NCBI GenBank assembly: GCA_004764695.1
Contig: SMSO01000031.1
Location: forward strand, 9,220,761-9,284,760
DNA from: Schizochytrium sp. TIO01
Lineage: Eukaryota > Protista > Bigyra: Labyrinthulomycetes
Reading direction: 5' to 3'
Length of the DNA: 64,000 nucleotides
Shown: positions 1 through 64,000 of the stretch, one piece after another
How positions within the stretch are numbered: the first letter of the stretch is position 1
Layout: each line of letters begins with the position of its first letter
Made by a program: the position numbers and the translations under genes
Notes under the pieces: generated by a model
Database searches by the model: none
The model's input: only the letters and a program-made list of their open reading frames with translations
What the model was told of the DNA's origin: nothing

Positions 1-1097
1 AATCGTGGATTTTTCATTGCATTTCGCTGCATCACTCAAGCGATAACCTGAGCGCTTGTAGAAACATATGCAGGTTTGCAAAAAATAATTCTGACTTAAC
101 CAGGCGCTTCTTGTTAAAAATGCTGGCTTGGGGTTGAAGAGATGATACGACTGGCGAGTTTGCAAGTCATTTTGCAACGGACGGCGACTCTGACCCTCCT
201 CCGTGATCGTGCTGCCTCGAGTCCTCGAGTTCTCGAACTCGTGGCCGTGACTGGCTTTGCTGCAAAAGCTCTCCGTCATGATCATCAGCCAACCAGCCAG
301 TCAGTTTCATTCATTTGATGTTAAATTGAATGAATGAATGAATCAATCAATCAACCAATTTTACATCATATGAATGAATGAATCTTATTTAGATCAAATG
401 AACGAATGGATGAATGAATGGATGAATGAATGAATGAAGCTATCAACTTTAGATCAAATGAAAGAATGAATGAAAGAATGAAAAATCGAATTAATCAATC
501 CATGCATGCATGTATCCATCAATCAACTTTATAAAAAAAAAAAGCAAACAAAGTTAAACTGGCGGGCTCCTCCGTCCGCTTATTTATTATAATAAGCACA
601 GCCGCACATTTTGCACCTTTTGCATATATATATATATACATGTGTGTATATATGTATGTATCTCTTTCGGTCAGGGCCGATTGCTTCTTCCTCCATTCCT
701 CAGTCTTCTTCCAACCGTTAGCACCAGCGTGTCTTTCATCTCAAAAAGGTGGTTAAAATGCCAGTTCGGTAGTTAAGTGGTTAGGTTCTCGTGCTGGTCG
801 AAGGGAAACAAAAAGCTCATCCTTTCCTCCTTCTGGGAAATCAATCATCGGAATCGATAGACTGCCGAGGGAGACGCAGTGACTCACTCGGCGGAGGCGT
901 GTTTGGCTGTCGGCCTGCCTCTCTGGTTGGGCCATCTTGCGCGAAGAGTCTCCATCGAAGACCCGAAAGAGCTGCCAGGGCGCAGCTTTTCCTTCAAAAC
1001 GCAATCGTGGACAGACATACATATAAAACAAGATGAGATTTCGCAAGAGGCAAAACGAGTCTTTCCTCTCTCTCTCTCTCTCTCACTGCCCATCTCG

Positions 1098-1213
1098 TTC
1101 CCATTTGTTTATTTTATTCCCTTTTGTTTATTTATTCCCTTTTGTTTATTCCCATTAATTCATTCCCATTTGTTCATTCCCATTTGTTTATTCCCATTTG
1201 TTTATTCCCATTT
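1098..1213. repeat. Degenerate ~14-bp minisatellite (TTCCCATTTGTTTA)n
   Basis: About seven imperfect tandem copies of ttcccatttgttta / ttccctttttgttta are visible directly. Confidence 0.85.
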
Positions 1214-4182
1214 CGCAGATTGTGGCGAATGGATCTGCGCATTCTATGAAAATCAGTCCATGTGGGCCGTCGTCGAGGCCACTTTGCCTTAGCAGTGCCG
1301 GGGTTCGTGCCGTCCCATCCCATAGACATGGATGGCTTTGGCACCTTGGGCAAGTGAGTGAGTGAGTTGCTTCTCCAAGGCGGAGAGATGAGAGACGATG
1401 CCCCGTGGTTCGTTAGATGCCTTGCTTGCTTGAAGGTGCTCTTGAAAGACATACCTGCTGCTACTCTCTGTAGCTAGAGCTAGAGAGGTATCGTTTGCCT
1501 AGACGGGGGAAGAAGATCGGAAACCAAACCAAAGCAAGAATAACTTACTCTTGTGTGCAAAACCATGAAGGCCAAGTTGAGCCGTGCTGACAAGTTTTCT
1601 GCTAGAGCCTACAAACCAGCGAGTGCAAGCTAAACACTCTTGCGAAATCATCCTCTGTAGCCCTCCGGTCGGTCTACTCGGACTGCGTCGCAGGCGTCGT
1701 TGTGGACATCACTCTTAATTTGCTTAAGCTGCCTTTTTTGCTTTTTTTGCTTTTTTGCTTTTTTGCTTTAAAATAAAATTGTAATTTTTGATATGATATG
1801 ATATATATATCATATGTACGTATTGATTAAAAATAAAATAAATTATAAAAATATTGTTTCTTAAAAAATAAATTAATACATAAAATATAAACCATTTCCT
1901 AACAAAACAAACCAACAAGTACAGAGGCCCCTTTCGTAAGTAGTAGGTATTACTATTTATCGATTGAAGGATCTTTGTTAAACCAAACAAATAGACTACT
2001 GAAAAGCCTAAAATGCGAACCAACTTTCCTGAAGCATCCTTTCCCTGGATAAGTTGTTGATGCCATTGCTTTCTGGCTGTCCAAACTCCGGCAGTGGCGT
2101 TCTTCTGAATATCCATCCATCCATCCATTCATTCCTTTGCCCACTGCGAGACAGATGCTTAGTGCCAATGATCAGCGTCTCTGTCAGCCTAACGAGCGTG
2201 TCTGCGTTGGCACTGGCCAACGGAGAGCGCTTCAGACAGCCCCAAGAACCCATCGACGTCCATGGAAGGAGTGCAATGCGTGCATGTCTTTCCTCCGTTC
2301 ACATTGAGAGAACGAGGAGGATCTTCTGATCCTGTTGGAGTACTGCATCTCTTTCTCCACGTTTGCCGCGGCGGTCAAGGTGCACAATAAGCGGGTCCCG
2401 GAACGAGCGAACTCGGCTGCTCTGCAGTTGCTCGATTGGTTGCTCCTTTCGTTGCATCTCATCTCATCTCCGCTGCCACCCAAGAGCCACGCCACCTCCT
2501 CGAGCACCAAACAGAAGCGATCCGTGAAAGACACTCCGCCAGGAACGAGCACCGCTCGGAGCGCTGCGTTTTTCAGGAGGTCTTCGCGCATCCAGAGCAG
2601 CTTTTGGCCATCGTGAGCGGAAAGCTTCGAGGCGCTGCCTCCCTCTGCCGGAGCACGAAGATGGCGGTCCACGGGTCCACGAGGCGAGGCGAGTCGCACG
2701 GACACAGCGGTGGCCTCAGGCAGCGAAGGGTTCGAGCTTGCTTTGCGAGAGTCAGAGTATCGGCGGCGAGAAACCTTGGAGGCCCAGCTCAGACAGACGG
2801 CCATGAGACAGAGAACGCAAGCAAGCAGAGCAGACAGAGCAAAGCAAAGCAAAGCAAACGAGCCAAGCAAGCAAGGAAGACAAGCTGCCCTGCCAGAAGA
2901 GGCCTCGCCAGAGGACGAGCATCCTGTCAGAAGAAAGACAGCTTGCCAGCTAAGTGGTCTAGTTCCTCAGCTCGGTCGAAGCAGGGCGGCTGTGAAGGCC
3001 TGGGCGTGACCCCAAAGCTATGGACTCCAAGGGCACAGAGGCATCCTTTCCTGTCGTCTCTTTCAGTTCTTGTTCCTGCTACCACTTGTCTTCTTGTCAT
3101 TGAGCTGAGTTTAGCGTTATACTCCCTTCTTTCCTCTGACTCTTCTGTTGTCTCCTCAGGCCGTATCTTCGTCTCAAGATATTTCTTATATATTTTATCT
3201 TTATTTTAAAATAAAAGCAATAAATTATAATTTATTCATTTGTTATCATTAAAATCAACAAGTTTAATCAGAGAATGATGTTTTCACTTTAATTTTAATA
3301 AATAAATAAATAAATAAAACAATAAATAAATAAGTAAATAAATAAATAAATAAAACAAACAATCTACTGTTGCGGACTAGCTACAGATACTACTGCTAGC
3401 GAAGTAAAGAGGGAGAGGCAGCAAAAAGCGAAGAAGGTTAAAGCAAGAACGCAAGAACAGGAAGCAGAAAGTTTGAATTTCCAACAGTCAGAGAACGGCG
3501 AGAACAGCACTTCAAGTTAGGCTTGTACGTATTTATGTATATACACATACTTTAAGGGAACGTAAGTAGTAGCTAGCGCGCCAAAGACGAGCAGTATGCT
3601 CGTGACGTGGCAGACGGAACGACGAGCTTTTGCCTTTTTGCTTTGTCATTTCCTGTGCTCTTTCTCTTCAGCTTACGTTCTCATCTTCAGTCTGAGTTAT
3701 CGAGTCGCCTTCTCATTGTCTGAGCGTCCTCTGCGCCGTTTCTTTGAGCGTGGAGCAATCCCACGACGAAGCTCTCAGACTGACTGACTGCTTTTCAACA
3801 TCATAATCAACGTCATAGTCATCACAGCATCGAATGAGATCTTGCTTTGAGAACAGCTCAGCTCAGCTCAGCTCAGAGGATCCACGGAAGCCCAGGACTC
3901 CCAAGGCCGACGACAGCGAGGATCGACTCGTGTGGTCCCGTGGACGACAGAAAGCGCTGCCTGAGTCGCTCTTGCTCTGTGCTCGCATCGATGCTCGAGG
4001 AGAGAGAAGCGCGCAAGCAGAGGCAGAAAGGCAGAGAGGCAGGCCCCTCGTAGGGGTGACTAGGAGGCTGCTAGCAGAGGGGCCAGTCAGTTGGGTCGTC
4101 TTGCAGAGATCGTTGAGACTGTGTCTTGATTTACTTTTGTGAGTTGGAGCGATGGAAGGAGGAGGGAGTCTTTAGACCGAGG

Positions 4183-4227
<45 letters not shown>

Positions 4228-4409
4228 GCCTTTGAAGGGGCCCTTTGAAGAGGCCCTTCGCGGCCTCGTGGAAGAACGAACACCTCGGCCGTCCGTTCCC
4301 TCTTTCTTATCCGCGTAGAGCACGGGCAATTAGTTTTTATTCGTTCCTTTCCTTCATCTCATCAACGGCATCTTGAATCGGTGTAATAATGTACATACAT
4401 TTGAAGAAA

Positions 4410-4410
<1 letters not shown>

Positions 4411-4506
<96 letters not shown>

Positions 4507-4586
4507 CAACAACAACAACAGCAACAAAAGAACAACAACAGCAACAAAAGAACAACAACAGCAACAACAGCAACAACAGCAACAAC
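4411..4586. repeat. (GCAA)n microsatellite followed by a (CAA/CAG)-rich tract
   Basis: Pure agcaagca run at 4411-4506, then caacaacaacagcaacaa units. This generates the spurious KQAS/LACL ORFs. Confidence 0.95.
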
Positions 4587-5429
4587 ACAAGAACGGGAGC
4601 AAGGAGAACAAGAGAAAAACAAACATTTTTGAAAACTTTCCAGCGCAAGTGTGCTCGATACTTTATTTTATTTTAACCGTGTCGGAGGAAATGGTCAAAG
4701 TTAGAAAAAAAAAAGCGGAGGTTTCTCCGTCACTGAAAACATATTGTAAACAGGAATACTAATCAGTGAAATAAACTTTTTATTTATTTATTTTTACTGA
4801 AAAAAAGAAAAGAAAAGAAAAGAAAAGAAAAGGGAAAACTAACGAAAGCGCAGGCCCACAAAGCCGTTAATGCTTCTTGTGAAGAGTCGTTGCAGAGGGC
4901 GCAGGAGGCTTTTCAGGTAGTAGTGAGGGAGGCGAAAGTCAAGATTTAGTCTGTGTAGACAGTAATACACTGGAAATGTGTAGTCGCAGTGGCGTGAGGG
5001 AGAGAGCGGCCCAATTTGTGCACATAATTTACGTATCTTGATGGTGCTTCCTTCACGTGAGGGACACCGAGAGAGAGAGAGAGAGAGAGACAGACAGGGG
5101 GAGAGGGGAGAGTTTTTTAACGATAGATGATAGATAATAAATTGTACTACAATGATTCAAGGGCAGAATTAGAAAGAGACGGCGGAGCAAGTATTTCCAA
5201 CTTAGCAATGTCGGCCTTTCTTTTTCATTAAAATAAATAATAAAAGTTAATAAAAGTAAAGCAGGAAGAAAGACACGCACACAAATCGATGACCTTTACA
5301 CATCTTCAATAAGTAGGCTGTCAGCGATTGCTTGTGATGCCTTGTTCTGAGAGCAAAAGTGAACAGCACACGCAGGCTAATCCATCAGCAGCAACCCAAG
5401 GTCAACGTAGTGCTAAGCCAGCGAGGAAA

Positions 5430-5789
5430 GTCAAGAGCGCAACTCTCGTGAATGAGCAGCAGAAAGAGAAACTCGTGGAATGTATCTATCTACTAGCCAC
5501 ATCAATCTACCTTTCTGTGGGGTTCTCGCTCGGATGAAAGCAACCATGTGCAAATCATCTTTTCGAAGAGATGCCGATCTTTAAGTTGAGATTGCGAATA
5601 GATTTGCACGTAGGTACCAGATTGAAGCGTGTCCCCCTTCGAGTTTGGAAAGGCTCGGAGCCAGAACTCTTGATTAAGCTTTATACTCTTGAAATTTGGA
5701 GGCTTCGAGTCTGGGCTCTTCGCGACCTGAGCAGAGCATAACTTCATAACACTTGGTGGTTTAGCATTACTCAGAGCCCATGCATAGTC
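5430..5789 (-). pseudogene. Possible decayed MATH/TRAF-domain exon
   Basis: After an acceptor-like ttcacag, the minus strand reads DYAWALSN...SKPPNF...FWLRAFPNSKGDTLQSGTYVQIY. After a -1 shift it reads WLVDRYIPRVSL. The spacing resembles MATH motifs (Y-x-W-x-I-x-N; S-x-x-F; L-x-x-YP-x-G; YVSIY; WG-x-x-x-FI). By-eye match only. Confidence 0.3.
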
Positions 5790-7380
5790 CTGTGAAAGGA
5801 GTGCAGCAGTTAAGAGTCAGTTGCTTTGTTTTTACAAAACAAGTTCGAAGTCAAATTGATCAAACATGGTGCTCTTTCTACCACCTTTGACGTTGATGAA
5901 CGCGCTGCCAAAGAGCCTTTCCAACTCACAAATCAGTTTTCAAGAGTGGTAAGTAGGAGGCACCTGCCTACCTAGTATAATGGGAGTGAGTAGGTAGGTA
6001 TGCGTATGTATGTCCTAAGGTAGTGATTATTACCATCACATGGATTGGAAGTCAGAATACCTTTTATCGACATGCCATTTCTACTGCAGTTTGCAAAAAA
6101 GTGGCGATTAAAACATCAAGATTCGTTGCAAATAAATAACGATGAGGCGATTTGCAAAACCTTTGCTTTTACTATCCTTCGAACGATCATGAAGATGAAG
6201 GAACTAACCAAATTCAGTCGTATCAACTCCTAAATATTATTTTACTATCGCAGGTAGGCAGTAGTCCCTTCTCTTTCGAAAAGACAAAGTCCAATAGTTC
6301 CAACACAACTTAATATTGTGTCCAGACTATCCAGTGTGATTGATCCTACATATAGTCCGCAGAAGTTGGTCTTCTTTCGAAAGATTTACTCTCAGTCGCA
6401 TCGGATGATTCAAAGCATGACTTCGCAAAAGTGGAGATACAGAGCAATCGTTCGCAGAGACACACCATCTGTAGTAGTCATTTGTCTAGGTCAATGTCAG
6501 GAAGCCCCATTTTCTGTGCTTCATCTCAAATGAAAATGACCTCCATGAAGCTGCACACTATCATTGTAAATTATGACCATTATCCTCAAGAAGATCAACT
6601 TGACCATGTTCACTTTGCCTTTAGTGTTGTGGGTAGGTATGGATACAGGGCATATGCTAATTCGTGATGGTCGGAGTCTTTTTACTAGCAGCTAGAAACC
6701 GCATTGGATCATATGACGACATATTTGAAGATCAGCTCCCTTCGACTACTAGACAAATCATTCGATTCGGCCCAACCTGTGTTTATATCTCTTTTTTGGT
6801 GATGAGAGTCTCAACAGACTCAGAACAAAATATTGAGGATCCTTGCTTTTGCCCATAAGACATCACTTCCTGCCTGTCTCTTTTGCAGCAGCTTCAGAAA
6901 AGATCCGTCCGTGATCTTAGAAGTTTGTTAGGTCCTTTTGAAAGTGCTTGTAAAACACCTGTTTGGCTGGCCTCTAGAGGCATAGATAGGGGCCACGAGC
7001 AAGTCACCCTGGTTCGTTCTCAGGTGCTGTAAAACCAACAACTCTGTATGTATCTGTCACGGTGTTTGTCGCATATTCTGAAAAGAACAACAATCAAGTT
7101 CTTCTCAATTGACTTCTTAAGTTTATGTTGTATTTTTGTATCATTGTTGGAGTATTTATTTACCTGAGGCTCTGGGTTTTCTACCTTCTTCTTTTTTAGT
7201 CTGTCGGCACTACGTAGGAACATACGTACTTAATGATGTACGTGTAAGGAAGCAGCAGCCGAGGCAGCCTTGGCGAGGCGCAGAACACTTCTTTTCGTTG
7301 AGAAAGCTCTTTACTCTGGGAAGAAGTTGTTTAGGAACCGAGCACAACAACTCACGGCTTGTAATAATAGTAAGTAACAC

Positions 7381-7383
<3 letters not shown>

Positions 7384-7418
<35 letters not shown>
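7384..7418. repeat. Poly(A) tract (35 A)
   Basis: Uninterrupted A run. No recognisable retroposon body or target-site duplication. Confidence 0.9.
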
Positions 7419-7422
<4 letters not shown>

Positions 7423-10400
7423 ATATAATTTTATGAATTGAAAAAGCAGGGTACACAATCATAGTAAATGAATGCAGTGCCGATCATTGATGAAGGATAT
7501 CTCTTCTTGACTCGGTGTAGTACCTAATCAATTCATTGACACACTGGACATGTTCTTCGTGGCTAAGTTCTTCGAAGAAGGGGAGTCAGCATTCCGCGGG
7601 GTTCTCAGACCCTTCGCACAAACTAGGCAAGAGTCCACTGATGCAGAGTCTGCAACTGTCAATGGTTTGCAGTTTGCACTGTCAATGACGATCTTGCAAT
7701 ATACGCCTTCGGGCGAATACTGAAGATTCCTTTCCTCCACTTCTGCGGCGATTGGAACACAGAGCAGAGAGAGAGAGAGAGAGAGATCAAGACTGATCGA
7801 GACACACCTATTCCAGGCTCCCGAGAATATGCCTCCTGCACTGCTCTAGCTAGAGACGTTGCTCTAAAGATACCTTCGTTGACCTCAGCATTCTTCAAGG
7901 TTTCGACTTACGAGTTGGGGCGCCTTGGTCGACGGTCGCTCGCTCAAGCTGAGCACCCAATGGAACTGTGCCAGATTCTCAGAGTTTGCACGATCTCTCG
8001 ACTCTTTCTTGAGGTGGCGGGATGGCATTGAGCACTTTGTGCAAATTATTCACCTTCTCCGACAACCCTCTTTCCAATGAAAAGCGAAAAGCGCAGGTCT
8101 GAAGTGCAGTGTTTCCTGGAGATCACGATGAGCACGCCTGTAGAAGGCATGTGCGCGATGATTGTGAATGCGCAGTCTGCGAAGTCTTGAGTGCCACGAT
8201 TCATTTTGGGTGTGTAAACGTAAACTTGACTGCATTGTTTTCACAGAGAGAAAGAGTCGTCACGTTTACTCTTCTATAATAATAATAATACTAAATAAAT
8301 AAATAAAAGAAAAAAAGAGAAACTACCTACATTCTAGAAAACTACCTTGAAACAACTTGTACACGCATCTACTAGGTGCATATCAATTACCTACTTTGTA
8401 TAGGTACACCAGCTATGGTTTCATATAAGAGTATGACACAGCATTGAAAAAGAGAGTGTTTCTTTTTAGGTAAAACAACTTTCCATATTTTGTTTAAAAC
8501 CTTTTCAAATAAAAAGAACATCAGTGCTTCACAAGACGTGATGTAAAATTAAAATATTGTTATTAAAAAAAAAGTAAAAAAAAAAAAAGTATTTGTTTAT
8601 CATATATGATGTACTGTGTATTTATTATTTAAAACCACAAGGTTTTCACTTAAACGTTTACAGGTGTGCAGCGCACACGCCAGACACACGCTCGCACGAG
8701 CCCTCGAAACGACCTTTCGCAATAGACTTTAACAATAGCCGTCATCATGCCAGCACACAGAGATAAATCACTTTCGCTCTGGCCCTACTCCTGGCTCCTT
8801 TCAGCATGGGACCCAACGCTCAGAGCCATCTGCATCTCGAAATTGTGGTACTCTTTCTCCGTAGCTGGAGAGCGAGTGCCACGGCTTTGCGAGTATATGT
8901 GCGTGCTCCTCCGAAAACCCAGTCCGACATGGCTTCTGCCTATGGAATGCATACATACATACATACTACATCCCCATGGTATGGAATAAAGGTTCCCAAG
9001 ACGAAGGTTTCTGCGGGGCTGAAGAAGGATCCCTCAGAGACCATGGTAGATAAGTGCTGCACTCTCAATCAGCGAACATCAATCAAAGCAGGTTCTGGAC
9101 AGGCTTCTTCTTCAAGCTCTAGAGAAGATTCAGGTAAGGCGGGTGTAGTGAATTGCATGACCTGGGGCGCACAGAAGAATGTTCTCAATGAACGGCATCT
9201 TCGATTGCAGATTCGCTGTTCAAGCGGAGAGGGCCAATTCCAGTGGAATCATTTGCAGCACTCCCAAAGGACGATGCGGAGAGATAAGTTCGACTGTGTT
9301 GGCCCTGGCAAGGGAAGTCTAACTCAACACACACACACACACAAAAGAGAGAGAGAGAGTGAGAGAGGTCCTGCGTGTTGGAGCATAACTTTTGTCTTTC
9401 GCGCATCGGGAATTAATTAGAAATGAGTTGAACTGGCTAGAGGGCACAAACAAGGTTTGCAGGGAAGAAAATAAAATAAGGTTGTGCAGATAGATATAGT
9501 CTCGTTGGGTGTTGGAGAAGCAGAGATGCCTGGTCTCAACTATACTCCATCGGTACCTCAGAGCTACTGCATGCTTTCAGACAGACTTTGCATTCGAAAA
9601 GAGACCGTGGGTTTGCCTGAAGCGAGCCCCAGCTGGAATGGATTTGGTTCTGGACAATGGTTGACACGCTTTTGTCTTGGACCGCCACTATAGAACACAA
9701 GAAGTTTTGAGCCACAATTACAGCAGCTCGATCACAGGTACCTCCTTCCCACTAAGGGCGCGCTTAGGCCTCTGCTAAAGCGAAATCTGCCTGCCCCGTT
9801 TGAATGCCGCAGTAATCCCCTCAGCACATGGAGTCCGACGCTTTCTGATCTCTCACAGGTACATCATCGTTGCAGCCTCAGGCGGTTCTTTTCACTCCCT
9901 TGACGAATGGATCTATCCTAACTAAGCTTTGCAGTCAAAGATGATCTCGATACACTGTGTCTTGATGACTGCAAGTGGACTTTGGCATCCCGCTGTAGCT
10001 AGAACGTCTGCAGAATGTCTGCCTAGGTAGGTCTAATATGCGCTGCCAGTGGGTGCATGCGTGTGCGCGAGTTTGAAAAAAGATATTTCTGCAACAGGCA
10101 GCAGAAGCGGCATCGACTTTTGTTCATGCTCAAATTTAGGTAGTAGCGACCCTAAGTAGTGCTAGCTAGTGTACTTTCTTTCCTTTGCATGTCTTTGTCT
10201 TTATTTATTTTCTAAACTAATAACTTCGTTTTAATTTTAAAACAAGTTGAAAGAGAGTTTTAAAGGTCGAATTTTATTTTAGGATAAAAGAAATAAACAG
10301 TACAGAAGGCCTCCGAGTCCTTCGTAAATCAATCGAAACAGAGTTAGTTGTTGATGACATCATCCGGTCGGTCCCATACGCGATGTGCGTCTTCTGCTGC

Positions 10401-12444
10401 GTTCTCGCGCATTGCACAGCATCTGAGACGCAGAGGTAACCTCCGTTGTTCGCTTATGCTGGTCTTCTGAAGGAAACTGCCGCCTGACCCTGCGATTGCA
10501 AGGTTCTCAGCCCACGGACTGCGATGCAGCGAAGGTCTCGTCCGCAGAGGCGAGCCCGACCGCAAAACTGAGCGACGGTCGTATAACAATTATAGATGCG
10601 AAAGAAAGAGCAGAAAGAAAAGGTGAATGGAAATGCTCTTTTCCAAATGAAGGAGACGATTCTCGCGTGATGAGTCTCAGAGCTTTCGCTAACAAATTCT
10701 AGGTGGTGGGCGTCTTCTTTTGTTTCCTTAAAGTTATAGTACTTTTTTTAAAAAATTATAATTTCAATACTTAGTAAAAATAAAATAAAATGAAAATATG
10801 AAAATATGGAAATATCGCCTTTAGTTTATTTTTAATTTTTTAATAGCAACCAGTTGTAGAAATTGAAGGTAGGCACAGCAGTAGTACAAATGCTGTATCT
10901 CTTTCAGAACAATGAAGTTGCTATCTTGAAACAATAGATGTTACCGGTGCTATCGACAAGAGATGGCTGAGTCTGCTCGTTTCCCCATATTTAAAGCTAA
11001 GAAAGCGGGCTTTTCTTTAACTATGCAGGGACTCAATCATATAAGGAGTAGTAAATATATATATATATGAAGGTGCGTGTAAAATCATTGTAAGATCAAT
11101 AAAACAAAACTACAATAAATCGACCCATCATCTAGGTCTATCTATACATGAAGGCATATAAAAGAAGAAAAAAAAAGATACAAATGGATACTATTATTCC
11201 CAAATACGCGAAGAAGCGCCAGAAACAGCCCGAAAACATACAGCATCGCTATTGATGAGACTAGCTGGTTCACCGGTTCGCTTCCTTGAAAACTACCAGG
11301 TAAGACTGTGCTCTCTGCTGGCTCTGTCTCGCTCCAGGAAAGAAAGGAGCTCCCCTTCTTCTTCTCTGTCTTTGTTCTTATCTTAGTTTAATTTTTAAAG
11401 AATCATCCCATCGATCTTAATGAAGGGAACAAGAGCACACGCAACTCGTTTGTGCCGTAGCAGCACTGCTACTCGAATGAAGAAGGGATACATACGATGT
11501 CTTCTCTAGAAGGTTCATACGTCGTCGGTGTCGAATGAGCCTGCGCGAAAGGCGATTCAACTGCGTTCAAAATGAGCACACCCTAATGGTCATTAGCCAT
11601 GAAGCGTTCTGTAGAAATAGTATGCGCGCGTTGCTCTGTATAGGACGCTAAAGACTTGGTGGGTCTCGCTTCATCAGATAGCTACGAGTTACAAACGTCT
11701 CATCGCAGCCTTTTTCTTTACGTTCGGGCCAAAGCTGAGTGAGGGAAGAAAGCACAGCACAGCAGAGACACCGAAATGGTAAAACGGAGATGCACTAGAA
11801 CAGGTGACAATCAATTGTTGCATAGACCCTCGAGAAGTCATATCTTGGCGCTCACGACATGTTCTCCGGGTTATGTAAGAAAGGTTTTGACATTTAAAAT
11901 CTCTTGAGGGCGGATTGCGAACCGCCGCTCTGAAACATTCATTGCGAGCCTGCTTTACTTGACTTGACAGAGCTGCAAACAGGAGTGAGGTGAGACAGGA
12001 ACGCAAAGTCAGGGATGGATGCAGTTCCCACAGTATCTGACTTTTTGTTGCCGCATTGATGAAAGGAGAAACAGATAACTGAAGGAACAGGTGAAGAGTA
12101 AGGCATTGGAACTAAGAACGGTCTCCAACTTTGAAAGAAAGGTATCCAAGTCAACAAAATCCAAGGTCACAGTATGACGAACACATTATTTGATAAAAGA
12201 CAAGCCCTCTCGATTCCGCTAAAAGAGGATTCTCGGCTCACAAGAGCTCTGCCGGAGGTCTTCAGAAATAGAGATGATTGATTACACAGTGCTCAACATT
12301 TTAGATAGACCTTCCCAATCTTTGGGATCACCGTAGCACCGATGGATGCACTTGCGATGGTGCAGACCACAGACTCTGTTGTCAAAGACCATTAGATACA
12401 TACTCCAGACCGCTGTTCCATTCTCACCTCAGAGGACCTCTAGC

Positions 12445-12476
<32 letters not shown>

Positions 12477-12575
12477 CTGTTAGGCAGTCAGTAGGTAGGT
12501 AGTAGGCATTAGGCTCTTCTATCGCATCGTAAACGGTGTAGCAACACAGTCGATGGATGATTGATTGATTGTCTC

Positions 12576-12623
<48 letters not shown>
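12576..12623. repeat. (ATTG)n microsatellite
   Basis: Direct observation. Confidence 0.9.
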
Positions 12624-13369
12624 CCTACAAAAGAAGTCCCTCTCCCTCATCGAAGGAGTGACGCTTCTGCTGCAGCAGTGCGATCGATGCCTATCCATGC
12701 GGCGGTCAAAGGGAATGAGAGGGTTCGGTCTGTCTGAGAGGCTGTCTTTCCCTGAGTTTCATGTTGAGGAGGAGGCGCGAAAGGGGGTTGGGATCGGTGA
12801 AATGAGAAAACCGCACCGTCCCTCGTTCCCTCTCATGATGGGCAGATAGATAGACAGACCGACGGAGCTTTTTGTTGGTTTGTCTTTCAAGTGGAAATAA
12901 AATCTCTCACAAACTTGAAGTAAGATAAAACATCACGTTTTCAAGTCTCCAATTTTGAATCGTTTGTAATATAAATAAAAGCTTCATAAAGGAATGCAGT
13001 AAAATCGAACAGTCAGCAAATCAATTGCCGGATAAAACGCAGATCGAGGAGGCTGTCACAGACGCTCAGACAGATGGAGCGACACAGGCGCGGACAAAGA
13101 CGCGGCTTTCGGGCCCTCTTCAGAACGACCTGAAGGCAACGCGGCAAAATCAGTCTGACAAAACATTATTGTTCTAGTGTTTGTACTTTCAATTTTCAAA
13201 AAGTTAGTGAAAGCAAGCTTGCCACTTTAATTAATTCTTTTTCCTTTTTCTTTTTTTTTTAACCTAATAACAAAAACCAACTAACTATACGTGCCTAAAA
13301 CAGTCTCTTCACTCGCTCCAAAAACTTGCACTGTCTACAAATCAATCAAAGCGTCACTACACAGCGTCA

Positions 13370-13420
13370 AACTCCATCGATCTGTCAACTCCCTCGATCT
13401 GTCAACTCCATCGATCTGTC
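13370..13420. repeat. 17-bp tandem repeat x3 (AACTCCATCGATCTGTC)
   Basis: aactccatcgatctgtc / aactccctcgatctgtc / aactccatcgatctgtc, contiguous, with one mismatch. Confidence 0.95.
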
Positions 13421-15715
13421 ATTGCGAGTACTGTGCGGAGTATGGTCAGCTCTTCCACGCCATAGCAGCGACTTCTTGAAGAAGAGAGCCCCTCCCTACC
13501 TCGAGCAACTAGCTAGCTAGCTAGCTAGCAGAGGTAGTAGAGGTAGTAGAGGGGTAACAGTACCTACCTAGCACCCTTGAATTCAAGTTTGCAGTAAGTA
13601 CGTACGCACCTACACGCTGTATCTAGCTCAGCTCTGATTCCTTTCCTTCTTCTTTCCCAGAGTGCTATTTTAATTGAAAAGGAAAGAAGAAGGAAGGTGT
13701 TCTAGTTGAGGAGGTGCGCAATTCGAAATCGTCACGATTTCTTTTTTCCATCTCTAAAGAAGATCTTTCCGCACTTCTTCTTTCCTCAGCTCTTTCTTTC
13801 CTGCCGCAGCAGTGCTAACTAACCAACGCAGGTGCTAAAGTAGGCAGAGAGAGCATGGACTCTCGGAGAAACACGTTGACGCGGCTCTCTCCTCTCGGAT
13901 GCAGTCAGTCAGTGTTTATTAGCTGCTTATTAGATTAATAATTAGACAGACCCTCGAAACCTTGAGACTTTTGGCCTATTTCGTTCTTTCAGTCCTTTCT
14001 CTCCTGCGCATCGTCGCATCTTCTGCCGCATTACAGCTGTCACAAGTACGGAGGGAGTCGCTACGAGCTAGACCACTGAGGTCTCCTGATGCCACGCTTT
14101 GTTGCATGCAACACGCAGACACAGATACACAGATACACAGACACAGACACGGACTGACTGACTGACTGACTGACTGATTGATTGACAGACTGACTGACTG
14201 ACTGATTGATTGATGGAATGATTGATTGATGAGCTGTTTGTAATATGAGAAGAAGTAAACGCAGGCCTCCTTCTCCAACCTGAGGTGAGTTATTTGAACT
14301 GGGCCGCCACCAATGCAGTCGTTCGCACTTCTAACTTCAAGGTACCTACAACTCCGAAAGTATGTTTTCATCTATCTTCTTCTTCGAGCTGCTTCGGGCT
14401 TCTTCGAACTGCTTCGAAGCCGTCGGTCTCGCTCATGTCATGGCTGCCCTCTCAGTTGCTCTGTTTTCGCTCAATAAACAGTAGTTAGAACTAGGTGCCT
14501 AGGAGGGAAATGTTGAACTGTGTCTCTTCTTGTTCTAGCTCTAGAGGTAGTTCTTACATTCCCAGGGTTATGAGTCTATAGGTCTATAGGTCTATAAGTC
14601 TGTCTGTCTGTCTGTCTACCTACTCAGCACCTATTAGCAGGGCTGTAGCTCCATACGTACTGTCTTTCCATCAAAGTTCTCTGCGCCTCCATAAAATTTG
14701 CACTCGCCTCTTCCATCATGTCTCTCCTCTTTTTCTAAACATTTATGTCTTTTCAAAGAATGAAACAGAGACGTTCTTGTTGAAACCTAATAGCGAACCC
14801 ACTCTGTCGAAGTTCTTCTTTCCTTCTTTACATTTAGCTACCTAGAGATCCTCAGGCTGACCTCAGTTAGCTTAATTAGCTAAATATCTCTCTCTCTCGA
14901 AACAGAGCAGAGTGAGTGAAAAGCGAATATAGATGCTTTTTGCTTCCTTCGCTCTTTCTCTTCTCGTTCAGGCTTCCTCCAGCAAATATAAACGCTAAAT
15001 ACCATCTCCAAGTTTTTCCGACATTACATCAGCGGGTGTCTTTTTTCTTTTTCTTTTTCTTTTTCTTTTTGGTTAAAAGTTTCAGTGTGTCTGTCTGCCT
15101 TCTTTTCTCGTTGCTTGCGCGTTCTTTTTTTAATCTCGACAAGCAGAGCCTTTACAGGAAAGGATACAGGCGCCTCCCTTTTTTAGATAATAATAACATT
15201 TAGTTATTTGAAGAAAAAAGAAAAAAAAGAAAAGAAAAAGTATTCAAAGCAGCGTTGAAAAGTCCACCCGTCCCTCACTTCATAATATGCGTATTTACAA
15301 AATAATCTCTTCATTCTCCTTTCCTTCCTTTTTAGCTATAGACGACTGTGTGATTCGATCTGTGCTTGTCTACCGCACTGTAGCAAACTTGTTCTAAAGT
15401 ATACAAAGCAGCTATTAAACTGATGAAAAGCAACGCAGTGCACTATCACTAACTCTTCTACTAACTAACTGAAAAAGAGTTGCCTGACTTTCGGGTGACT
15501 GTTCTCTTTTTATTCATGCTCTATTTGTTTCACCAAAATATATGTTGTTCCGAGGGGCATCCGGAAATTGCAGTTGTTATTATTTATTATATGTCAACTA
15601 TAAAGCTAAACATGATATATATGTAGGCTCACAACGAGAAAAAATAAAATAAAATGTTTTTAATTGACAAAATATTTGTTTTTACCTTTTTACACTTTTA
15701 CTCTTTTACTTTCCT

Positions 15716-15729
15716 TCCTCTCTCTGCAT

Positions 15730-15763
<34 letters not shown>

Positions 15764-15890
15764 GTCCTTCTCTCTCTCTCTCTGTCTCTCTCTGTCTCCC
15801 GCTCTCTCTGCCCCCCTCTGCCTCTGTCTCTCTCTCTGTCTCCCGCTCTCTCTCCCCCTGTCCCCCTCTCATTGTTTCTCTCCCTCTGTT
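15716..15890. repeat. (CT)n-rich polypyrimidine tract upstream of the CCT gene
   Basis: Long ctctct/ctctgt low-complexity run. Confidence 0.9.
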
Positions 15891-16529
15891 CATCTCTTCA
15901 TTTTCGCTGCTCACTTCTCTTTCACGTTCTCTTTCAATACTTACTTACTTACTTTTTCTTTTCTTTTTCTTTTTCCCTTTATTTTCTTTCTTTCCCATCC
16001 TCGTTCCAGCACCAAAAGCAGACCTTGAAAGCGAGCACCGCCATTTCTAATTGCACCAAACCTTGTTTGTTCTCAAGCACACGGCATCACGCCCACCTAG
16101 TCTGCAGCACAGATAGCATAGAGTTGCTGCCACCGCAGCCGCATCGGAAGCACCACTCGTATCCCTCACGAAGCGAGGCGCTTTCCGTCCTTCGTACTTG
16201 CTCTTAAGCTTAACAAGTCCCGCTTGTGCTTTTGCCAACCCAAAAGTAGAGCAGTCGCTCATTCATTCATTCGTTCGCTCACTCAACTCCTTACGTGTAG
16301 CGACATTATTTAGTCCTTCGTCGAGCGTTAATCTTATCTGCACACGGCCAGGACAGGAGCGCAGAAGCAGCGACAGCAGTAGCAATAGCGGCAATAGCAA
16401 CAGCAACAGAGGGCGAGACTTACCTTTTCTTCACACAGCTGACCGGCCTTTAAAGCTACCTTCATTAGTTAATATCGTGGCGTGATCATCACTGCCAGCA
16501 TCTCAAATCTATTACATACGCAGAACAAG

Positions 16530-17435
16530 ATGACCAGCGTGGAACACCCTTGCGAGGCCGCGGCAGAAGCGGCTCGCGCATTATTTTTCTTGCACTCATC
16601 GCCAGCACTTATGCCAATGAGCTCAAAGACATTTATGCAAGCACCTGCGTTCCAGCTCGAAGATGGCGAGAGCTCCCGTGTGCTCTTCTCGCAAGTCAAA
16701 ATCTCAGACAAGGATGAAGAGGAAAAGACTGCGGCAGGATCTCCGCTCATGCAGACCCGTTCTCGATCAAAGAAAGCAGCAGCGGCGGCGGCATCAACGC
16801 CAATGGTCGACGCCAATAATAGCAGTGGCCTGCCCCCGCTTCGCCCTCGCAGCCGTCGTATCATGCTTAGACAGTCCCAAGCTGCAGAATCCTCTTCTTC
16901 TGAAGATGAAGAAGAGGAGGAGATGAAGGAGCAAGACGATGACGATGAGGAAATGTCAGGAGAAGATGACTGCGCTGCAGCAGAGACCCAGTCAGAGCCT
17001 GCAGAACTGCCTTCAAGTGCTGTCCCTGGCACTGCTCTTGCCGCTCTTTTGCACTTGAACCGCGCAATTACAGCTGTCAAACCCGCTGCTCGTGATGATG
17101 GCCACATGGAAAGCCTTCTCCAGGGAGCAACGCTCTTGGCGGATGTGGGCAAATTTGCTGCTCGTCGGGAACGATCAAGCTCTGTAGCTGTTGTCGAGAA
17201 GCGCTTCACTCGGGAGGCCATGCCAATGCAGACCAAGGTCGGGGCCTATTCTATTGACGAAAGAAAAAAGCTCATTGATAAGTTCCTCCGCAAGCGGGAG
17301 AAGCGCATCTGGCGTAAGCGCGTCAAGTACAACGTGCGCAAGAACTTTGCCGACAGTCGTCTTCGTGTCAAGGGACGTTTTGTCCGTAAAGAAGATGAAG
17401 AGCAACTTCGTGAGCTCCTGGTGCTTTCCTTTTAA
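16530..17435 (+). CDS. CCT-domain (CONSTANS/CO-like/TOC1) protein, putative transcriptional regulator
   Basis: The C-terminal VGAYSIDERKKLIDKFLRKREKRIWRKRVKYNVRKNFADSRLRVKGRF is a typical CCT motif, after an acidic low-complexity middle. First ATG is at 16530, just after an acceptor-like cgcag. The ORF track start at 16482 is GTG. Confidence 0.9.
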   Translation: MTSVEHPCEAAAEAARALFFLHSSPALMPMSSKTFMQAPAFQLEDGESSRVLFSQVKISDKDEEEKTAAGSPLMQTRSRSKKAAAAAASTPMVDANNSSGLPPLRPRSRRIMLRQSQAAESSSSEDEEEEEMKEQDDDDEEMSGEDDCAAAETQSEPAELPSSAVPGTALAALLHLNRAITAVKPAARDDGHMESLLQGATLLADVGKFAARRERSSSVAVVEKRFTREAMPMQTKVGAYSIDERKKLIDKFLRKREKRIWRKRVKYNVRKNFADSRLRVKGRFVRKEDEEQLRELLVLSF

Positions 17436-18742
17436 GGGCGTATGCTCATAGGATCACTTGACCCGTGGTGCTTTACCCTAAGTATGTGCCATGAATTCTT
17501 TTTTCAGACGAGCGACGTGCAAGTAATCTGGTTGCTTGCTTGCTTGCTTGCTCTCGCACATAATCACCCCCTGCACATATAGTCTTCTTTTTTTGCCTGC
17601 TTGGCTGCGCCTACCTAGCCAGATCGCAGCCTCGTCTCGCAACACCAGTCACCTCTTCGAGACAATCAATGTCTCAAGAGTTTCCTCTTTCGACATTTTA
17701 TTTCCTTTCTCCCTGTGCTTCATAATCTGCTGTATAGCGTACGAAATGCTGTCAACCATCCATGCTTTGTAGGTGTTGCACGTTTTAAACTACCACTAAC
17801 CCTATTCAGGGAAGTTTCGAATGTACAAGACCAGCAAGAGCGCAAAGGAACAGTGAGTCAACGATCAAGAGTCCCGCTCAACTTTATTGCACTAGTTGTG
17901 AATGTACCTACTTCCCCCTCTCACCACCAGTTTGATCTTGACATCATTTGCTCTAGTTCATTTGTAGATTTTTGGTTTTTTCTAACCAAGAAAGTTCGCC
18001 TTCGTTGACATTGCAGACGCCGTGGATTCGGCACTCCACATTTGCCGGCATTCCAAATTTGACATAAATTATTTCAGCATCCACACCCATCAACAACAAA
18101 CACACATGAAGTTTTGATTTTAACCTGATGAACAGCAGAAACCCATCTCTCTGTAGGCCCTGTGTATGTGCCTTGTGATTGGGCTGCCGATCGGGTACCG
18201 ATAGTCACCGTGTTTATCGCGGATTCACATCAGCAACACGGGGCCGGCAACAATTTGTTTTGTGTCGCCCTTGTCGAACTTGATTGAGGTTTAGCTAGTA
18301 TGTATATATTTTTAAGATTAAACTTTTCTTCCTCACTCTAGACTCCTGTACTCCCTTTCTATTTAAGGAAACAATTGAATAAATTTTTGTAGGTTTCAAA
18401 AGGGGACGGCCATCAGCAGTCCTTTCTTCGCTGGCCACCCTATCAGTTTCTCATGGCTTAGAACTACGCAGCTTTGATTGTTTCTACAATATACAAACTA
18501 TCATCAATAAGATGAATCTATCATCTCTCATGGGCATGATTTGCGGGGTCTTTAATGTTTTAAAGGTTTATCATAGAAAATTGTGCTGACACTCATCATA
18601 TAACACTTGCCGGTCGAACTAAATCGAAGTTTAAATGTTTTGTTCAAGAGTTCACCACTCAGCAACTTTTTTCATGAGACAAGTTTTTGCAGAAGATGAA
18701 CCAATACAAAACGTGGAACTCTTTTTTCATCTAGTTTAATAT

Positions 18743-19126
18743 TCAAGCATCAAAAACAATGACCAGATGGCCACTAAAAGCCATGCGCCCATTGGTTTTC
18801 CTACGGTAGGTAATCCTGGCTTCCTGGACGTAGTAGGTACGATCCGAATGGCACCCGCAGCAGTCGACCAAGATTTGGCCTAGGCTTTTGTCTTCTTCAC
18901 TTCGAATTGCACACAGTGCCTCAAAAAACTTCTCTTGCTTGAATCCAGGAGAAACAGGGCTTCTTGCACCCTCGAGAGTGAATCTCGTGAGGCCTGGGCC
19001 CATGACCGGTTCAACGAGGTTAATGCAGACCTCATTCCGGTACTTGTCTCTTGAGACAACCCGAGTTCCGAGTTTGTGAATGCAATCTTGAACTTGAGCC
19101 TTGGCAGTCGCCGTAAAAGGTGACAT
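18743..19126 (-). CDS. Hypothetical 127-aa orphan protein
   Basis: Open frame with caagATG start context and protein-like composition inside a GC-richer island. No recognisable domain. Confidence 0.3.
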   Translation of the reverse strand: MSPFTATAKAQVQDCIHKLGTRVVSRDKYRNEVCINLVEPVMGPGLTRFTLEGARSPVSPGFKQEKFFEALCAIRSEEDKSLGQILVDCCGCHSDRTYYVQEARITYRRKTNGRMAFSGHLVIVFDA

Positions 19127-19421
19127 CTTGATTAAGCCGGAAAGCAAAGGTGAATCCCGTCACTTCAGCAAGGGAGACTTGCTCAATTAAGTATTGAGTT
19201 CGAACTCTCTTTCTGGAGTTTCGGGATTGCTGGCAGCCTGCCCAAGGGCACCAAGTCATCTTCGTCAGGCAGCCTTGCTCGTATAAGGAACACTTCAAGA
19301 ACGTTAGTGAAACGTGCTTCTCAGAACGTTTGCGGTACGGTCTGGTTTGGTTCTTTCTGAACAAGTTATGTAATAGCACCTACCTACCTGTCTACAATAC
19401 ATAGATACTCACATACTAGTT

Positions 19422-20135
19422 CACTTAGAGATTAACCTATAAAATTTGCGACTGGCATTTCCTATGGTGGCATGGGGCTGATAAGGTCTAATTGCGGGTT
19501 GATGTTTTTGAAGTACAATTTCCTCAGCAAATAACAAGTTTAAACCAGAAGAAAAGCTTGGCTTTGTGAATGAGCGCTTGTCTAAGCCAACAAATGACAC
19601 ATCATTCGAGCCGTCTTGATTTTGATCCATCTTGTTAACTTATTGAGTTCTCAAATTTAGGCAAAGGAATAACACGGTAGTTTTCACTGAACCAAAGTGC
19701 AAGCTTGTGGTGAATCTCAATAGTCCAGCAGGGCGCACAAGCCTGGCCTTTCGAGATTGGCCCCTCTACGGATGATTTGTAGATACTCTGGTGTATCTAA
19801 GATAGTGGTGTGGTCAGTTCTGCGTTGCTCGCAGCCGCCAGAACAAACCCCAGCCATATGTGCGTTCAAAGTCGTCAGCTAGGTACATGCGATTGCCTCC
19901 GGGGAACTTCCCAAAGGAAACTTGCTGAGACGCCAGACCTCTGGTTGAAGTACTTTGATAATCTGCATGCACGTTTGCTTCCACTTGTCGTGTTTGGAGC
20001 TTGCGGTTCCTTGACTATGCCATTTTCTTACCTAGCATAAACTTCTTAAATAATTATAATATATCATAGATCTTCTGATATGGAATAGACACTACCATTT
20101 GAAGCTTATACAGGTTTTAACGTTCTCATAGGTAC
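19422..20135 (-). mobile_element. IS607-family/Fanzor2 non-autonomous element, copy A (decayed, extra deletions)
   Basis: The minus strand encodes EIHHKLALWFSENYRVIPLPKFENS...WIKIKTARMMCH...RQALIHKAKLFFWFKLVIC*GNCTSKT (Fanzor2/TnpB region up to the RuvC-II/ZnF start), preceded by TnpA remnants (..RPGLCALLD). It aligns with copies B and C and ends in ggttaatctctaagtg. Confidence 0.85.
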
Positions 20136-21077
20136 TGCATTCGTTACTGCATTTATGAGCGACGCAGCTTTGGCTGAATCATTGTTTACTCCAGTGTCCT
20201 CCGACAAGCAAAAACATGATTTCAAATGCACTATTCCTACCTAGGTACACATAACCATTGCTTCAATGATCAGAATAATCAACTGATAGCAGTATAATCA
20301 TTCTATCGTACAAGAAAGGGCTAGCAATGCAGATCTTTGGCACTCAAGTTAGCCAAAAGCTCTCTAAAGTATTCTTTGAGTATAGGAGGATGGAACTCAA
20401 AAATAGCGGTAAATTTGTTTTCTTGTAGGTTCTGGTTTAGGTGCTTAGTACAAAACTAAATCAACACACAGCCCCACCCTGCTCAAAAGGAATTTAAGAG
20501 AGACGAAAATACCAACGAAAGGTCTCTCTACAGGCCGATACAATATTGATCGCCAAGTAAATTTAGATAATCATTTTTATTTGTTTTCCAATTACACAAC
20601 TCTATCATAGAAGAACCATTCAAAATTACGAACTCTATTTGTGTAGAAATACACGAATGATGAACAACAAACATATGAAACAAGATCCGTATCAGGGCTG
20701 CTAAGAAAACACCAATTGATTTGTTCAGATAAAGGGCGCAAAACCCTAATGAATGGACACACTAACAAAAAAAGAATTAAAAGGAGCAAACAGGAAATGA
20801 AAATAGTTCCAAAGCACAAAAGTTGTGTGCAAGGACTGTGAGTAGATGCTAGAATGTTCAAGTAAGAATCACGCGTATAGTACATCATCATGTCTGGATA
20901 ATGTAAAAAATATATAGGCATGTAAGATTTCACAGAGTCTCACAGAAAATCGATGAAGTCTAACGACAGTTGTGCTGGTAAAAATTGCCAATCAAACTAC
21001 AGACAAATTGGAGTTAAAACAAAAATAAAAGTTCAGAGTTTACAGACTTCTGATAAGTCTAAACCCTGCGCAAGATA

Positions 21078-23963
21078 TTATGCAGGTGTTAAGTAGCTTG
21101 TTGGTACCAGGCCAAATCGTTCATCCTGAAACTTCACCTGACACCAGCCGTCCGAGCCTTGTTGAATAACTTGGCAAACCTCACCAGCACTAGCCCCTAC
21201 CTCATCAGGGTTTGCGCCAGAAGGTGCATAATCATATGTGACATAAGCATATATGGCAGCTTGAGCAGTTTGCGCCGGGGGGGCAGCTTGCCGTTGTTTT
21301 TTAGAGGATCGGCGTTTAGCCTTTTTACCTTGACCAGGATCTGTCCATGTTGATTCTCCTGTTTCTGTGTTGTAATAATAATTCACTTGGTACTCTTCAG
21401 AAAACATGGTAACCCATGGTGATACTTCCTCTTCTTCAGACGGAGGTGGGCCCATGGGCAAGGGGGGTGTTTGGGCAACCCGGGCTTGCAGCATAGGAGC
21501 TCCATTTCCATAGCCACCACCGTTGCCATAGCCGCCATTGCCGTAGCCGCCACCACCGCTATTGCCGTAGCCGCCGCCGTTGCCATTGCCGTAGCCGCCG
21601 TTGCCATTGCCGTAGCCGCCGCCGCCGTTGCCGTAGCCGCCGCCGCCGTTGCCGTAGCCGCCGCCGCCGTTGCCGTAGCCGCCGCCGCCGTTGCCGTAGC
21701 CGCCATTGCCATTGCCATTGCCATTGCCATTGCCGTAGCCACCGCCATTGCCATTGCCGTAGCCACCGCCATTGCCATTGCCGAAGCCACCACCATTGCC
21801 ATTGCCGAAGCCACCGCCATTGCCATTGCCGAAGCCACCGCCATTGCCATTGCCGAAGCCACCGCCATTGCCATTGCCATTGCCGTAGCCACCGCCATTG
21901 CCGTAGCCACCGCCATTGCCGTAGCCACCGCCATTGCCATTGCCATTGCCATTGCCGTAGCCACCGCCATTGCCATTGCCATTGCCACTGCCATTGCCGA
22001 AGCCGCCGCCACCATTATCGTTTCCATTTCCGCCACCACCATTGCCAAAGCCGTTGCCATTATTCTGTTGTGCCACTTGCATTACAGCGATAGGCCTTTG
22101 CTGACCAAACCCGGCATAATCTGCTGGTGATGCAGGTGCGCTGCTGCCATCCGTAGCCACAGTTGGCCATTTCTTAGCTGCTGGTTTGCTAGATGCAGGT
22201 TGCTGGTTTCCTCCACCACCGCCACCCATGCCACCTCCACCACCGCCAAAAAGTCCTGCTAAAGCTGCTTGACGAGACGCAATTCCACCAGCAACTTTGA
22301 CAGGTTCTGCTTTATGAACAGGCTGAGGGGGTGGCGTTGCTTCTACAGCGCCTCCAAAGATCCCAGCGAGGGCGGCTTGTCTTGCCTTAATTCCACTAGC
22401 AACAACATGTTTTCCAGCATCTGCATCTGGAGAAGGAGAAGAGGCAGCAGGAGCTGGTTCAGGCTTATTACCACCAAACATTCCTGCAATAGCTCGGAAG
22501 GATTTACGAACAGCAGCAGATGCAGAGTTTCGCTTCACTGGTTGCGGAACTGCTGCTGGTTTCGGAGAAGGTGCTGCTGGTTTCGGAGAAGGTGCTGCTG
22601 GTTTCGCAGGAGCCGCGGGCTTCAAAAATCCGGGCCCTGGAGGTTTAGGCAAGCCCCCGAACCCACCGCCGCCTCCACCGCCGCCGCCAAACTTAGGGGG
22701 GGGTGATGGTTTGCTCGCAGAAGCTACCTTGCTGCCTCCACCGCCACCGCCGACATGAGGAGCCGGGTCCACGGTCATGACATCATCTCCAAATACTGAC
22801 GAAGGGTGCACTCCATCTCGTACCATGGAGTTCTCAATGGCGCCTTGCGGGAGACCCGCCTTCTGCATCCGGGAATACTTGCCTAAATCAGGGTGGTCCG
22901 AAGGCAAGTACTCGAGCCCATCGATTATGCTTCCATCGCCACCGCCCCCTCCTTCACCGCTGTTGTGACCCTCTTCTTCGTGCTCCTCTTCTTCTTCCTC
23001 CTCTTCATGGCGAGCAGGAGGAGGGCTAGGTTTAGAAAATGCAGGCTTGGATGGAGGAGCTGGTTTACTAGAAAACGAAGGCTTAGGTGGAGGTGTGGGC
23101 TTAGAAGGAAGCGAGAGTTTCTTTGCAGGAATGCTTGGTGGTGAAGGTTTCTTGGGCACAGGAGCTGGTCCATCACTGCCCACGCCTGGTGCTGGTGACA
23201 TCGTTACAGTGTCCTGACCGAAAACTGAAGAGGGGTGAATACCATCACGAACCATTGAATTCTCTACAGCACCCTGTGGTAGTCCCGCATTCTTCATACG
23301 CTCGTATTTGCCAAGATCAGGATGGCTACAGTCCAACACCTCAAGACCATCGACGATGGTTCCTGCCCCGCCTCCAGAACTGCCAGCACCGCCATTGTCA
23401 TCTTCAATATCTTCATCGTCGGGTTCCTCGACGGGCTCTGGTTCTGAAGGAGGTAATACAGGAGGAGGAGGTTTGGCAGCCGGAGGTGGAGGTTTGGTGC
23501 CTCGAGGAGGTGGTTTTGGTTTCCCTTTAGGTGGTGCAGGAGGAGGAACAATGCGTGTGGAAGGGGTCCTTGCACGAGGAGGAACAGGGGGTTTGGCAGA
23601 AACAGGAGGCAACGCAGGAATTTCTCTTTGCGAAAGTCGGACCTCCTCCAAGGCTACTTGCTTCATCGACTCGATTCGTTCACGAGAAGCCCCCTTAGGC
23701 GGAGCTGGAGGCACAGGTCTTGCTAGGGAGAGTTTGGGCTTACTCAACGATCGAGTGAGTTTATTGCCCTTTTTGCTACGACTTCCAGTTCCAGACCTTG
23801 GCATGGGCCAACCTTCTGGCACCCGCCCATATTTGCGAAAGACAGCTTCTGATATCTCCGAAAGGGTCCATCGCTCAAAGAGAGGTTGCACATTTTTCAC
23901 ACGAGCAGGATCTACTTCTTCATAGAAAGCCTGTAGCTGAGAGATGAGCTCTGCGCTGCTCAT
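21078..23963 (-). CDS. Proline/glycine-rich WW + SH3 domain protein with two CCDC53(WASH)-like motifs; probable actin-cytoskeleton adaptor
   Basis: WW domain (PWVTMFSEEYQVNYYYNTETGESTWTDP) and C-terminal SH3 (AYVTYDY...GWCQV...GLVPTSYL). Two copies of KY(E/S)RM-x-x-AGLPQGA(V/I)ENSMVRDG, polyproline tracts and GGYGNG repeats in a 961-aa uninterrupted ORF. Confidence 0.88.
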   Translation of the reverse strand: MSSAELISQLQAFYEEVDPARVKNVQPLFERWTLSEISEAVFRKYGRVPEGWPMPRSGTGSRSKKGNKLTRSLSKPKLSLARPVPPAPPKGASRERIESMKQVALEEVRLSQREIPALPPVSAKPPVPPRARTPSTRIVPPPAPPKGKPKPPPRGTKPPPPAAKPPPPVLPPSEPEPVEEPDDEDIEDDNGGAGSSGGGAGTIVDGLEVLDCSHPDLGKYERMKNAGLPQGAVENSMVRDGIHPSSVFGQDTVTMSPAPGVGSDGPAPVPKKPSPPSIPAKKLSLPSKPTPPPKPSFSSKPAPPSKPAFSKPSPPPARHEEEEEEEEHEEEGHNSGEGGGGGDGSIIDGLEYLPSDHPDLGKYSRMQKAGLPQGAIENSMVRDGVHPSSVFGDDVMTVDPAPHVGGGGGGSKVASASKPSPPPKFGGGGGGGGGFGGLPKPPGPGFLKPAAPAKPAAPSPKPAAPSPKPAAVPQPVKRNSASAAVRKSFRAIAGMFGGNKPEPAPAASSPSPDADAGKHVVASGIKARQAALAGIFGGAVEATPPPQPVHKAEPVKVAGGIASRQAALAGLFGGGGGGMGGGGGGNQQPASSKPAAKKWPTVATDGSSAPASPADYAGFGQQRPIAVMQVAQQNNGNGFGNGGGGNGNDNGGGGFGNGSGNGNGNGGGYGNGNGNGNGGGYGNGGGYGNGGGYGNGNGNGGGFGNGNGGGFGNGNGGGFGNGNGGGFGNGNGGGYGNGNGGGYGNGNGNGNGNGGYGNGGGGYGNGGGGYGNGGGGYGNGGGGYGNGNGGYGNGNGGGYGNSGGGGYGNGGYGNGGGYGNGAPMLQARVAQTPPLPMGPPPSEEEEVSPWVTMFSEEYQVNYYYNTETGESTWTDPGQGKKAKRRSSKKQRQAAPPAQTAQAAIYAYVTYDYAPSGANPDEVGASAGEVCQVIQQGSDGWCQVKFQDERFGLVPTSYLTPA
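21500..22060 (-). repeat. Coding Gly-Asn/Tyr/Phe low-complexity repeat (GGYGNG / GGFGNGN)
   Basis: Tandem ccgccattgccgtagcc-type units inside the WW/SH3 gene. Confidence 0.9.
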
Positions 23964-24010
23964 GATGAGTGCAGCAGGGAAATCTTATTTCAAGGTAAAA
24001 CGATTTGCCA

Positions 24011-24065
24011 GCAGCCTTTATAGGCAACCTTTATAGGCAGCAACCTTTCCAGGCAACCTTTACAA
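24011..24065. repeat. 13-bp imperfect tandem repeat (GCAACCTTTATAG) x4 just upstream of the WW/SH3 gene start
   Basis: gcagcctttatag gcaacctttatag (gca) gcaacctttccag gcaacctttacaa. Confidence 0.8.
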
Positions 24066-26495
24066 CAAAGGCTACGGATGACCCCTATGGGCACACAGAT
24101 TTAAAGACTTGAGATCACTAAGCAAAGAGAGGAGAAGAAGAAAGCCCAGAGTTCTTGAGAATTAGAGTGGAAGTATGTCAGACTCTCTAACGCAGCGTAC
24201 GAGTTGCGCCGTATATTGAAATATATTGAAGTCCAACGAATGTAAAGGTACTGAAAACAAAGGACTCTTGATCGGTTTAGGCAAAGCCTCGTTTACACTG
24301 GAGATACAGGAGTGCCAAGAGTAGGTCCGTCTTTACAAGGCTAAGGAAATCCCGTGGACCAAAATGGCAATGCGAGGAGGGAAGGGAGAGGACAAGGTCT
24401 CGTTTCTTGGTGGACCCAAAGAACAGATGCGGGAGTTAAATGAACACGTGCAGCGATGAGAATGGAGCGATGAGAATGGAGAGGAAGAGGGAAACTGATG
24501 AGGAGAGGAAATACAAGGCACCTGTGCACGCTTGTCTATCCAAAGATCCACCTGTCTCCTTGGCTGCCTGTCTGCCTGCCTACTCCCTTGCGAGTAGATC
24601 AAGCTACAAGAAGCTCGTGTGTGTAAAGCGATTGCTTTTCAATATTCTTCTTTCTTCTCATTCTTTTTCTATTTATTTTTCAATTCCTCGTCATCATCAT
24701 GATCAACTTTTCAAAGAAAAATTGGCAAGTGCCATACTACTATTGTTTATGTTATATAAACCTTTAGCTGTCCTATTTATTCTGCAAATAATATTATCAG
24801 CCTGCCTATGATTCACCATAGTCCTAGAGGCAGAAGTAAGTACCTATAGAATATTGTCTAGGGACCACATAAAAAGAAGTTGTTATTGGGGTGTGTAACA
24901 ACAAAATAGTACTTCTATTGTAAATGATAGGTGATTAATAGTAATAAAAAAGGAATAAAGGGCATGTGCTGGGTAGCAGCGAGCACGTGCACATCTACTA
25001 TCGCACACTCACTTCACTCACTCGCTTCACTCACTCAATCACTAACTCACATACTTCTAGTAGTAAGTAAGTACGAAAACCCACTGGCTCATTTGCTCAC
25101 GTACTCTCTATTCAATAGATCACAGTAACCAATTTGCACATCTTCATCATTCACTCACTGGATACCTACATAGCAAGCCCGACGAGGTAAAGAAACTTCA
25201 ACAGCCTGCCAAGCCACTTCCTAATAGTAGCAATACTAAGAAGGGCTCGTGTCCATAGCACCTCATTCGCAACACCCGTGGCTCATGCAGCGCTTAATCA
25301 TAGAAGAAGACTAATTGGAACCTGGATTACGAAAGTTCCTGCTTGAAGGTAGTAATTTTCTGTTTGGTAAATAGGAGGCTGTAAGTCAAATACTCTGCGG
25401 TGTGTAACCTTCGTTCTGGTGATGGCTTGAGACTTTCACAAAACCTATTGTAGCCATGCTAGCTAGGTACGCCACGCGGCCCAAAAGGAATTTATAAGGA
25501 AAGGCTAGGTAGTTGAACACACGGATGTCAATCAGTCGCTTATCATGCCACGTAGTAAGTGCAAGACTAAACAATCCAGGATTCTTTTAATTCAATTAGA
25601 ATCAATGAAAAGGTGCTTCCCTAAAGTCTCCATCATAATTATGCCTAGTACCGTAGGTATATAGATAAGATCTTTTTATCCACTGCGACTATGATCATAA
25701 TGGTCCATTAACAACACACAGGTTGAATCTACAGAAAGTTGTAAGTGCCTCGAATTCTTCATAAACTTTTGAGAGTTGTTCATTTGATAAACTTAATTAC
25801 GAAAATTTAATAAATACGAAGTTGAGCTTAAAAGGAGTACCAAGGCAGTATATGAAGTGATTAACATACTAGTACTAGTAGAAGCAATAATGTCGGCGCT
25901 CAAGCGTAATCTATAGCGGTTCGAATTTGTCGGAAACGAATGATATTTGGAATGGGAAAATTAACAGCGGCTCTACAAAGTAAAGACTTTATAGAAGAGA
26001 GAGAACTCTTACCCTGTATGTTGCAAAACTCTTAATCAGGAATACGGGGAAACCAAGTGCTCAATAGTTTTCCAAATATTTCTGGGTTTACGACGCGTGT
26101 GGAGAGAGGAAAGGAATGGGTAATTATGTATAAAGAGCAGACCATACCTTGCTCAAATTTTCAAGCCAATATCGCAATTTGTGTCCTTTTTTTAAGATTT
26201 CATGCACATTAGAAACCATCAGTAGTTAGAAATGAAGTTTTGTAGTTCGAAGACATTTAGACGAAAATATTTGCCAAATTAAAGCTAGGTTTTCCAAAAC
26301 TCTATTTCACACGTGTCTAAGCAAGCTCCAAGGATCGCACGGCGTATCCGTTTACAACAAGGAACACTAACAGTATTAAAAAGTTTTGATATTCTTTTTA
26401 AGGATAAAAAAACATCCAGGAAGTAGCATTGTGCCACATGCAAAAAGGAATAATACTCTCTCAGCCTGTGATGCCGCTGTGAAAAAGCAAGGAGG

Positions 26496-29264
26496 TCAAA
26501 CAAGAAGAGCTTCTGCGGATGATATGTCCACTTCCGATATTAAGCTGCCTGACGAATAAGATCGCGCATCCACGGACTTAGGTTTGGGAGGCTGCATAAG
26601 CAAGAGTTTGTCTGATACACAACATGTAAGGAGCATGCGAGTAATCAGTAGATAAGATATGATGATCAAAGCTAAATAAAGCCAATAAACATTCGGTAGC
26701 TGAACGAAACCGAATAGATCCCTAATGGCAGGAACTATTGTCATTGCAACTGCCGTGCAGCAAACAAATAGCGACAGTAGAATCAATGTTCGGCTTGGTG
26801 GAGCGCTGACTGTAGAACGTTTGGATATACGAGATTTAGAAGGTCGTGGTAACAGACGCGAGAAGAAGGATTGCTGATCATCTTCGTTCAGTCTTAACAC
26901 AAATACCACCAAGGTCTGAGAGACCAAGCCTTCAACGAACCAGCCAGTATGGAAAAGATCCTGTTGCGATTCATCTGCTCCGAGCATTAAGTACAACATT
27001 CCAAATGTGATGCTATCAAAAACACTGCTGATTAGGCCCACGAGCACAATAAAGCGGAAAAGGTAGGACATATTTAGGCGAAGAGGACGCGACAATTGAG
27101 CCTGATCGACTGCATCTGATGGAATTCCTAACTGCGCAATATCATAGAGAAAATTTGATGTAACTACCTGGATTGGAAGCATTGGGATAAATGGAATCAG
27201 TAGACTGGCACTAAGCACTGACCACATGTTACCAAAGTTGCTAGAGGCTGCCATTTTAATATACTTAACCATGTTCAAGAAAACTCTACGCCCCATCAAG
27301 GTCGCAGGCTGGAAAATGCGTAGCGATTTTCGTGTGAGAAGTACATCCGCTGCAGCACGCGCAGCGTCACAGGCAGAATCAACAGATATGCCAACGTCAG
27401 ACACCTGAAGCGCCGCCACATCATTCACCCCATCACCAACAAATCCCACCGAGTGGCCAAGTGCTTGTAGTTCTGTCACAATTATACGCTTATGATTTGG
27501 CGTTAGTCGTGCAAATACATTACAAGATTGCACAATCCCGCGTAACGAGTCTGCAGGCGCCAAATCGAGAGTTTCACCATCAATCACATGATGAGGATTG
27601 CGAATGCCAACTTGCGCTGCAACATGACTGGCAACGCTAGCAGTGTCACCAGTCAGCATACGCACTGAAACCCCAAGGGACTCCATTGCTTGAATTGCTG
27701 GTCCTGCTGAGGGTTTGGGAGGATCTGTAAAGCTCACAAAGCCAACCAACACCAATTCCCCTGTAGAGGCAGAAGATGCTGCAATTGCCAGTAACCGCTC
27801 TCCAGATGTGCGGAGTTTTTGCACCACCTGCTGGTCTTTTAAAATAGCCACGTCTCTAATCCGATTGTGGTCATGGACGCCAACAAAGCCTTTGCACAGA
27901 GCCATTACCTCTTCTACAGCACCTTTGTAGATAGAAAGCTTAGATCCCTCAGATGCTAGACCGGCGCGAACGATCATCGAAGCTAAAGGGTCTGTTTCAA
28001 GAGTAGACCATTGGAGCATGACTCGCGAAAAACGTTGCTCGTAATCAAACGGATCCTCATCCAGGAGTGAGAAATGCTCAGCACAAATGTCAAACTCAGG
28101 GAGTGGAGACCCAGAAATTGCACGTTCTACAGCATTGTTTACGGCACCTTGAAAATGGGCACTAAGTTTACAAAGAAGCAAGGGGAGCTGGGATAGTGCA
28201 CTGTCTGTGCTACCCAGAGCATCCATAGATCGATTCACGGACAGAGAATCTTGCGTTAAAGTGCCTGTTTTATCCGTGCAAAGAACATCCATTGCGCCAA
28301 ATGCTTGCAACGCGTTAACTCGTTTCACTATACACTTTTCCTTGCGTGCAAGCTCAGTGGCACCATAAATGAGGCAGTACGTGAGAATCATAGGTAACAT
28401 CTCTGGGGCAAGCCCGACAGAAACTGCTGCAGCATAAAGCAGCGCATCGAGGTAGTCGTTCTGCCGTAACACTTGCAAAATGAATACTGATGGTGCCATG
28501 AAAATTATGAATCGGATCATTAGCATTGTAAATGAATCCATGTCTTGGTCGAAGCCTGAGCGTGGGCGGACGTCTCTCAAAGATTGGAAGGTCTTGCCCA
28601 TTTCGCTATTGTCACCTGTATGAGTTATACGTACAGTGCCATGGCCAGCTACGACGATAGCCCCAGTGAGCACCGCACATGACGAACTAAGAGAGACACG
28701 TTCCAGGACTCTTGCGTCTTCAAGGGGATCCGTGCTAGCTGGAATTTTCTCAACAGGAAGACTTTCACCTGTAAGTTGGGCTTGATTAACACGCAGATGC
28801 GAACAAGAGAGAATAATGCCATCAGCAGGGACAAGGTCACCTGCAGAAAGGAGAAGAAGGTCGCCTGGCACTACATCACGGGCTTGAACCTCGGTAGGAA
28901 GGCTTCCCTCTGATCCACGACAAACGCGACAGTGCGTCCGAAGTTGCGCACGTAGTGCATTTGCTGCTTGTTCGCCTCTAAATTCCTGCAAAGTTTGCAT
29001 TCCAACAGCCAAGAGGCCCATGGCCCAGATAACCATTCCCGTCTCTGCATCCCCACTGAGATATGCCAAAGCTCCCAATACCGCAAGTAGAAGAATCAGA
29101 GGGTTCCTGGCCAAAGGAGCAACATGTGCAAGCACCGTCTCCAAGACTGAGGCCTGAGTCGGCTCGTTGGGACCAAACCGAGCTAATCTTTGGGCAGCGT
29201 CGTAGTCACTAAGTCCTCGCACTTGCTTAAGGTCATTGTGAGTAGAGCTTGAACTGCTATCCAT
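26496..29264 (-). CDS. mgtA: Mg2+-importing P-type ATPase (P3B, MgtA/MgtB-like)
   Basis: General P-type motifs TGES, DKTGTLT, TGD and GDGVND. P3B-diagnostic motifs are PEMLP (TM4), YIKMAASSNFGN, PFIPMLPIQ...NFLYDIAQLGIP and FHTGWFVEGLVSQTLVV. Intronless, 922 aa. Confidence 0.92.
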   Translation of the reverse strand: MDSSSSSTHNDLKQVRGLSDYDAAQRLARFGPNEPTQASVLETVLAHVAPLARNPLILLLAVLGALAYLSGDAETGMVIWAMGLLAVGMQTLQEFRGEQAANALRAQLRTHCRVCRGSEGSLPTEVQARDVVPGDLLLLSAGDLVPADGIILSCSHLRVNQAQLTGESLPVEKIPASTDPLEDARVLERVSLSSSCAVLTGAIVVAGHGTVRITHTGDNSEMGKTFQSLRDVRPRSGFDQDMDSFTMLMIRFIIFMAPSVFILQVLRQNDYLDALLYAAAVSVGLAPEMLPMILTYCLIYGATELARKEKCIVKRVNALQAFGAMDVLCTDKTGTLTQDSLSVNRSMDALGSTDSALSQLPLLLCKLSAHFQGAVNNAVERAISGSPLPEFDICAEHFSLLDEDPFDYEQRFSRVMLQWSTLETDPLASMIVRAGLASEGSKLSIYKGAVEEVMALCKGFVGVHDHNRIRDVAILKDQQVVQKLRTSGERLLAIAASSASTGELVLVGFVSFTDPPKPSAGPAIQAMESLGVSVRMLTGDTASVASHVAAQVGIRNPHHVIDGETLDLAPADSLRGIVQSCNVFARLTPNHKRIIVTELQALGHSVGFVGDGVNDVAALQVSDVGISVDSACDAARAAADVLLTRKSLRIFQPATLMGRRVFLNMVKYIKMAASSNFGNMWSVLSASLLIPFIPMLPIQVVTSNFLYDIAQLGIPSDAVDQAQLSRPLRLNMSYLFRFIVLVGLISSVFDSITFGMLYLMLGADESQQDLFHTGWFVEGLVSQTLVVFVLRLNEDDQQSFFSRLLPRPSKSRISKRSTVSAPPSRTLILLSLFVCCTAVAMTIVPAIRDLFGFVQLPNVYWLYLALIIISYLLITRMLLTCCVSDKLLLMQPPKPKSVDARSYSSGSLISEVDISSAEALLV

Positions 29265-29776
29265 CTCTGGGATGTGTCAAGCAACTGTTGATCTTTGTAT
29301 GTTATGAGATTGGCAGCGCCTACCCATGGAGCAACCGCTTGACAATCCGTCATTACAAACAAAGAACAACAACTAATACATACTATAACGCAATTACCTT
29401 TAAGAGAAGCTTTGAAATATATATATATATAATATATGTGTATATGTATGGCTCGAGCTCTCGCACCATACGTTCGACAATTTGGCAAGGCAAGAGTTTC
29501 CAAGAACCATGATTGCAAGACAACAAACTAAACAAGGAATTAATTTTAGTCGTCAAAAGCGCACAGAACCAGGCTTCAGAAGAAGGTTGTCAGTAACATA
29601 GCGAATTTGAATCTCACCGTGACTTAGAAGTCTTTTATAAATGTTTCAACAAGCAAGCTGATAGTATTTAGAGTTTGCAAAAGCAATCATTTATTGCAAT
29701 CGATACCGGGGGATCACCAATACGAATACATGGATTTCATTAATCACAAACTAGCCACAGCAAGAGCCTTTTAACC

Positions 29777-29804
29777 AGTGATTGTTTGGGTTTGAGTTTT
29801 GACC
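29777..29804 (+). repeat. Short dispersed repeat, copy 1 (second copy at 47448-47475)
   Basis: agtgattgtttgggtttgagttttgacc versus agtgattgtttgggcttgagtttttacc: 26 of 28 identical. Confidence 0.7.
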
Positions 29805-30054
29805 TGAGCTAAGAGATTTACTTATTCTTATTATTTTTAAAAGTACTCTAATTTAATTAATTAATTAATTATAAACAAATTACCTCTGACTACATCTAGC
29901 ACCTTCTCTCTACCAAACTAACTAGTATTGTATAGAATTACTAAATAGCAAACCAAGATCTCTCAGCTCACAAACCTTGAACTCTATCCAGAGACGCCTT
30001 GCACGAGGGTCACTTGAAGACAGTCGAACAAGACAAAGGGAAGGAGGCTCTAAA

Positions 30055-31089
30055 ATGATTGATTTAGATGAATGGTTCATTGGTCTTGTGCGAGTGACCC
30101 TTGTACTCGTGGGATATCTTTTATGGCGTCGTGCTGGGCGACATGTTTACAGTGCCCGCGCGGGAAGCGAAGCTCGGCAGAGCACATCCCAGCCACCAGA
30201 AGGAGGTAAAGTGATCGAATTGACACGCGGCTTGTGCCACTATCGCATTGATGGAGCTGAAAACAAAGGTAAACTTGTGGTCATGGTTCATGGCTTGATA
30301 GGTTGCCACTTAGATTTCCAGCCTCTTGTCAAAGTGCTTGTAGAGGAACAGCACCGGCGAGTTCTGAGGTTTGACCTTTATGGCCGTGGATGGAGCTCGG
30401 CACCACTAATGGCTACTGATTCACTTCCCGAACTGTATGCAGGGCAGCTTGTAGAGTTACTGTACTCTCTTGGTGAAGATCAGCCCATCGACTTAATTGG
30501 CAACTCCATGGGTGGGCCTATTGCTGCCTGCTTTGCAGCTCGTTTCGGCCGTGCCCATGTAGCCTCCTTAACCCTTACTGTCCCAGCCGGTATGCCATCC
30601 ATGGAAAAACGATTACCTACATGGACAAAGAGGCTTGTAGATGTTGTTGCGGAGCTTCCCTTAGCGATGCATCTCTTGAAAGGATTTGCCAAGTCTCGCG
30701 TCCTAACCCTGGCTGACAATACTAAGGTTCATTGGACTACCAAAGATAATAAATCCGTACAAAATTGGTACTTGGAGTATCAAGGACGCCGCCTGCAGCG
30801 CGAGCATAATTTGGCGGGCAGTTTTATCGAAAGCGTGAGTCTTTTCCCCTTTGCTCAAAGTCAAGGTTTATACGAAGCAGTTGCAGAGAATGAGGTTCCC
30901 ACGCTGGTTTTCTGGGGCAAATCCGACCGTAAAATTCCTTTTGAATGTGCCGCAGAGATGCGTTTAGTTTTTGATAAGGCCCGAGCCCTGTTAGAGGAGC
31001 AGGTGGTGGACGAAAGTGGTCACCTGCTTGTTATCGAGCGGGCTGACTTTGTGGCTAAAAACTTTGGTCCTTTCTCCAGGAAGAACTAG
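30055..31089 (+). CDS. Membrane-anchored alpha/beta-fold hydrolase
   Basis: N-terminal hydrophobic anchor, VHG oxyanion motif, FDLYGRGWS, nucleophile GNSMGG, FWGKSD acid and SGHL histidine. First ATG is at 30055. Transcribed divergently from the MgtA gene. Confidence 0.9.
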   Translation: MIDLDEWFIGLVRVTLVLVGYLLWRRAGRHVYSARAGSEARQSTSQPPEGGKVIELTRGLCHYRIDGAENKGKLVVMVHGLIGCHLDFQPLVKVLVEEQHRRVLRFDLYGRGWSSAPLMATDSLPELYAGQLVELLYSLGEDQPIDLIGNSMGGPIAACFAARFGRAHVASLTLTVPAGMPSMEKRLPTWTKRLVDVVAELPLAMHLLKGFAKSRVLTLADNTKVHWTTKDNKSVQNWYLEYQGRRLQREHNLAGSFIESVSLFPFAQSQGLYEAVAENEVPTLVFWGKSDRKIPFECAAEMRLVFDKARALLEEQVVDESGHLLVIERADFVAKNFGPFSRKN

Positions 31090-33600
31090 ACATCAATTTT
31101 CTATACGAGCAGGCCGATATGAGATTGTAAGTTTATCTTTTCTCAGTGTGGGGGGGCGGGGGGGTTCCTTTTATGTGGATATACCGTTTCATAAGTCGTG
31201 CCTCAACTATTTGTATACCATCCGCACCAAAACAAAATTGTTTTTCCGTGATAGGCTACACCAGGGGTACTGTGAGTAGAAAAAAAAATATAATAAAAGA
31301 ACCGACCTGGTGGTTTACATAAAATAAATTCTGTTTTCGCATCCCATAAACACAATTTAAGTCCTTTCTATATTAAGTATATAGAACTCCGAGCTTTTGA
31401 GCTTGAGATTGTTGATTTTCTTTGGCAATCCTTAATGCTACAGCATTTGCTTTCGATGTGATGTGGTGAACACTTAGTGACCATAGCGAAAAGTAACAGA
31501 TCTTCAGACGGATTCAAACTAGCTGGAAAATGACTTCAAAGAAAAATACCTTCAAGAATCTATGTGAGAAGCTCGATACTGTTGTCGATACCAGTTAATT
31601 GCCTGATGACCTTGGAATGTAGATTGAACTGCACTTTTTTTGTGTTAAACTAGATGACTTCATTTGTTTCATCAAGACGTGCTGAAACGTTATTTTCTGG
31701 CAATCAGCACTGATCAATCCAGATGTTTGGGTTTTGTAGTCTTGCAGATATTGCCGCTAAGACCCGTCGTATAAACCTGAAGCATGTCATCCAGCTACCG
31801 GGGTTGTAAAAATGCTTTATACGTAGTGTGTATTGCCTTATTTAGATTTGCTAGGACAAAGAAATATGATGTTTTAAAAATAATCGATAACAGCTGCATG
31901 CGTCGCAAACGATAAGAACAAAAGGTTAGTTAAGCATATTCTTATCCTTAGTCAATGTGAATAAATCATATCCATGCTTTCTATTCATATTTTACTTCCT
32001 CCCTTCGATCCTTCGTTCAATCTTTCACACCACTGGTCCTGTGCAATTTCAATGTATAATTTGTTCTGCTCAAAGCTACTGATACACCAGCTGCTTAACT
32101 AGCTCTCAATTACTCTTTCTCCCCGTAAAAACTTATGTTCTTGTATATCCTTTAATATGACACTCTAATATAAGCACAAAGGAGGACTGTTGAGCTTTAC
32201 AAGTTTGTTAGTTCTCTATTTATACTTTTGATTCAATAGCCGGGTAGAAATAAAATGTGTCATAGACATATGCACTAGTACCTGCTTTCATGCAAACATA
32301 CTTTTGAAGGGAAAACATCGTCGTTATCTAAGGTTATTGTTCGATTGTTAAAGGTAATGTAAATGTATTTACCCTTTAATTTAACCAGGCATGCGTGGTA
32401 CATACAATACGTTTTTGGTTCCATTCAAATTAGGTAGGTAGCGTACTCTAACATGTGGGCGACTTTTGCCGAATGCTAAGTAACTTCTGCAGACTGCTAT
32501 CATGATCGTCAGATTGACGGACCTTGGTGATCTTATACCGATCCGAAGGCACACGGTAAATCGAATCAGGCTAGCACAGTCTGCAACCTTCTCTAGTCAA
32601 AGCTAACTATTTATTTTTCATTAGGTTGGAATTTCGTTTCGCAAGCAAGCCAAAACAATCACTCATTGATGATTTAACCTCCTGGGTGCCTGCCTACCTA
32701 GATATTACTTATTCTTTTTGGTAAGTTTACTTACTTACCTAAGTAGCATAGCAAGCAAAGTATTACCTCTATAGTAGGCACTACTACTGTGATGGTCGTA
32801 TGACAGAGCGCTCTTGAGGTTCCTAGGGATTGCTTTTCTTTTAGTTAGTTCATTTAGTTGTACTACGAAGGACGTAGTTCTGGGCTGAGAACCTAAGTAG
32901 GTACCTCCTAGCTTCCTTATCTATCTATCATCCTCATCCTCATCATCATCATGTCGGTACTAAGTCTGAAGTAGTAGGTATTACCATAGTTGCCTCTACC
33001 TCTCTACTAAGTGCCTCGCAACACTAGCTAGCTCCGGGGTAGTAGTACTGCTACCAGTGCACGAGGTCCTTCGTGAAAGAATCATTCCAGTGGTAGTTAG
33101 TAGTTATCTTTGATTGATACTTGAGCTATCTATAGTTAGGTTGCGATTCCCACTCAGCGCATACTATGTTATATTTTTACTGAGGTCTAGGCTGCTAGTA
33201 TTTTCATAGAGAATTTTGTTTTCTTTTGTTTTGCTTTTTGCAAAGAGAAGTCCGAGTGAGTGAGAGCCTGAGTGAGCTATTCTTGTATTCCTGCTTTCGG
33301 AGGCTTTCTTGACAGCCCAGCCCTTCCCTCCTTACCTCGCGAGTCTGGGTCTCTGCTTGACCAGCTGGCGCGGCGGAGGAGGCCTGCGTTTCCGTCTTCA
33401 ATCTTTGCTTCGTCGTGGCTGCAAACAAGAAACATAGAAGAAAGAACGTGAAGGGAAAAGAAAAAGGCCTTCAGAACAGATCGTCGTTTGATCAGATCAA
33501 ATCAGCCAACCAGAACAACCAAACCAGAACAGCTAAGTCAGAGCAGACAAGCTAGAGCAGAGAGATTCCTTAGTCTCTGGCCGCCTTAGAGGAGACCCCT

Positions 33601-36600
33601 ATGGCTGAGGCAGATAAGTTCCTCGAGGAAGAGGAACAAGAGGGTCTACTTATGGACTTCGATGCAAGCGACAAGAACAGCGATAGCAATGATACCGCTA
33701 TAAACGAAGAAAGACCCCGCGCACGAAGTCTCCGCGGAGCTAAGGAGGAGGAGGAGGAGGAGGGGTCGACATTTGCGAAAGGCAACAAATACGTAAAAGA
33801 AGGTCAAGCAATGGGAGCCGCAGCAGGTCAAGGAGAAGAAGAGCAAGACAAAGAATCCATCGTTGACGACAATGGCGACTTCTTTGACGCTGAAAATGGC
33901 AATGTGAGTGATCAAGAACGTGGTGATGATGATGACGACGGTGATTCTGATTTCGAGGAGGAGTATGAGAATGACATAGAAGGGAAGAGAAACAAAAACA
34001 AGAATAGGAGAAAAAGCTCAGTAAAGAGCAAAGGCAAAAGCAAAAGAAAGAGCGAAGGCAAAAGCAAAAGCAAGAGCGAAGCAAGGGACGCGGGCGAAGG
34101 AACGAATCAACCATCCGCTGCTGAGGCAACAGAGCGGTTTCTTAGTGGAGATGCAGACGGAGTTGCAGACAAGAAAACACAGCACTTGAAACGTAAAGTG
34201 GACGAATCAAAATCTGCTCTAGACGCCCAAATGCTCAAGAAGGTCAGGCACAATAAAGCACAGGGCACGCAATGGGTTATTGAGGACATCTCAGACGAGG
34301 ATCGAGAACTTGGCATTCCACTCTGGGAAGTAAAATCTGAGGAGGAGGAAGAGGGGTCAAAGAAGAGCGCATCAGAGCAGAAGAGGAAAAAGGCTGAAGC
34401 CAAACTCGACGCAAAGTCAAAGCGTACTGTTGAGCCTCTTCAAAGCAACCAAGTCCGCCTTGATCCAATTTTCTCGAAGGTGCTGAAACCACATCAAGCG
34501 GTCGGAGTAAGATTTCTCTGGAGCCATGTCCAATCTGCACGTCACGGAGGGTGTGTTTTAGCTGATTATATGGGTCTTGGTAAGACCCTCCAAAACATCT
34601 CTCTCATGCATACATTTTTGAAAAATCATAAAGATGAGAAAAACCCTCATCGCAAAACAACCGTTCTCATTGTTGCTCCAACATCCGTGATCCTTAACTG
34701 GAAGCGAGAAATCCACAAATGGCTTGATGAATCAATTCTGGAACAGAGGAGGGCGTTGGAACTGTTCAATGTCAAGGTTCTTGATACAAAGACTGGTTCA
34801 CGATTAGACCAACGCATTCCCGTTCTCAAAGCTTGGCAACGTGAGGGCGGTGTACTTATTACTGGATATGAAATGTTTCGCTCTCTGGCCCAAGAACCCA
34901 AGGATGGTAACGACACAAATGATCATCAGAAGGCCCGTGACCTTCTCGTATACGGCCCTGGGCCTTCCATGGTTATTGTAGACGAAGGCCATCGCCTACG
35001 GCACGCGAAGTCACAAATTGTTAAGGCGATGTCAAAGCTGAAAACCCGCCGCCGTGTGGTTCTCACAGGTTACCCTCTTCAAAACCATTTGGAAGAATAC
35101 TGGTGCATGGTGAACTTTGCACGTCCTGGTTTTTTACGAAGTAGTGAAGTGTTCAAGCACCAATTCAAGATTCCGATTGAAAACGGCCAGGCCCTTGACT
35201 CTGCTCCGCAGGATGTGGCCTTGGCACGCTCTCGTACAATGGTGCTAAACGATCTTTTGCGCAGCATCATCCTTCGACGTGATTCACAGCATCTCGCCCG
35301 TGAGCTTCCGCCAAAATATGAGTGGGTTTTACGATGCCGCCTTACTCCAAAACAGGCTGAACTTTACCGTGCTTTTGCCCGGAACAGGGTAGACCAAGCC
35401 AAGGAGCGGGAGATGAACGGGGGTTCGTCACAACAGAATGGTGGCATTATTGCAGCGTATCACCACTCCTTGTCCATCGTAAACCATCCGGATATCCTGT
35501 GCGCCAAATATCGAGAAAATACCAGCTCTGGGGAGGGGCTCGGATCTCGTGACAACTCATATGCAATAATGACTATTGTTGTGCCAAATTCATTGGACTC
35601 ACTCGGAATCCAGATACACCAGTGCATGCTTGCAAGTTCTCGTGTAGACCCCACGGAGACTGTCGCAGCATTTGTTTCGAAAATTTCTAATGATAACCGT
35701 TCAGATCCTAAGGCCTCATGGTTTGAGCTATTCGATGAGATTATCGCTGTGAACAATGACCCTTGCGGGCAAGAAGCATTCAAAGAAACGTATATTCGAG
35801 CTCAGAGTGAGGCCCGGGCCGAGGGGCAGCCACTATATTTTACTGTCCATCGCTGGCATGTAGCTTCTTGGCGAAGAGCCCAGTTCCTTGGTAAAGTGAA
35901 CAGTTGCGACCCCGTGGATGTGACTCTAGGGAAAGATGAACTCCACGAGGCAGACCTTAGTGTTGAGCGCTGGAAGGAAATCGAGTCGAATCGCAAACTA
36001 GCAGAGATGGAAGATGACGATGGAATTGTTGCTGTAGAGGAATCCAATAATGAACCAGAACACTCCCTCTCGTGGGCACGGCTTATACTGAAAAGTTATG
36101 CTCCTGGAGCCCGTTTGTCAGACTCGGGTAAGATGATTGTGTTGTTTTCGATCCTAAGAAATGCTCGTCAACAGAACGATAAAGTCATTGTATTCTCCCA
36201 AAGTGTTCAAACTCTCAATATGATTCAGGTCATTATTGAGGCTCACAATGCCCATGTTCGAGACCAAGCTAGAGCCATCGATTATGAATCCGACTCCGAT
36301 TCTGATGATAATCTTGATAATTCTGAAGAATATGCTGAAGCCAAAGCGCGCCAGCGTGAATCAATTACTCCTGGAACAGATGCATGTCCATATGTTCCTG
36401 GTGTAACATTAGGGTTTTCACGCCTTGATGGATCAACACCACAAGCCGTTCGTAACGCACTTGTTGATGCTTTTAATGGTGCCCCGATCAGGGAGAAATG
36501 TGTATTTCTAGCTAGCACACGGGCTGCAGGTGAAGGATTGAACCTTCAATCTGCTAACAGGGTAGTCATGTTTGATGCATGTTGGAACCCTTGCTTAGAT

Positions 36601-38187
36601 CACGAGGCAATGTGTCGTGCTTATCGATTTGGTCAAACTAAACCTGTCTATGTGTATCGGCTTGTTGCAGCTGGTACAATGGAGAGAACCATTTTTGACC
36701 AACAAACCAAGAAAGAGTCTCTCACGTCGCGTGTTGTAGATGCACGTGCAACAAAGCGCACTGTTCTAGCTGCCGACTTGCGGAACTTTTTCAATCTCAA
36801 ACGCTTCAATCAATTGCAACAGCAAAGTGTGAATGCACATAAGCTCCTCGAAGATCTGTCTGATGCGGAAGAAGCGGAGGGCGAACAGGAACAGGAACAG
36901 GAACAGAAAGACAACGGCAAAGAAGAGACCAGCAAACTTGACAAGGAGAAGAGCTCTTCGCCAAAGGACGAAGCAAAAGACCCAGAAAAGGATGACATAG
37001 AGGTTATAGATGACCCACATGTAACAGAAAAGGCTATGCAGCAGAAGCGAGCTCTTCGCAGTGACCTTGCGCTGCAAGCAGTGCTTCGTAATGAATCCTC
37101 CGGTGGCTCATATATTACTGAGTTCTGCCTTGAAGATCTTTTATTAAACGAAGATGAGGCTGAAAGGCAAACTGAGGAAGCACGTGCGCAAGCCATGGCT
37201 GAATTTCGAGAGGTGCAGCGTATTGAGCAAGAACTCATTAAGAGTGGCCAAGCGAACGAAAACAGTGCTGCAGCAATGGCTGCATCAATTTACGCGCATA
37301 ACATGGGCGGAAACAAGATGCGCGCTCGTGGAATTCAGGCTCCTGCGCAGAATAACGTCCGACATCAAACCTCGTATATGGGCAATTCGCATGCAGTCTT
37401 GCAAGGTCTGCACGCTTACAACCAAATGGTAAATAGTTCAAACCAGACACTGCCGTATCAAGAAATGCAAACATCTGGTCAGACCATGAGGAATATGGCA
37501 CAGTTCCAACATCACCAGCAACAAGTTCAGCTACAATATCAGCACCAGCTACAACAGCAATTACAGCAACTTCAGCACCAGCAGCAGCAGCAACAGCACC
37601 AGCCTCTGCAGCAACAGCAGCAACAAGGTCAACAAGATCAAAGCTTTCCAAACCGCCAGCCAGCTCAAGTAAAGTTCATTACATTCAAACATCTCGATGC
37701 TCAGTATCAATCGCGACTAGACACATTTTATATCTCAAAACGGCGTCCTGTTTTACCAGACTGTTCTAACCTCTTTGAAGGACTTACTATTTTAGTAATT
37801 AGAAAACGCATGCCAGTGGCTGAAGAAATAATGGAAGAGCTTCAAAAATATGGAGCGAAACCGACTACTGATACCAACATTTCGTGCCAATTTGTAATCT
37901 CTACTTTACGGCGTCAAAAGCTAAGCAAGCTTTGTGCAGAATGGCAGCTGAAGTCGGACGAACATGCCCGTGCTTCAAACACCCCGCAGCAGGCAATTCG
38001 AAGTGTCTTCAAGAAACCAGAATGGGTTTCTGCATGTATTCATGAGAAGCGATTGTTGCCAGGCTACCAACCTGAGGAAAGTGAGCTTAGCCTAGATCAT
38101 GCACCGTCTTCGAGTCATTTCTCAAAGCCTGGTGTTCCTGTTTTAACTGGTGCCTCAACTGAGACTATTGAATTGCTAGATGATTAG
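33601..38187 (+). CDS. SNF2-family ATPase, ATRX/ARIP4 (RAD54L2)-like, with a PDZ-like insertion, poly-Q and C-terminal BRCT
   Basis: Motifs LKPHQ, LADYMGLGKTLQ, VDEGHRLR, LTGYPLQN (ARIP4-type), SGKM, RLDGST, STRAAGEGLNL and WNP...AMCRAYRFGQTKPVYVYRL. BRCT-like LFEGL...YGAK...PEWVSACI at the C-terminus. Confidence 0.92.
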   Translation: MAEADKFLEEEEQEGLLMDFDASDKNSDSNDTAINEERPRARSLRGAKEEEEEEGSTFAKGNKYVKEGQAMGAAAGQGEEEQDKESIVDDNGDFFDAENGNVSDQERGDDDDDGDSDFEEEYENDIEGKRNKNKNRRKSSVKSKGKSKRKSEGKSKSKSEARDAGEGTNQPSAAEATERFLSGDADGVADKKTQHLKRKVDESKSALDAQMLKKVRHNKAQGTQWVIEDISDEDRELGIPLWEVKSEEEEEGSKKSASEQKRKKAEAKLDAKSKRTVEPLQSNQVRLDPIFSKVLKPHQAVGVRFLWSHVQSARHGGCVLADYMGLGKTLQNISLMHTFLKNHKDEKNPHRKTTVLIVAPTSVILNWKREIHKWLDESILEQRRALELFNVKVLDTKTGSRLDQRIPVLKAWQREGGVLITGYEMFRSLAQEPKDGNDTNDHQKARDLLVYGPGPSMVIVDEGHRLRHAKSQIVKAMSKLKTRRRVVLTGYPLQNHLEEYWCMVNFARPGFLRSSEVFKHQFKIPIENGQALDSAPQDVALARSRTMVLNDLLRSIILRRDSQHLARELPPKYEWVLRCRLTPKQAELYRAFARNRVDQAKEREMNGGSSQQNGGIIAAYHHSLSIVNHPDILCAKYRENTSSGEGLGSRDNSYAIMTIVVPNSLDSLGIQIHQCMLASSRVDPTETVAAFVSKISNDNRSDPKASWFELFDEIIAVNNDPCGQEAFKETYIRAQSEARAEGQPLYFTVHRWHVASWRRAQFLGKVNSCDPVDVTLGKDELHEADLSVERWKEIESNRKLAEMEDDDGIVAVEESNNEPEHSLSWARLILKSYAPGARLSDSGKMIVLFSILRNARQQNDKVIVFSQSVQTLNMIQVIIEAHNAHVRDQARAIDYESDSDSDDNLDNSEEYAEAKARQRESITPGTDACPYVPGVTLGFSRLDGSTPQAVRNALVDAFNGAPIREKCVFLASTRAAGEGLNLQSANRVVMFDACWNPCLDHEAMCRAYRFGQTKPVYVYRLVAAGTMERTIFDQQTKKESLTSRVVDARATKRTVLAADLRNFFNLKRFNQLQQQSVNAHKLLEDLSDAEEAEGEQEQEQEQKDNGKEETSKLDKEKSSSPKDEAKDPEKDDIEVIDDPHVTEKAMQQKRALRSDLALQAVLRNESSGGSYITEFCLEDLLLNEDEAERQTEEARAQAMAEFREVQRIEQELIKSGQANENSAAAMAASIYAHNMGGNKMRARGIQAPAQNNVRHQTSYMGNSHAVLQGLHAYNQMVNSSNQTLPYQEMQTSGQTMRNMAQFQHHQQQVQLQYQHQLQQQLQQLQHQQQQQQHQPLQQQQQQGQQDQSFPNRQPAQVKFITFKHLDAQYQSRLDTFYISKRRPVLPDCSNLFEGLTILVIRKRMPVAEEIMEELQKYGAKPTTDTNISCQFVISTLRRQKLSKLCAEWQLKSDEHARASNTPQQAIRSVFKKPEWVSACIHEKRLLPGYQPEESELSLDHAPSSSHFSKPGVPVLTGASTETIELLDD

Positions 38188-38987
38188 TCACGCAATTGTT
38201 TACCGAATGAAATGATCTTGTTTTTGGTCTCATACTGCAAACCAATTAACTTTGATCACTTTTCTATGAGCGTTCCTCGCAGGAACTGCTAGCTATTTTA
38301 TGTTGCCCCTTTTGAAACTAGGCGCTATTTTATGTTTTCGCTATAAAAATGAGATAGCGAAATGTCATTCTTAATTTGAGTGCTTTTAGCTTTACATGAG
38401 AAGGGAATTTAGCCTGATTAGATCAAATAAACAGATGGGTCTTTATTTGTTTCTATTAGTGCGCATCTGTGATCTTATAATTAGACCATTTATTCGCCCT
38501 TTTTCAAAGAAAATAATGTTTACATTAAATGTAATTGTGTTAAATGATCTCAGGAACGTCAAATATTGCTCACAGAGGTCTTCAACATCACCCCTATTGT
38601 TTAAACGCAACTAAAAATAACAGAATAAACATCAACAAAGTTTTAATAGAAAATACAGAATCTTATTTGTGCTGAAAGTAAAAAAATAAAATGAAATAGA
38701 AACATTCAAATGGATGAATCTTATTCGAAAGATATCCATTTTGAGATGCAAAGGTGTTCTGTGGTTGTTCCACAAGTTTTGCTTAAATTTTCAAAACAAA
38801 TCTCGATCTGGTAAAAATTGATTATAGACGCTTTCACTAATTCATATTTTACTTTTAATCCATTGATCTTTCTTCGTTTCCAGAATTCTGAATAAAAACA
38901 GTGCCTCTTTTAGAAACTTGTCTTGCTTCTTTCTTAGAGAGATTTCTGTATGTAGTAACGTTCACTTTATGGAAATTATTTCCTGCA

Positions 38988-40667
38988 TTAGTCTACACTT
39001 GCTCCATATTCTCCACGAGAGATACCTCGACGGAACTCCTTATTCACAGGAATTGGTCCGAATCTTTCGTGGGAATAGTGCAAAATCTCAAGCGTTTTTG
39101 TACTTTGAAAGTCTGCATCCGGAGGCACTGGCCAGGGAATAACGGTACTTGCCGTGTTGTTACACTTGCACCAAACTTGCTGGCCAAAACGGCTGAAGCT
39201 CTTACCTTCAGTATGAGCCCAGCGTTGTGCAGGGGTGTAAGATACTGGAAACCAAGCTCGACCAACATGAAGCATAGATACTTCCTGTAGTTTTTCCTTT
39301 CGATGCTCCGAGTCAACGTCACGCACTTGAATACGTGGAATGACTTTATGCTTAACCCCAGCATGAGCTGCTGCAAAATTGTATCCAAACATTTCCGATG
39401 CCCAAGCAAGATCTAGATGCCCGTATTTATCTTTGAACTCTTTATCTGAGTCTACCCGATCCTTAATCATGATTGTGTACTCGCGCCAGAGAGGGGCGAT
39501 TCGAGCGAGATCGTCCCTGTGCACAATATATGGAACACCAACAAGGTCTACATCAGCCTCACAATTGTTTTTACAAACTTCTTTCCAAAGCCTCTGCGCA
39601 CTACGGCTTCCATGATAGTAAGCAGGTTCTCCAAGAGCGTTTCCTGGAGTGACTTGATCCACATATTGACTAATATCCTTGAGCAACCAGTTATCTGGAT
39701 CGATTACAACAATCACCTCCTCTTTGGGACGATCAACTGAGGCAAACCATTTTGCAATAACATCAGGCTTATTGATTGGTGAATAACGTCGAGAAAAAAG
39801 GGTTCGCTTAGCCTGAAAAGTTGCGAGGCCCTTGACTTGTTCCGATAGATCATCACGCTTACCAGCTGTGAGCAAACGAGTCCAAGAAGCCGACTTTTGG
39901 CCACTTGTAAGGTATCCATAGTAGTTTGCCCAAACTTGATATCCAAAATATTCGGAGGATTCTGCTGAAAAGACGATGCGTGCTTTCGCAGGTTCCCCTG
40001 GGGATTTGACAGGCTTGTGGTCTTGTAATGCCCATTGGGTATCTAGTAAACTGTCTGATATTTGCTTTATAGTAAGTGAAGAAGTCCATCGAAAGCGAAA
40101 CGATTTAGCGGAAGGATAGTTGTAGCGCTTTACACAGCCTTCAGACGCAAAGAGAGAGCCCACATAATATCTGTCGTGTTGGCAGCTCGAGTAGAAGTCA
40201 GCCTCAGGGCCACCAACTAGCTTCATGGAACCTGCCTGATATTCGCAGATCCCGTGCAGGTCATTCTGAAGAGCCTTCATAGGCCGGATCTCCCCAATTA
40301 CCGCCCCTTGGCACCTATCATCTTTGTAGAGATACAAAACCGGATCGAGGTTCCCAGATGGCAGGCTTGTGCTGTCGAAGCCATTACTCCCTGATGTAGA
40401 TAATGATAGGTGTGAAAGACTCCCGTACTCTCCATGGCCACTCGCTGGAGCGTTCTTTAACTTTGCAGTAGCTTGTCGGAGTGCTTGACTTCCTTCCCGT
40501 ACCGATCTCTGCAAATCTCCAGTAACGCTGAAGAAATAGTACAACCAGCCGGCGATAGCCAAAACTACCGTTGACGCCAAAACGAAGAACAGACATCTGT
40601 GGAGAAGACGAGGTCGATGGCCTCCAAGCTCGCGTCGCCTGGCCTCGAATTCTCGAGCCCCGCGCAT
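38988..40667 (-). CDS. Type II membrane peptidyl-serine alpha-galactosyltransferase (SGT1/GT96) or hydroxyproline O-arabinosyltransferase-like glycosyltransferase
   Basis: N-terminal TM, then IVFSAESSEYFGYQ, WTRLL, YSPINKP, VIDPD, VGVPY..HRDDL..IAPLW and WASEMFGYNFAAAH, which are motifs of the SGT1/HPAT family. Confidence 0.82.
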   Translation of the reverse strand: MRGAREFEARRRELGGHRPRLLHRCLFFVLASTVVLAIAGWLYYFFSVTGDLQRSVREGSQALRQATAKLKNAPASGHGEYGSLSHLSLSTSGSNGFDSTSLPSGNLDPVLYLYKDDRCQGAVIGEIRPMKALQNDLHGICEYQAGSMKLVGGPEADFYSSCQHDRYYVGSLFASEGCVKRYNYPSAKSFRFRWTSSLTIKQISDSLLDTQWALQDHKPVKSPGEPAKARIVFSAESSEYFGYQVWANYYGYLTSGQKSASWTRLLTAGKRDDLSEQVKGLATFQAKRTLFSRRYSPINKPDVIAKWFASVDRPKEEVIVVIDPDNWLLKDISQYVDQVTPGNALGEPAYYHGSRSAQRLWKEVCKNNCEADVDLVGVPYIVHRDDLARIAPLWREYTIMIKDRVDSDKEFKDKYGHLDLAWASEMFGYNFAAAHAGVKHKVIPRIQVRDVDSEHRKEKLQEVSMLHVGRAWFPVSYTPAQRWAHTEGKSFSRFGQQVWCKCNNTASTVIPWPVPPDADFQSTKTLEILHYSHERFGPIPVNKEFRRGISRGEYGASVD

Positions 40668-43600
40668 TCTGGGTGCGGGCCAGTTGTGTGGCCAGTTGCG
40701 TTTTACTTTGACAACGGTGAGTAAATACCTGCGCGTGGGGTAAGATAATTTTGAAGTCCTAGTAGCAGCAATATAATAATGGTAGTTCTACAAGTTATGT
40801 ACTACTACTAATACGAACACCTCCCTTCCTGGGCACATCTGCCATGCTGACGTGAACAACTCACAGACGGGGAGAGAACATAGGAGAGAACAGGCGAAAA
40901 TATGGGGGTAGATTCTTCTTCTCCTCACAAAAACATTGTGTTGGCGAATTTTCTGATATGCATTTTATAAGATAAATGGTTTTTACTGTGGGACCTGATA
41001 TGACATTTAGCTTTTAATCTAAAAATATTTATGAATTTTGTTACTGGTTTTATCAAGAACACACAGTGGGGACTCTCCTTTGTCTCCACTGAGAATAATT
41101 AAGTCTACTGCCACTGGGTCTCCTCACAAGGTATATACAATAGAGCTTTACAGTTGCACAATAACAATCATTGTATTTGTATATTTAAATCATACAGAAA
41201 CTAATACCAGACTATTCTCAACAATTGCGAACCTTGGCAAAGCGACCCAGGTTTCTGCGCTTGGACAATCAAAATGACGCGATATTAGACAAGTGAATGA
41301 AAGGCATTTAGGATAGAGAAGTATTTCCTGGTTTTGAGATATTGATTTAAAGACTTAATTACTTCATAAATGAATCATCAATCCAGGAAAGCAAGCAATT
41401 TTGAGCATATTCTCAAAACTTTCGGGATGAAGTAGGAGAAATGGTCTCAAGTTTAGAGGTACTCGATAACAACTAGTGCAAAACATCCACTCAACCCATC
41501 CAAACAGATTATTTGAGGTTCTTGCTTTATTTGCTTTACTGCTTTTAAGCATTTTGACAAAGGAACACACTTCAAGTTACTGATTCCTCTATAAATGGCC
41601 AGGTGATTCACAGCAGCTTCTGAACTTCAGTTGATATGAATATAATGTAGTCTCGGCCTCATTTTTATCTTATCTGTCATCCAAGTAGCTGGAGTATCAC
41701 TAGTATAGATTCTCGCATAAAGAGTTCGGAAGATGAAAGATCATACTAAGAAAACATGAAAATGACATGAACTGAGGCTCCTCGACGATTAGCAGCTGAA
41801 TGATATGCACGTGTTTGTGAGGAGGGATTCAAACTTGACACAATTAGCTTAACAGAATCGTCTAAAACACCCTTAGCTTGTTTTGAATAGTGCGATCATT
41901 ATGTCAGAAGGATAATATCTCACATGTGAAGAATGGCTTGAACCATTGGACTTCAAACTTGATAACCCATATCATGTTTCACTCTCAAAGCATACTATCA
42001 GTGCACCTCTAGCCTAGGCTGTGAGGTATGACTTTCAGACTGATCACGAAACCCAGAAGAAAGTAAAGTATGAATCATGGTAGAGTTTGAGAAAAGAGCT
42101 TTTCGTGAACCCGTGCGCGTTGGCTTCAACAAAACTAAGCTGGAGGATCTTCGCAACCAATAGTTTACTGGAGGGGATTGCGACTGCAATGGTGCAATTT
42201 AACGTAGGTGTGCTGCAGAGATCTTTGTGTGTTGGTTTTGCTGCAAACATTCACCTTAGCCAATGGTTTCACTTTCGTCCACGATTTCTTTTAGTTATTT
42301 TTGGTGAGCCAACCCACCTGAGACCACTTACACTTTGCTGAAATATATACCAACACACACGGGAACTGTATCAACCCTAAGGGTCCTACTTCCGAGCTTG
42401 GCGAGCTGTGCATAGAAACTCCCTGAAATCCATCAGCTATAAGCGAATATTATAGAGCATATAGGTTCTGTGACAACTTCGATCTGGATGTGTGACTGGT
42501 TGAACTATTTAAACCCGATGATTTAAGCGTTTATTACAGAAGCAAAATAGTGACTCACAGGAGCCACCCATCTGTTTGTGAGATCATGACAATTATTGCA
42601 CCAAAAATAAATGTTTTGTCTTTCTTTTCTTTTCATTTTTTTTTAAATCAATGTGATAGCACCAATAGCTATCATAGGAATAATCCCTTTTTCATTAAAA
42701 TAATGTGATGTACGTAGCTTTCCCACTCTCTCAAACTCAAAGACACTCTCGCTAGCTAATGGTTCTCCTATAATCCTGTTAATCCTGGGTAAGAACACAA
42801 GTCAAAGCATATATTATCTTAGTAGAAGGCTCACTATTTGGCCAAGGTACCTAGGGACTAAGTGCGACTGCAATCAAATTAAGATTTACTCTTTATTTAT
42901 TTGGTGTTATGATCATGATATTCAACCTTGAAAGAAAAAAAAAAAAAAGAGGTTTTTGCCAGAATATTAGAGGATTAAGTCATTAGTGCCAGCATATCAT
43001 CCGCTGTGAGTAGGTACTGTCGTCGTCATCGTGTAACACGGAAGAAATGTGGATGCTGCATAGAAAATCGATACACATGTCCACCCGTCGTTTATAAGGA
43101 AAGCAACTGTGGCCAGACTATATACCAATGCAGTGATTTTCCTTTATGAAGACCTAAAACCACTCAGGATTAGTATGTTGTTGAAATTAATATTAAATTG
43201 AAAAAATAAATAAAGATTTTAGAGTTTATAAATGAATATAATTATATATATTGTATAGAAGCAAACAACTCATACTGGGAAAGAATGCGTCTGCTGTTGG
43301 TATTGAAACGCAAAATTCTGCTCACTTGTCCGAGGTATTCCTACTTGGGAAACAACAGAACAGCTTCAAGGTTTGCAAAGTTTAATTCTTTAATTCACTC
43401 TAAAGGGAGTCGGAGGTGAAGTGATGAAACAAACAGAGGACTCTGAGAAGCGAGAATAATGACGTGAAACTAAGAATTGTTTACCCTGACACCAAACATC
43501 CAGTGCTTCCGAGACCTTGATCAACAGGAACAATAAACCTTACTATCTTAGACAGCAAACTAATATAGGCTTGCTATATATTTTCTGATCTAAAAGTTTC

Positions 43601-46034
43601 CGAAACTAGCTTATGATAGATCTGCGGCGTTGCCGGTAATCTATTTGAGAGCTAAAGGGAGAATTCTCTGAGATACTTACCAGAACAAAACTATAAAAGG
43701 ATCAACGTCGCTGTTATCGACTCCGACTTTTGCTAATAGCATGTTCATGATAAATGTCGAGATAGCTTGAAGTTTTTTGCAAAGCTTTTCTGGGATCAAG
43801 CAGTTTTTTAATCAATTTTTGCTATATCATGGGTAGGTAGGTAGTTGGTAAAGAGCAGGGCCTTACTCAATTAACTCTAGGCAAAACAATTAACTGGGCA
43901 ACTCATATCTTGAACCCTTTGACTTGGGTAGAAATCTAAGCCAAGCCAAAGTAATTGTCTGCAAATACCATGTAGGCGCCTTGGCTTTGCCATGAGATGA
44001 AATATTGATACCCAACCAAACTCTTCATGATCCTCACTCAGTAAGACTGATGATCCTCGCTCACTGACCTCAGCTTTGTCCGAAGTCAGAAGGCCGACAC
44101 GTTCTGCACCTTCCAAATTCACTCAGAAAACCTACTGGCTGGAAAGAAAGAACAAAGGTCTGAAGAGTTTGAATGAAAGATTCTTGGAACGGGCGGTCAT
44201 TGGTAGAAAAAAATAGTAGGTATCATTAGTGCATAGGCCCGTAGTACAGACCTACCATATAGACACCTTTAGTTTTTTTTAAAACAGTTTTTATTGTTAT
44301 TAATTTTATATACTTTTTAATTAAACTAATAACATATTGTCGCATATAATTACATTATATTCTTTAAAAGGCCTAGTCAAAAAGAAGGAGAAAAACTACC
44401 TTGGCAACTACTACCTAACTTGTGCTTTTCCTCTTTTCCTGACATAATGATTCTCTCATACATCATGTACTCTGTTCTATGTAGGTATGTTTAATACCAT
44501 AAGCAGTCGTTTTGAGCGTTTAGGTACCTATACATAGGGTACATATCGTTTCTGATAGTGTTTACCTATAGTACGTAGAGGTTTTCGTGCATAGTGAGTG
44601 CCTATGAATTCAGCCTGCTCCGGTACGTAGGTAGCAGTAGGCTTTCACTAACCTGCATTACTTTCCTCCTCTACTATTCTAAATCAGACATAGGATTATA
44701 CGTACTGGGTGCCTACTATTGTTGATCCTGGTAACTTGTATTCAGCAAAGGTAGTTGGCTTTCGGTTTGCTGGTGGACTATCTTAGTACATGCACAAAGC
44801 TTTCAAAAGTGATTGATTCAGCCTAAGCCACGCAAATTTACACTCTGTCCTCCTTACCTCCAGCTTGGTACCTATCCAAGTTGAACTTTCTACTCTCTGT
44901 AGCCCTGGAGTTGCAAGATAGATGGGCCTCAAGGTCAAACAACTTCAATAGTCACAGTGGTATGTACGTACCTAGGTCTGTATTTGTTTTAAAATCTTCG
45001 AACGACTTACCCACCATTGGCTCAAGCCAACCTCAACCCTCCGGGCTTTCTCGGCTCCATGGCCATCACAAATTTAATTCCTGATGATTGGCTCTTATCC
45101 TCTTATCTTACCTGAGACTTTCTCCTCTTCCTCTTACAAGTCTTCAACTTGGAAGGTTTTTACAACAGTATAGTTGCGCTCTTTCTCTTTTTTAAATCTT
45201 CTTTAAAGCTTTTTTCCTTTTCTTAGATGAAGTAGCCTTATAAAAATATATAGGCCTGTGTCTATAGAAATACATTTTATATTTTTTTAATACCAACGTA
45301 CCTAATACGTAGGTAGTAACTAGGAAGTACAAATATTGTATTTAAAAACTGCAGGTTTTCTCTCACCTGAGCCATGTTAAAAAATTAATTTGTCACCGTT
45401 CGGGCAACAAGACTTCAGGATATTTCCATGTTTGGGTAAGCTGCATGTGCTTCACACCTCTGCGTCAGACAAAAATCCAGCATTTCATCCTCTGGAGCGA
45501 TAAAAATGATAGAGATTTAAAGCTCTTCAATTATCTCAAAAGTGTGAGTAAGATAAAGTACCTGCTTCGAAGAGCACGAATTTGGACATTCTCTAAAAGA
45601 CACTGGCTGATAGATCCTCCGTAAAACCTGCGCATGTTCCGAGGCAATCCGATTATTCGCCCGGCAAACCCAAAGTCGAGGAATGTTTGAAATCGAAAAC
45701 GTTTATCCGAAAGAATGCTAAAACTTAGGCATGCCATAATAATAAAACATAATAGTATTTCTTTCTTTATAAAAATAAATAAATAAAAAAATAAAAAATA
45801 CAAACACAGATGCAAATGAAAAAAGGAAAAGAACATGAACATGAAAAGAAGCTAAAACCTAGGCTTGGAATAAGAGGACATTCACAAAGATCAATAGGAT
45901 GACTCAGCCTGAGCAAATAAAGAGCAAATATGTTTCTTTGATTGTGAAGTTTGTTTCCTGAAGCTTTAGAACCACTACATTGTATAATCTGAACGGCTAG
46001 GTACGATTACTAGTCGAAGTGACTTGAGCAATCA

Positions 46035-46077
46035 CCCAAATGATACCTTTTATTCATGATATAAATGAGATATTATA
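46035..46077 (+). mobile_element. Isolated left-end fragment of the IS607/Fanzor2 family
   Basis: cccaaatgataccttttattc is identical over 21 bp to 51191-51211. Similarity continues as atgatataaat..atattata after an 8-bp indel. Confidence 0.7.
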
Positions 46078-47447
46078 GTTTTCAAGGATAAAATAAATGC
46101 GTCATTATCGATCAACCAAGGATTTGAAAAGACAAACAAGCAACAAGATTCCGCCATTTCCGAATTCAGATTACCCGGCATCATCTTATCCTAATTACCT
46201 CCGTTCGTTACGATCGTTTAGATGGAGACTCTTGATTTGGCATGGCAGATGTTACATTCATTCTGAAGCAATGTCAACGAGGACCGAAAGGTGCTGCGCA
46301 TACATTCAATTCAAGTCATACTTACAAAGAGAAACAAATGGTACTCAGGGGCGATCAACATATTTCATGAGTCATGAATCCGTGGTGCACAAGAACTATC
46401 AATTTGAGATTATTTAGATTATGGTGGGACGGAGAATTGGTAATAATACCACGCTTTTCTCATCGTTCTCGTCTTCTATCTGAGCCACGGTAAATTAACT
46501 TTTGAGCTCATTTTTTTGCTTTTTTTTTTTTAATTCGATGAAAAATATATGTATTAAATATTTATCCCTGTTACATAGTAGCTCTCAGAGACGATGATGT
46601 AGATGTTAGTACCGACTATGATAGTTGTAAGTTTTTCTCTCTTTCTTTTTTAAAATTAAATCTTTTCACTAGTTTTTAAATTTGAAGGCATCAAAAGGGA
46701 AGCTTTTCTTTTCTTTTCTTTTTAACAATAAAACATGATACCAGGTCGGTTGCTGGCATTTCATCGATTAAGAAACTGCAAGGTCTAGGGGGGTTAGCCC
46801 GAATTGCGCGCCAATGAATGCAGTCGGCGTTCGGAGAGGTGCAGCTCATGCTTTTCTCTGTATTTAGGCATACCGTGACTCTTTGTAGCTTTGGGTCACT
46901 TGGAAATCCGCAGTTTAGTATTCACTTTACATGGAAATGATGGCCACGTGCTCCAAGAGCTGGTTTCGTAGGTGCCTCTAGGTACCTAATAGGATAAGAA
47001 AGAAAAAAAACCAAAAGAAAAGAAGAAACTCCGAATAGACTCACAAACCTTCACATTCTAGCGTTCCAAGTTTGAAGCTTTCTTCTTCAAAGAGGAGGCA
47101 ATAAAACGTGGCAAACTCTATCGTTGTTGAGATAAGCAAGTAAGCCCTCTAGACGTGTTTTCTTGATAAACAGTTGAATTTGATGGTGGTTATGAACACA
47201 GCCTACCTAGGTACGATCAGTGATACCTCGTGTATTTGAGACAACCAGGTATCTCTTGCGCTACCTATGTAGAATCGATTCCAGGCTTGGTCCTACTGAG
47301 AATGCCAGAGCTGGACATTGGTGCCTGTGGTCAGGTTATCAATCTAGAGACAATTTGTACATGCATCATAACTGATGTAGTAGTGAACGAAGTCTAAGGC
47401 GCCACATAAATGAACCAAGTCTGTGGCTATGGCGCGCAGCCGTAATA

Positions 47448-47475
47448 AGTGATTGTTTGGGCTTGAGTTTTTACC
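47448..47475 (+). repeat. Short dispersed repeat, copy 2 (first copy at 29777-29804)
   Basis: 26 of 28 identical to copy 1. Confidence 0.7.
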
Positions 47476-48903
47476 CAACTTGCTGAAAGGTTTTAGCTTA
47501 TTACTTGTGCGAGTGGCGTGAAAAAGCGGAGTGCCAGGAATGTGCTACACTCTGAAATGCAAGTTGCAGTAATAAGGTAGGTAGGTAGTAGGTAGGTAGG
47601 TAGGTAGGAGGTAGGCACTAAGTAGATATTTGACATCATGATGTAAAATCTGGTCTTTGTTATTACTATCTAAATAGTTGAGTTGTTTGCGAGTCTCTTC
47701 AGAGGCCAGTCTAAGAGTCATATTGGATTGGCCCTAGCCCTTCCAGAACTGAAGGGATAAATAATTCTATTAGTTGGCCTATGTAACTTAGACCAAAATA
47801 AACGATTTATTTTAGAGAGCATGAATCGCGTGGCATCGCTCATTCAGAACCATTAAAAAATCTTTCAAAGGAAAAGAGAAAGAGATGAAGAAAGGGAGAA
47901 GCGGAAAAAGGAGAATTAAAAGGCGCAGTTGCATCCCCGAACGAAGAACTTTGAAATTAATTCCACATCAGATTAATAAATATGTGGAAAAGTAGACTTT
48001 TACAGTGGGACTGGGCAGCATAATTGTGGAGCGTGCTCAATTGAAGCAGCAAATGCCATCTGCTTAATGATCCTGTATTTTGGTATAACCTAGTCGCCAG
48101 GGTTTGCTGAAAGCATTCTTTCGTATCGATGCATGCACAGCCTTTCGCAGACAATAATTTATGAGCAAGGTGTTTTTATTTCGTGCCGTTCAATTTTCCT
48201 AGGTTTACTTCTCTCTTTGTAAAAATGTATATAATGAAAATATTTTTTGTTTATTTTACTATTGAAGAATGACACGCGACCCCAAATAAACACATTTTCT
48301 CCAGGCACGGGCCATCTCTTCTCCTTCTTCAAAACAAAAAAAGATTTAAATGTATTTGCTTGCTTTGCAGTCAACTCTCGGTGCGGCCTCTTCTGCCAGG
48401 TCCTACACAGATGGGTAAGGGCAACTTGATTGAGGCAGCTTGTTGGGAATATTTCATAGACAAATACAAGCTCATAGACTCGCACTAAAAAATAATAGCT
48501 TTTAAACGACTGGTTGCTCACGGTATCTATTATTTATGATTTTATATATATGATAAGAAATAAACCTTTTCTATGTTGCAGTATCATATCATAAGACTGA
48601 TATTTTATATTCTTGCCACCTATTCTTGCTTAGAGGTAAAACCACTATACTTCAAAAAGCGACCTTTTCTTTATTTTTTCTTTCATTTTTCATTGTTTTA
48701 ATTTAATAAATAAAGAACTTTAATTAATAAATCTTGCAGTTGACTCAGGCAAGGATTTTTACTTTAAAAAATAATAATAAAATATTTAGATCGTGATTGG
48801 TACAAGTAGATAGTATTACATATATTCTTTTGCTCCACCAAACCATCTACCCCATATAGAAACATCAAAATTTTCTTCTGCGCATTTTTGCAATCCTTCG
48901 CAG

Positions 48904-48958
48904 GTAAGCAAACCCGCAACACCAATTTGCGCCCATTCAAATTGTCTAATACTATCAG
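48904..48958 (+). other. Probable 5'-UTR intron of the folate-receptor-like gene
   Basis: CAG|GTAAGC donor, CTAAT branch-like motif at 48946, and CAG acceptor ending 36 nt before the ATG. Confidence 0.55.
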
Positions 48959-48994
48959 TATTAGTGCTTCAAGTCAAGAACGATCGCTGGGACA

Positions 48995-49945
48995 ATGATT
49001 CAGCGTGGAGCCACCATCCTTCTGGTGCTCAGTGCGATACTTGCAAGCAGCCCAGTGTATGCTGAGGAATCAACTTGCAAGACTTTTGCTGACCTCTACG
49101 GCAATGGTCGCAACCTTTGCGAGAACCTTTTCAGTGGTGCCTTCAAGTATGTTCCCAAGAGCGACCCCGCCCACAAGTATGCCTACACCATGTGGTTCTT
49201 CGACACTGAAAACCCGAACGACAATGTGACAGCACTTCGTATTGAAGCTGGTCTCCACGACTCAGAATATGATGACACTGATGTATGCCACCTTCAGTAT
49301 GAAGACAATAGCCATGATGTTCCTCAGGCCAATCGCCAGCTCCCCGAGTGCAGTCCCTGGAACAGCAACTCATGCTGCACTCCGGATATTGTTCAGAGTC
49401 CCGAATACATGCGCGAAGCCTATGGTGCTGAGTTCAACTGGAACCGTTGTGGCACTCTGAGCCAGCAGTGTGAACGTTTCTTCGTTCAGGAGTACTGCCT
49501 TTACGAATGCGATGTGAACGCTGGTCTTTTTCGCAAGTATGCTCCGCACCTGAACTACACCAACAACCCAGATGCTAATGCCTGGGAGATGGAGGGTATG
49601 CCTATCAAGGGTGAATATTGCGATGCCTGGTACGAGGCTTGCCAGAACGACTACTTCATTTCTTGTAGCGACTCTGACAACGGCGACTGGTTTGCTTGCC
49701 CTTCTATTACCCCCGCAACCGAGGATGAGGAGGATCGTAGAATCTCCAAGGCATCTCTCGCTGTCATCATTGTCCTTGCGGTGCTTGCCTCTGGTGCTTG
49801 CTGCTGGACCTGCATGCTGATTCGCCGCGAGCGTATGGGCCAGCCGGTCTTTGCTCCTGAGAACTTTGATAAGATTGGCGAGAACAACAACCGCCCCTCC
49901 AACTCGGGTGAGGAATCTTCCCGCGGAAGCATCGCCATGACCTAA
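48995..49945 (+). CDS. Folate receptor/riboflavin-binding-protein family (FOLR-like) single-pass membrane protein; candidate thiamine or thiamine-precursor binding protein
   Basis: Signal peptide, then the folate-receptor cysteine pattern (ECSPWNSNSCC, FNWNRCGTLSQQCERFFVQEYCLYEC, PIKGEYCDAWYEACQND), a C-terminal TM helix and a short tail. Strong codon bias. Confidence 0.9.
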   Translation: MIQRGATILLVLSAILASSPVYAEESTCKTFADLYGNGRNLCENLFSGAFKYVPKSDPAHKYAYTMWFFDTENPNDNVTALRIEAGLHDSEYDDTDVCHLQYEDNSHDVPQANRQLPECSPWNSNSCCTPDIVQSPEYMREAYGAEFNWNRCGTLSQQCERFFVQEYCLYECDVNAGLFRKYAPHLNYTNNPDANAWEMEGMPIKGEYCDAWYEACQNDYFISCSDSDNGDWFACPSITPATEDEEDRRISKASLAVIIVLAVLASGACCWTCMLIRRERMGQPVFAPENFDKIGENNNRPSNSGEESSRGSIAMT

Positions 49946-50135
49946 ATCACCGCCTTGAAGTCCTCTCTTTTCTCCGAATCACGCTTTTCTTCGCGTGAAT
50001 GCCTCACAATCAGTTCTGTGACAGGCCATCAGTCAACATTCATTTTGCACGAACAACATTCGTGATGTTACATACATATATATACATACACCTACATTTT
50101 ATTTCGAATTGATCTCCAGATCGGAAATCAAGAGG

Positions 50136-50207
50136 TCGGGGGTGCGTCCATGCGTCGCTGAGATCATACCCTTTGAACCTGAACAGTCGTTAGTACCTGC
50201 GGAGGGA
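50136..50207 (+). promoter_or_regulatory. TPP (thiamine pyrophosphate) riboswitch aptamer in the 3' UTR of the FOLR-like gene
   Basis: tcGGGGGTGCgtccatgcgtcGCTGAGAtcATACCCtttGAACCTGAaCAGtcgtTAGTACCTGCGgAGGGA contains the THI-box hallmarks. These are P2 GGGU/ACCC, CUGAGA, GAACCUGA, P4 CCU/AGG, P5 CAG/CUG and GCG-N-AGGGA. It starts about 190 nt after the stop codon, on the same strand. Confidence 0.9.
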
Positions 50208-51339
50208 GAAGGTCGAATTTGTTAGGCTTTATAATACATGTCATTAGCTCGTGTATTATTGCTGGTAATTCAGCTAAGCTTGCACTTACAAATTCTGCCA
50301 CCTCTTGTGCTCTAATCTCGATAGTCATTACGAAGTAAATTCCTTTTCCATATTAACATTCCTGCCTACGCAATCCTTCTGCTCTAAACCATCTTCGCAG
50401 AAGGCATAATTGTTAGCGGCAAGATGAATGAATAAAAATCTTCAATGTCATCTCCAATTGCTGCCCAGTTTTTTTTCCAAATGCATAGTTTGAAATTACT
50501 CACGTACTTCTGTGCCATTAATCTTCTTGTATGCCGTCTTATCCATTTAATTGTTAAGACTTGAGTATTGATAAACTGCAAGCACTTTGCAGTCACTATT
50601 AAGTGAAGATCTCTCCAACCAGATGCCGTACAGAATTTGAAACCGTCCTACCGGAGGCCTTTTCTTTGTCGCGACAAAACAAGTGAATATTTTAGCTTGA
50701 GTTATTAAACAAAAGATTTCCAAATAAGTAAATAATGAGCCACCTCTAACTGGAGGATGTCACCGAGCGATAGAGTAGTAGCGAGAAATCCTGGTAACCT
50801 TGTGGGAGCTTGTGGGAGTTTGATTTCACTCTACTTGAATAGAAAAGGCATTCTTAATGTTCAACTTTCGGGAGGTTCGTGTTGTGCAACAGAATTCTAT
50901 TTTTTGTCTTACAGCTATGTTTTCAAATACGATTTTTCTAATGAAAATGTCCTAAACTGTGATTTCTTGAACTAAGAATTGGTGAAACATGTCATTGTCA
51001 ATCCCTTGTCTACAGCCTTGGACATGCTACCAATACTCGATACTCTGCCGTACTCCGTTATTTTACATATGAAAACTACTTGAGTCTTTACGATCTTTGC
51101 AAAACTCAAATTATACGAGACCATAAAAGTAGACTGCAGAACTCATCACCGCGGGATTCTGCACTTATGAAAACGTTAGAACTTAAAACCCCCAAATGAT
51201 ACCTTTTATTCCAGCCATCATGATATAAATTAAATATTATATTTTTGTTAGGTCTTTGTGGTCTTTGTTAAGAGGTATGAAAATGGCACAGCCCAGGAAC
51301 CACCAAGCTTGAAACACTACAAGTGAAGCAAACCTTTAA

Positions 51340-51626
51340 TTCAAATTATCAACCACAAGTTTGGCATCTCAGCAAGTGCCCTTCAGGTGCGTCCCCAGAG
51401 GCAAGTGCATATACGCAAGTGACGTTGTTGAGCGCATCTTTGGCTACTGTTCCGGAAGCCGCAAGAAACGCAGCATCCTACCATTATCTACGCTAGAGTC
51501 TCCTCCGTCAAGCAAAAAGAGAATCTCAAATGCCAGATTCGAGCCTACCCAGACACCTCCGCCGTCTACAAAGATATCGGTAGAGGGGCCAACTTCAACA
51601 CGCTGGGCTTGCGCGCCCTACTGGAC
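51340..51626 (+). pseudogene. tnpA: IS607 TnpA serine recombinase remnant (HTH plus N-terminal catalytic part)
   Basis: Reads ..PRGKCIYASDVVERIFG.. then, frameshifted, TIIYARVSSVKQKENLKCQIRAYPDTSAVYKDIGRGANFNTLGLRALLD. This matches YARVSS-x-x-Q-x-x-x-L and D-I-G-S-G-x-N-F-x-R-x-GL of IS607 recombinases. Confidence 0.85.
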
Positions 51627-51630
51627 TGCT

Positions 51631-52006
51631 GAAATCACCGCAAGCTTGCACTTTGGCTCCCGGCCGTGAAAACTAACGTGTTATAAATTTGAAACCTCCG
51701 ATGGTCAACAACTTAACAGGATGGATCAAAAGCAAGACAGTTCGAATGATGTGTTATTGGGGTCGTTTTAGCTTCCGTCAGGCGCTCATTCACAAAGCCG
51801 AACATTTAGCACGCCAGTGGCGAAAACTGGTTATTCTCCGAGAGGATTGTATTCCTAAATCATGCAATGAATGTGGTAGAATCCGCGACAAACTCGAAAC
51901 ATCGGAGGTTTTCAAATGGCCTTAAAACTGCAAACACGTAGTTAATCGTAATATCCACGCCGTCAAAGGCATCCATCTACACTACCTTTCCAAGGACACG
52001 ATTTAA
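51631..52006 (+). pseudogene. tnpB: Fanzor2/TnpB nuclease remnant (C-terminal portion with RuvC-II, zinc finger and RuvC-III region)
   Basis: HRKLALWL..KFETS..MV..IKSKTVRMMCYWGRFSFRQALIHKAE..VILREDCIPKSCNECG..SEVFKWP*NCKHVVNRNIHAVKGIHLHYL. This matches the Fanzor2 pattern SKTAR-x-M-x-x-W-x-H-x-x-FRQ..E-x-YTSKTC-x-x-CG..F-x-C-x-x-C..DRD-x-NAA-x-NILLRYL, with stops and frameshifts. Confidence 0.88.
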
Positions 52007-53801
52007 GAATTTTGTTTGAGTCACAGGTTAGCTTTCGCGATTGGGCCTTGTCACCATTGGAAATGCAAAATTTGATAGGTTAATTTCTAAGTGACTACTA
52101 ACAGTATAAGCCTACTAGGATTGAATCCAGAAGCTGGATCAATTTTAATGCTTTTATTTGATAAACAACCCTGATGTCATGAAGGATCCCTGAGTAGTTC
52201 TTCCACCAAATCATCGGTTTGAAGTTCACGTTTACTAAATACGTGTAGTCCTATCGTCATTAAGAAGTAAGAAGAGAAGGGGCAAGAGCGATAAATTATG
52301 GAGAGGGTATTTATATACTATCAGGTAAATATGGAGTTAAATGGGAGTGTCTTTCGACAGTGTGCACATGTGTAAATGTTGGTTTTCATTAAGATCTCTG
52401 TTGCTGGATATGAAACACTCTATCATGCAATTTCGGTAGTTCGTGGACTTCATTCGATGCGTAAGTTTTATTTCCTCGAGTCAAATTCTTCGCGCGGACT
52501 CGAAGCAAACCCATCAATAAGACTGTCTCAACCATTGGACCGCTCTAACTCAACTATGAAGATCAGACATAGTGCTGATGCAAGTTGATGACACGAATAC
52601 AGTTCAACATTAACTTTGGTTTTGATACGCTCATTAGAATGATTAATTCGTATTTATTGTGAAAACCTTGAAACAAAGATCCAATGGCCGTGCTGCTCGA
52701 TACTGTAGAAGACAGCCTTAGCTCAGTCGCGGCAGTTTAGCAGATTTCATCATCATCAATCGTTTGTTAGATGCTCACCTACTTGCGATCAAGATGAACA
52801 ACAACAATAACCACCGATAAGTCGTTTCAAAATAAATAAATAATTATTATATTTATATAATATGACTATCCAGAATGGCGTGCCAGGTGTTGTCGCCAGC
52901 GAGAAGGTAACACAAGATCAGGCATGAACCACATATGTTCTCCTAACCCTGGAAACTTGCAGCTGTACTAAAGCAGGACTCTGAAGAAACCTTCCCTGCA
53001 AATGCTCATATGCTTTTTTGCCTTTTCAAATCGTTTCTAATTAAAAAAAATGATCTGCAACATATAACAGCAACCTGCTGCCTCAATTTTGCCTTTTTGA
53101 GACACCTTGGTACTCGTACGCAAAGTCACCGTCGTGAATAAATGCTAGGTGCTAGCAGAGCAAAGACAAATGAAAAGAAGCATCGTTTCTTGAGCAAAAT
53201 GCGAAAAATTGTTCCAACTACTACCTACCTGCCCTAGCTACTACTAGGTAGAATATACTCGGGTGTCCGATCAGGGCAAGATAAGTATCGGATATCGACT
53301 GGACCCAGAGGGTTGCGACCATGACAGCTATAGAGATTGCCAACCTGATCAAACCAGGGAAGCAAAGATCCCCAAATACGGGTTTCTGTTTCTTTGTTTT
53401 TTTGTAACAAAGTACCGCGTACCTGGGTCTTTCTATTGGTGTCAAACACAGAAATGCTAGCAACCCCTTTTTGCCCTAGGTTTTTTCCTAACCATGACAA
53501 AAATCACATTTTGGCATTAGTGTATTGCTAGGTTGTTGCAATAAGACTAATTCTTTCTTCTGATCTGATTTCTGCACAAGCATATAGATCGTACGGTACT
53601 TAGTACGAGTACTTACGTAGAAACATCATAGCTTAATTGATGAAAGTCAAGCATCGATCCTCTTTCGTTTAGTAATCGTAGGTAGTACAGCTAGTACCCT
53701 TTTTTTAAAATGAAAAAGCATTTGGCGAAGACCAAAGCGATACAACAACTCGCTCGCGCGCAGCAAGAGGGGAACGAACCCTTCGTGCTCTCACAAGACC
53801 C

Positions 53802-56800
53802 ATGGTCCAGGGAAACACAACTCAGAAGCACCTTTGGGACCCTTCACTCCTGGGGTGTGGCACAGAAGTTACTCCTGCCCAACAATATGTGGCGCGGAAT
53901 TGTGCATTGAGGTCTCGCCTTGCGGCACGTGTCCATATTGAATCTGTGCAAAGACAGCAAGTCTGCGAAAGTATACGTAACACTACCCTTTGGAAGAGAT
54001 CAGGAGGCACGCAAAGGCTCCCTCAACATCGCTCTCCACAGAGCCCAGACCTGATCACGTGCTCCTCTGGAGGCAACGTATTGATGTCTTCTTCTCTCTC
54101 TTTCCTTCAAAGTACCCTATCACGTGTTGGTCAAAACAAACTGATACAGATGCAGATACAGTCAAACAAAGACCCTTGGGAACAGCAGCAACAACAGCAC
54201 TCTTCTTTGTTAAGACGGCCATGTGAGGAAACCAATTCTTACTCAAATAGGAGTTCAAATCATCACAAGAGGAGACCACACTATGCTCGTGTTTCGGTCA
54301 TCACAATAATAACTGTAATACTGCTCTTCTGGCACCCAGGTGCGATTTGCGCGTTTACAAACGAAGGTGACCAACGTGCATATGCAAATTTTGTTCTGCA
54401 TATGAGCGCTGGAGGAGAAACCGGTATGTACTTCAATTATTGTAGTGATCAAAACACAGTCAATGATCCATGCTCGTGCAATATAAATGGACGTCAGATT
54501 GTATGTAATGAAGAAGGTAGAATTCAAGAGATCCATTTGCCAGAAAACAGTCTTTATGGAAATCTTTCTCCAGATATCTTGAATATGTTTACTCAACTCC
54601 ATGCTTTAAATCTCTCGTCCCTGACAACAAATTCAGCGCATCGTAATTTGCTGAAAGTTTCTAGCGCAGAGGTGAATTGTACTAACCTTTCCAAGTGCCT
54701 TGATGGTAGTTGGACTTGCGATTTTTCCGGGAGTGATCTACGCATGTGCTCTACTAAGAGTTCGTCTTCAAATCTACCTCAGAATAAAACTAAGGCGTCC
54801 TTTGAATGTGCATACGACGGCTATCTTATTACAGAAAGTACAAATGGAGGCGAGATGCCATTGAACATAAAAGATGTTGCTTCTGCGCAACACTGCTGGA
54901 ATCTCTGCACCAAGTATAGTTTCTGCCTTTTCTTTTCCTTTTCACCGTATGGAAACACAGCCGGTACTTGTCTTCTGCACAGCCGGCTTGGAGACATTCA
55001 ATCTAATAGTAAATGGTTGTCTGGGTCGAAGACTTGCGATGACATTTTCTTCTCCAGATCTACCTCTTCAATTCCGGCAAGTAAAAGCGCCGATCAAGCT
55101 ATTTCAGCTGCGACTCCTACTCGCAGAGCTGTCCAAGCTCTGGATGACTGCTACACCGAAGGTTACCGCTACGTTCGCACAGGCTCTCAGCCTATTGCAA
55201 CTGAGACTACAGATCCAGATGTAGCCTCTTGCCAGAATGTTTGCCTGACGAACTCAGATTGTTTGTATTTTGCTATAAAAGTCTCGGGTAATAGCAATGC
55301 TGGTCAATGTGAGTTGTTCTCTGATATATCAGCAGGTGTCACTGAGGCATCCAATTGGGATCTGGGCCCTCGAAGCTGTTCATCGTCTACCCCTACATCT
55401 ACTCCTACTGACGTACCAACTACCGCAGCTTCGCCAACTAAAGAGCCTACTACAAGTCCTACCGAATCATGTTTTACAGAAGGTTTTCGGTTTGAGCGTA
55501 CAGATGCTCAACCTTTTCTCACTGAAACAACTGACCCTGATGCTGATTCTTGCCAAGCGCTATGCGAAACAAATGATTCATGTCTGTACTTCGCTGTCAA
55601 GGTTTCAGGAAATAGCAACGAAGGCCAGTGCGAACTGTACTCCGATATATCGGCAGGCACTGTAGAAGCATCCAACTGGGTACTTGGACCACGTACATGT
55701 GCCGGAACAACTGCATCTCCCACGGTCTCTCCCACACCATATCCGAGTATAGCAATAAGTGCCCCGACCACTGGTACTGTAGCACCAACGTCAGACTCTG
55801 CAAGCAGTCCCACAATTGCCCCTACCTCGAGTCCAACAGAATGTTTTACAGAAGGTTTTCGGTTTGAGCGTACAGATGCTCAACCTTTTCTCACTGAAAC
55901 AACTGACCCTGATGCTGATTCTTGCCAAGCGCTATGCGAAACAAATGATTCATGTCTGTACTTCGCTGTCAAGGTTTCAGGAAATAGCAACGAAGGCCAG
56001 TGCGAACTGTACTCCGATATATCGGCAGGCACTGTAGAAGCATCCAACTGGGTACTTGGACCACGTACATGTGCCGGAACAACTGCATCTCCCACGGTCT
56101 CTCCCACACCATATCCGAGTATAGCAACAAGTGCCCCGACCACTGGTACTGTAGCACCAACGTCAGACTCTGCAAGCAGTCCCACAATTGCCCCTACCTC
56201 GAGTCCAACAGAATGTATTACAGAAGGTTTTCGCTTTGAGCGTACAGATGCTCAACCTTTTCTCACTGAAACAACTGACCCTGATGCTGATTCTTGCCAA
56301 GCGCTATGCGAAACAAATGATTCATGTCTGTACTTCGCTGTCAAGGTTTCAGGAAATAGCAACGAAGGTCAGTGCGAACTGTACTCCGATATCTCGGCAG
56401 GCACTGTAGAAGCATCCAACTGGGTACTTGGACCACGTACATGTGCCGGAACAACTGCATCTCCCACGGTCTCTCCCACACCATATCCGAGTATAGCAAT
56501 AAGTGCCCCGACCACTGGTACTGTAGCACCAACGTCAGACTCTGCAAGCAGTCCCACAATTGCCCCTACCTCGAGTCCAACAGAATGTATTACAGAAGGT
56601 TTTCGCTTTGAGCGTACAGATGCTCAACCTTTTCTCACTGAAACAACTGACCCTGATGCCGATTCTTGCCAAGCGCTATGCGAAACAAATGATTCATGTC
56701 TGTACTTTGCTGTCAAGGTTTCAGGAAATAGCAACGAAGGTCAGTGCGAACTGTACTCCGATATATCGGCAGGCACTGTAGAAGCATCCAACTGGGTACT

Positions 56801-59800
56801 TGGACCACGTACGTGTGCCGGAACAACTGCATCTCCCACGGTCTCTCCCACACCATATCCGAGTATAGCAACAAGTGCCCCGACCACTAGTACTGTAGCA
56901 CCAACGTCAGACTCTGCAAGCAGTCCCACAATTGCCCCTACCTCGAGTCCAACAGAATGTATTACAGAAGGTTTTCGGTTTGAGCGTACAGATACTCAGC
57001 CTATCGACACGGAGACTACTGACCCTGATGCTGATTCTTGCCAAGCGCTATGCGAAACAAATGATTCATGTCTGTACTTCGCTGTCAAGGTTTCAGGAAA
57101 TAGCAACGAAGGTCAGTGCGAACTGTACTCCGATATATCGGCAGGCACTGTAGAAGCATCCAACTGGGTTCTTGGTGTAAGGGAATGTGCAAGCACAACA
57201 ATCCCAAGTAGTATACCGACACAAGCGCCTACCTTGAGCCCGACAGCTGGAGAAAACACAACGCGGTCTCCGTCTGTAACAATGAGTCCAACAACGCCCT
57301 CACCAACAGCGTTGCCCACTGAGTGCTACACTGACGGCTATCGCTTTGAGCGAACAGATACTCAACCAATTGACACTGAGACAACATCACCAGATGCTGA
57401 TTCTTGCCAAGCTTTATGCCAGAGCAATGCCAATTGTCTTTACTTCGCTGTTAAGGTTTCGGGAAATAGCAACGAAGGTCAGTGCGAACTGTACTCCGAT
57501 ATATCGGCAGGCACTGTAGAAGCATCCAACTGGGTTCTTGGTGTAAGGGAATGTGCAAGCACAACAATCCCAAGTAGTATACCGACACAAGCGCCTACCT
57601 TGAGCCCGACAGCTGGAGAAGACACAACGCGGTCTCCGTCTGTAACAATGAGTCCAACAACGCCCTCACCAACAGCGTCGCCCACTGAGTGCTACACTGA
57701 CGGCTATCGCTTTGAGCGAACAGACACTCAACCAATTGACACTGAGACAACATCACCAGATGCTGAGTCTTGCCAAGCTTTATGCCAGAGCAATACCAAT
57801 TGTCTTTACTTCGCTGTAAAGGTATCAGGAAACAGTAATGATGGCCAGTGCGAGTTATATTCTGATATTTCTTCTGGACTAACAAGTGCAAGTAATTGGG
57901 TTTATGGACCACGCACATGTGGAACTAGTGCCCCTACATCAGGATCGCCTTCATCCACACCTACTCAAACCCCAACAAGTGGACCAACAAGGGCCCCATC
58001 TGCAGCTCCTACACTTTGCATCATCGAAGGCTACCGTCTTGAACGAACAGACACACAACCCTTTACTACTACTACAACGGATCCAACCGCTAGTGCTTGT
58101 CAAAGCGAGTGCGTCTCAGTAGACGGGTGTATTTATTTTGCTGTGAAGGTTTCAGGAGATAGTAATACTGGTCAGTGTGAGCTCTACTCTGATATAAGTG
58201 CCGGGATCGTTGAAGCTCCGAATTGGGTTTACGGCCTTGGCGAATGTGGTGGCCCGACGGCAACTCCAACGAGTTCTCCAACCACCTGTTTTTTTACTGA
58301 TATGACATACACTGGTGAGGTGATAGAGGAGCTTACGAGTATTGCATCATCTACGGAATGTCAAGATGAGTGTGTTACTGTAGATGAATGCTATTACTTT
58401 ACGTTTAAGTACCAAGGCGACAATAATGGCACATGTATTCTCCTTTCCGCTGTAAATGTGACCCTTACAGGCGAAGATAACTACGAATCTGGCCCTAAGG
58501 TGTGTGGAATGTCCCTTGCTCCTACATTAGCTCCTACAAATCGACCTGTGACCTCCACTGCGCCTACTCCTACCCAGACCCCAACGGTTTCGACGACCAA
58601 TCCTACTAGTTCACCTACATCTGCCCCTGTAACTCTATCTTCAGATCAGTCAGAGGCATGGACAAACATGTACGATGACTTGAGCGGGTCTAATTGGGTG
58701 GCATGCACATCAGACGAGAACCCATGTAATGACCCTTCTTGCTCAACATCTTCAGGAAATATCCAAAGATATGTTTCTTGCTCAGTGCAAGAAGATCAGC
58801 GGCGTTTAATTAGACGTAGTCGACGCTTCCTTCAAAGCTCCAGTTCCCCAAGTAGCATTACGGCAATAGTTCTTCCTCTGAACGGGATGGAAGGATTGCT
58901 TACGAAAGATACCCTTGATGCGTGGACTAGCCTTGAGGTGCTGAACTTGACTGGTAATGATATCACTGGGGATGGCCCAAACGACTGTATCGATGCACAG
59001 CTTTGCTACGAATCAGGAGTTGTTTGCGACGTGCCAAGTTTATGTGGAGAAATGTATTCTGTAAATTCTGATGGATCATCAGAATGGACACCGGTCAACT
59101 CGACATCTGACTCATATTCAACGCTTGATGTCTCGACGGGAGAATCAGTTCTGTTTGAGTTCTCAAATTCGAGTAATGTGGTTCGACTAGCCTCTCTAGA
59201 TGCATATGAGAGTTGTAATTTTACGGACTCTACCTTGCTAGCAGGCTCAAGTGAAGGTTCGTACCGTTTTGTAGCAGATCAAGAAGATGAAGGCAAAACA
59301 GTCTATATCACGAGCTCGCTTCCAGTAGGAAGCCATGCTAACTGTAAAAATGGACAACGGATTGCAATCCGAGTTGCAAGCGTGAGCACTAGCGCCCCAA
59401 CAACAAGTGGTGGCGACACGTCGGACGATAGCTCCAAAGCTAATGGATCTGGCATCAACTGGATTTGGCTTATTATTATTATCCTCCTTGTAGTTCTTTG
59501 CGGACTTCCTTGTGTAATACTATCTACAATTCTTTGTATGGGTAGATTCTGTCCAGGCAGTCTTCCTGGTTGTATCCAAGCCCCACTGGATCGGTGCCTG
59601 CTAGGCTCAAGAAGTAATTCTTTAGGAAGGAAGAACTTTGATTCAATGTTGCCTTATACAAGCTCAGAAGCTAGCACTGCTTCTCCAAGTGGGGCCGGTG
59701 GATCTATTTCGCTTTCGCCTATTTCAACAGGTAGCCATCAAAGAGCACAACAAATTAAAGAATCTGAAGATGACAGGCTTGATAATGGATCAGCATTCTC

Positions 59801-60527
59801 GCCTCTCCCGCCTCCTGGCCAGGGAGAAGGGCGCGCTCGAAAGGAACGTTATAACTCTGGTACAACTGAAATCTTTCTTTCTCCGATCAGCTCATCATCT
59901 GAAACCAGAACTTCATCTACTGGTCATCGCTCAGACGAAGACGATCTCATGAGTCTGCATAAGAATAAGTCACTTAAAAAGGTAAAGCTCGAGGCGATGG
60001 CGATCGGCAATGTAGTATCCCAGCCAATTACATGCACAGAAGACCTTTTGCGCGAAGCAGGTCTAGAGGAACACATTGAGGAGTTTCAAAACGAAGATAT
60101 GGATCTTGAAGCAACAACATATGCTACCGAAGGCCAATTGCGTGACTTGGGTTTGTCAGTCGGTGAAGCTGCTCGACTTCGTCATATCACTCGTACATTG
60201 CAAAGGAAACTTGCAATGCCCGATCGATCGTCAACGGGCTCAAGCAGCGCTCGACTTTCGAACAAAAGTAATACTCAAAGCCAGTTACGCGGGGTGTTAA
60301 AGAAGCCACATCCAGAAGCCTACTCCGTGCTAGATAGACAAACACAATTCAATGTTGGCGACAGAGTTGCTGTAGAACGAACTGGAACCCGTACAGTTGT
60401 AGGGAAAGTTATTGAGGTAAAAGATACTGGGCATGCGACGCGAGAGCCACGATATGTTGTAGAGATCCAACAGGGTTCTGGTTCAAGAACGCAAATTGTA
60501 CGTGAGCCAGAGCTTCGCCGACGCTAA
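53802..60527 (+). CDS. Giant single-pass surface receptor/adhesin: LRR cap, 11 PAN/apple domains with Thr/Pro linkers, second LRR, phytocyanin-like domain, TM, SAM and Tudor/SH3-like tail
   Basis: 2241-aa ORF; the true start may be the ATG at 54084 or 54150, before the signal-like VSVITIITVILLFWHPGAICA. Repeated C-x-x-EG..SCQALC..CLYF..GQCEL..GPRTC PAN units. TM WIWLIIIILLVVLCGL. SAM-like DLLREAGLEEHIEEFQNEDMD..LRDLGLSVGEAARL. Tail FNVGDRVAVER..YVVEI. Confidence 0.88.
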   Translation: MVQGNTTQKHLWDPSLLGCGTEVTPAQQYVARNCALRSRLAARVHIESVQRQQVCESIRNTTLWKRSGGTQRLPQHRSPQSPDLITCSSGGNVLMSSSLSFLQSTLSRVGQNKLIQMQIQSNKDPWEQQQQQHSSLLRRPCEETNSYSNRSSNHHKRRPHYARVSVITIITVILLFWHPGAICAFTNEGDQRAYANFVLHMSAGGETGMYFNYCSDQNTVNDPCSCNINGRQIVCNEEGRIQEIHLPENSLYGNLSPDILNMFTQLHALNLSSLTTNSAHRNLLKVSSAEVNCTNLSKCLDGSWTCDFSGSDLRMCSTKSSSSNLPQNKTKASFECAYDGYLITESTNGGEMPLNIKDVASAQHCWNLCTKYSFCLFFSFSPYGNTAGTCLLHSRLGDIQSNSKWLSGSKTCDDIFFSRSTSSIPASKSADQAISAATPTRRAVQALDDCYTEGYRYVRTGSQPIATETTDPDVASCQNVCLTNSDCLYFAIKVSGNSNAGQCELFSDISAGVTEASNWDLGPRSCSSSTPTSTPTDVPTTAASPTKEPTTSPTESCFTEGFRFERTDAQPFLTETTDPDADSCQALCETNDSCLYFAVKVSGNSNEGQCELYSDISAGTVEASNWVLGPRTCAGTTASPTVSPTPYPSIAISAPTTGTVAPTSDSASSPTIAPTSSPTECFTEGFRFERTDAQPFLTETTDPDADSCQALCETNDSCLYFAVKVSGNSNEGQCELYSDISAGTVEASNWVLGPRTCAGTTASPTVSPTPYPSIATSAPTTGTVAPTSDSASSPTIAPTSSPTECITEGFRFERTDAQPFLTETTDPDADSCQALCETNDSCLYFAVKVSGNSNEGQCELYSDISAGTVEASNWVLGPRTCAGTTASPTVSPTPYPSIAISAPTTGTVAPTSDSASSPTIAPTSSPTECITEGFRFERTDAQPFLTETTDPDADSCQALCETNDSCLYFAVKVSGNSNEGQCELYSDISAGTVEASNWVLGPRTCAGTTASPTVSPTPYPSIATSAPTTSTVAPTSDSASSPTIAPTSSPTECITEGFRFERTDTQPIDTETTDPDADSCQALCETNDSCLYFAVKVSGNSNEGQCELYSDISAGTVEASNWVLGVRECASTTIPSSIPTQAPTLSPTAGENTTRSPSVTMSPTTPSPTALPTECYTDGYRFERTDTQPIDTETTSPDADSCQALCQSNANCLYFAVKVSGNSNEGQCELYSDISAGTVEASNWVLGVRECASTTIPSSIPTQAPTLSPTAGEDTTRSPSVTMSPTTPSPTASPTECYTDGYRFERTDTQPIDTETTSPDAESCQALCQSNTNCLYFAVKVSGNSNDGQCELYSDISSGLTSASNWVYGPRTCGTSAPTSGSPSSTPTQTPTSGPTRAPSAAPTLCIIEGYRLERTDTQPFTTTTTDPTASACQSECVSVDGCIYFAVKVSGDSNTGQCELYSDISAGIVEAPNWVYGLGECGGPTATPTSSPTTCFFTDMTYTGEVIEELTSIASSTECQDECVTVDECYYFTFKYQGDNNGTCILLSAVNVTLTGEDNYESGPKVCGMSLAPTLAPTNRPVTSTAPTPTQTPTVSTTNPTSSPTSAPVTLSSDQSEAWTNMYDDLSGSNWVACTSDENPCNDPSCSTSSGNIQRYVSCSVQEDQRRLIRRSRRFLQSSSSPSSITAIVLPLNGMEGLLTKDTLDAWTSLEVLNLTGNDITGDGPNDCIDAQLCYESGVVCDVPSLCGEMYSVNSDGSSEWTPVNSTSDSYSTLDVSTGESVLFEFSNSSNVVRLASLDAYESCNFTDSTLLAGSSEGSYRFVADQEDEGKTVYITSSLPVGSHANCKNGQRIAIRVASVSTSAPTTSGGDTSDDSSKANGSGINWIWLIIIILLVVLCGLPCVILSTILCMGRFCPGSLPGCIQAPLDRCLLGSRSNSLGRKNFDSMLPYTSSEASTASPSGAGGSISLSPISTGSHQRAQQIKESEDDRLDNGSAFSPLPPPGQGEGRARKERYNSGTTEIFLSPISSSSETRTSSTGHRSDEDDLMSLHKNKSLKKVKLEAMAIGNVVSQPITCTEDLLREAGLEEHIEEFQNEDMDLEATTYATEGQLRDLGLSVGEAARLRHITRTLQRKLAMPDRSSTGSSSARLSNKSNTQSQLRGVLKKPHPEAYSVLDRQTQFNVGDRVAVERTGTRTVVGKVIEVKDTGHATREPRYVVEIQQGSGSRTQIVREPELRRR
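55470..57830 (+). repeat. Near-identical coding tandem array: 372-bp units (55470, 55842, 56214, 56586, 56958) then 366-bp units (57324, 57690)
   Basis: Unit starts are spaced exactly 372 and then 366 bp. The 372-bp copies differ by only a few substitutions. Confidence 0.95.
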
Positions 60528-61032
60528 AAATGCCCTCATTATCTTCCCGGAAACCTCGTGCAAAATTGCATCCCACTTATTGGAGATTTTTGTTAAATGT
60601 TGAATCACTCTTTGTCTTTTGATTTATTATACCATCTTGAATATGAACAAGCTCTAACAATTGAATTTCTTCGCAAGCATATTGGACCGAAAGGTATCAA
60701 GTGGTGTTCATAAAGTTAAATTTCATTAATAATATAAATGTGTTTACAAGGTGCCCAGTTATTTTTATAATCTTTGTTGTTGTGTCCTAAATCTCATGTT
60801 AGCATGGTTTTCAAGATTTCTATCATGTATTGGAATAAAAGAGAAATGGAGGGAAATATAATTTAAAACTTTGAGTGTTGCGCTCGATAATATTTTCCCA
60901 AAACGCTATCATTTGCCTTCGAAGCTAGGCTGGCTGAATATTTCTTCGCTTGCACTTTTCATAAGTGTTAAAACGAGTCATTCTCTTAATACCTCGAAGA
61001 TCAATCTGAAAACCTCCATACAGGTAAACAGA

Positions 61033-61878
61033 CTAAGCTTTATGCAGTGAGCCATTCGTGGAAGGGACAGAAGACGTACGAGCAAGGATATCTGCTACAC
61101 GGTCAACATTGGTGAAAAGAAAAAAGTGGCCACCTTCAGGAAAAAAATCGACACCAAGCCATGATATCTCAGGAGAGGCTAGTAAAGATTGCCAAGGCTC
61201 TACCTCGGATGGCTGCAAATCATCTCCGTGTAAAACTTGGAGTGTAACGCTAGAATCAAATTTGGGAAGGGTACGGTTGTCTAGTCTGAAGGTCCCCAAG
61301 AGTTCGTAGTCTGCTCGCAAAGGCGGTATTATGAGTGCGCGAAACGAAGGATGGCTAAGAACCTCCTTTGGTGTACCCCCTTTTGCAGAAATGTAATCGA
61401 GAAAGGCGGCATCACTCATGTCATGTACTTTGGGGAGGTTCTCTGCCATGTTCTGAGGTGCGCGAGCCGCTGCCATAACAAGTTTAATGGGTGCTACGGT
61501 AAAATCTCCAAGGCTCTCAAGAACTTGCCATGCTACCTGGCAGCCCAAAGAGTACCCAAAAAATACAATTGAAGATGGTGCACGCCGTTGCTGGGCAAAG
61601 TGGCCCCTCAGAACTTGGGCTACCTGAGGAATTAGCTCTTGAAAACTACGAAAAGCGGGTTCAGAAGCTCTGGCTAAACGTCCAGGTAAAGACACACCCA
61701 ATGTTGCTGCACCACGTTTTGCGAGTGCTTTGGCAAGTGAACGAACTGCTGGATGAGCAAGGTTGCCTCCAGCCCAAGGGAACACAATCACAACAGGCTC
61801 TCCGGTGGCATCTTTTCCCCCATTTTCGCACGCAGGAACGCGAGCCAGCACCTCGAGACGGACTCGTTGATCTCCCAT
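61033..61878 (-). CDS. Stand-alone type II thioesterase (GrsT/RifR/OLAH-like)
   Basis: FPWAGG, LPGR-x-x-R-x-x-EP, FFGYSLG nucleophile, GGTP-x-EVL, PPLRADYELL and GGHFFL histidine motif. Confidence 0.9.
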   Translation of the reverse strand: MGDQRVRLEVLARVPACENGGKDATGEPVVIVFPWAGGNLAHPAVRSLAKALAKRGAATLGVSLPGRLARASEPAFRSFQELIPQVAQVLRGHFAQQRRAPSSIVFFGYSLGCQVAWQVLESLGDFTVAPIKLVMAAARAPQNMAENLPKVHDMSDAAFLDYISAKGGTPKEVLSHPSFRALIIPPLRADYELLGTFRLDNRTLPKFDSSVTLQVLHGDDLQPSEVEPWQSLLASPEISWLGVDFFPEGGHFFLFTNVDRVADILARTSSVPSTNGSLHKA

Positions 61879-62010
61879 GAAGACGTGCAGTTTACAGTCA
61901 CTGTATTGCCTTCGCCCGTCTGCAATGTCAACTTAGTAAACTTGTAGGTATAATGCTTTACTAATGGGCCTAGAAAGCGGATGAAGTATCACCTACATCC
62001 TAGTACCTAC

Positions 62011-62140
62011 TAATACAAATTCGCACACCACACTTAGGATTTAACCAATAAAATTTGCAAAACTTGCATTTCTAATAGTGACATGGGCTAAGGCCCAATC
62101 GCGGGTTGAAAACTAACCCGCGACTCAAAGATAATTCTTA
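62011..62140 (-). ncRNA. Putative omegaRNA (Fanzor2 guide-RNA scaffold plus flank-derived guide) at the right end of copy C
   Basis: Between the Fanzor stop and the conserved end lie a perfect 9-bp stem (62099-62107 / 62115-62123), a UGGGC/GCCCA hairpin (62084-62097) and a UGCAA/UUGCA hairpin (62056-62068). Homology among the three copies stops at CTAAGTG. Confidence 0.6.
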
Positions 62141-62965
62141 AATCATATTCTAAGATAGGTAGCGCAAAAGGATGCCTCTCGGCGGCGTGATATCATGACC
62201 GGCTACGTGTTTGCATTTGAGGTTTATGAAAACCTTGGGTAATACCACATTCATTGTATCATTTTGAGAAATATAATTTTCTCGGCAAATAACATGTTTA
62301 CACTAAATAAAAAGCTCGGTTTTCTGAAAGAGCACTTGACGAAAGCTAAAATGACCCCAATGAGATATTATTCGAACCGTCTTGCATTTGATCCATCTTG
62401 ACCATTCTGGAGGTTTCAAATTTATATAACCTTCGTTTTCACCAAAAAGCCAAAGTGCAAGCTTGCGGTGAACCTCAAAAATCCAGTAAGGGGCGCAAGC
62501 CTGGCCTTTTGAAGTTGACTACTCCACAGATGTCTTTGTATACAGCTGTGGCATTTGGATAGTCTCGCTGGAGGCCACCAATCTAGCATTTGAGATTATC
62601 TTTTTGCTTGGCGGAGGGCACTCTGGCGTAAACAATGCTACGGTTAGTGGTACGTTGCTCGCCGGAACCGGAATGCAGCCATAGGTACGCTCAACGTTGT
62701 CAGATGTATATGTGCAGTTGCCTCCGGAGAAGAGCCCGAAGAGTACTTGCTGAGACGCTAAACTTCCGGTTGAAGTACTTTGATAATTTGAATTGAAGGT
62801 TTGCTTCACTTGTAGTGTTTGGAGCTTGATGGTTCCTTGGTCATGTCATATTCTTACCTAGCCTCCACTTCTTAAATAGTTATAAAGTATCATTTATATG
62901 GCTGTGAAATATAAAGTACCTTTTATTAGTAGGCTTTATAATAAGCACAGTCTTACTTTTCATTC
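62031..62965 (-). mobile_element. IS607-family/Fanzor2 non-autonomous element, copy C
   Basis: Minus strand reads KFSVSASTLR (HTH) and SIVYARVPSAKQKDNLKC*IGGLQRDYPNATAVYKDICGVVNFKRPGLRPLLD (TnpA). This is fused to EVHRKLALWL..FETSRMV..IKCKTVRIISHWGHFSFRQVLFQK..VICRENYIS..CKHV..RGILLRYLS (Fanzor2). Ends ggttaaatcctaagtg. Confidence 0.88.
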
Positions 62966-64000
62966 ATCCCTTAGTCATTGCAAGTATGTTAGTATTTGTG
63001 TTAGACAGTAGCGCAAATTAACATGCAGAGACGCAGAAGTGGTCACCTTGCTTTCCTTTTCACTTGGGCATTACTACTTCCACTATCCGAAACGAAAGAA
63101 TTAGTGGCAAACATAAAACAAAAGCCAAGCAAGAACTGAGCGCATCCAAAAAAGCAATATTTTCTTTTTTTAATTTGAAAAAGGAGGGAAAGGAAAACCA
63201 TGTCGACCTCAATGTAAGACGTGAGACGTGTAGATATTGAGGTTCTGCTGAAAAAAATGCACATTTCTATGGTTCTAACTTAAGGATGCTACCATGGTAT
63301 ATTCAAGCATGCATTTAAACAATATACTATTTCAGAGACAGGCAATGACCTAATATGCAATCTCCTACCTAGTCAGAGGTTTCCTAATTCGAGTCAGTCA
63401 TTCTACTTGGGTAAAAACTCAATTTAATGGATATCACACAAGTTGGAAGGCACCATGGGATGACAGCGAGTAAAATGTGCGATATTGTCATTGTCGTAAG
63501 ACCTGACCAGAAAAGTAATCATAGATAGTCAGGGCGTTCGTTTTGCTACCTAGAAGATATCGGCATTCCTCCTCAAAGTTGCTCAGCAGATCAACGTCTA
63601 GGTACTACTTTTATACAACTCTAATACATCCAGTAGATAAGTTTATACGTAGTGGGAAGGGGTTCAACAAACAGACTTGTTCATATGCTGAGGAAAAGAC
63701 GCAAAGTATGCATTCTCCTGAATTGTTTGACGAACGGCACTGTCGAATGTCACCAGAACAACCAAAACATTCCAATTCTATTGAGCCACCTTATGTAGTG
63801 TTGATTAGAACCAATGCCTACCACCTTAATCGCTATTAAGAAATGTAAATAACAACGCGAAATGCAATCTTTGAGCCACTATAATGCAATTGTGTCAATT
63901 GGATTAATAGGATAAAATTTGCGAAAGCCAATGCATAGTGAAGGCTCTGTGCTGTACACACTCTTATAGTAGTTGTGATATGAGATTCTTCAGATTCTGG

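What the first reader, a model, noticed from the sequence alone, without database searches (positions are those of the whole stretch)
50100..50220. Eukaryotic TPP riboswitch in the 3' UTR of a folate-receptor-family gene
Seen: a near-canonical THI-box (GGGGUGC..GCUGAGA..AUACCC..GAACCUGA..CAG..CUGCG.AGGGA) about 190 nt downstream of the stop of a FOLR-like membrane protein, on the same strand. Known: TPP is the only riboswitch class established in eukaryotes. FOLR-like genes with TPP aptamers have been noted in some marine algae, but their ligand is not established. Inference: this heterotrophic protist uses a folate-receptor fold to capture thiamine or a precursor (HMP or thiazole), with vitamin B1 feedback through the 3' UTR.
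Basis: partly seen in the sequence, partly recalled or inferred. Interest (0 to 1): 0.85.

Follow-up and report, generated by a model that had tools for sequence, protein, structure and literature searches.

The report
Vitamin B1 riboswitch behind thiamine-receptor-like gene
A real vitamin-B1-sensing RNA element sits in the tail of the messenger RNA of a folate-receptor-like membrane protein in a marine protist that cannot make B1; the gene-and-sensor pairing is already known from marine algae, but here it marks the protein as part of the uptake system for intact thiamine.

Summary
Window 50128-50224 (+) matches Rfam TPP (RF00059) at 51.6 bits. That is 2.7 bits under the gathering score, but E = 8e-8 for the whole 64-Mb genome. 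It lies 183 nt after the stop of a 316-aa Folate_rec (PF03024) membrane protein. RNA contigs from four studies place it inside that transcript (about 48901-50457).

The pairing is not new. This gene family was named ATS1 in Micromonas and noted in diatoms. Here, 58 of 80 environmental ATS1-like loci carry a same-strand TPP aptamer.

Four things are added here:
- The host is a thraustochytrid-like heterotroph with no ThiC, THI4, THI5, ThiD, ThiE or ThiM, but with thiamine pyrophosphokinase.
- The genome has exactly two aptamers. The other follows an SLC19-type (thiamine/folate carrier) gene.
- Both aptamers lack an adjacent P1. A conserved block about 165 nt downstream supplies it, with one compensatory change.
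- The protein keeps FOLR1's aromatic clamp and acidic residue but lacks the other folate contacts.

Thiamine-responsive regulation is inferred, not shown, and similar 3'UTR aptamers in diatoms were unresponsive. Verdict: new member of a known kind, moderately interesting.

The parts
48995..49945 (+). CDS of a 316-aa ATS1-type folate-receptor-family membrane protein (signal-like N-terminus, permuted FOLR domain, one TM helix at about residues 252-280, short conserved cytosolic tail)
   Evidence: ORF. PF03024 at 3e-29. 100 relatives, all PF03024. Alignment A1 with an invariant Cys framework. AF2 model has a helix at 252-280.
48901..50457 (+). Transcribed unit as seen in assembled RNA contigs. 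The flanks 47574-48882 and 50566-51126 are uncovered.
   Evidence: in 4 runs from 4 studies, contigs cover 48901/48920/48937-50195 and 50166-50440..50457, with no joints inside. The strand is inferred from the ORF and the poly(A) signal.
49946..50457 (+). 3'UTR of about 510 nt
   Evidence: Stop at 49943-49945. Contig ends at 50440-50457. No + strand ORF of 60 aa or more in this stretch.
50128..50224 (+). TPP (THI-box) aptamer match, RF00059 positions 1-105
   Evidence: 51.6 bits, E 3.2e-9; E 8.1e-8 genome-wide; pattern occurs twice in the genome, control 0.
50138..50172 (+). Pyrimidine-sensor arm. P2 is GGGG 50138-41 with CCCU 50169-72. P3 is short: 50144-48 with 50154-58, 5 bp including one U.U. 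The CUGAGA motif is at 50158-63. There is no P3a.
   Evidence: CM alignment. P2 covaries across 44 aptamers (CG 33 / GC 11 at one pair; GC 27 / CG 14 / UA 3 at the next).
50176..50207 (+). Pyrophosphate-sensor arm P4/P5 (GAACCUGA ... GCG GAGGGA) with a 2-nt bulge (UC) in P5
   Evidence: CM alignment. P5 pairs show compensatory changes in A2.
50129..50136 (+). P1 5' strand, CAAGAGGU (preceded by GGA 50123-25)
   Evidence: no complementary sequence directly after the aptamer (-0.1 kcal/mol, weakest of 44). It pairs with 50300-50307 in the MFE and centroid folds and in RNAalifold.
50208..50299 (+). About 90-nt insert between P4' and the remote P1 strand. It begins with the conserved GAAGGU and contains a hairpin, AUAAUACA..UGUAUUAU. 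Its sequence is not conserved in the paralogous UTR except GAAGGU and UCUGC.
   Evidence: Pairwise UTR alignment A3; folds.
50300..50313 (+). Remote P1 3' strand, ACCUCUUG (50300-07), plus UCU (50311-13) pairing with GGA. It is part of a block conserved with the SLC19-like gene's UTR (CTTGTGCTCTAA).
   Evidence: The G:C pair in the window is A:U in L002, a compensatory change.
50431..50436 (+). AAUAAA poly(A) signal just before the contig ends
   Evidence: Sequence; contig ends at 50440-50457.

Best explanation
The element is a genuine TPP-binding aptamer embedded in the roughly 510-nt 3'UTR of an ATS1-type folate-receptor-fold membrane protein. The host is a thraustochytrid-like protist that is a complete thiamine auxotroph.

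The genome holds only one other TPP aptamer. It is almost identical and sits in the 3'UTR of an SLC19-type carrier gene. The two genes together most likely form the cell's thiamine acquisition system. In this reading, the surface protein captures intact thiamine and the carrier moves it across the membrane. Thiamine pyrophosphokinase then makes TPP, and TPP feeds back on both mRNAs.

The aptamer has an unusual build. Its closing helix P1 is not adjacent. The 5' strand (50129-36) pairs with a conserved block about 165 nt downstream (50300-07), enclosing the sensor arms and a roughly 90-nt insert.

The inferred mechanism is that TPP binding locks this large 3'UTR domain and changes the fate of the mRNA (stability, 3'-end processing or translation), lowering expression when B1 is plentiful.

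Shown: the aptamer, its transcription within the mRNA, the gene family, the missing biosynthesis pathway, the second aptamer, and the widespread ATS1-aptamer linkage.

Inferred: TPP binding, the protein's ligand, the remote P1, and the direction and mechanism of regulation.
For: Aptamer:
- RF00059 at 51.6 bits, E 8e-8 genome-wide.
- Only two motif hits in 64 Mb, with none in the control.
- The two copies are near-identical across the core, while P3 differs in length and pairing and the flanks are diverged.

Transcription: gene-limited RNA contigs in 4 studies cover 48901-50457. Contig depth is similar before and after the aptamer. A loose end at 50213 continues into the paralogue's flank, so that UTR is expressed too.

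Linkage:
- 58 of 80 environmental ATS1-like loci have a same-strand RF00059 hit at E<=1e-3, 38 of them over the gathering score.
- P2 and P5 show compensatory covariation.
- The 5' versus 3' position of the aptamer follows the protein tree.
- Micromonas ATS1 rises 80-fold without thiamine (PMC4260697).

Auxotrophy:
- No ThiC, NMT1 or ThiM was found.
- The 'Thi4' hits are only dinucleotide-binding motifs.
- The 'ThiE' hit is a nitronate monooxygenase/FabK-like protein.
- The 'ThiD' hit is pyridoxal kinase.
- TPK scores 106.7 bits.
- Thraustochytrid B1 auxotrophy is reported in the literature (PMC12734794).

Carrier: PF01770. Its best solved relative is thiamine transporter 2, 5.7e-12.

Pocket: FOLR1 D81 maps to the invariant E166, Y85 to the invariant Y170, and W171 to an aromatic residue (F46). 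R103, R106 and S174 are not conserved. The loop with H135, K136, W138 and W140 is absent (residue roles from PMC9055165).

Remote P1.
Against: - No ligand binding or thiamine response was tested.
- The match is below Rfam's gathering score.
- The aptamer alone does not fold better than shuffles (z +1.4).
- The remote P1 rests on two sequences and one compensatory pair. As an isolated duplex it is not rare (17 of 300 shuffles reach it), and L002 has an equally good alternative partner.
- All characterised eukaryotic TPP riboswitches act through alternative splicing, yet no spliced form appears in the contigs.
- Diatom 3'UTR aptamers of similar context did not regulate expression (PMC9544697).
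- The absence of pathway genes comes from six-frame searches and could miss non-homologous enzymes.
Confidence: 0.6

Rival explanations
1. The aptamer is conserved and may bind TPP, but it does not act as a thiamine-responsive gene switch in this organism. This is what was reported for 3'UTR aptamers of diatom THIC and SSSP. Its conserved role would then be something else, or unknown.
For: PMC9544697 found no change in transcript level, splicing or polyadenylation, and no reporter response, for predicted 3'UTR aptamers in a fellow stramenopile. In the window no alternative isoform is seen, and contig depth is the same upstream and downstream of the aptamer.
Against: The two copies keep an identical core while their flanks diverged. 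The only two aptamers in 64 Mb both sit on candidate thiamine-uptake genes. Micromonas ATS1, which has a riboswitch, responds strongly to B1 deprivation (PMC4260697). Contigs cannot report levels or rare isoforms.
Confidence: 0.25
2. Mechanistic variant: TPP controls splicing of a cryptic 113-nt intron in the 3'UTR. The 5' site would be GAAG|GU at 50211|50212, with a branch-like CUCUAAU at 50310-16 and the 3' site AUAG| at 50324. When free of pairing with the P2' strand CCUUU, the 5' site is used. The resulting exon junction about 266 nt after the stop sends the mRNA to nonsense-mediated decay.
For: GAAGGU, CUCUAA and YAG|(G)UCAUU are conserved at matching places in both aptamer-bearing UTRs, although the sequence between them is not. 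RNAalifold pairs GAAGG with CCUUU of the aptamer. All characterised eukaryotic TPP riboswitches use splicing (PMC9544697). A decay-targeted isoform would be rare in steady-state RNA.
Against: No joint within 48900-50457 appears in contigs of four runs, and the paralogue's contig also reads through its GAAG|GU. Beyond GU, the putative 5' sites (GUCGAA, GUUGGG) match the usual GURAGU poorly. The branch-to-AG distance is very short.
Confidence: 0.15
3. The protein captures a thiamine precursor or breakdown product (HMP, thiazole or related) rather than thiamine.
For: Many marine protists use pyrimidine precursors, and Micromonas ATS1 rose even more in precursor-only treatments (PMC4260697).
Against: This genome has no detectable ThiD, ThiE, ThiM, ThiC, THI4 or THI5 with which to use precursors. 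ATS1-bearing Micromonas likewise lack THIM and TH1 (PMC4260697).
Confidence: 0.06
4. The protein is an ordinary folate (or riboflavin) receptor and the aptamer downstream is unrelated to its ligand.
For: It is a Pfam Folate_rec member, and its best solved relatives are FOLR1/2, Juno and riboflavin-binding protein.
Against: Most FOLR1 folate contacts are missing. The linkage to TPP aptamers holds in 58 of 80 loci across deep clades. The divergent, non-ATS1 FOLR paralogue in the same genome has no aptamer.
Confidence: 0.03

Closest known systems
ATS1 (Algal Thiamine Sensitive 1) with its TPP riboswitch, Micromonas RCC299 and other algae (McRose et al. 2014, PMC4260697)
   Same: Same protein family (PF03024, signal peptide). 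The TPP aptamer lies in a UTR of the same transcript; it is in the 3'UTR in Micromonas clade A/B. The gene is intronless. The host lacks TH1 and THIM. The ligand is unknown.
   Different: The host here is a non-photosynthetic thraustochytrid-like protist lacking the entire pathway. P1 is remote instead of adjacent. The aptamer is duplicated onto an SLC19-type carrier gene rather than UNK1 or SSS genes. No expression data under B1 limitation are available here.
Diatom FOLR-domain genes with predicted 3'UTR TPP aptamers (Halamphora, Fistulifera; Llavero-Pasquina et al. 2022, PMC9544697)
   Same: Stramenopile host, 3'UTR location, no obvious splice acceptor in P2, and a predicted signal peptide. 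Receptor-mediated thiamine uptake has been proposed.
   Different: Diatom aptamers have GCGG-type P2, a P3a stem and an A-rich adjacent P1. The window has GGGG-type P2, no P3a and a remote P1. Diatoms make thiamine; this organism cannot.
Plant THIC 3'UTR TPP riboswitch (Wachter et al. 2007, as summarised in PMC9544697)
   Same: The aptamer is in the 3'UTR and is expected to give negative feedback by TPP on mRNA fate.
   Different: The plant switch works through a 3'UTR intron and loss of a poly(A) signal. Here no splicing is seen and the gene is for uptake, not synthesis.
Human folate receptor alpha/beta (4LRH, 4KMY), riboflavin-binding protein and Juno
   Same: Same cysteine-rich fold (profile E 4.6e-28). 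The equivalents of the D81/Y85/W171 acidic-plus-aromatic clamp are retained as E166/Y170/F46.
   Different: The domain order is circularly permuted. The protein is anchored by a TM helix with a cytosolic tail instead of GPI. The pterin O4 and glutamate-tail contacts (R103, R106, H135, S174, W102, K136, W138, W140) are not conserved or are absent.
SLC19A2/A3 thiamine transporters versus the SLC19A1 folate carrier
   Same: The second aptamer-bearing gene is PF01770, and its best solved match is thiamine transporter 2. As in SLC19, a 'folate' family would contain thiamine-specific members.
   Different: The match covers only the N-terminal half confidently, and specificity cannot be read from the sequence. 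No TPP aptamer on an SLC19 gene was found in the searched literature.

Membership tests
TPP riboswitch aptamer (Rfam RF00059) | Statistically significant full-length covariance-model match | tested here: met
   51.6 bits, model positions 1-105, E 3.2e-9 local and 8.1e-8 for the genome.
TPP riboswitch aptamer (Rfam RF00059) | Score at or above Rfam's curated gathering cut-off (54.3 bits) | tested here: not met
   2.7 bits short. The deficit coincides with three non-pairs in the model's adjacent P1 and a U.U in P3. 20 of the 58 ATS1-linked environmental hits are also below the cut-off.
TPP riboswitch aptamer (Rfam RF00059) | Pyrimidine-sensor arm: P2, P3 and the CUGAGA junction | tested here: met
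   GGGG/CCCU form P2, P3 has 5 bp, and CUGAGA is at 50158-63. These columns are invariant in 44 aptamers and P2 covaries.
TPP riboswitch aptamer (Rfam RF00059) | Pyrophosphate-sensor arm: P4/P5 with ACCUGA ... GCG ... AGGGA | tested here: met
   alignment, with a 2-nt bulge in P5 shared with the paralogue. P5 covaries.
TPP riboswitch aptamer (Rfam RF00059) | P1 helix closing the three-way junction | tested here: inconclusive
   The adjacent P1 is absent (-0.1 kcal/mol, weakest of 44). A remote 7-8 bp helix (50129-36 with 50300-07) forms in the MFE, centroid and alifold predictions of both UTRs, with one compensatory pair. As a lone duplex it is reached by 17 of 300 shuffles.
TPP riboswitch aptamer (Rfam RF00059) | Binds thiamine pyrophosphate | not testable with these tools
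   Needs in-line probing, ITC or similar.
Eukaryotic TPP riboswitch acting by alternative splicing | Ligand-dependent use of splice sites in or next to the aptamer | tested here: not met
   No joints within 48900-50457 in contigs of 4 runs. Contigs drop rare forms, so a minor or unstable isoform is not excluded.
ATS1 / folate-receptor family (PF03024) | Pfam Folate_rec match over the cut-off with the conserved cysteine framework | tested here: met
   102.5 bits against a cut-off of 29.8. 15 invariant Cys columns in A1.
ATS1 / folate-receptor family (PF03024) | TPP aptamer in a UTR of the same transcript | tested here: met
   Also met in 58 of 80 environmental relatives.
ATS1 / folate-receptor family (PF03024) | Induced by thiamine deprivation | not testable with these tools
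   Shown only for Micromonas RCC299 (PMC4260697).
Functional folate receptor (FOLR1/2-like ligand binding) | Conservation of the folate-contact residues D81, Y85, W171, R103, R106, H135, S174, W102, K136, W138, W140 | tested here: not met
   D81 maps to E166, Y85 to Y170 and W171 to F46, so these are kept in kind. S174 maps to A49, R103 to N195 and R106 to E198. The 133-144 loop is unaligned or absent (residue roles from PMC9055165). The alignment near R103/R106 borders a gap and is less certain.

The most novel reading that the evidence does not exclude
The two thraustochytrid aptamers would be a new architectural and mechanistic variant of the eukaryotic TPP riboswitch. It would be a split-P1, four-way-junction sensor spanning about 190 nt of an intronless 3'UTR that acts without alternative splicing. 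It would co-regulate a receptor-plus-carrier thiamine uptake pair. In that pair a circularly permuted folate-receptor fold (ATS1) would be the first identified eukaryotic cell-surface thiamine receptor.
Probability: 0.3. Interest if true: 0.8.

Novelty: new member of a known kind. Interest (0 to 1): 0.55.

Why it matters
The ligand and role of ATS1/FOLR-like proteins are open questions. These proteins are among the most common riboswitch-linked genes in marine protist transcriptomes. The mechanism of 3'UTR TPP aptamers in intronless stramenopile genes is also open.

This organism offers an unusually clean test case:
- It is a culturable heterotroph with defined-medium B1 auxotrophy.
- It has no biosynthesis or salvage genes to confound the result.
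- It has exactly two aptamers, on a receptor-like gene and a carrier-like gene.

Uptake assays, knock-outs and 3'UTR reporters here could settle what ATS1 binds. They could also show whether a eukaryotic riboswitch can work without splicing. That bears on how vitamin B1 is scavenged in the ocean.

Tried and rejected
- The default Rfam scan at gathering threshold was blank. The hit appeared only with the E-value threshold.
- Folding the aptamer alone gave no signal (z +1.38), so I do not use thermodynamic stability as evidence.
Orthologous 3'UTRs from Hondaea and other named thraustochytrids therefore could not be fetched.
- All 24 sequencing runs found hold near-identical sequence, at least 95% of words, and give no divergent orthologue.
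- The candidate ThiE and ThiD hits were checked and rejected. They are a nitronate monooxygenase/FabK-like protein and pyridoxal kinase. The Thi4 hits are only N-terminal dinucleotide-binding motifs.
- A Foldseek search of the AF2 model (pLDDT 70) gave only weak FOLR-family rows, E about 0.3. The fold assignment therefore rests on sequence profiles.
- A shuffle test of the remote P1 duplex alone was weak.
- Scoring RF00059 on the aptamer with the 90-nt insert removed would need a joined sequence.
- A search of earlier scan notes for riboswitch/TPP/thiamine found nothing. Nearby notes concern IS607/Fanzor relics and have no bearing.
- Complex prediction was not used, because no protein-protein binding is claimed.
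Full report
**1. Observation**

The sequence at 50128-50224 (+) matches the Rfam TPP model over its whole length at 51.6 bits. E is 3.2e-9 in a 600-nt scan and 8.1e-8 for the whole 64-Mb assembly.

The score is 2.7 bits below the curated gathering score, so the default scan returned nothing. A strict THI-box pattern occurs exactly twice in the genome and never for the reversed control pattern.

The upstream ORF on the same strand (48995-49945) is a 316-aa Folate_rec protein (PF03024, 3e-29). The aptamer match begins 183 nt after its stop codon.

**2. Is it in the transcript?**

Twenty-four public runs hold this stretch. I laid four of them, from four studies, on 47200-52800.

- The runs are labelled only 'RNA?'. 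However, their contigs cover only 48901/48920/48937 to 50195 and 50166 to 50440-50457.
- Nothing covers 47574-48882 or 50566-51126. That is the pattern of transcripts, not of genomic DNA.
- The 30-nt overlap at 50166-50195 is a graph break caused by the paralogous aptamer. One contig leaves the window at 50213 and continues with the sequence that follows the other aptamer, so that UTR is expressed too.
- An AAUAAA sits at 50431-36, just before the contig ends.
- No joints occur inside the unit.
- No + strand ORF of 60 aa or more lies between the stop and 50757.

The aptamer is therefore in a roughly 510-nt 3'UTR. Contigs cannot show rare isoforms or expression levels.

**3. The organism and its thiamine metabolism**

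The nearest named homologue of the protein is from the thraustochytrid Hondaea fermentalgiana, at 67% identity.

Six-frame Pfam searches of the whole assembly gave the following:

| Family searched | Result |
|---|---|
| ThiC | none |
| NMT1/THI5 | none |
| ThiM | none |
| Thi4 | only dinucleotide-binding-motif hits in unrelated long ORFs |
| ThiE | one hit that is really a nitronate monooxygenase/FabK-like protein |
| ThiD | one hit that is pyridoxal kinase (TIGR00687, 234.6 bits) |
| Thiamine pyrophosphokinase | present, 106.7 bits |

The cell can therefore only import thiamine and pyrophosphorylate it. This agrees with the reported B1 auxotrophy of thraustochytrids (PMC12734794, citing Tani 2018 and Goldstein & Belsky 1963). 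It makes a precursor ligand pointless for this organism.

**4. A second aptamer**

The only other RF00059 hit in the genome is at G000:C34:1963685-1963787 (= L002:1501-1603), at 48.6 bits. It lies about 175 nt after the stop of a 430-aa ORF of the reduced-folate-carrier/SLC19 family (PF01770, 5.7e-23).

The best solved relative of that ORF is thiamine transporter 2, at 5.7e-12, against about 5e-9 for the folate carrier. The next gene is convergent, so this aptamer is also in a 3'UTR.

The two aptamers are almost identical from GGAAA to GAAGGU. They differ in the length and pairing of P3, and the surrounding UTRs do not align. That pattern argues for selection on the core.

**5. Comparative support**

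I scanned JGI metagenome and metatranscriptome contigs with a profile of the protein family. It returned 80 loci.

- RF00059 hits at E<=1e-3, always on the gene's strand, occur in 58 of them, and 38 exceed the gathering score.
- 45 hits lie upstream of the CDS and 13 downstream.
- In an alignment of 44 aptamers, P2 and P5 show compensatory covariation.
- On a quick ML tree of the proteins, the 5'UTR type falls on one side of a single branch. Most 3'UTR types form another clade (0 of 500 shuffles are as clustered). The window groups, without strong support, with L009 (53% identity, 3'UTR aptamer) and with contigs whose UTRs are too short to judge.

The linkage itself is published. The family was named ATS1 in Micromonas, where its mRNA rises 80-fold on B1 deprivation (PMC4260697). 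FOLR-domain genes with aptamers were noted in two diatoms (PMC9544697). In labyrinthulomycetes, only an SSSQ-linked riboswitch in Aplanochytrium was reported (PMC4260697). I found no paper on a thraustochytrid or SLC19-linked aptamer.

**6. Anatomy of this aptamer**

P2, P3 (short, 5 bp with one U.U), CUGAGA, P4/P5 and the GCG..AGGGA motif are in place. P3a is absent, as in many family members.

The unusual point is P1. Among 44 aptamers, the window has the weakest complementarity between the 5' flank and the sequence directly after AGGGA (-0.1 kcal/mol). L002 is third weakest.

Instead, the 5' strand CAAGAGGU (50129-36) is the exact complement of ACCUCUUG at 50300-07. That sequence lies inside the only other block conserved between the two UTRs. 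In L002 the strands are CAAGAAG and CUUCUUG, so a G:C pair has become A:U.

Unconstrained MFE and centroid folds of both UTRs form this helix, and so does RNAalifold. They also form an outer GGA:UCU extension. The relative L012 uses the same two strands as a normal adjacent P1. L009 also has an adjacent P1.

I read this as a lineage-specific insertion of about 90 nt between P4' and P1'. The support is modest. It rests on two sequences and one compensatory pair, and the duplex on its own is reached by 17 of 300 shuffles.

The conserved GAAGGU right after the aptamer can pair with CCUUU of the P2' strand. It could be part of an expression platform. Together with CUCUAAU and AUAG| it could also outline a 113-nt intron, but nothing in the RNA contigs supports splicing.

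**7. The protein**

Profile and single-sequence comparisons with solved structures show that the family is a circular permutant of the animal FOLR domain. Residues 26-80 align with FOLR residues about 146-200. Residues 113-235 align with FOLR about 24-138.

The chain numbering printed by the tool coincides with the published FOLR1 numbering, because W102, R103 and R106 fall where expected. Using it, FOLR1's contacts (roles from PMC9055165) map as follows:

| FOLR1 residue | Role in FOLR1 | Window protein |
|---|---|---|
| D81 | H-bond to pterin | E166 (invariant) |
| Y85 | stacks on pterin | Y170 (invariant) |
| W171 | stacks on pterin | F46 (aromatic in most members) |
| S174 | H-bond to pterin | A49 |
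| R103 | H-bond to pterin | N195 |
| R106 | H-bond to pterin | E198 |
| H135, K136, W138, W140 | pterin H-bond (H135) and glutamate-tail contacts | loop absent |

A carboxylate plus an aromatic clamp would suit an aminopyrimidine or thiazolium ring. That is an inference.

The family also shares a TM helix and a conserved cytosolic motif, RE(R/K)xGxPxF. A second, very divergent and non-permuted FOLR-like gene in the genome has no aptamer and lacks E166/Y170.

**8. Verdict**

The element is a real TPP aptamer in the 3'UTR of an ATS1-type gene. It is a new member of a known kind.

Its value lies in the context: a complete B1 auxotroph, only two aptamers (one on a receptor-like gene and one on a carrier-like gene), and an apparently split P1. 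Whether and how it regulates expression is unproven. The negative results for diatom 3'UTR aptamers (PMC9544697) are a serious rival.

Two steps were not possible. Re-scoring the aptamer with the insert removed was left out because it would need a joined sequence.

Noticed in passing
G000:C34:1963685-1963787 (L002:1501-1603); ORF L002:33-1325: The genome's only other TPP aptamer (48.6 bits) lies in the 3'UTR of an SLC19/reduced-folate-carrier-family gene. Its best solved relative is thiamine transporter 2. No SLC19-linked TPP aptamer was found in the searched literature.
   Followed up: partly
window 48995-49945 (protein residues 26-80 and 113-235): The ATS1-type family is a circular permutant of the animal folate-receptor domain. 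Its N-terminal segment aligns with the C-terminal part of FOLR1/2, and the remainder aligns with the N-terminal part of FOLR1/2.
   Followed up: partly
window 49829-49870 (protein residues about 279-292): A cytosolic motif just after the TM helix, RE(R/K)xGxP(V/L/M)F, is conserved from protists to amphioxus homologues. It may be a sorting or endocytosis signal.
   Followed up: no
loci L008-L087 (JGI metagenome/metatranscriptome contigs): 58 of 80 ATS1-like loci carry a same-strand TPP aptamer: 45 in the 5'UTR and 13 in the 3'UTR. The position follows the protein phylogeny. This is far wider than the handful of cases described in the two papers read.
   Followed up: yes
proteins P0019, P0024, P0028: Amphioxus (Branchiostoma) encodes ATS1-type homologues with a TM helix and the same tail motif, at 36-40% identity. 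The subfamily is therefore not confined to protists.
   Followed up: no
G000:C13:1891523-1891873 (L006:1156-1995, - strand): A second FOLR-family gene (279 aa, 23% identity, ordinary domain order, with signal peptide and TM helix). It has no aptamer and lacks the E166/Y170 equivalents.
   Followed up: partly
window 42000-57000: This is a gene-poor neighbourhood. There is no ORF of 150 aa or more between 42000 and 48995. The next large ORF is a 2241-aa protein with PAN domains at 53802-60527. Earlier scan notes place IS607/Fanzor relics at 51161-52093 and about 62000-62900.
   Followed up: no
window 50343: A C>G difference in 3 of 4 RNA runs, downstream of the remote P1 strand. It is the only variant seen in the transcript among the laid runs.
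   Followed up: no
window 50060-50100: An AT-rich ACATA/TATA low-complexity run just upstream of the aptamer gives weak chance matches to several miRNA models (E about 2-10).
   Followed up: no
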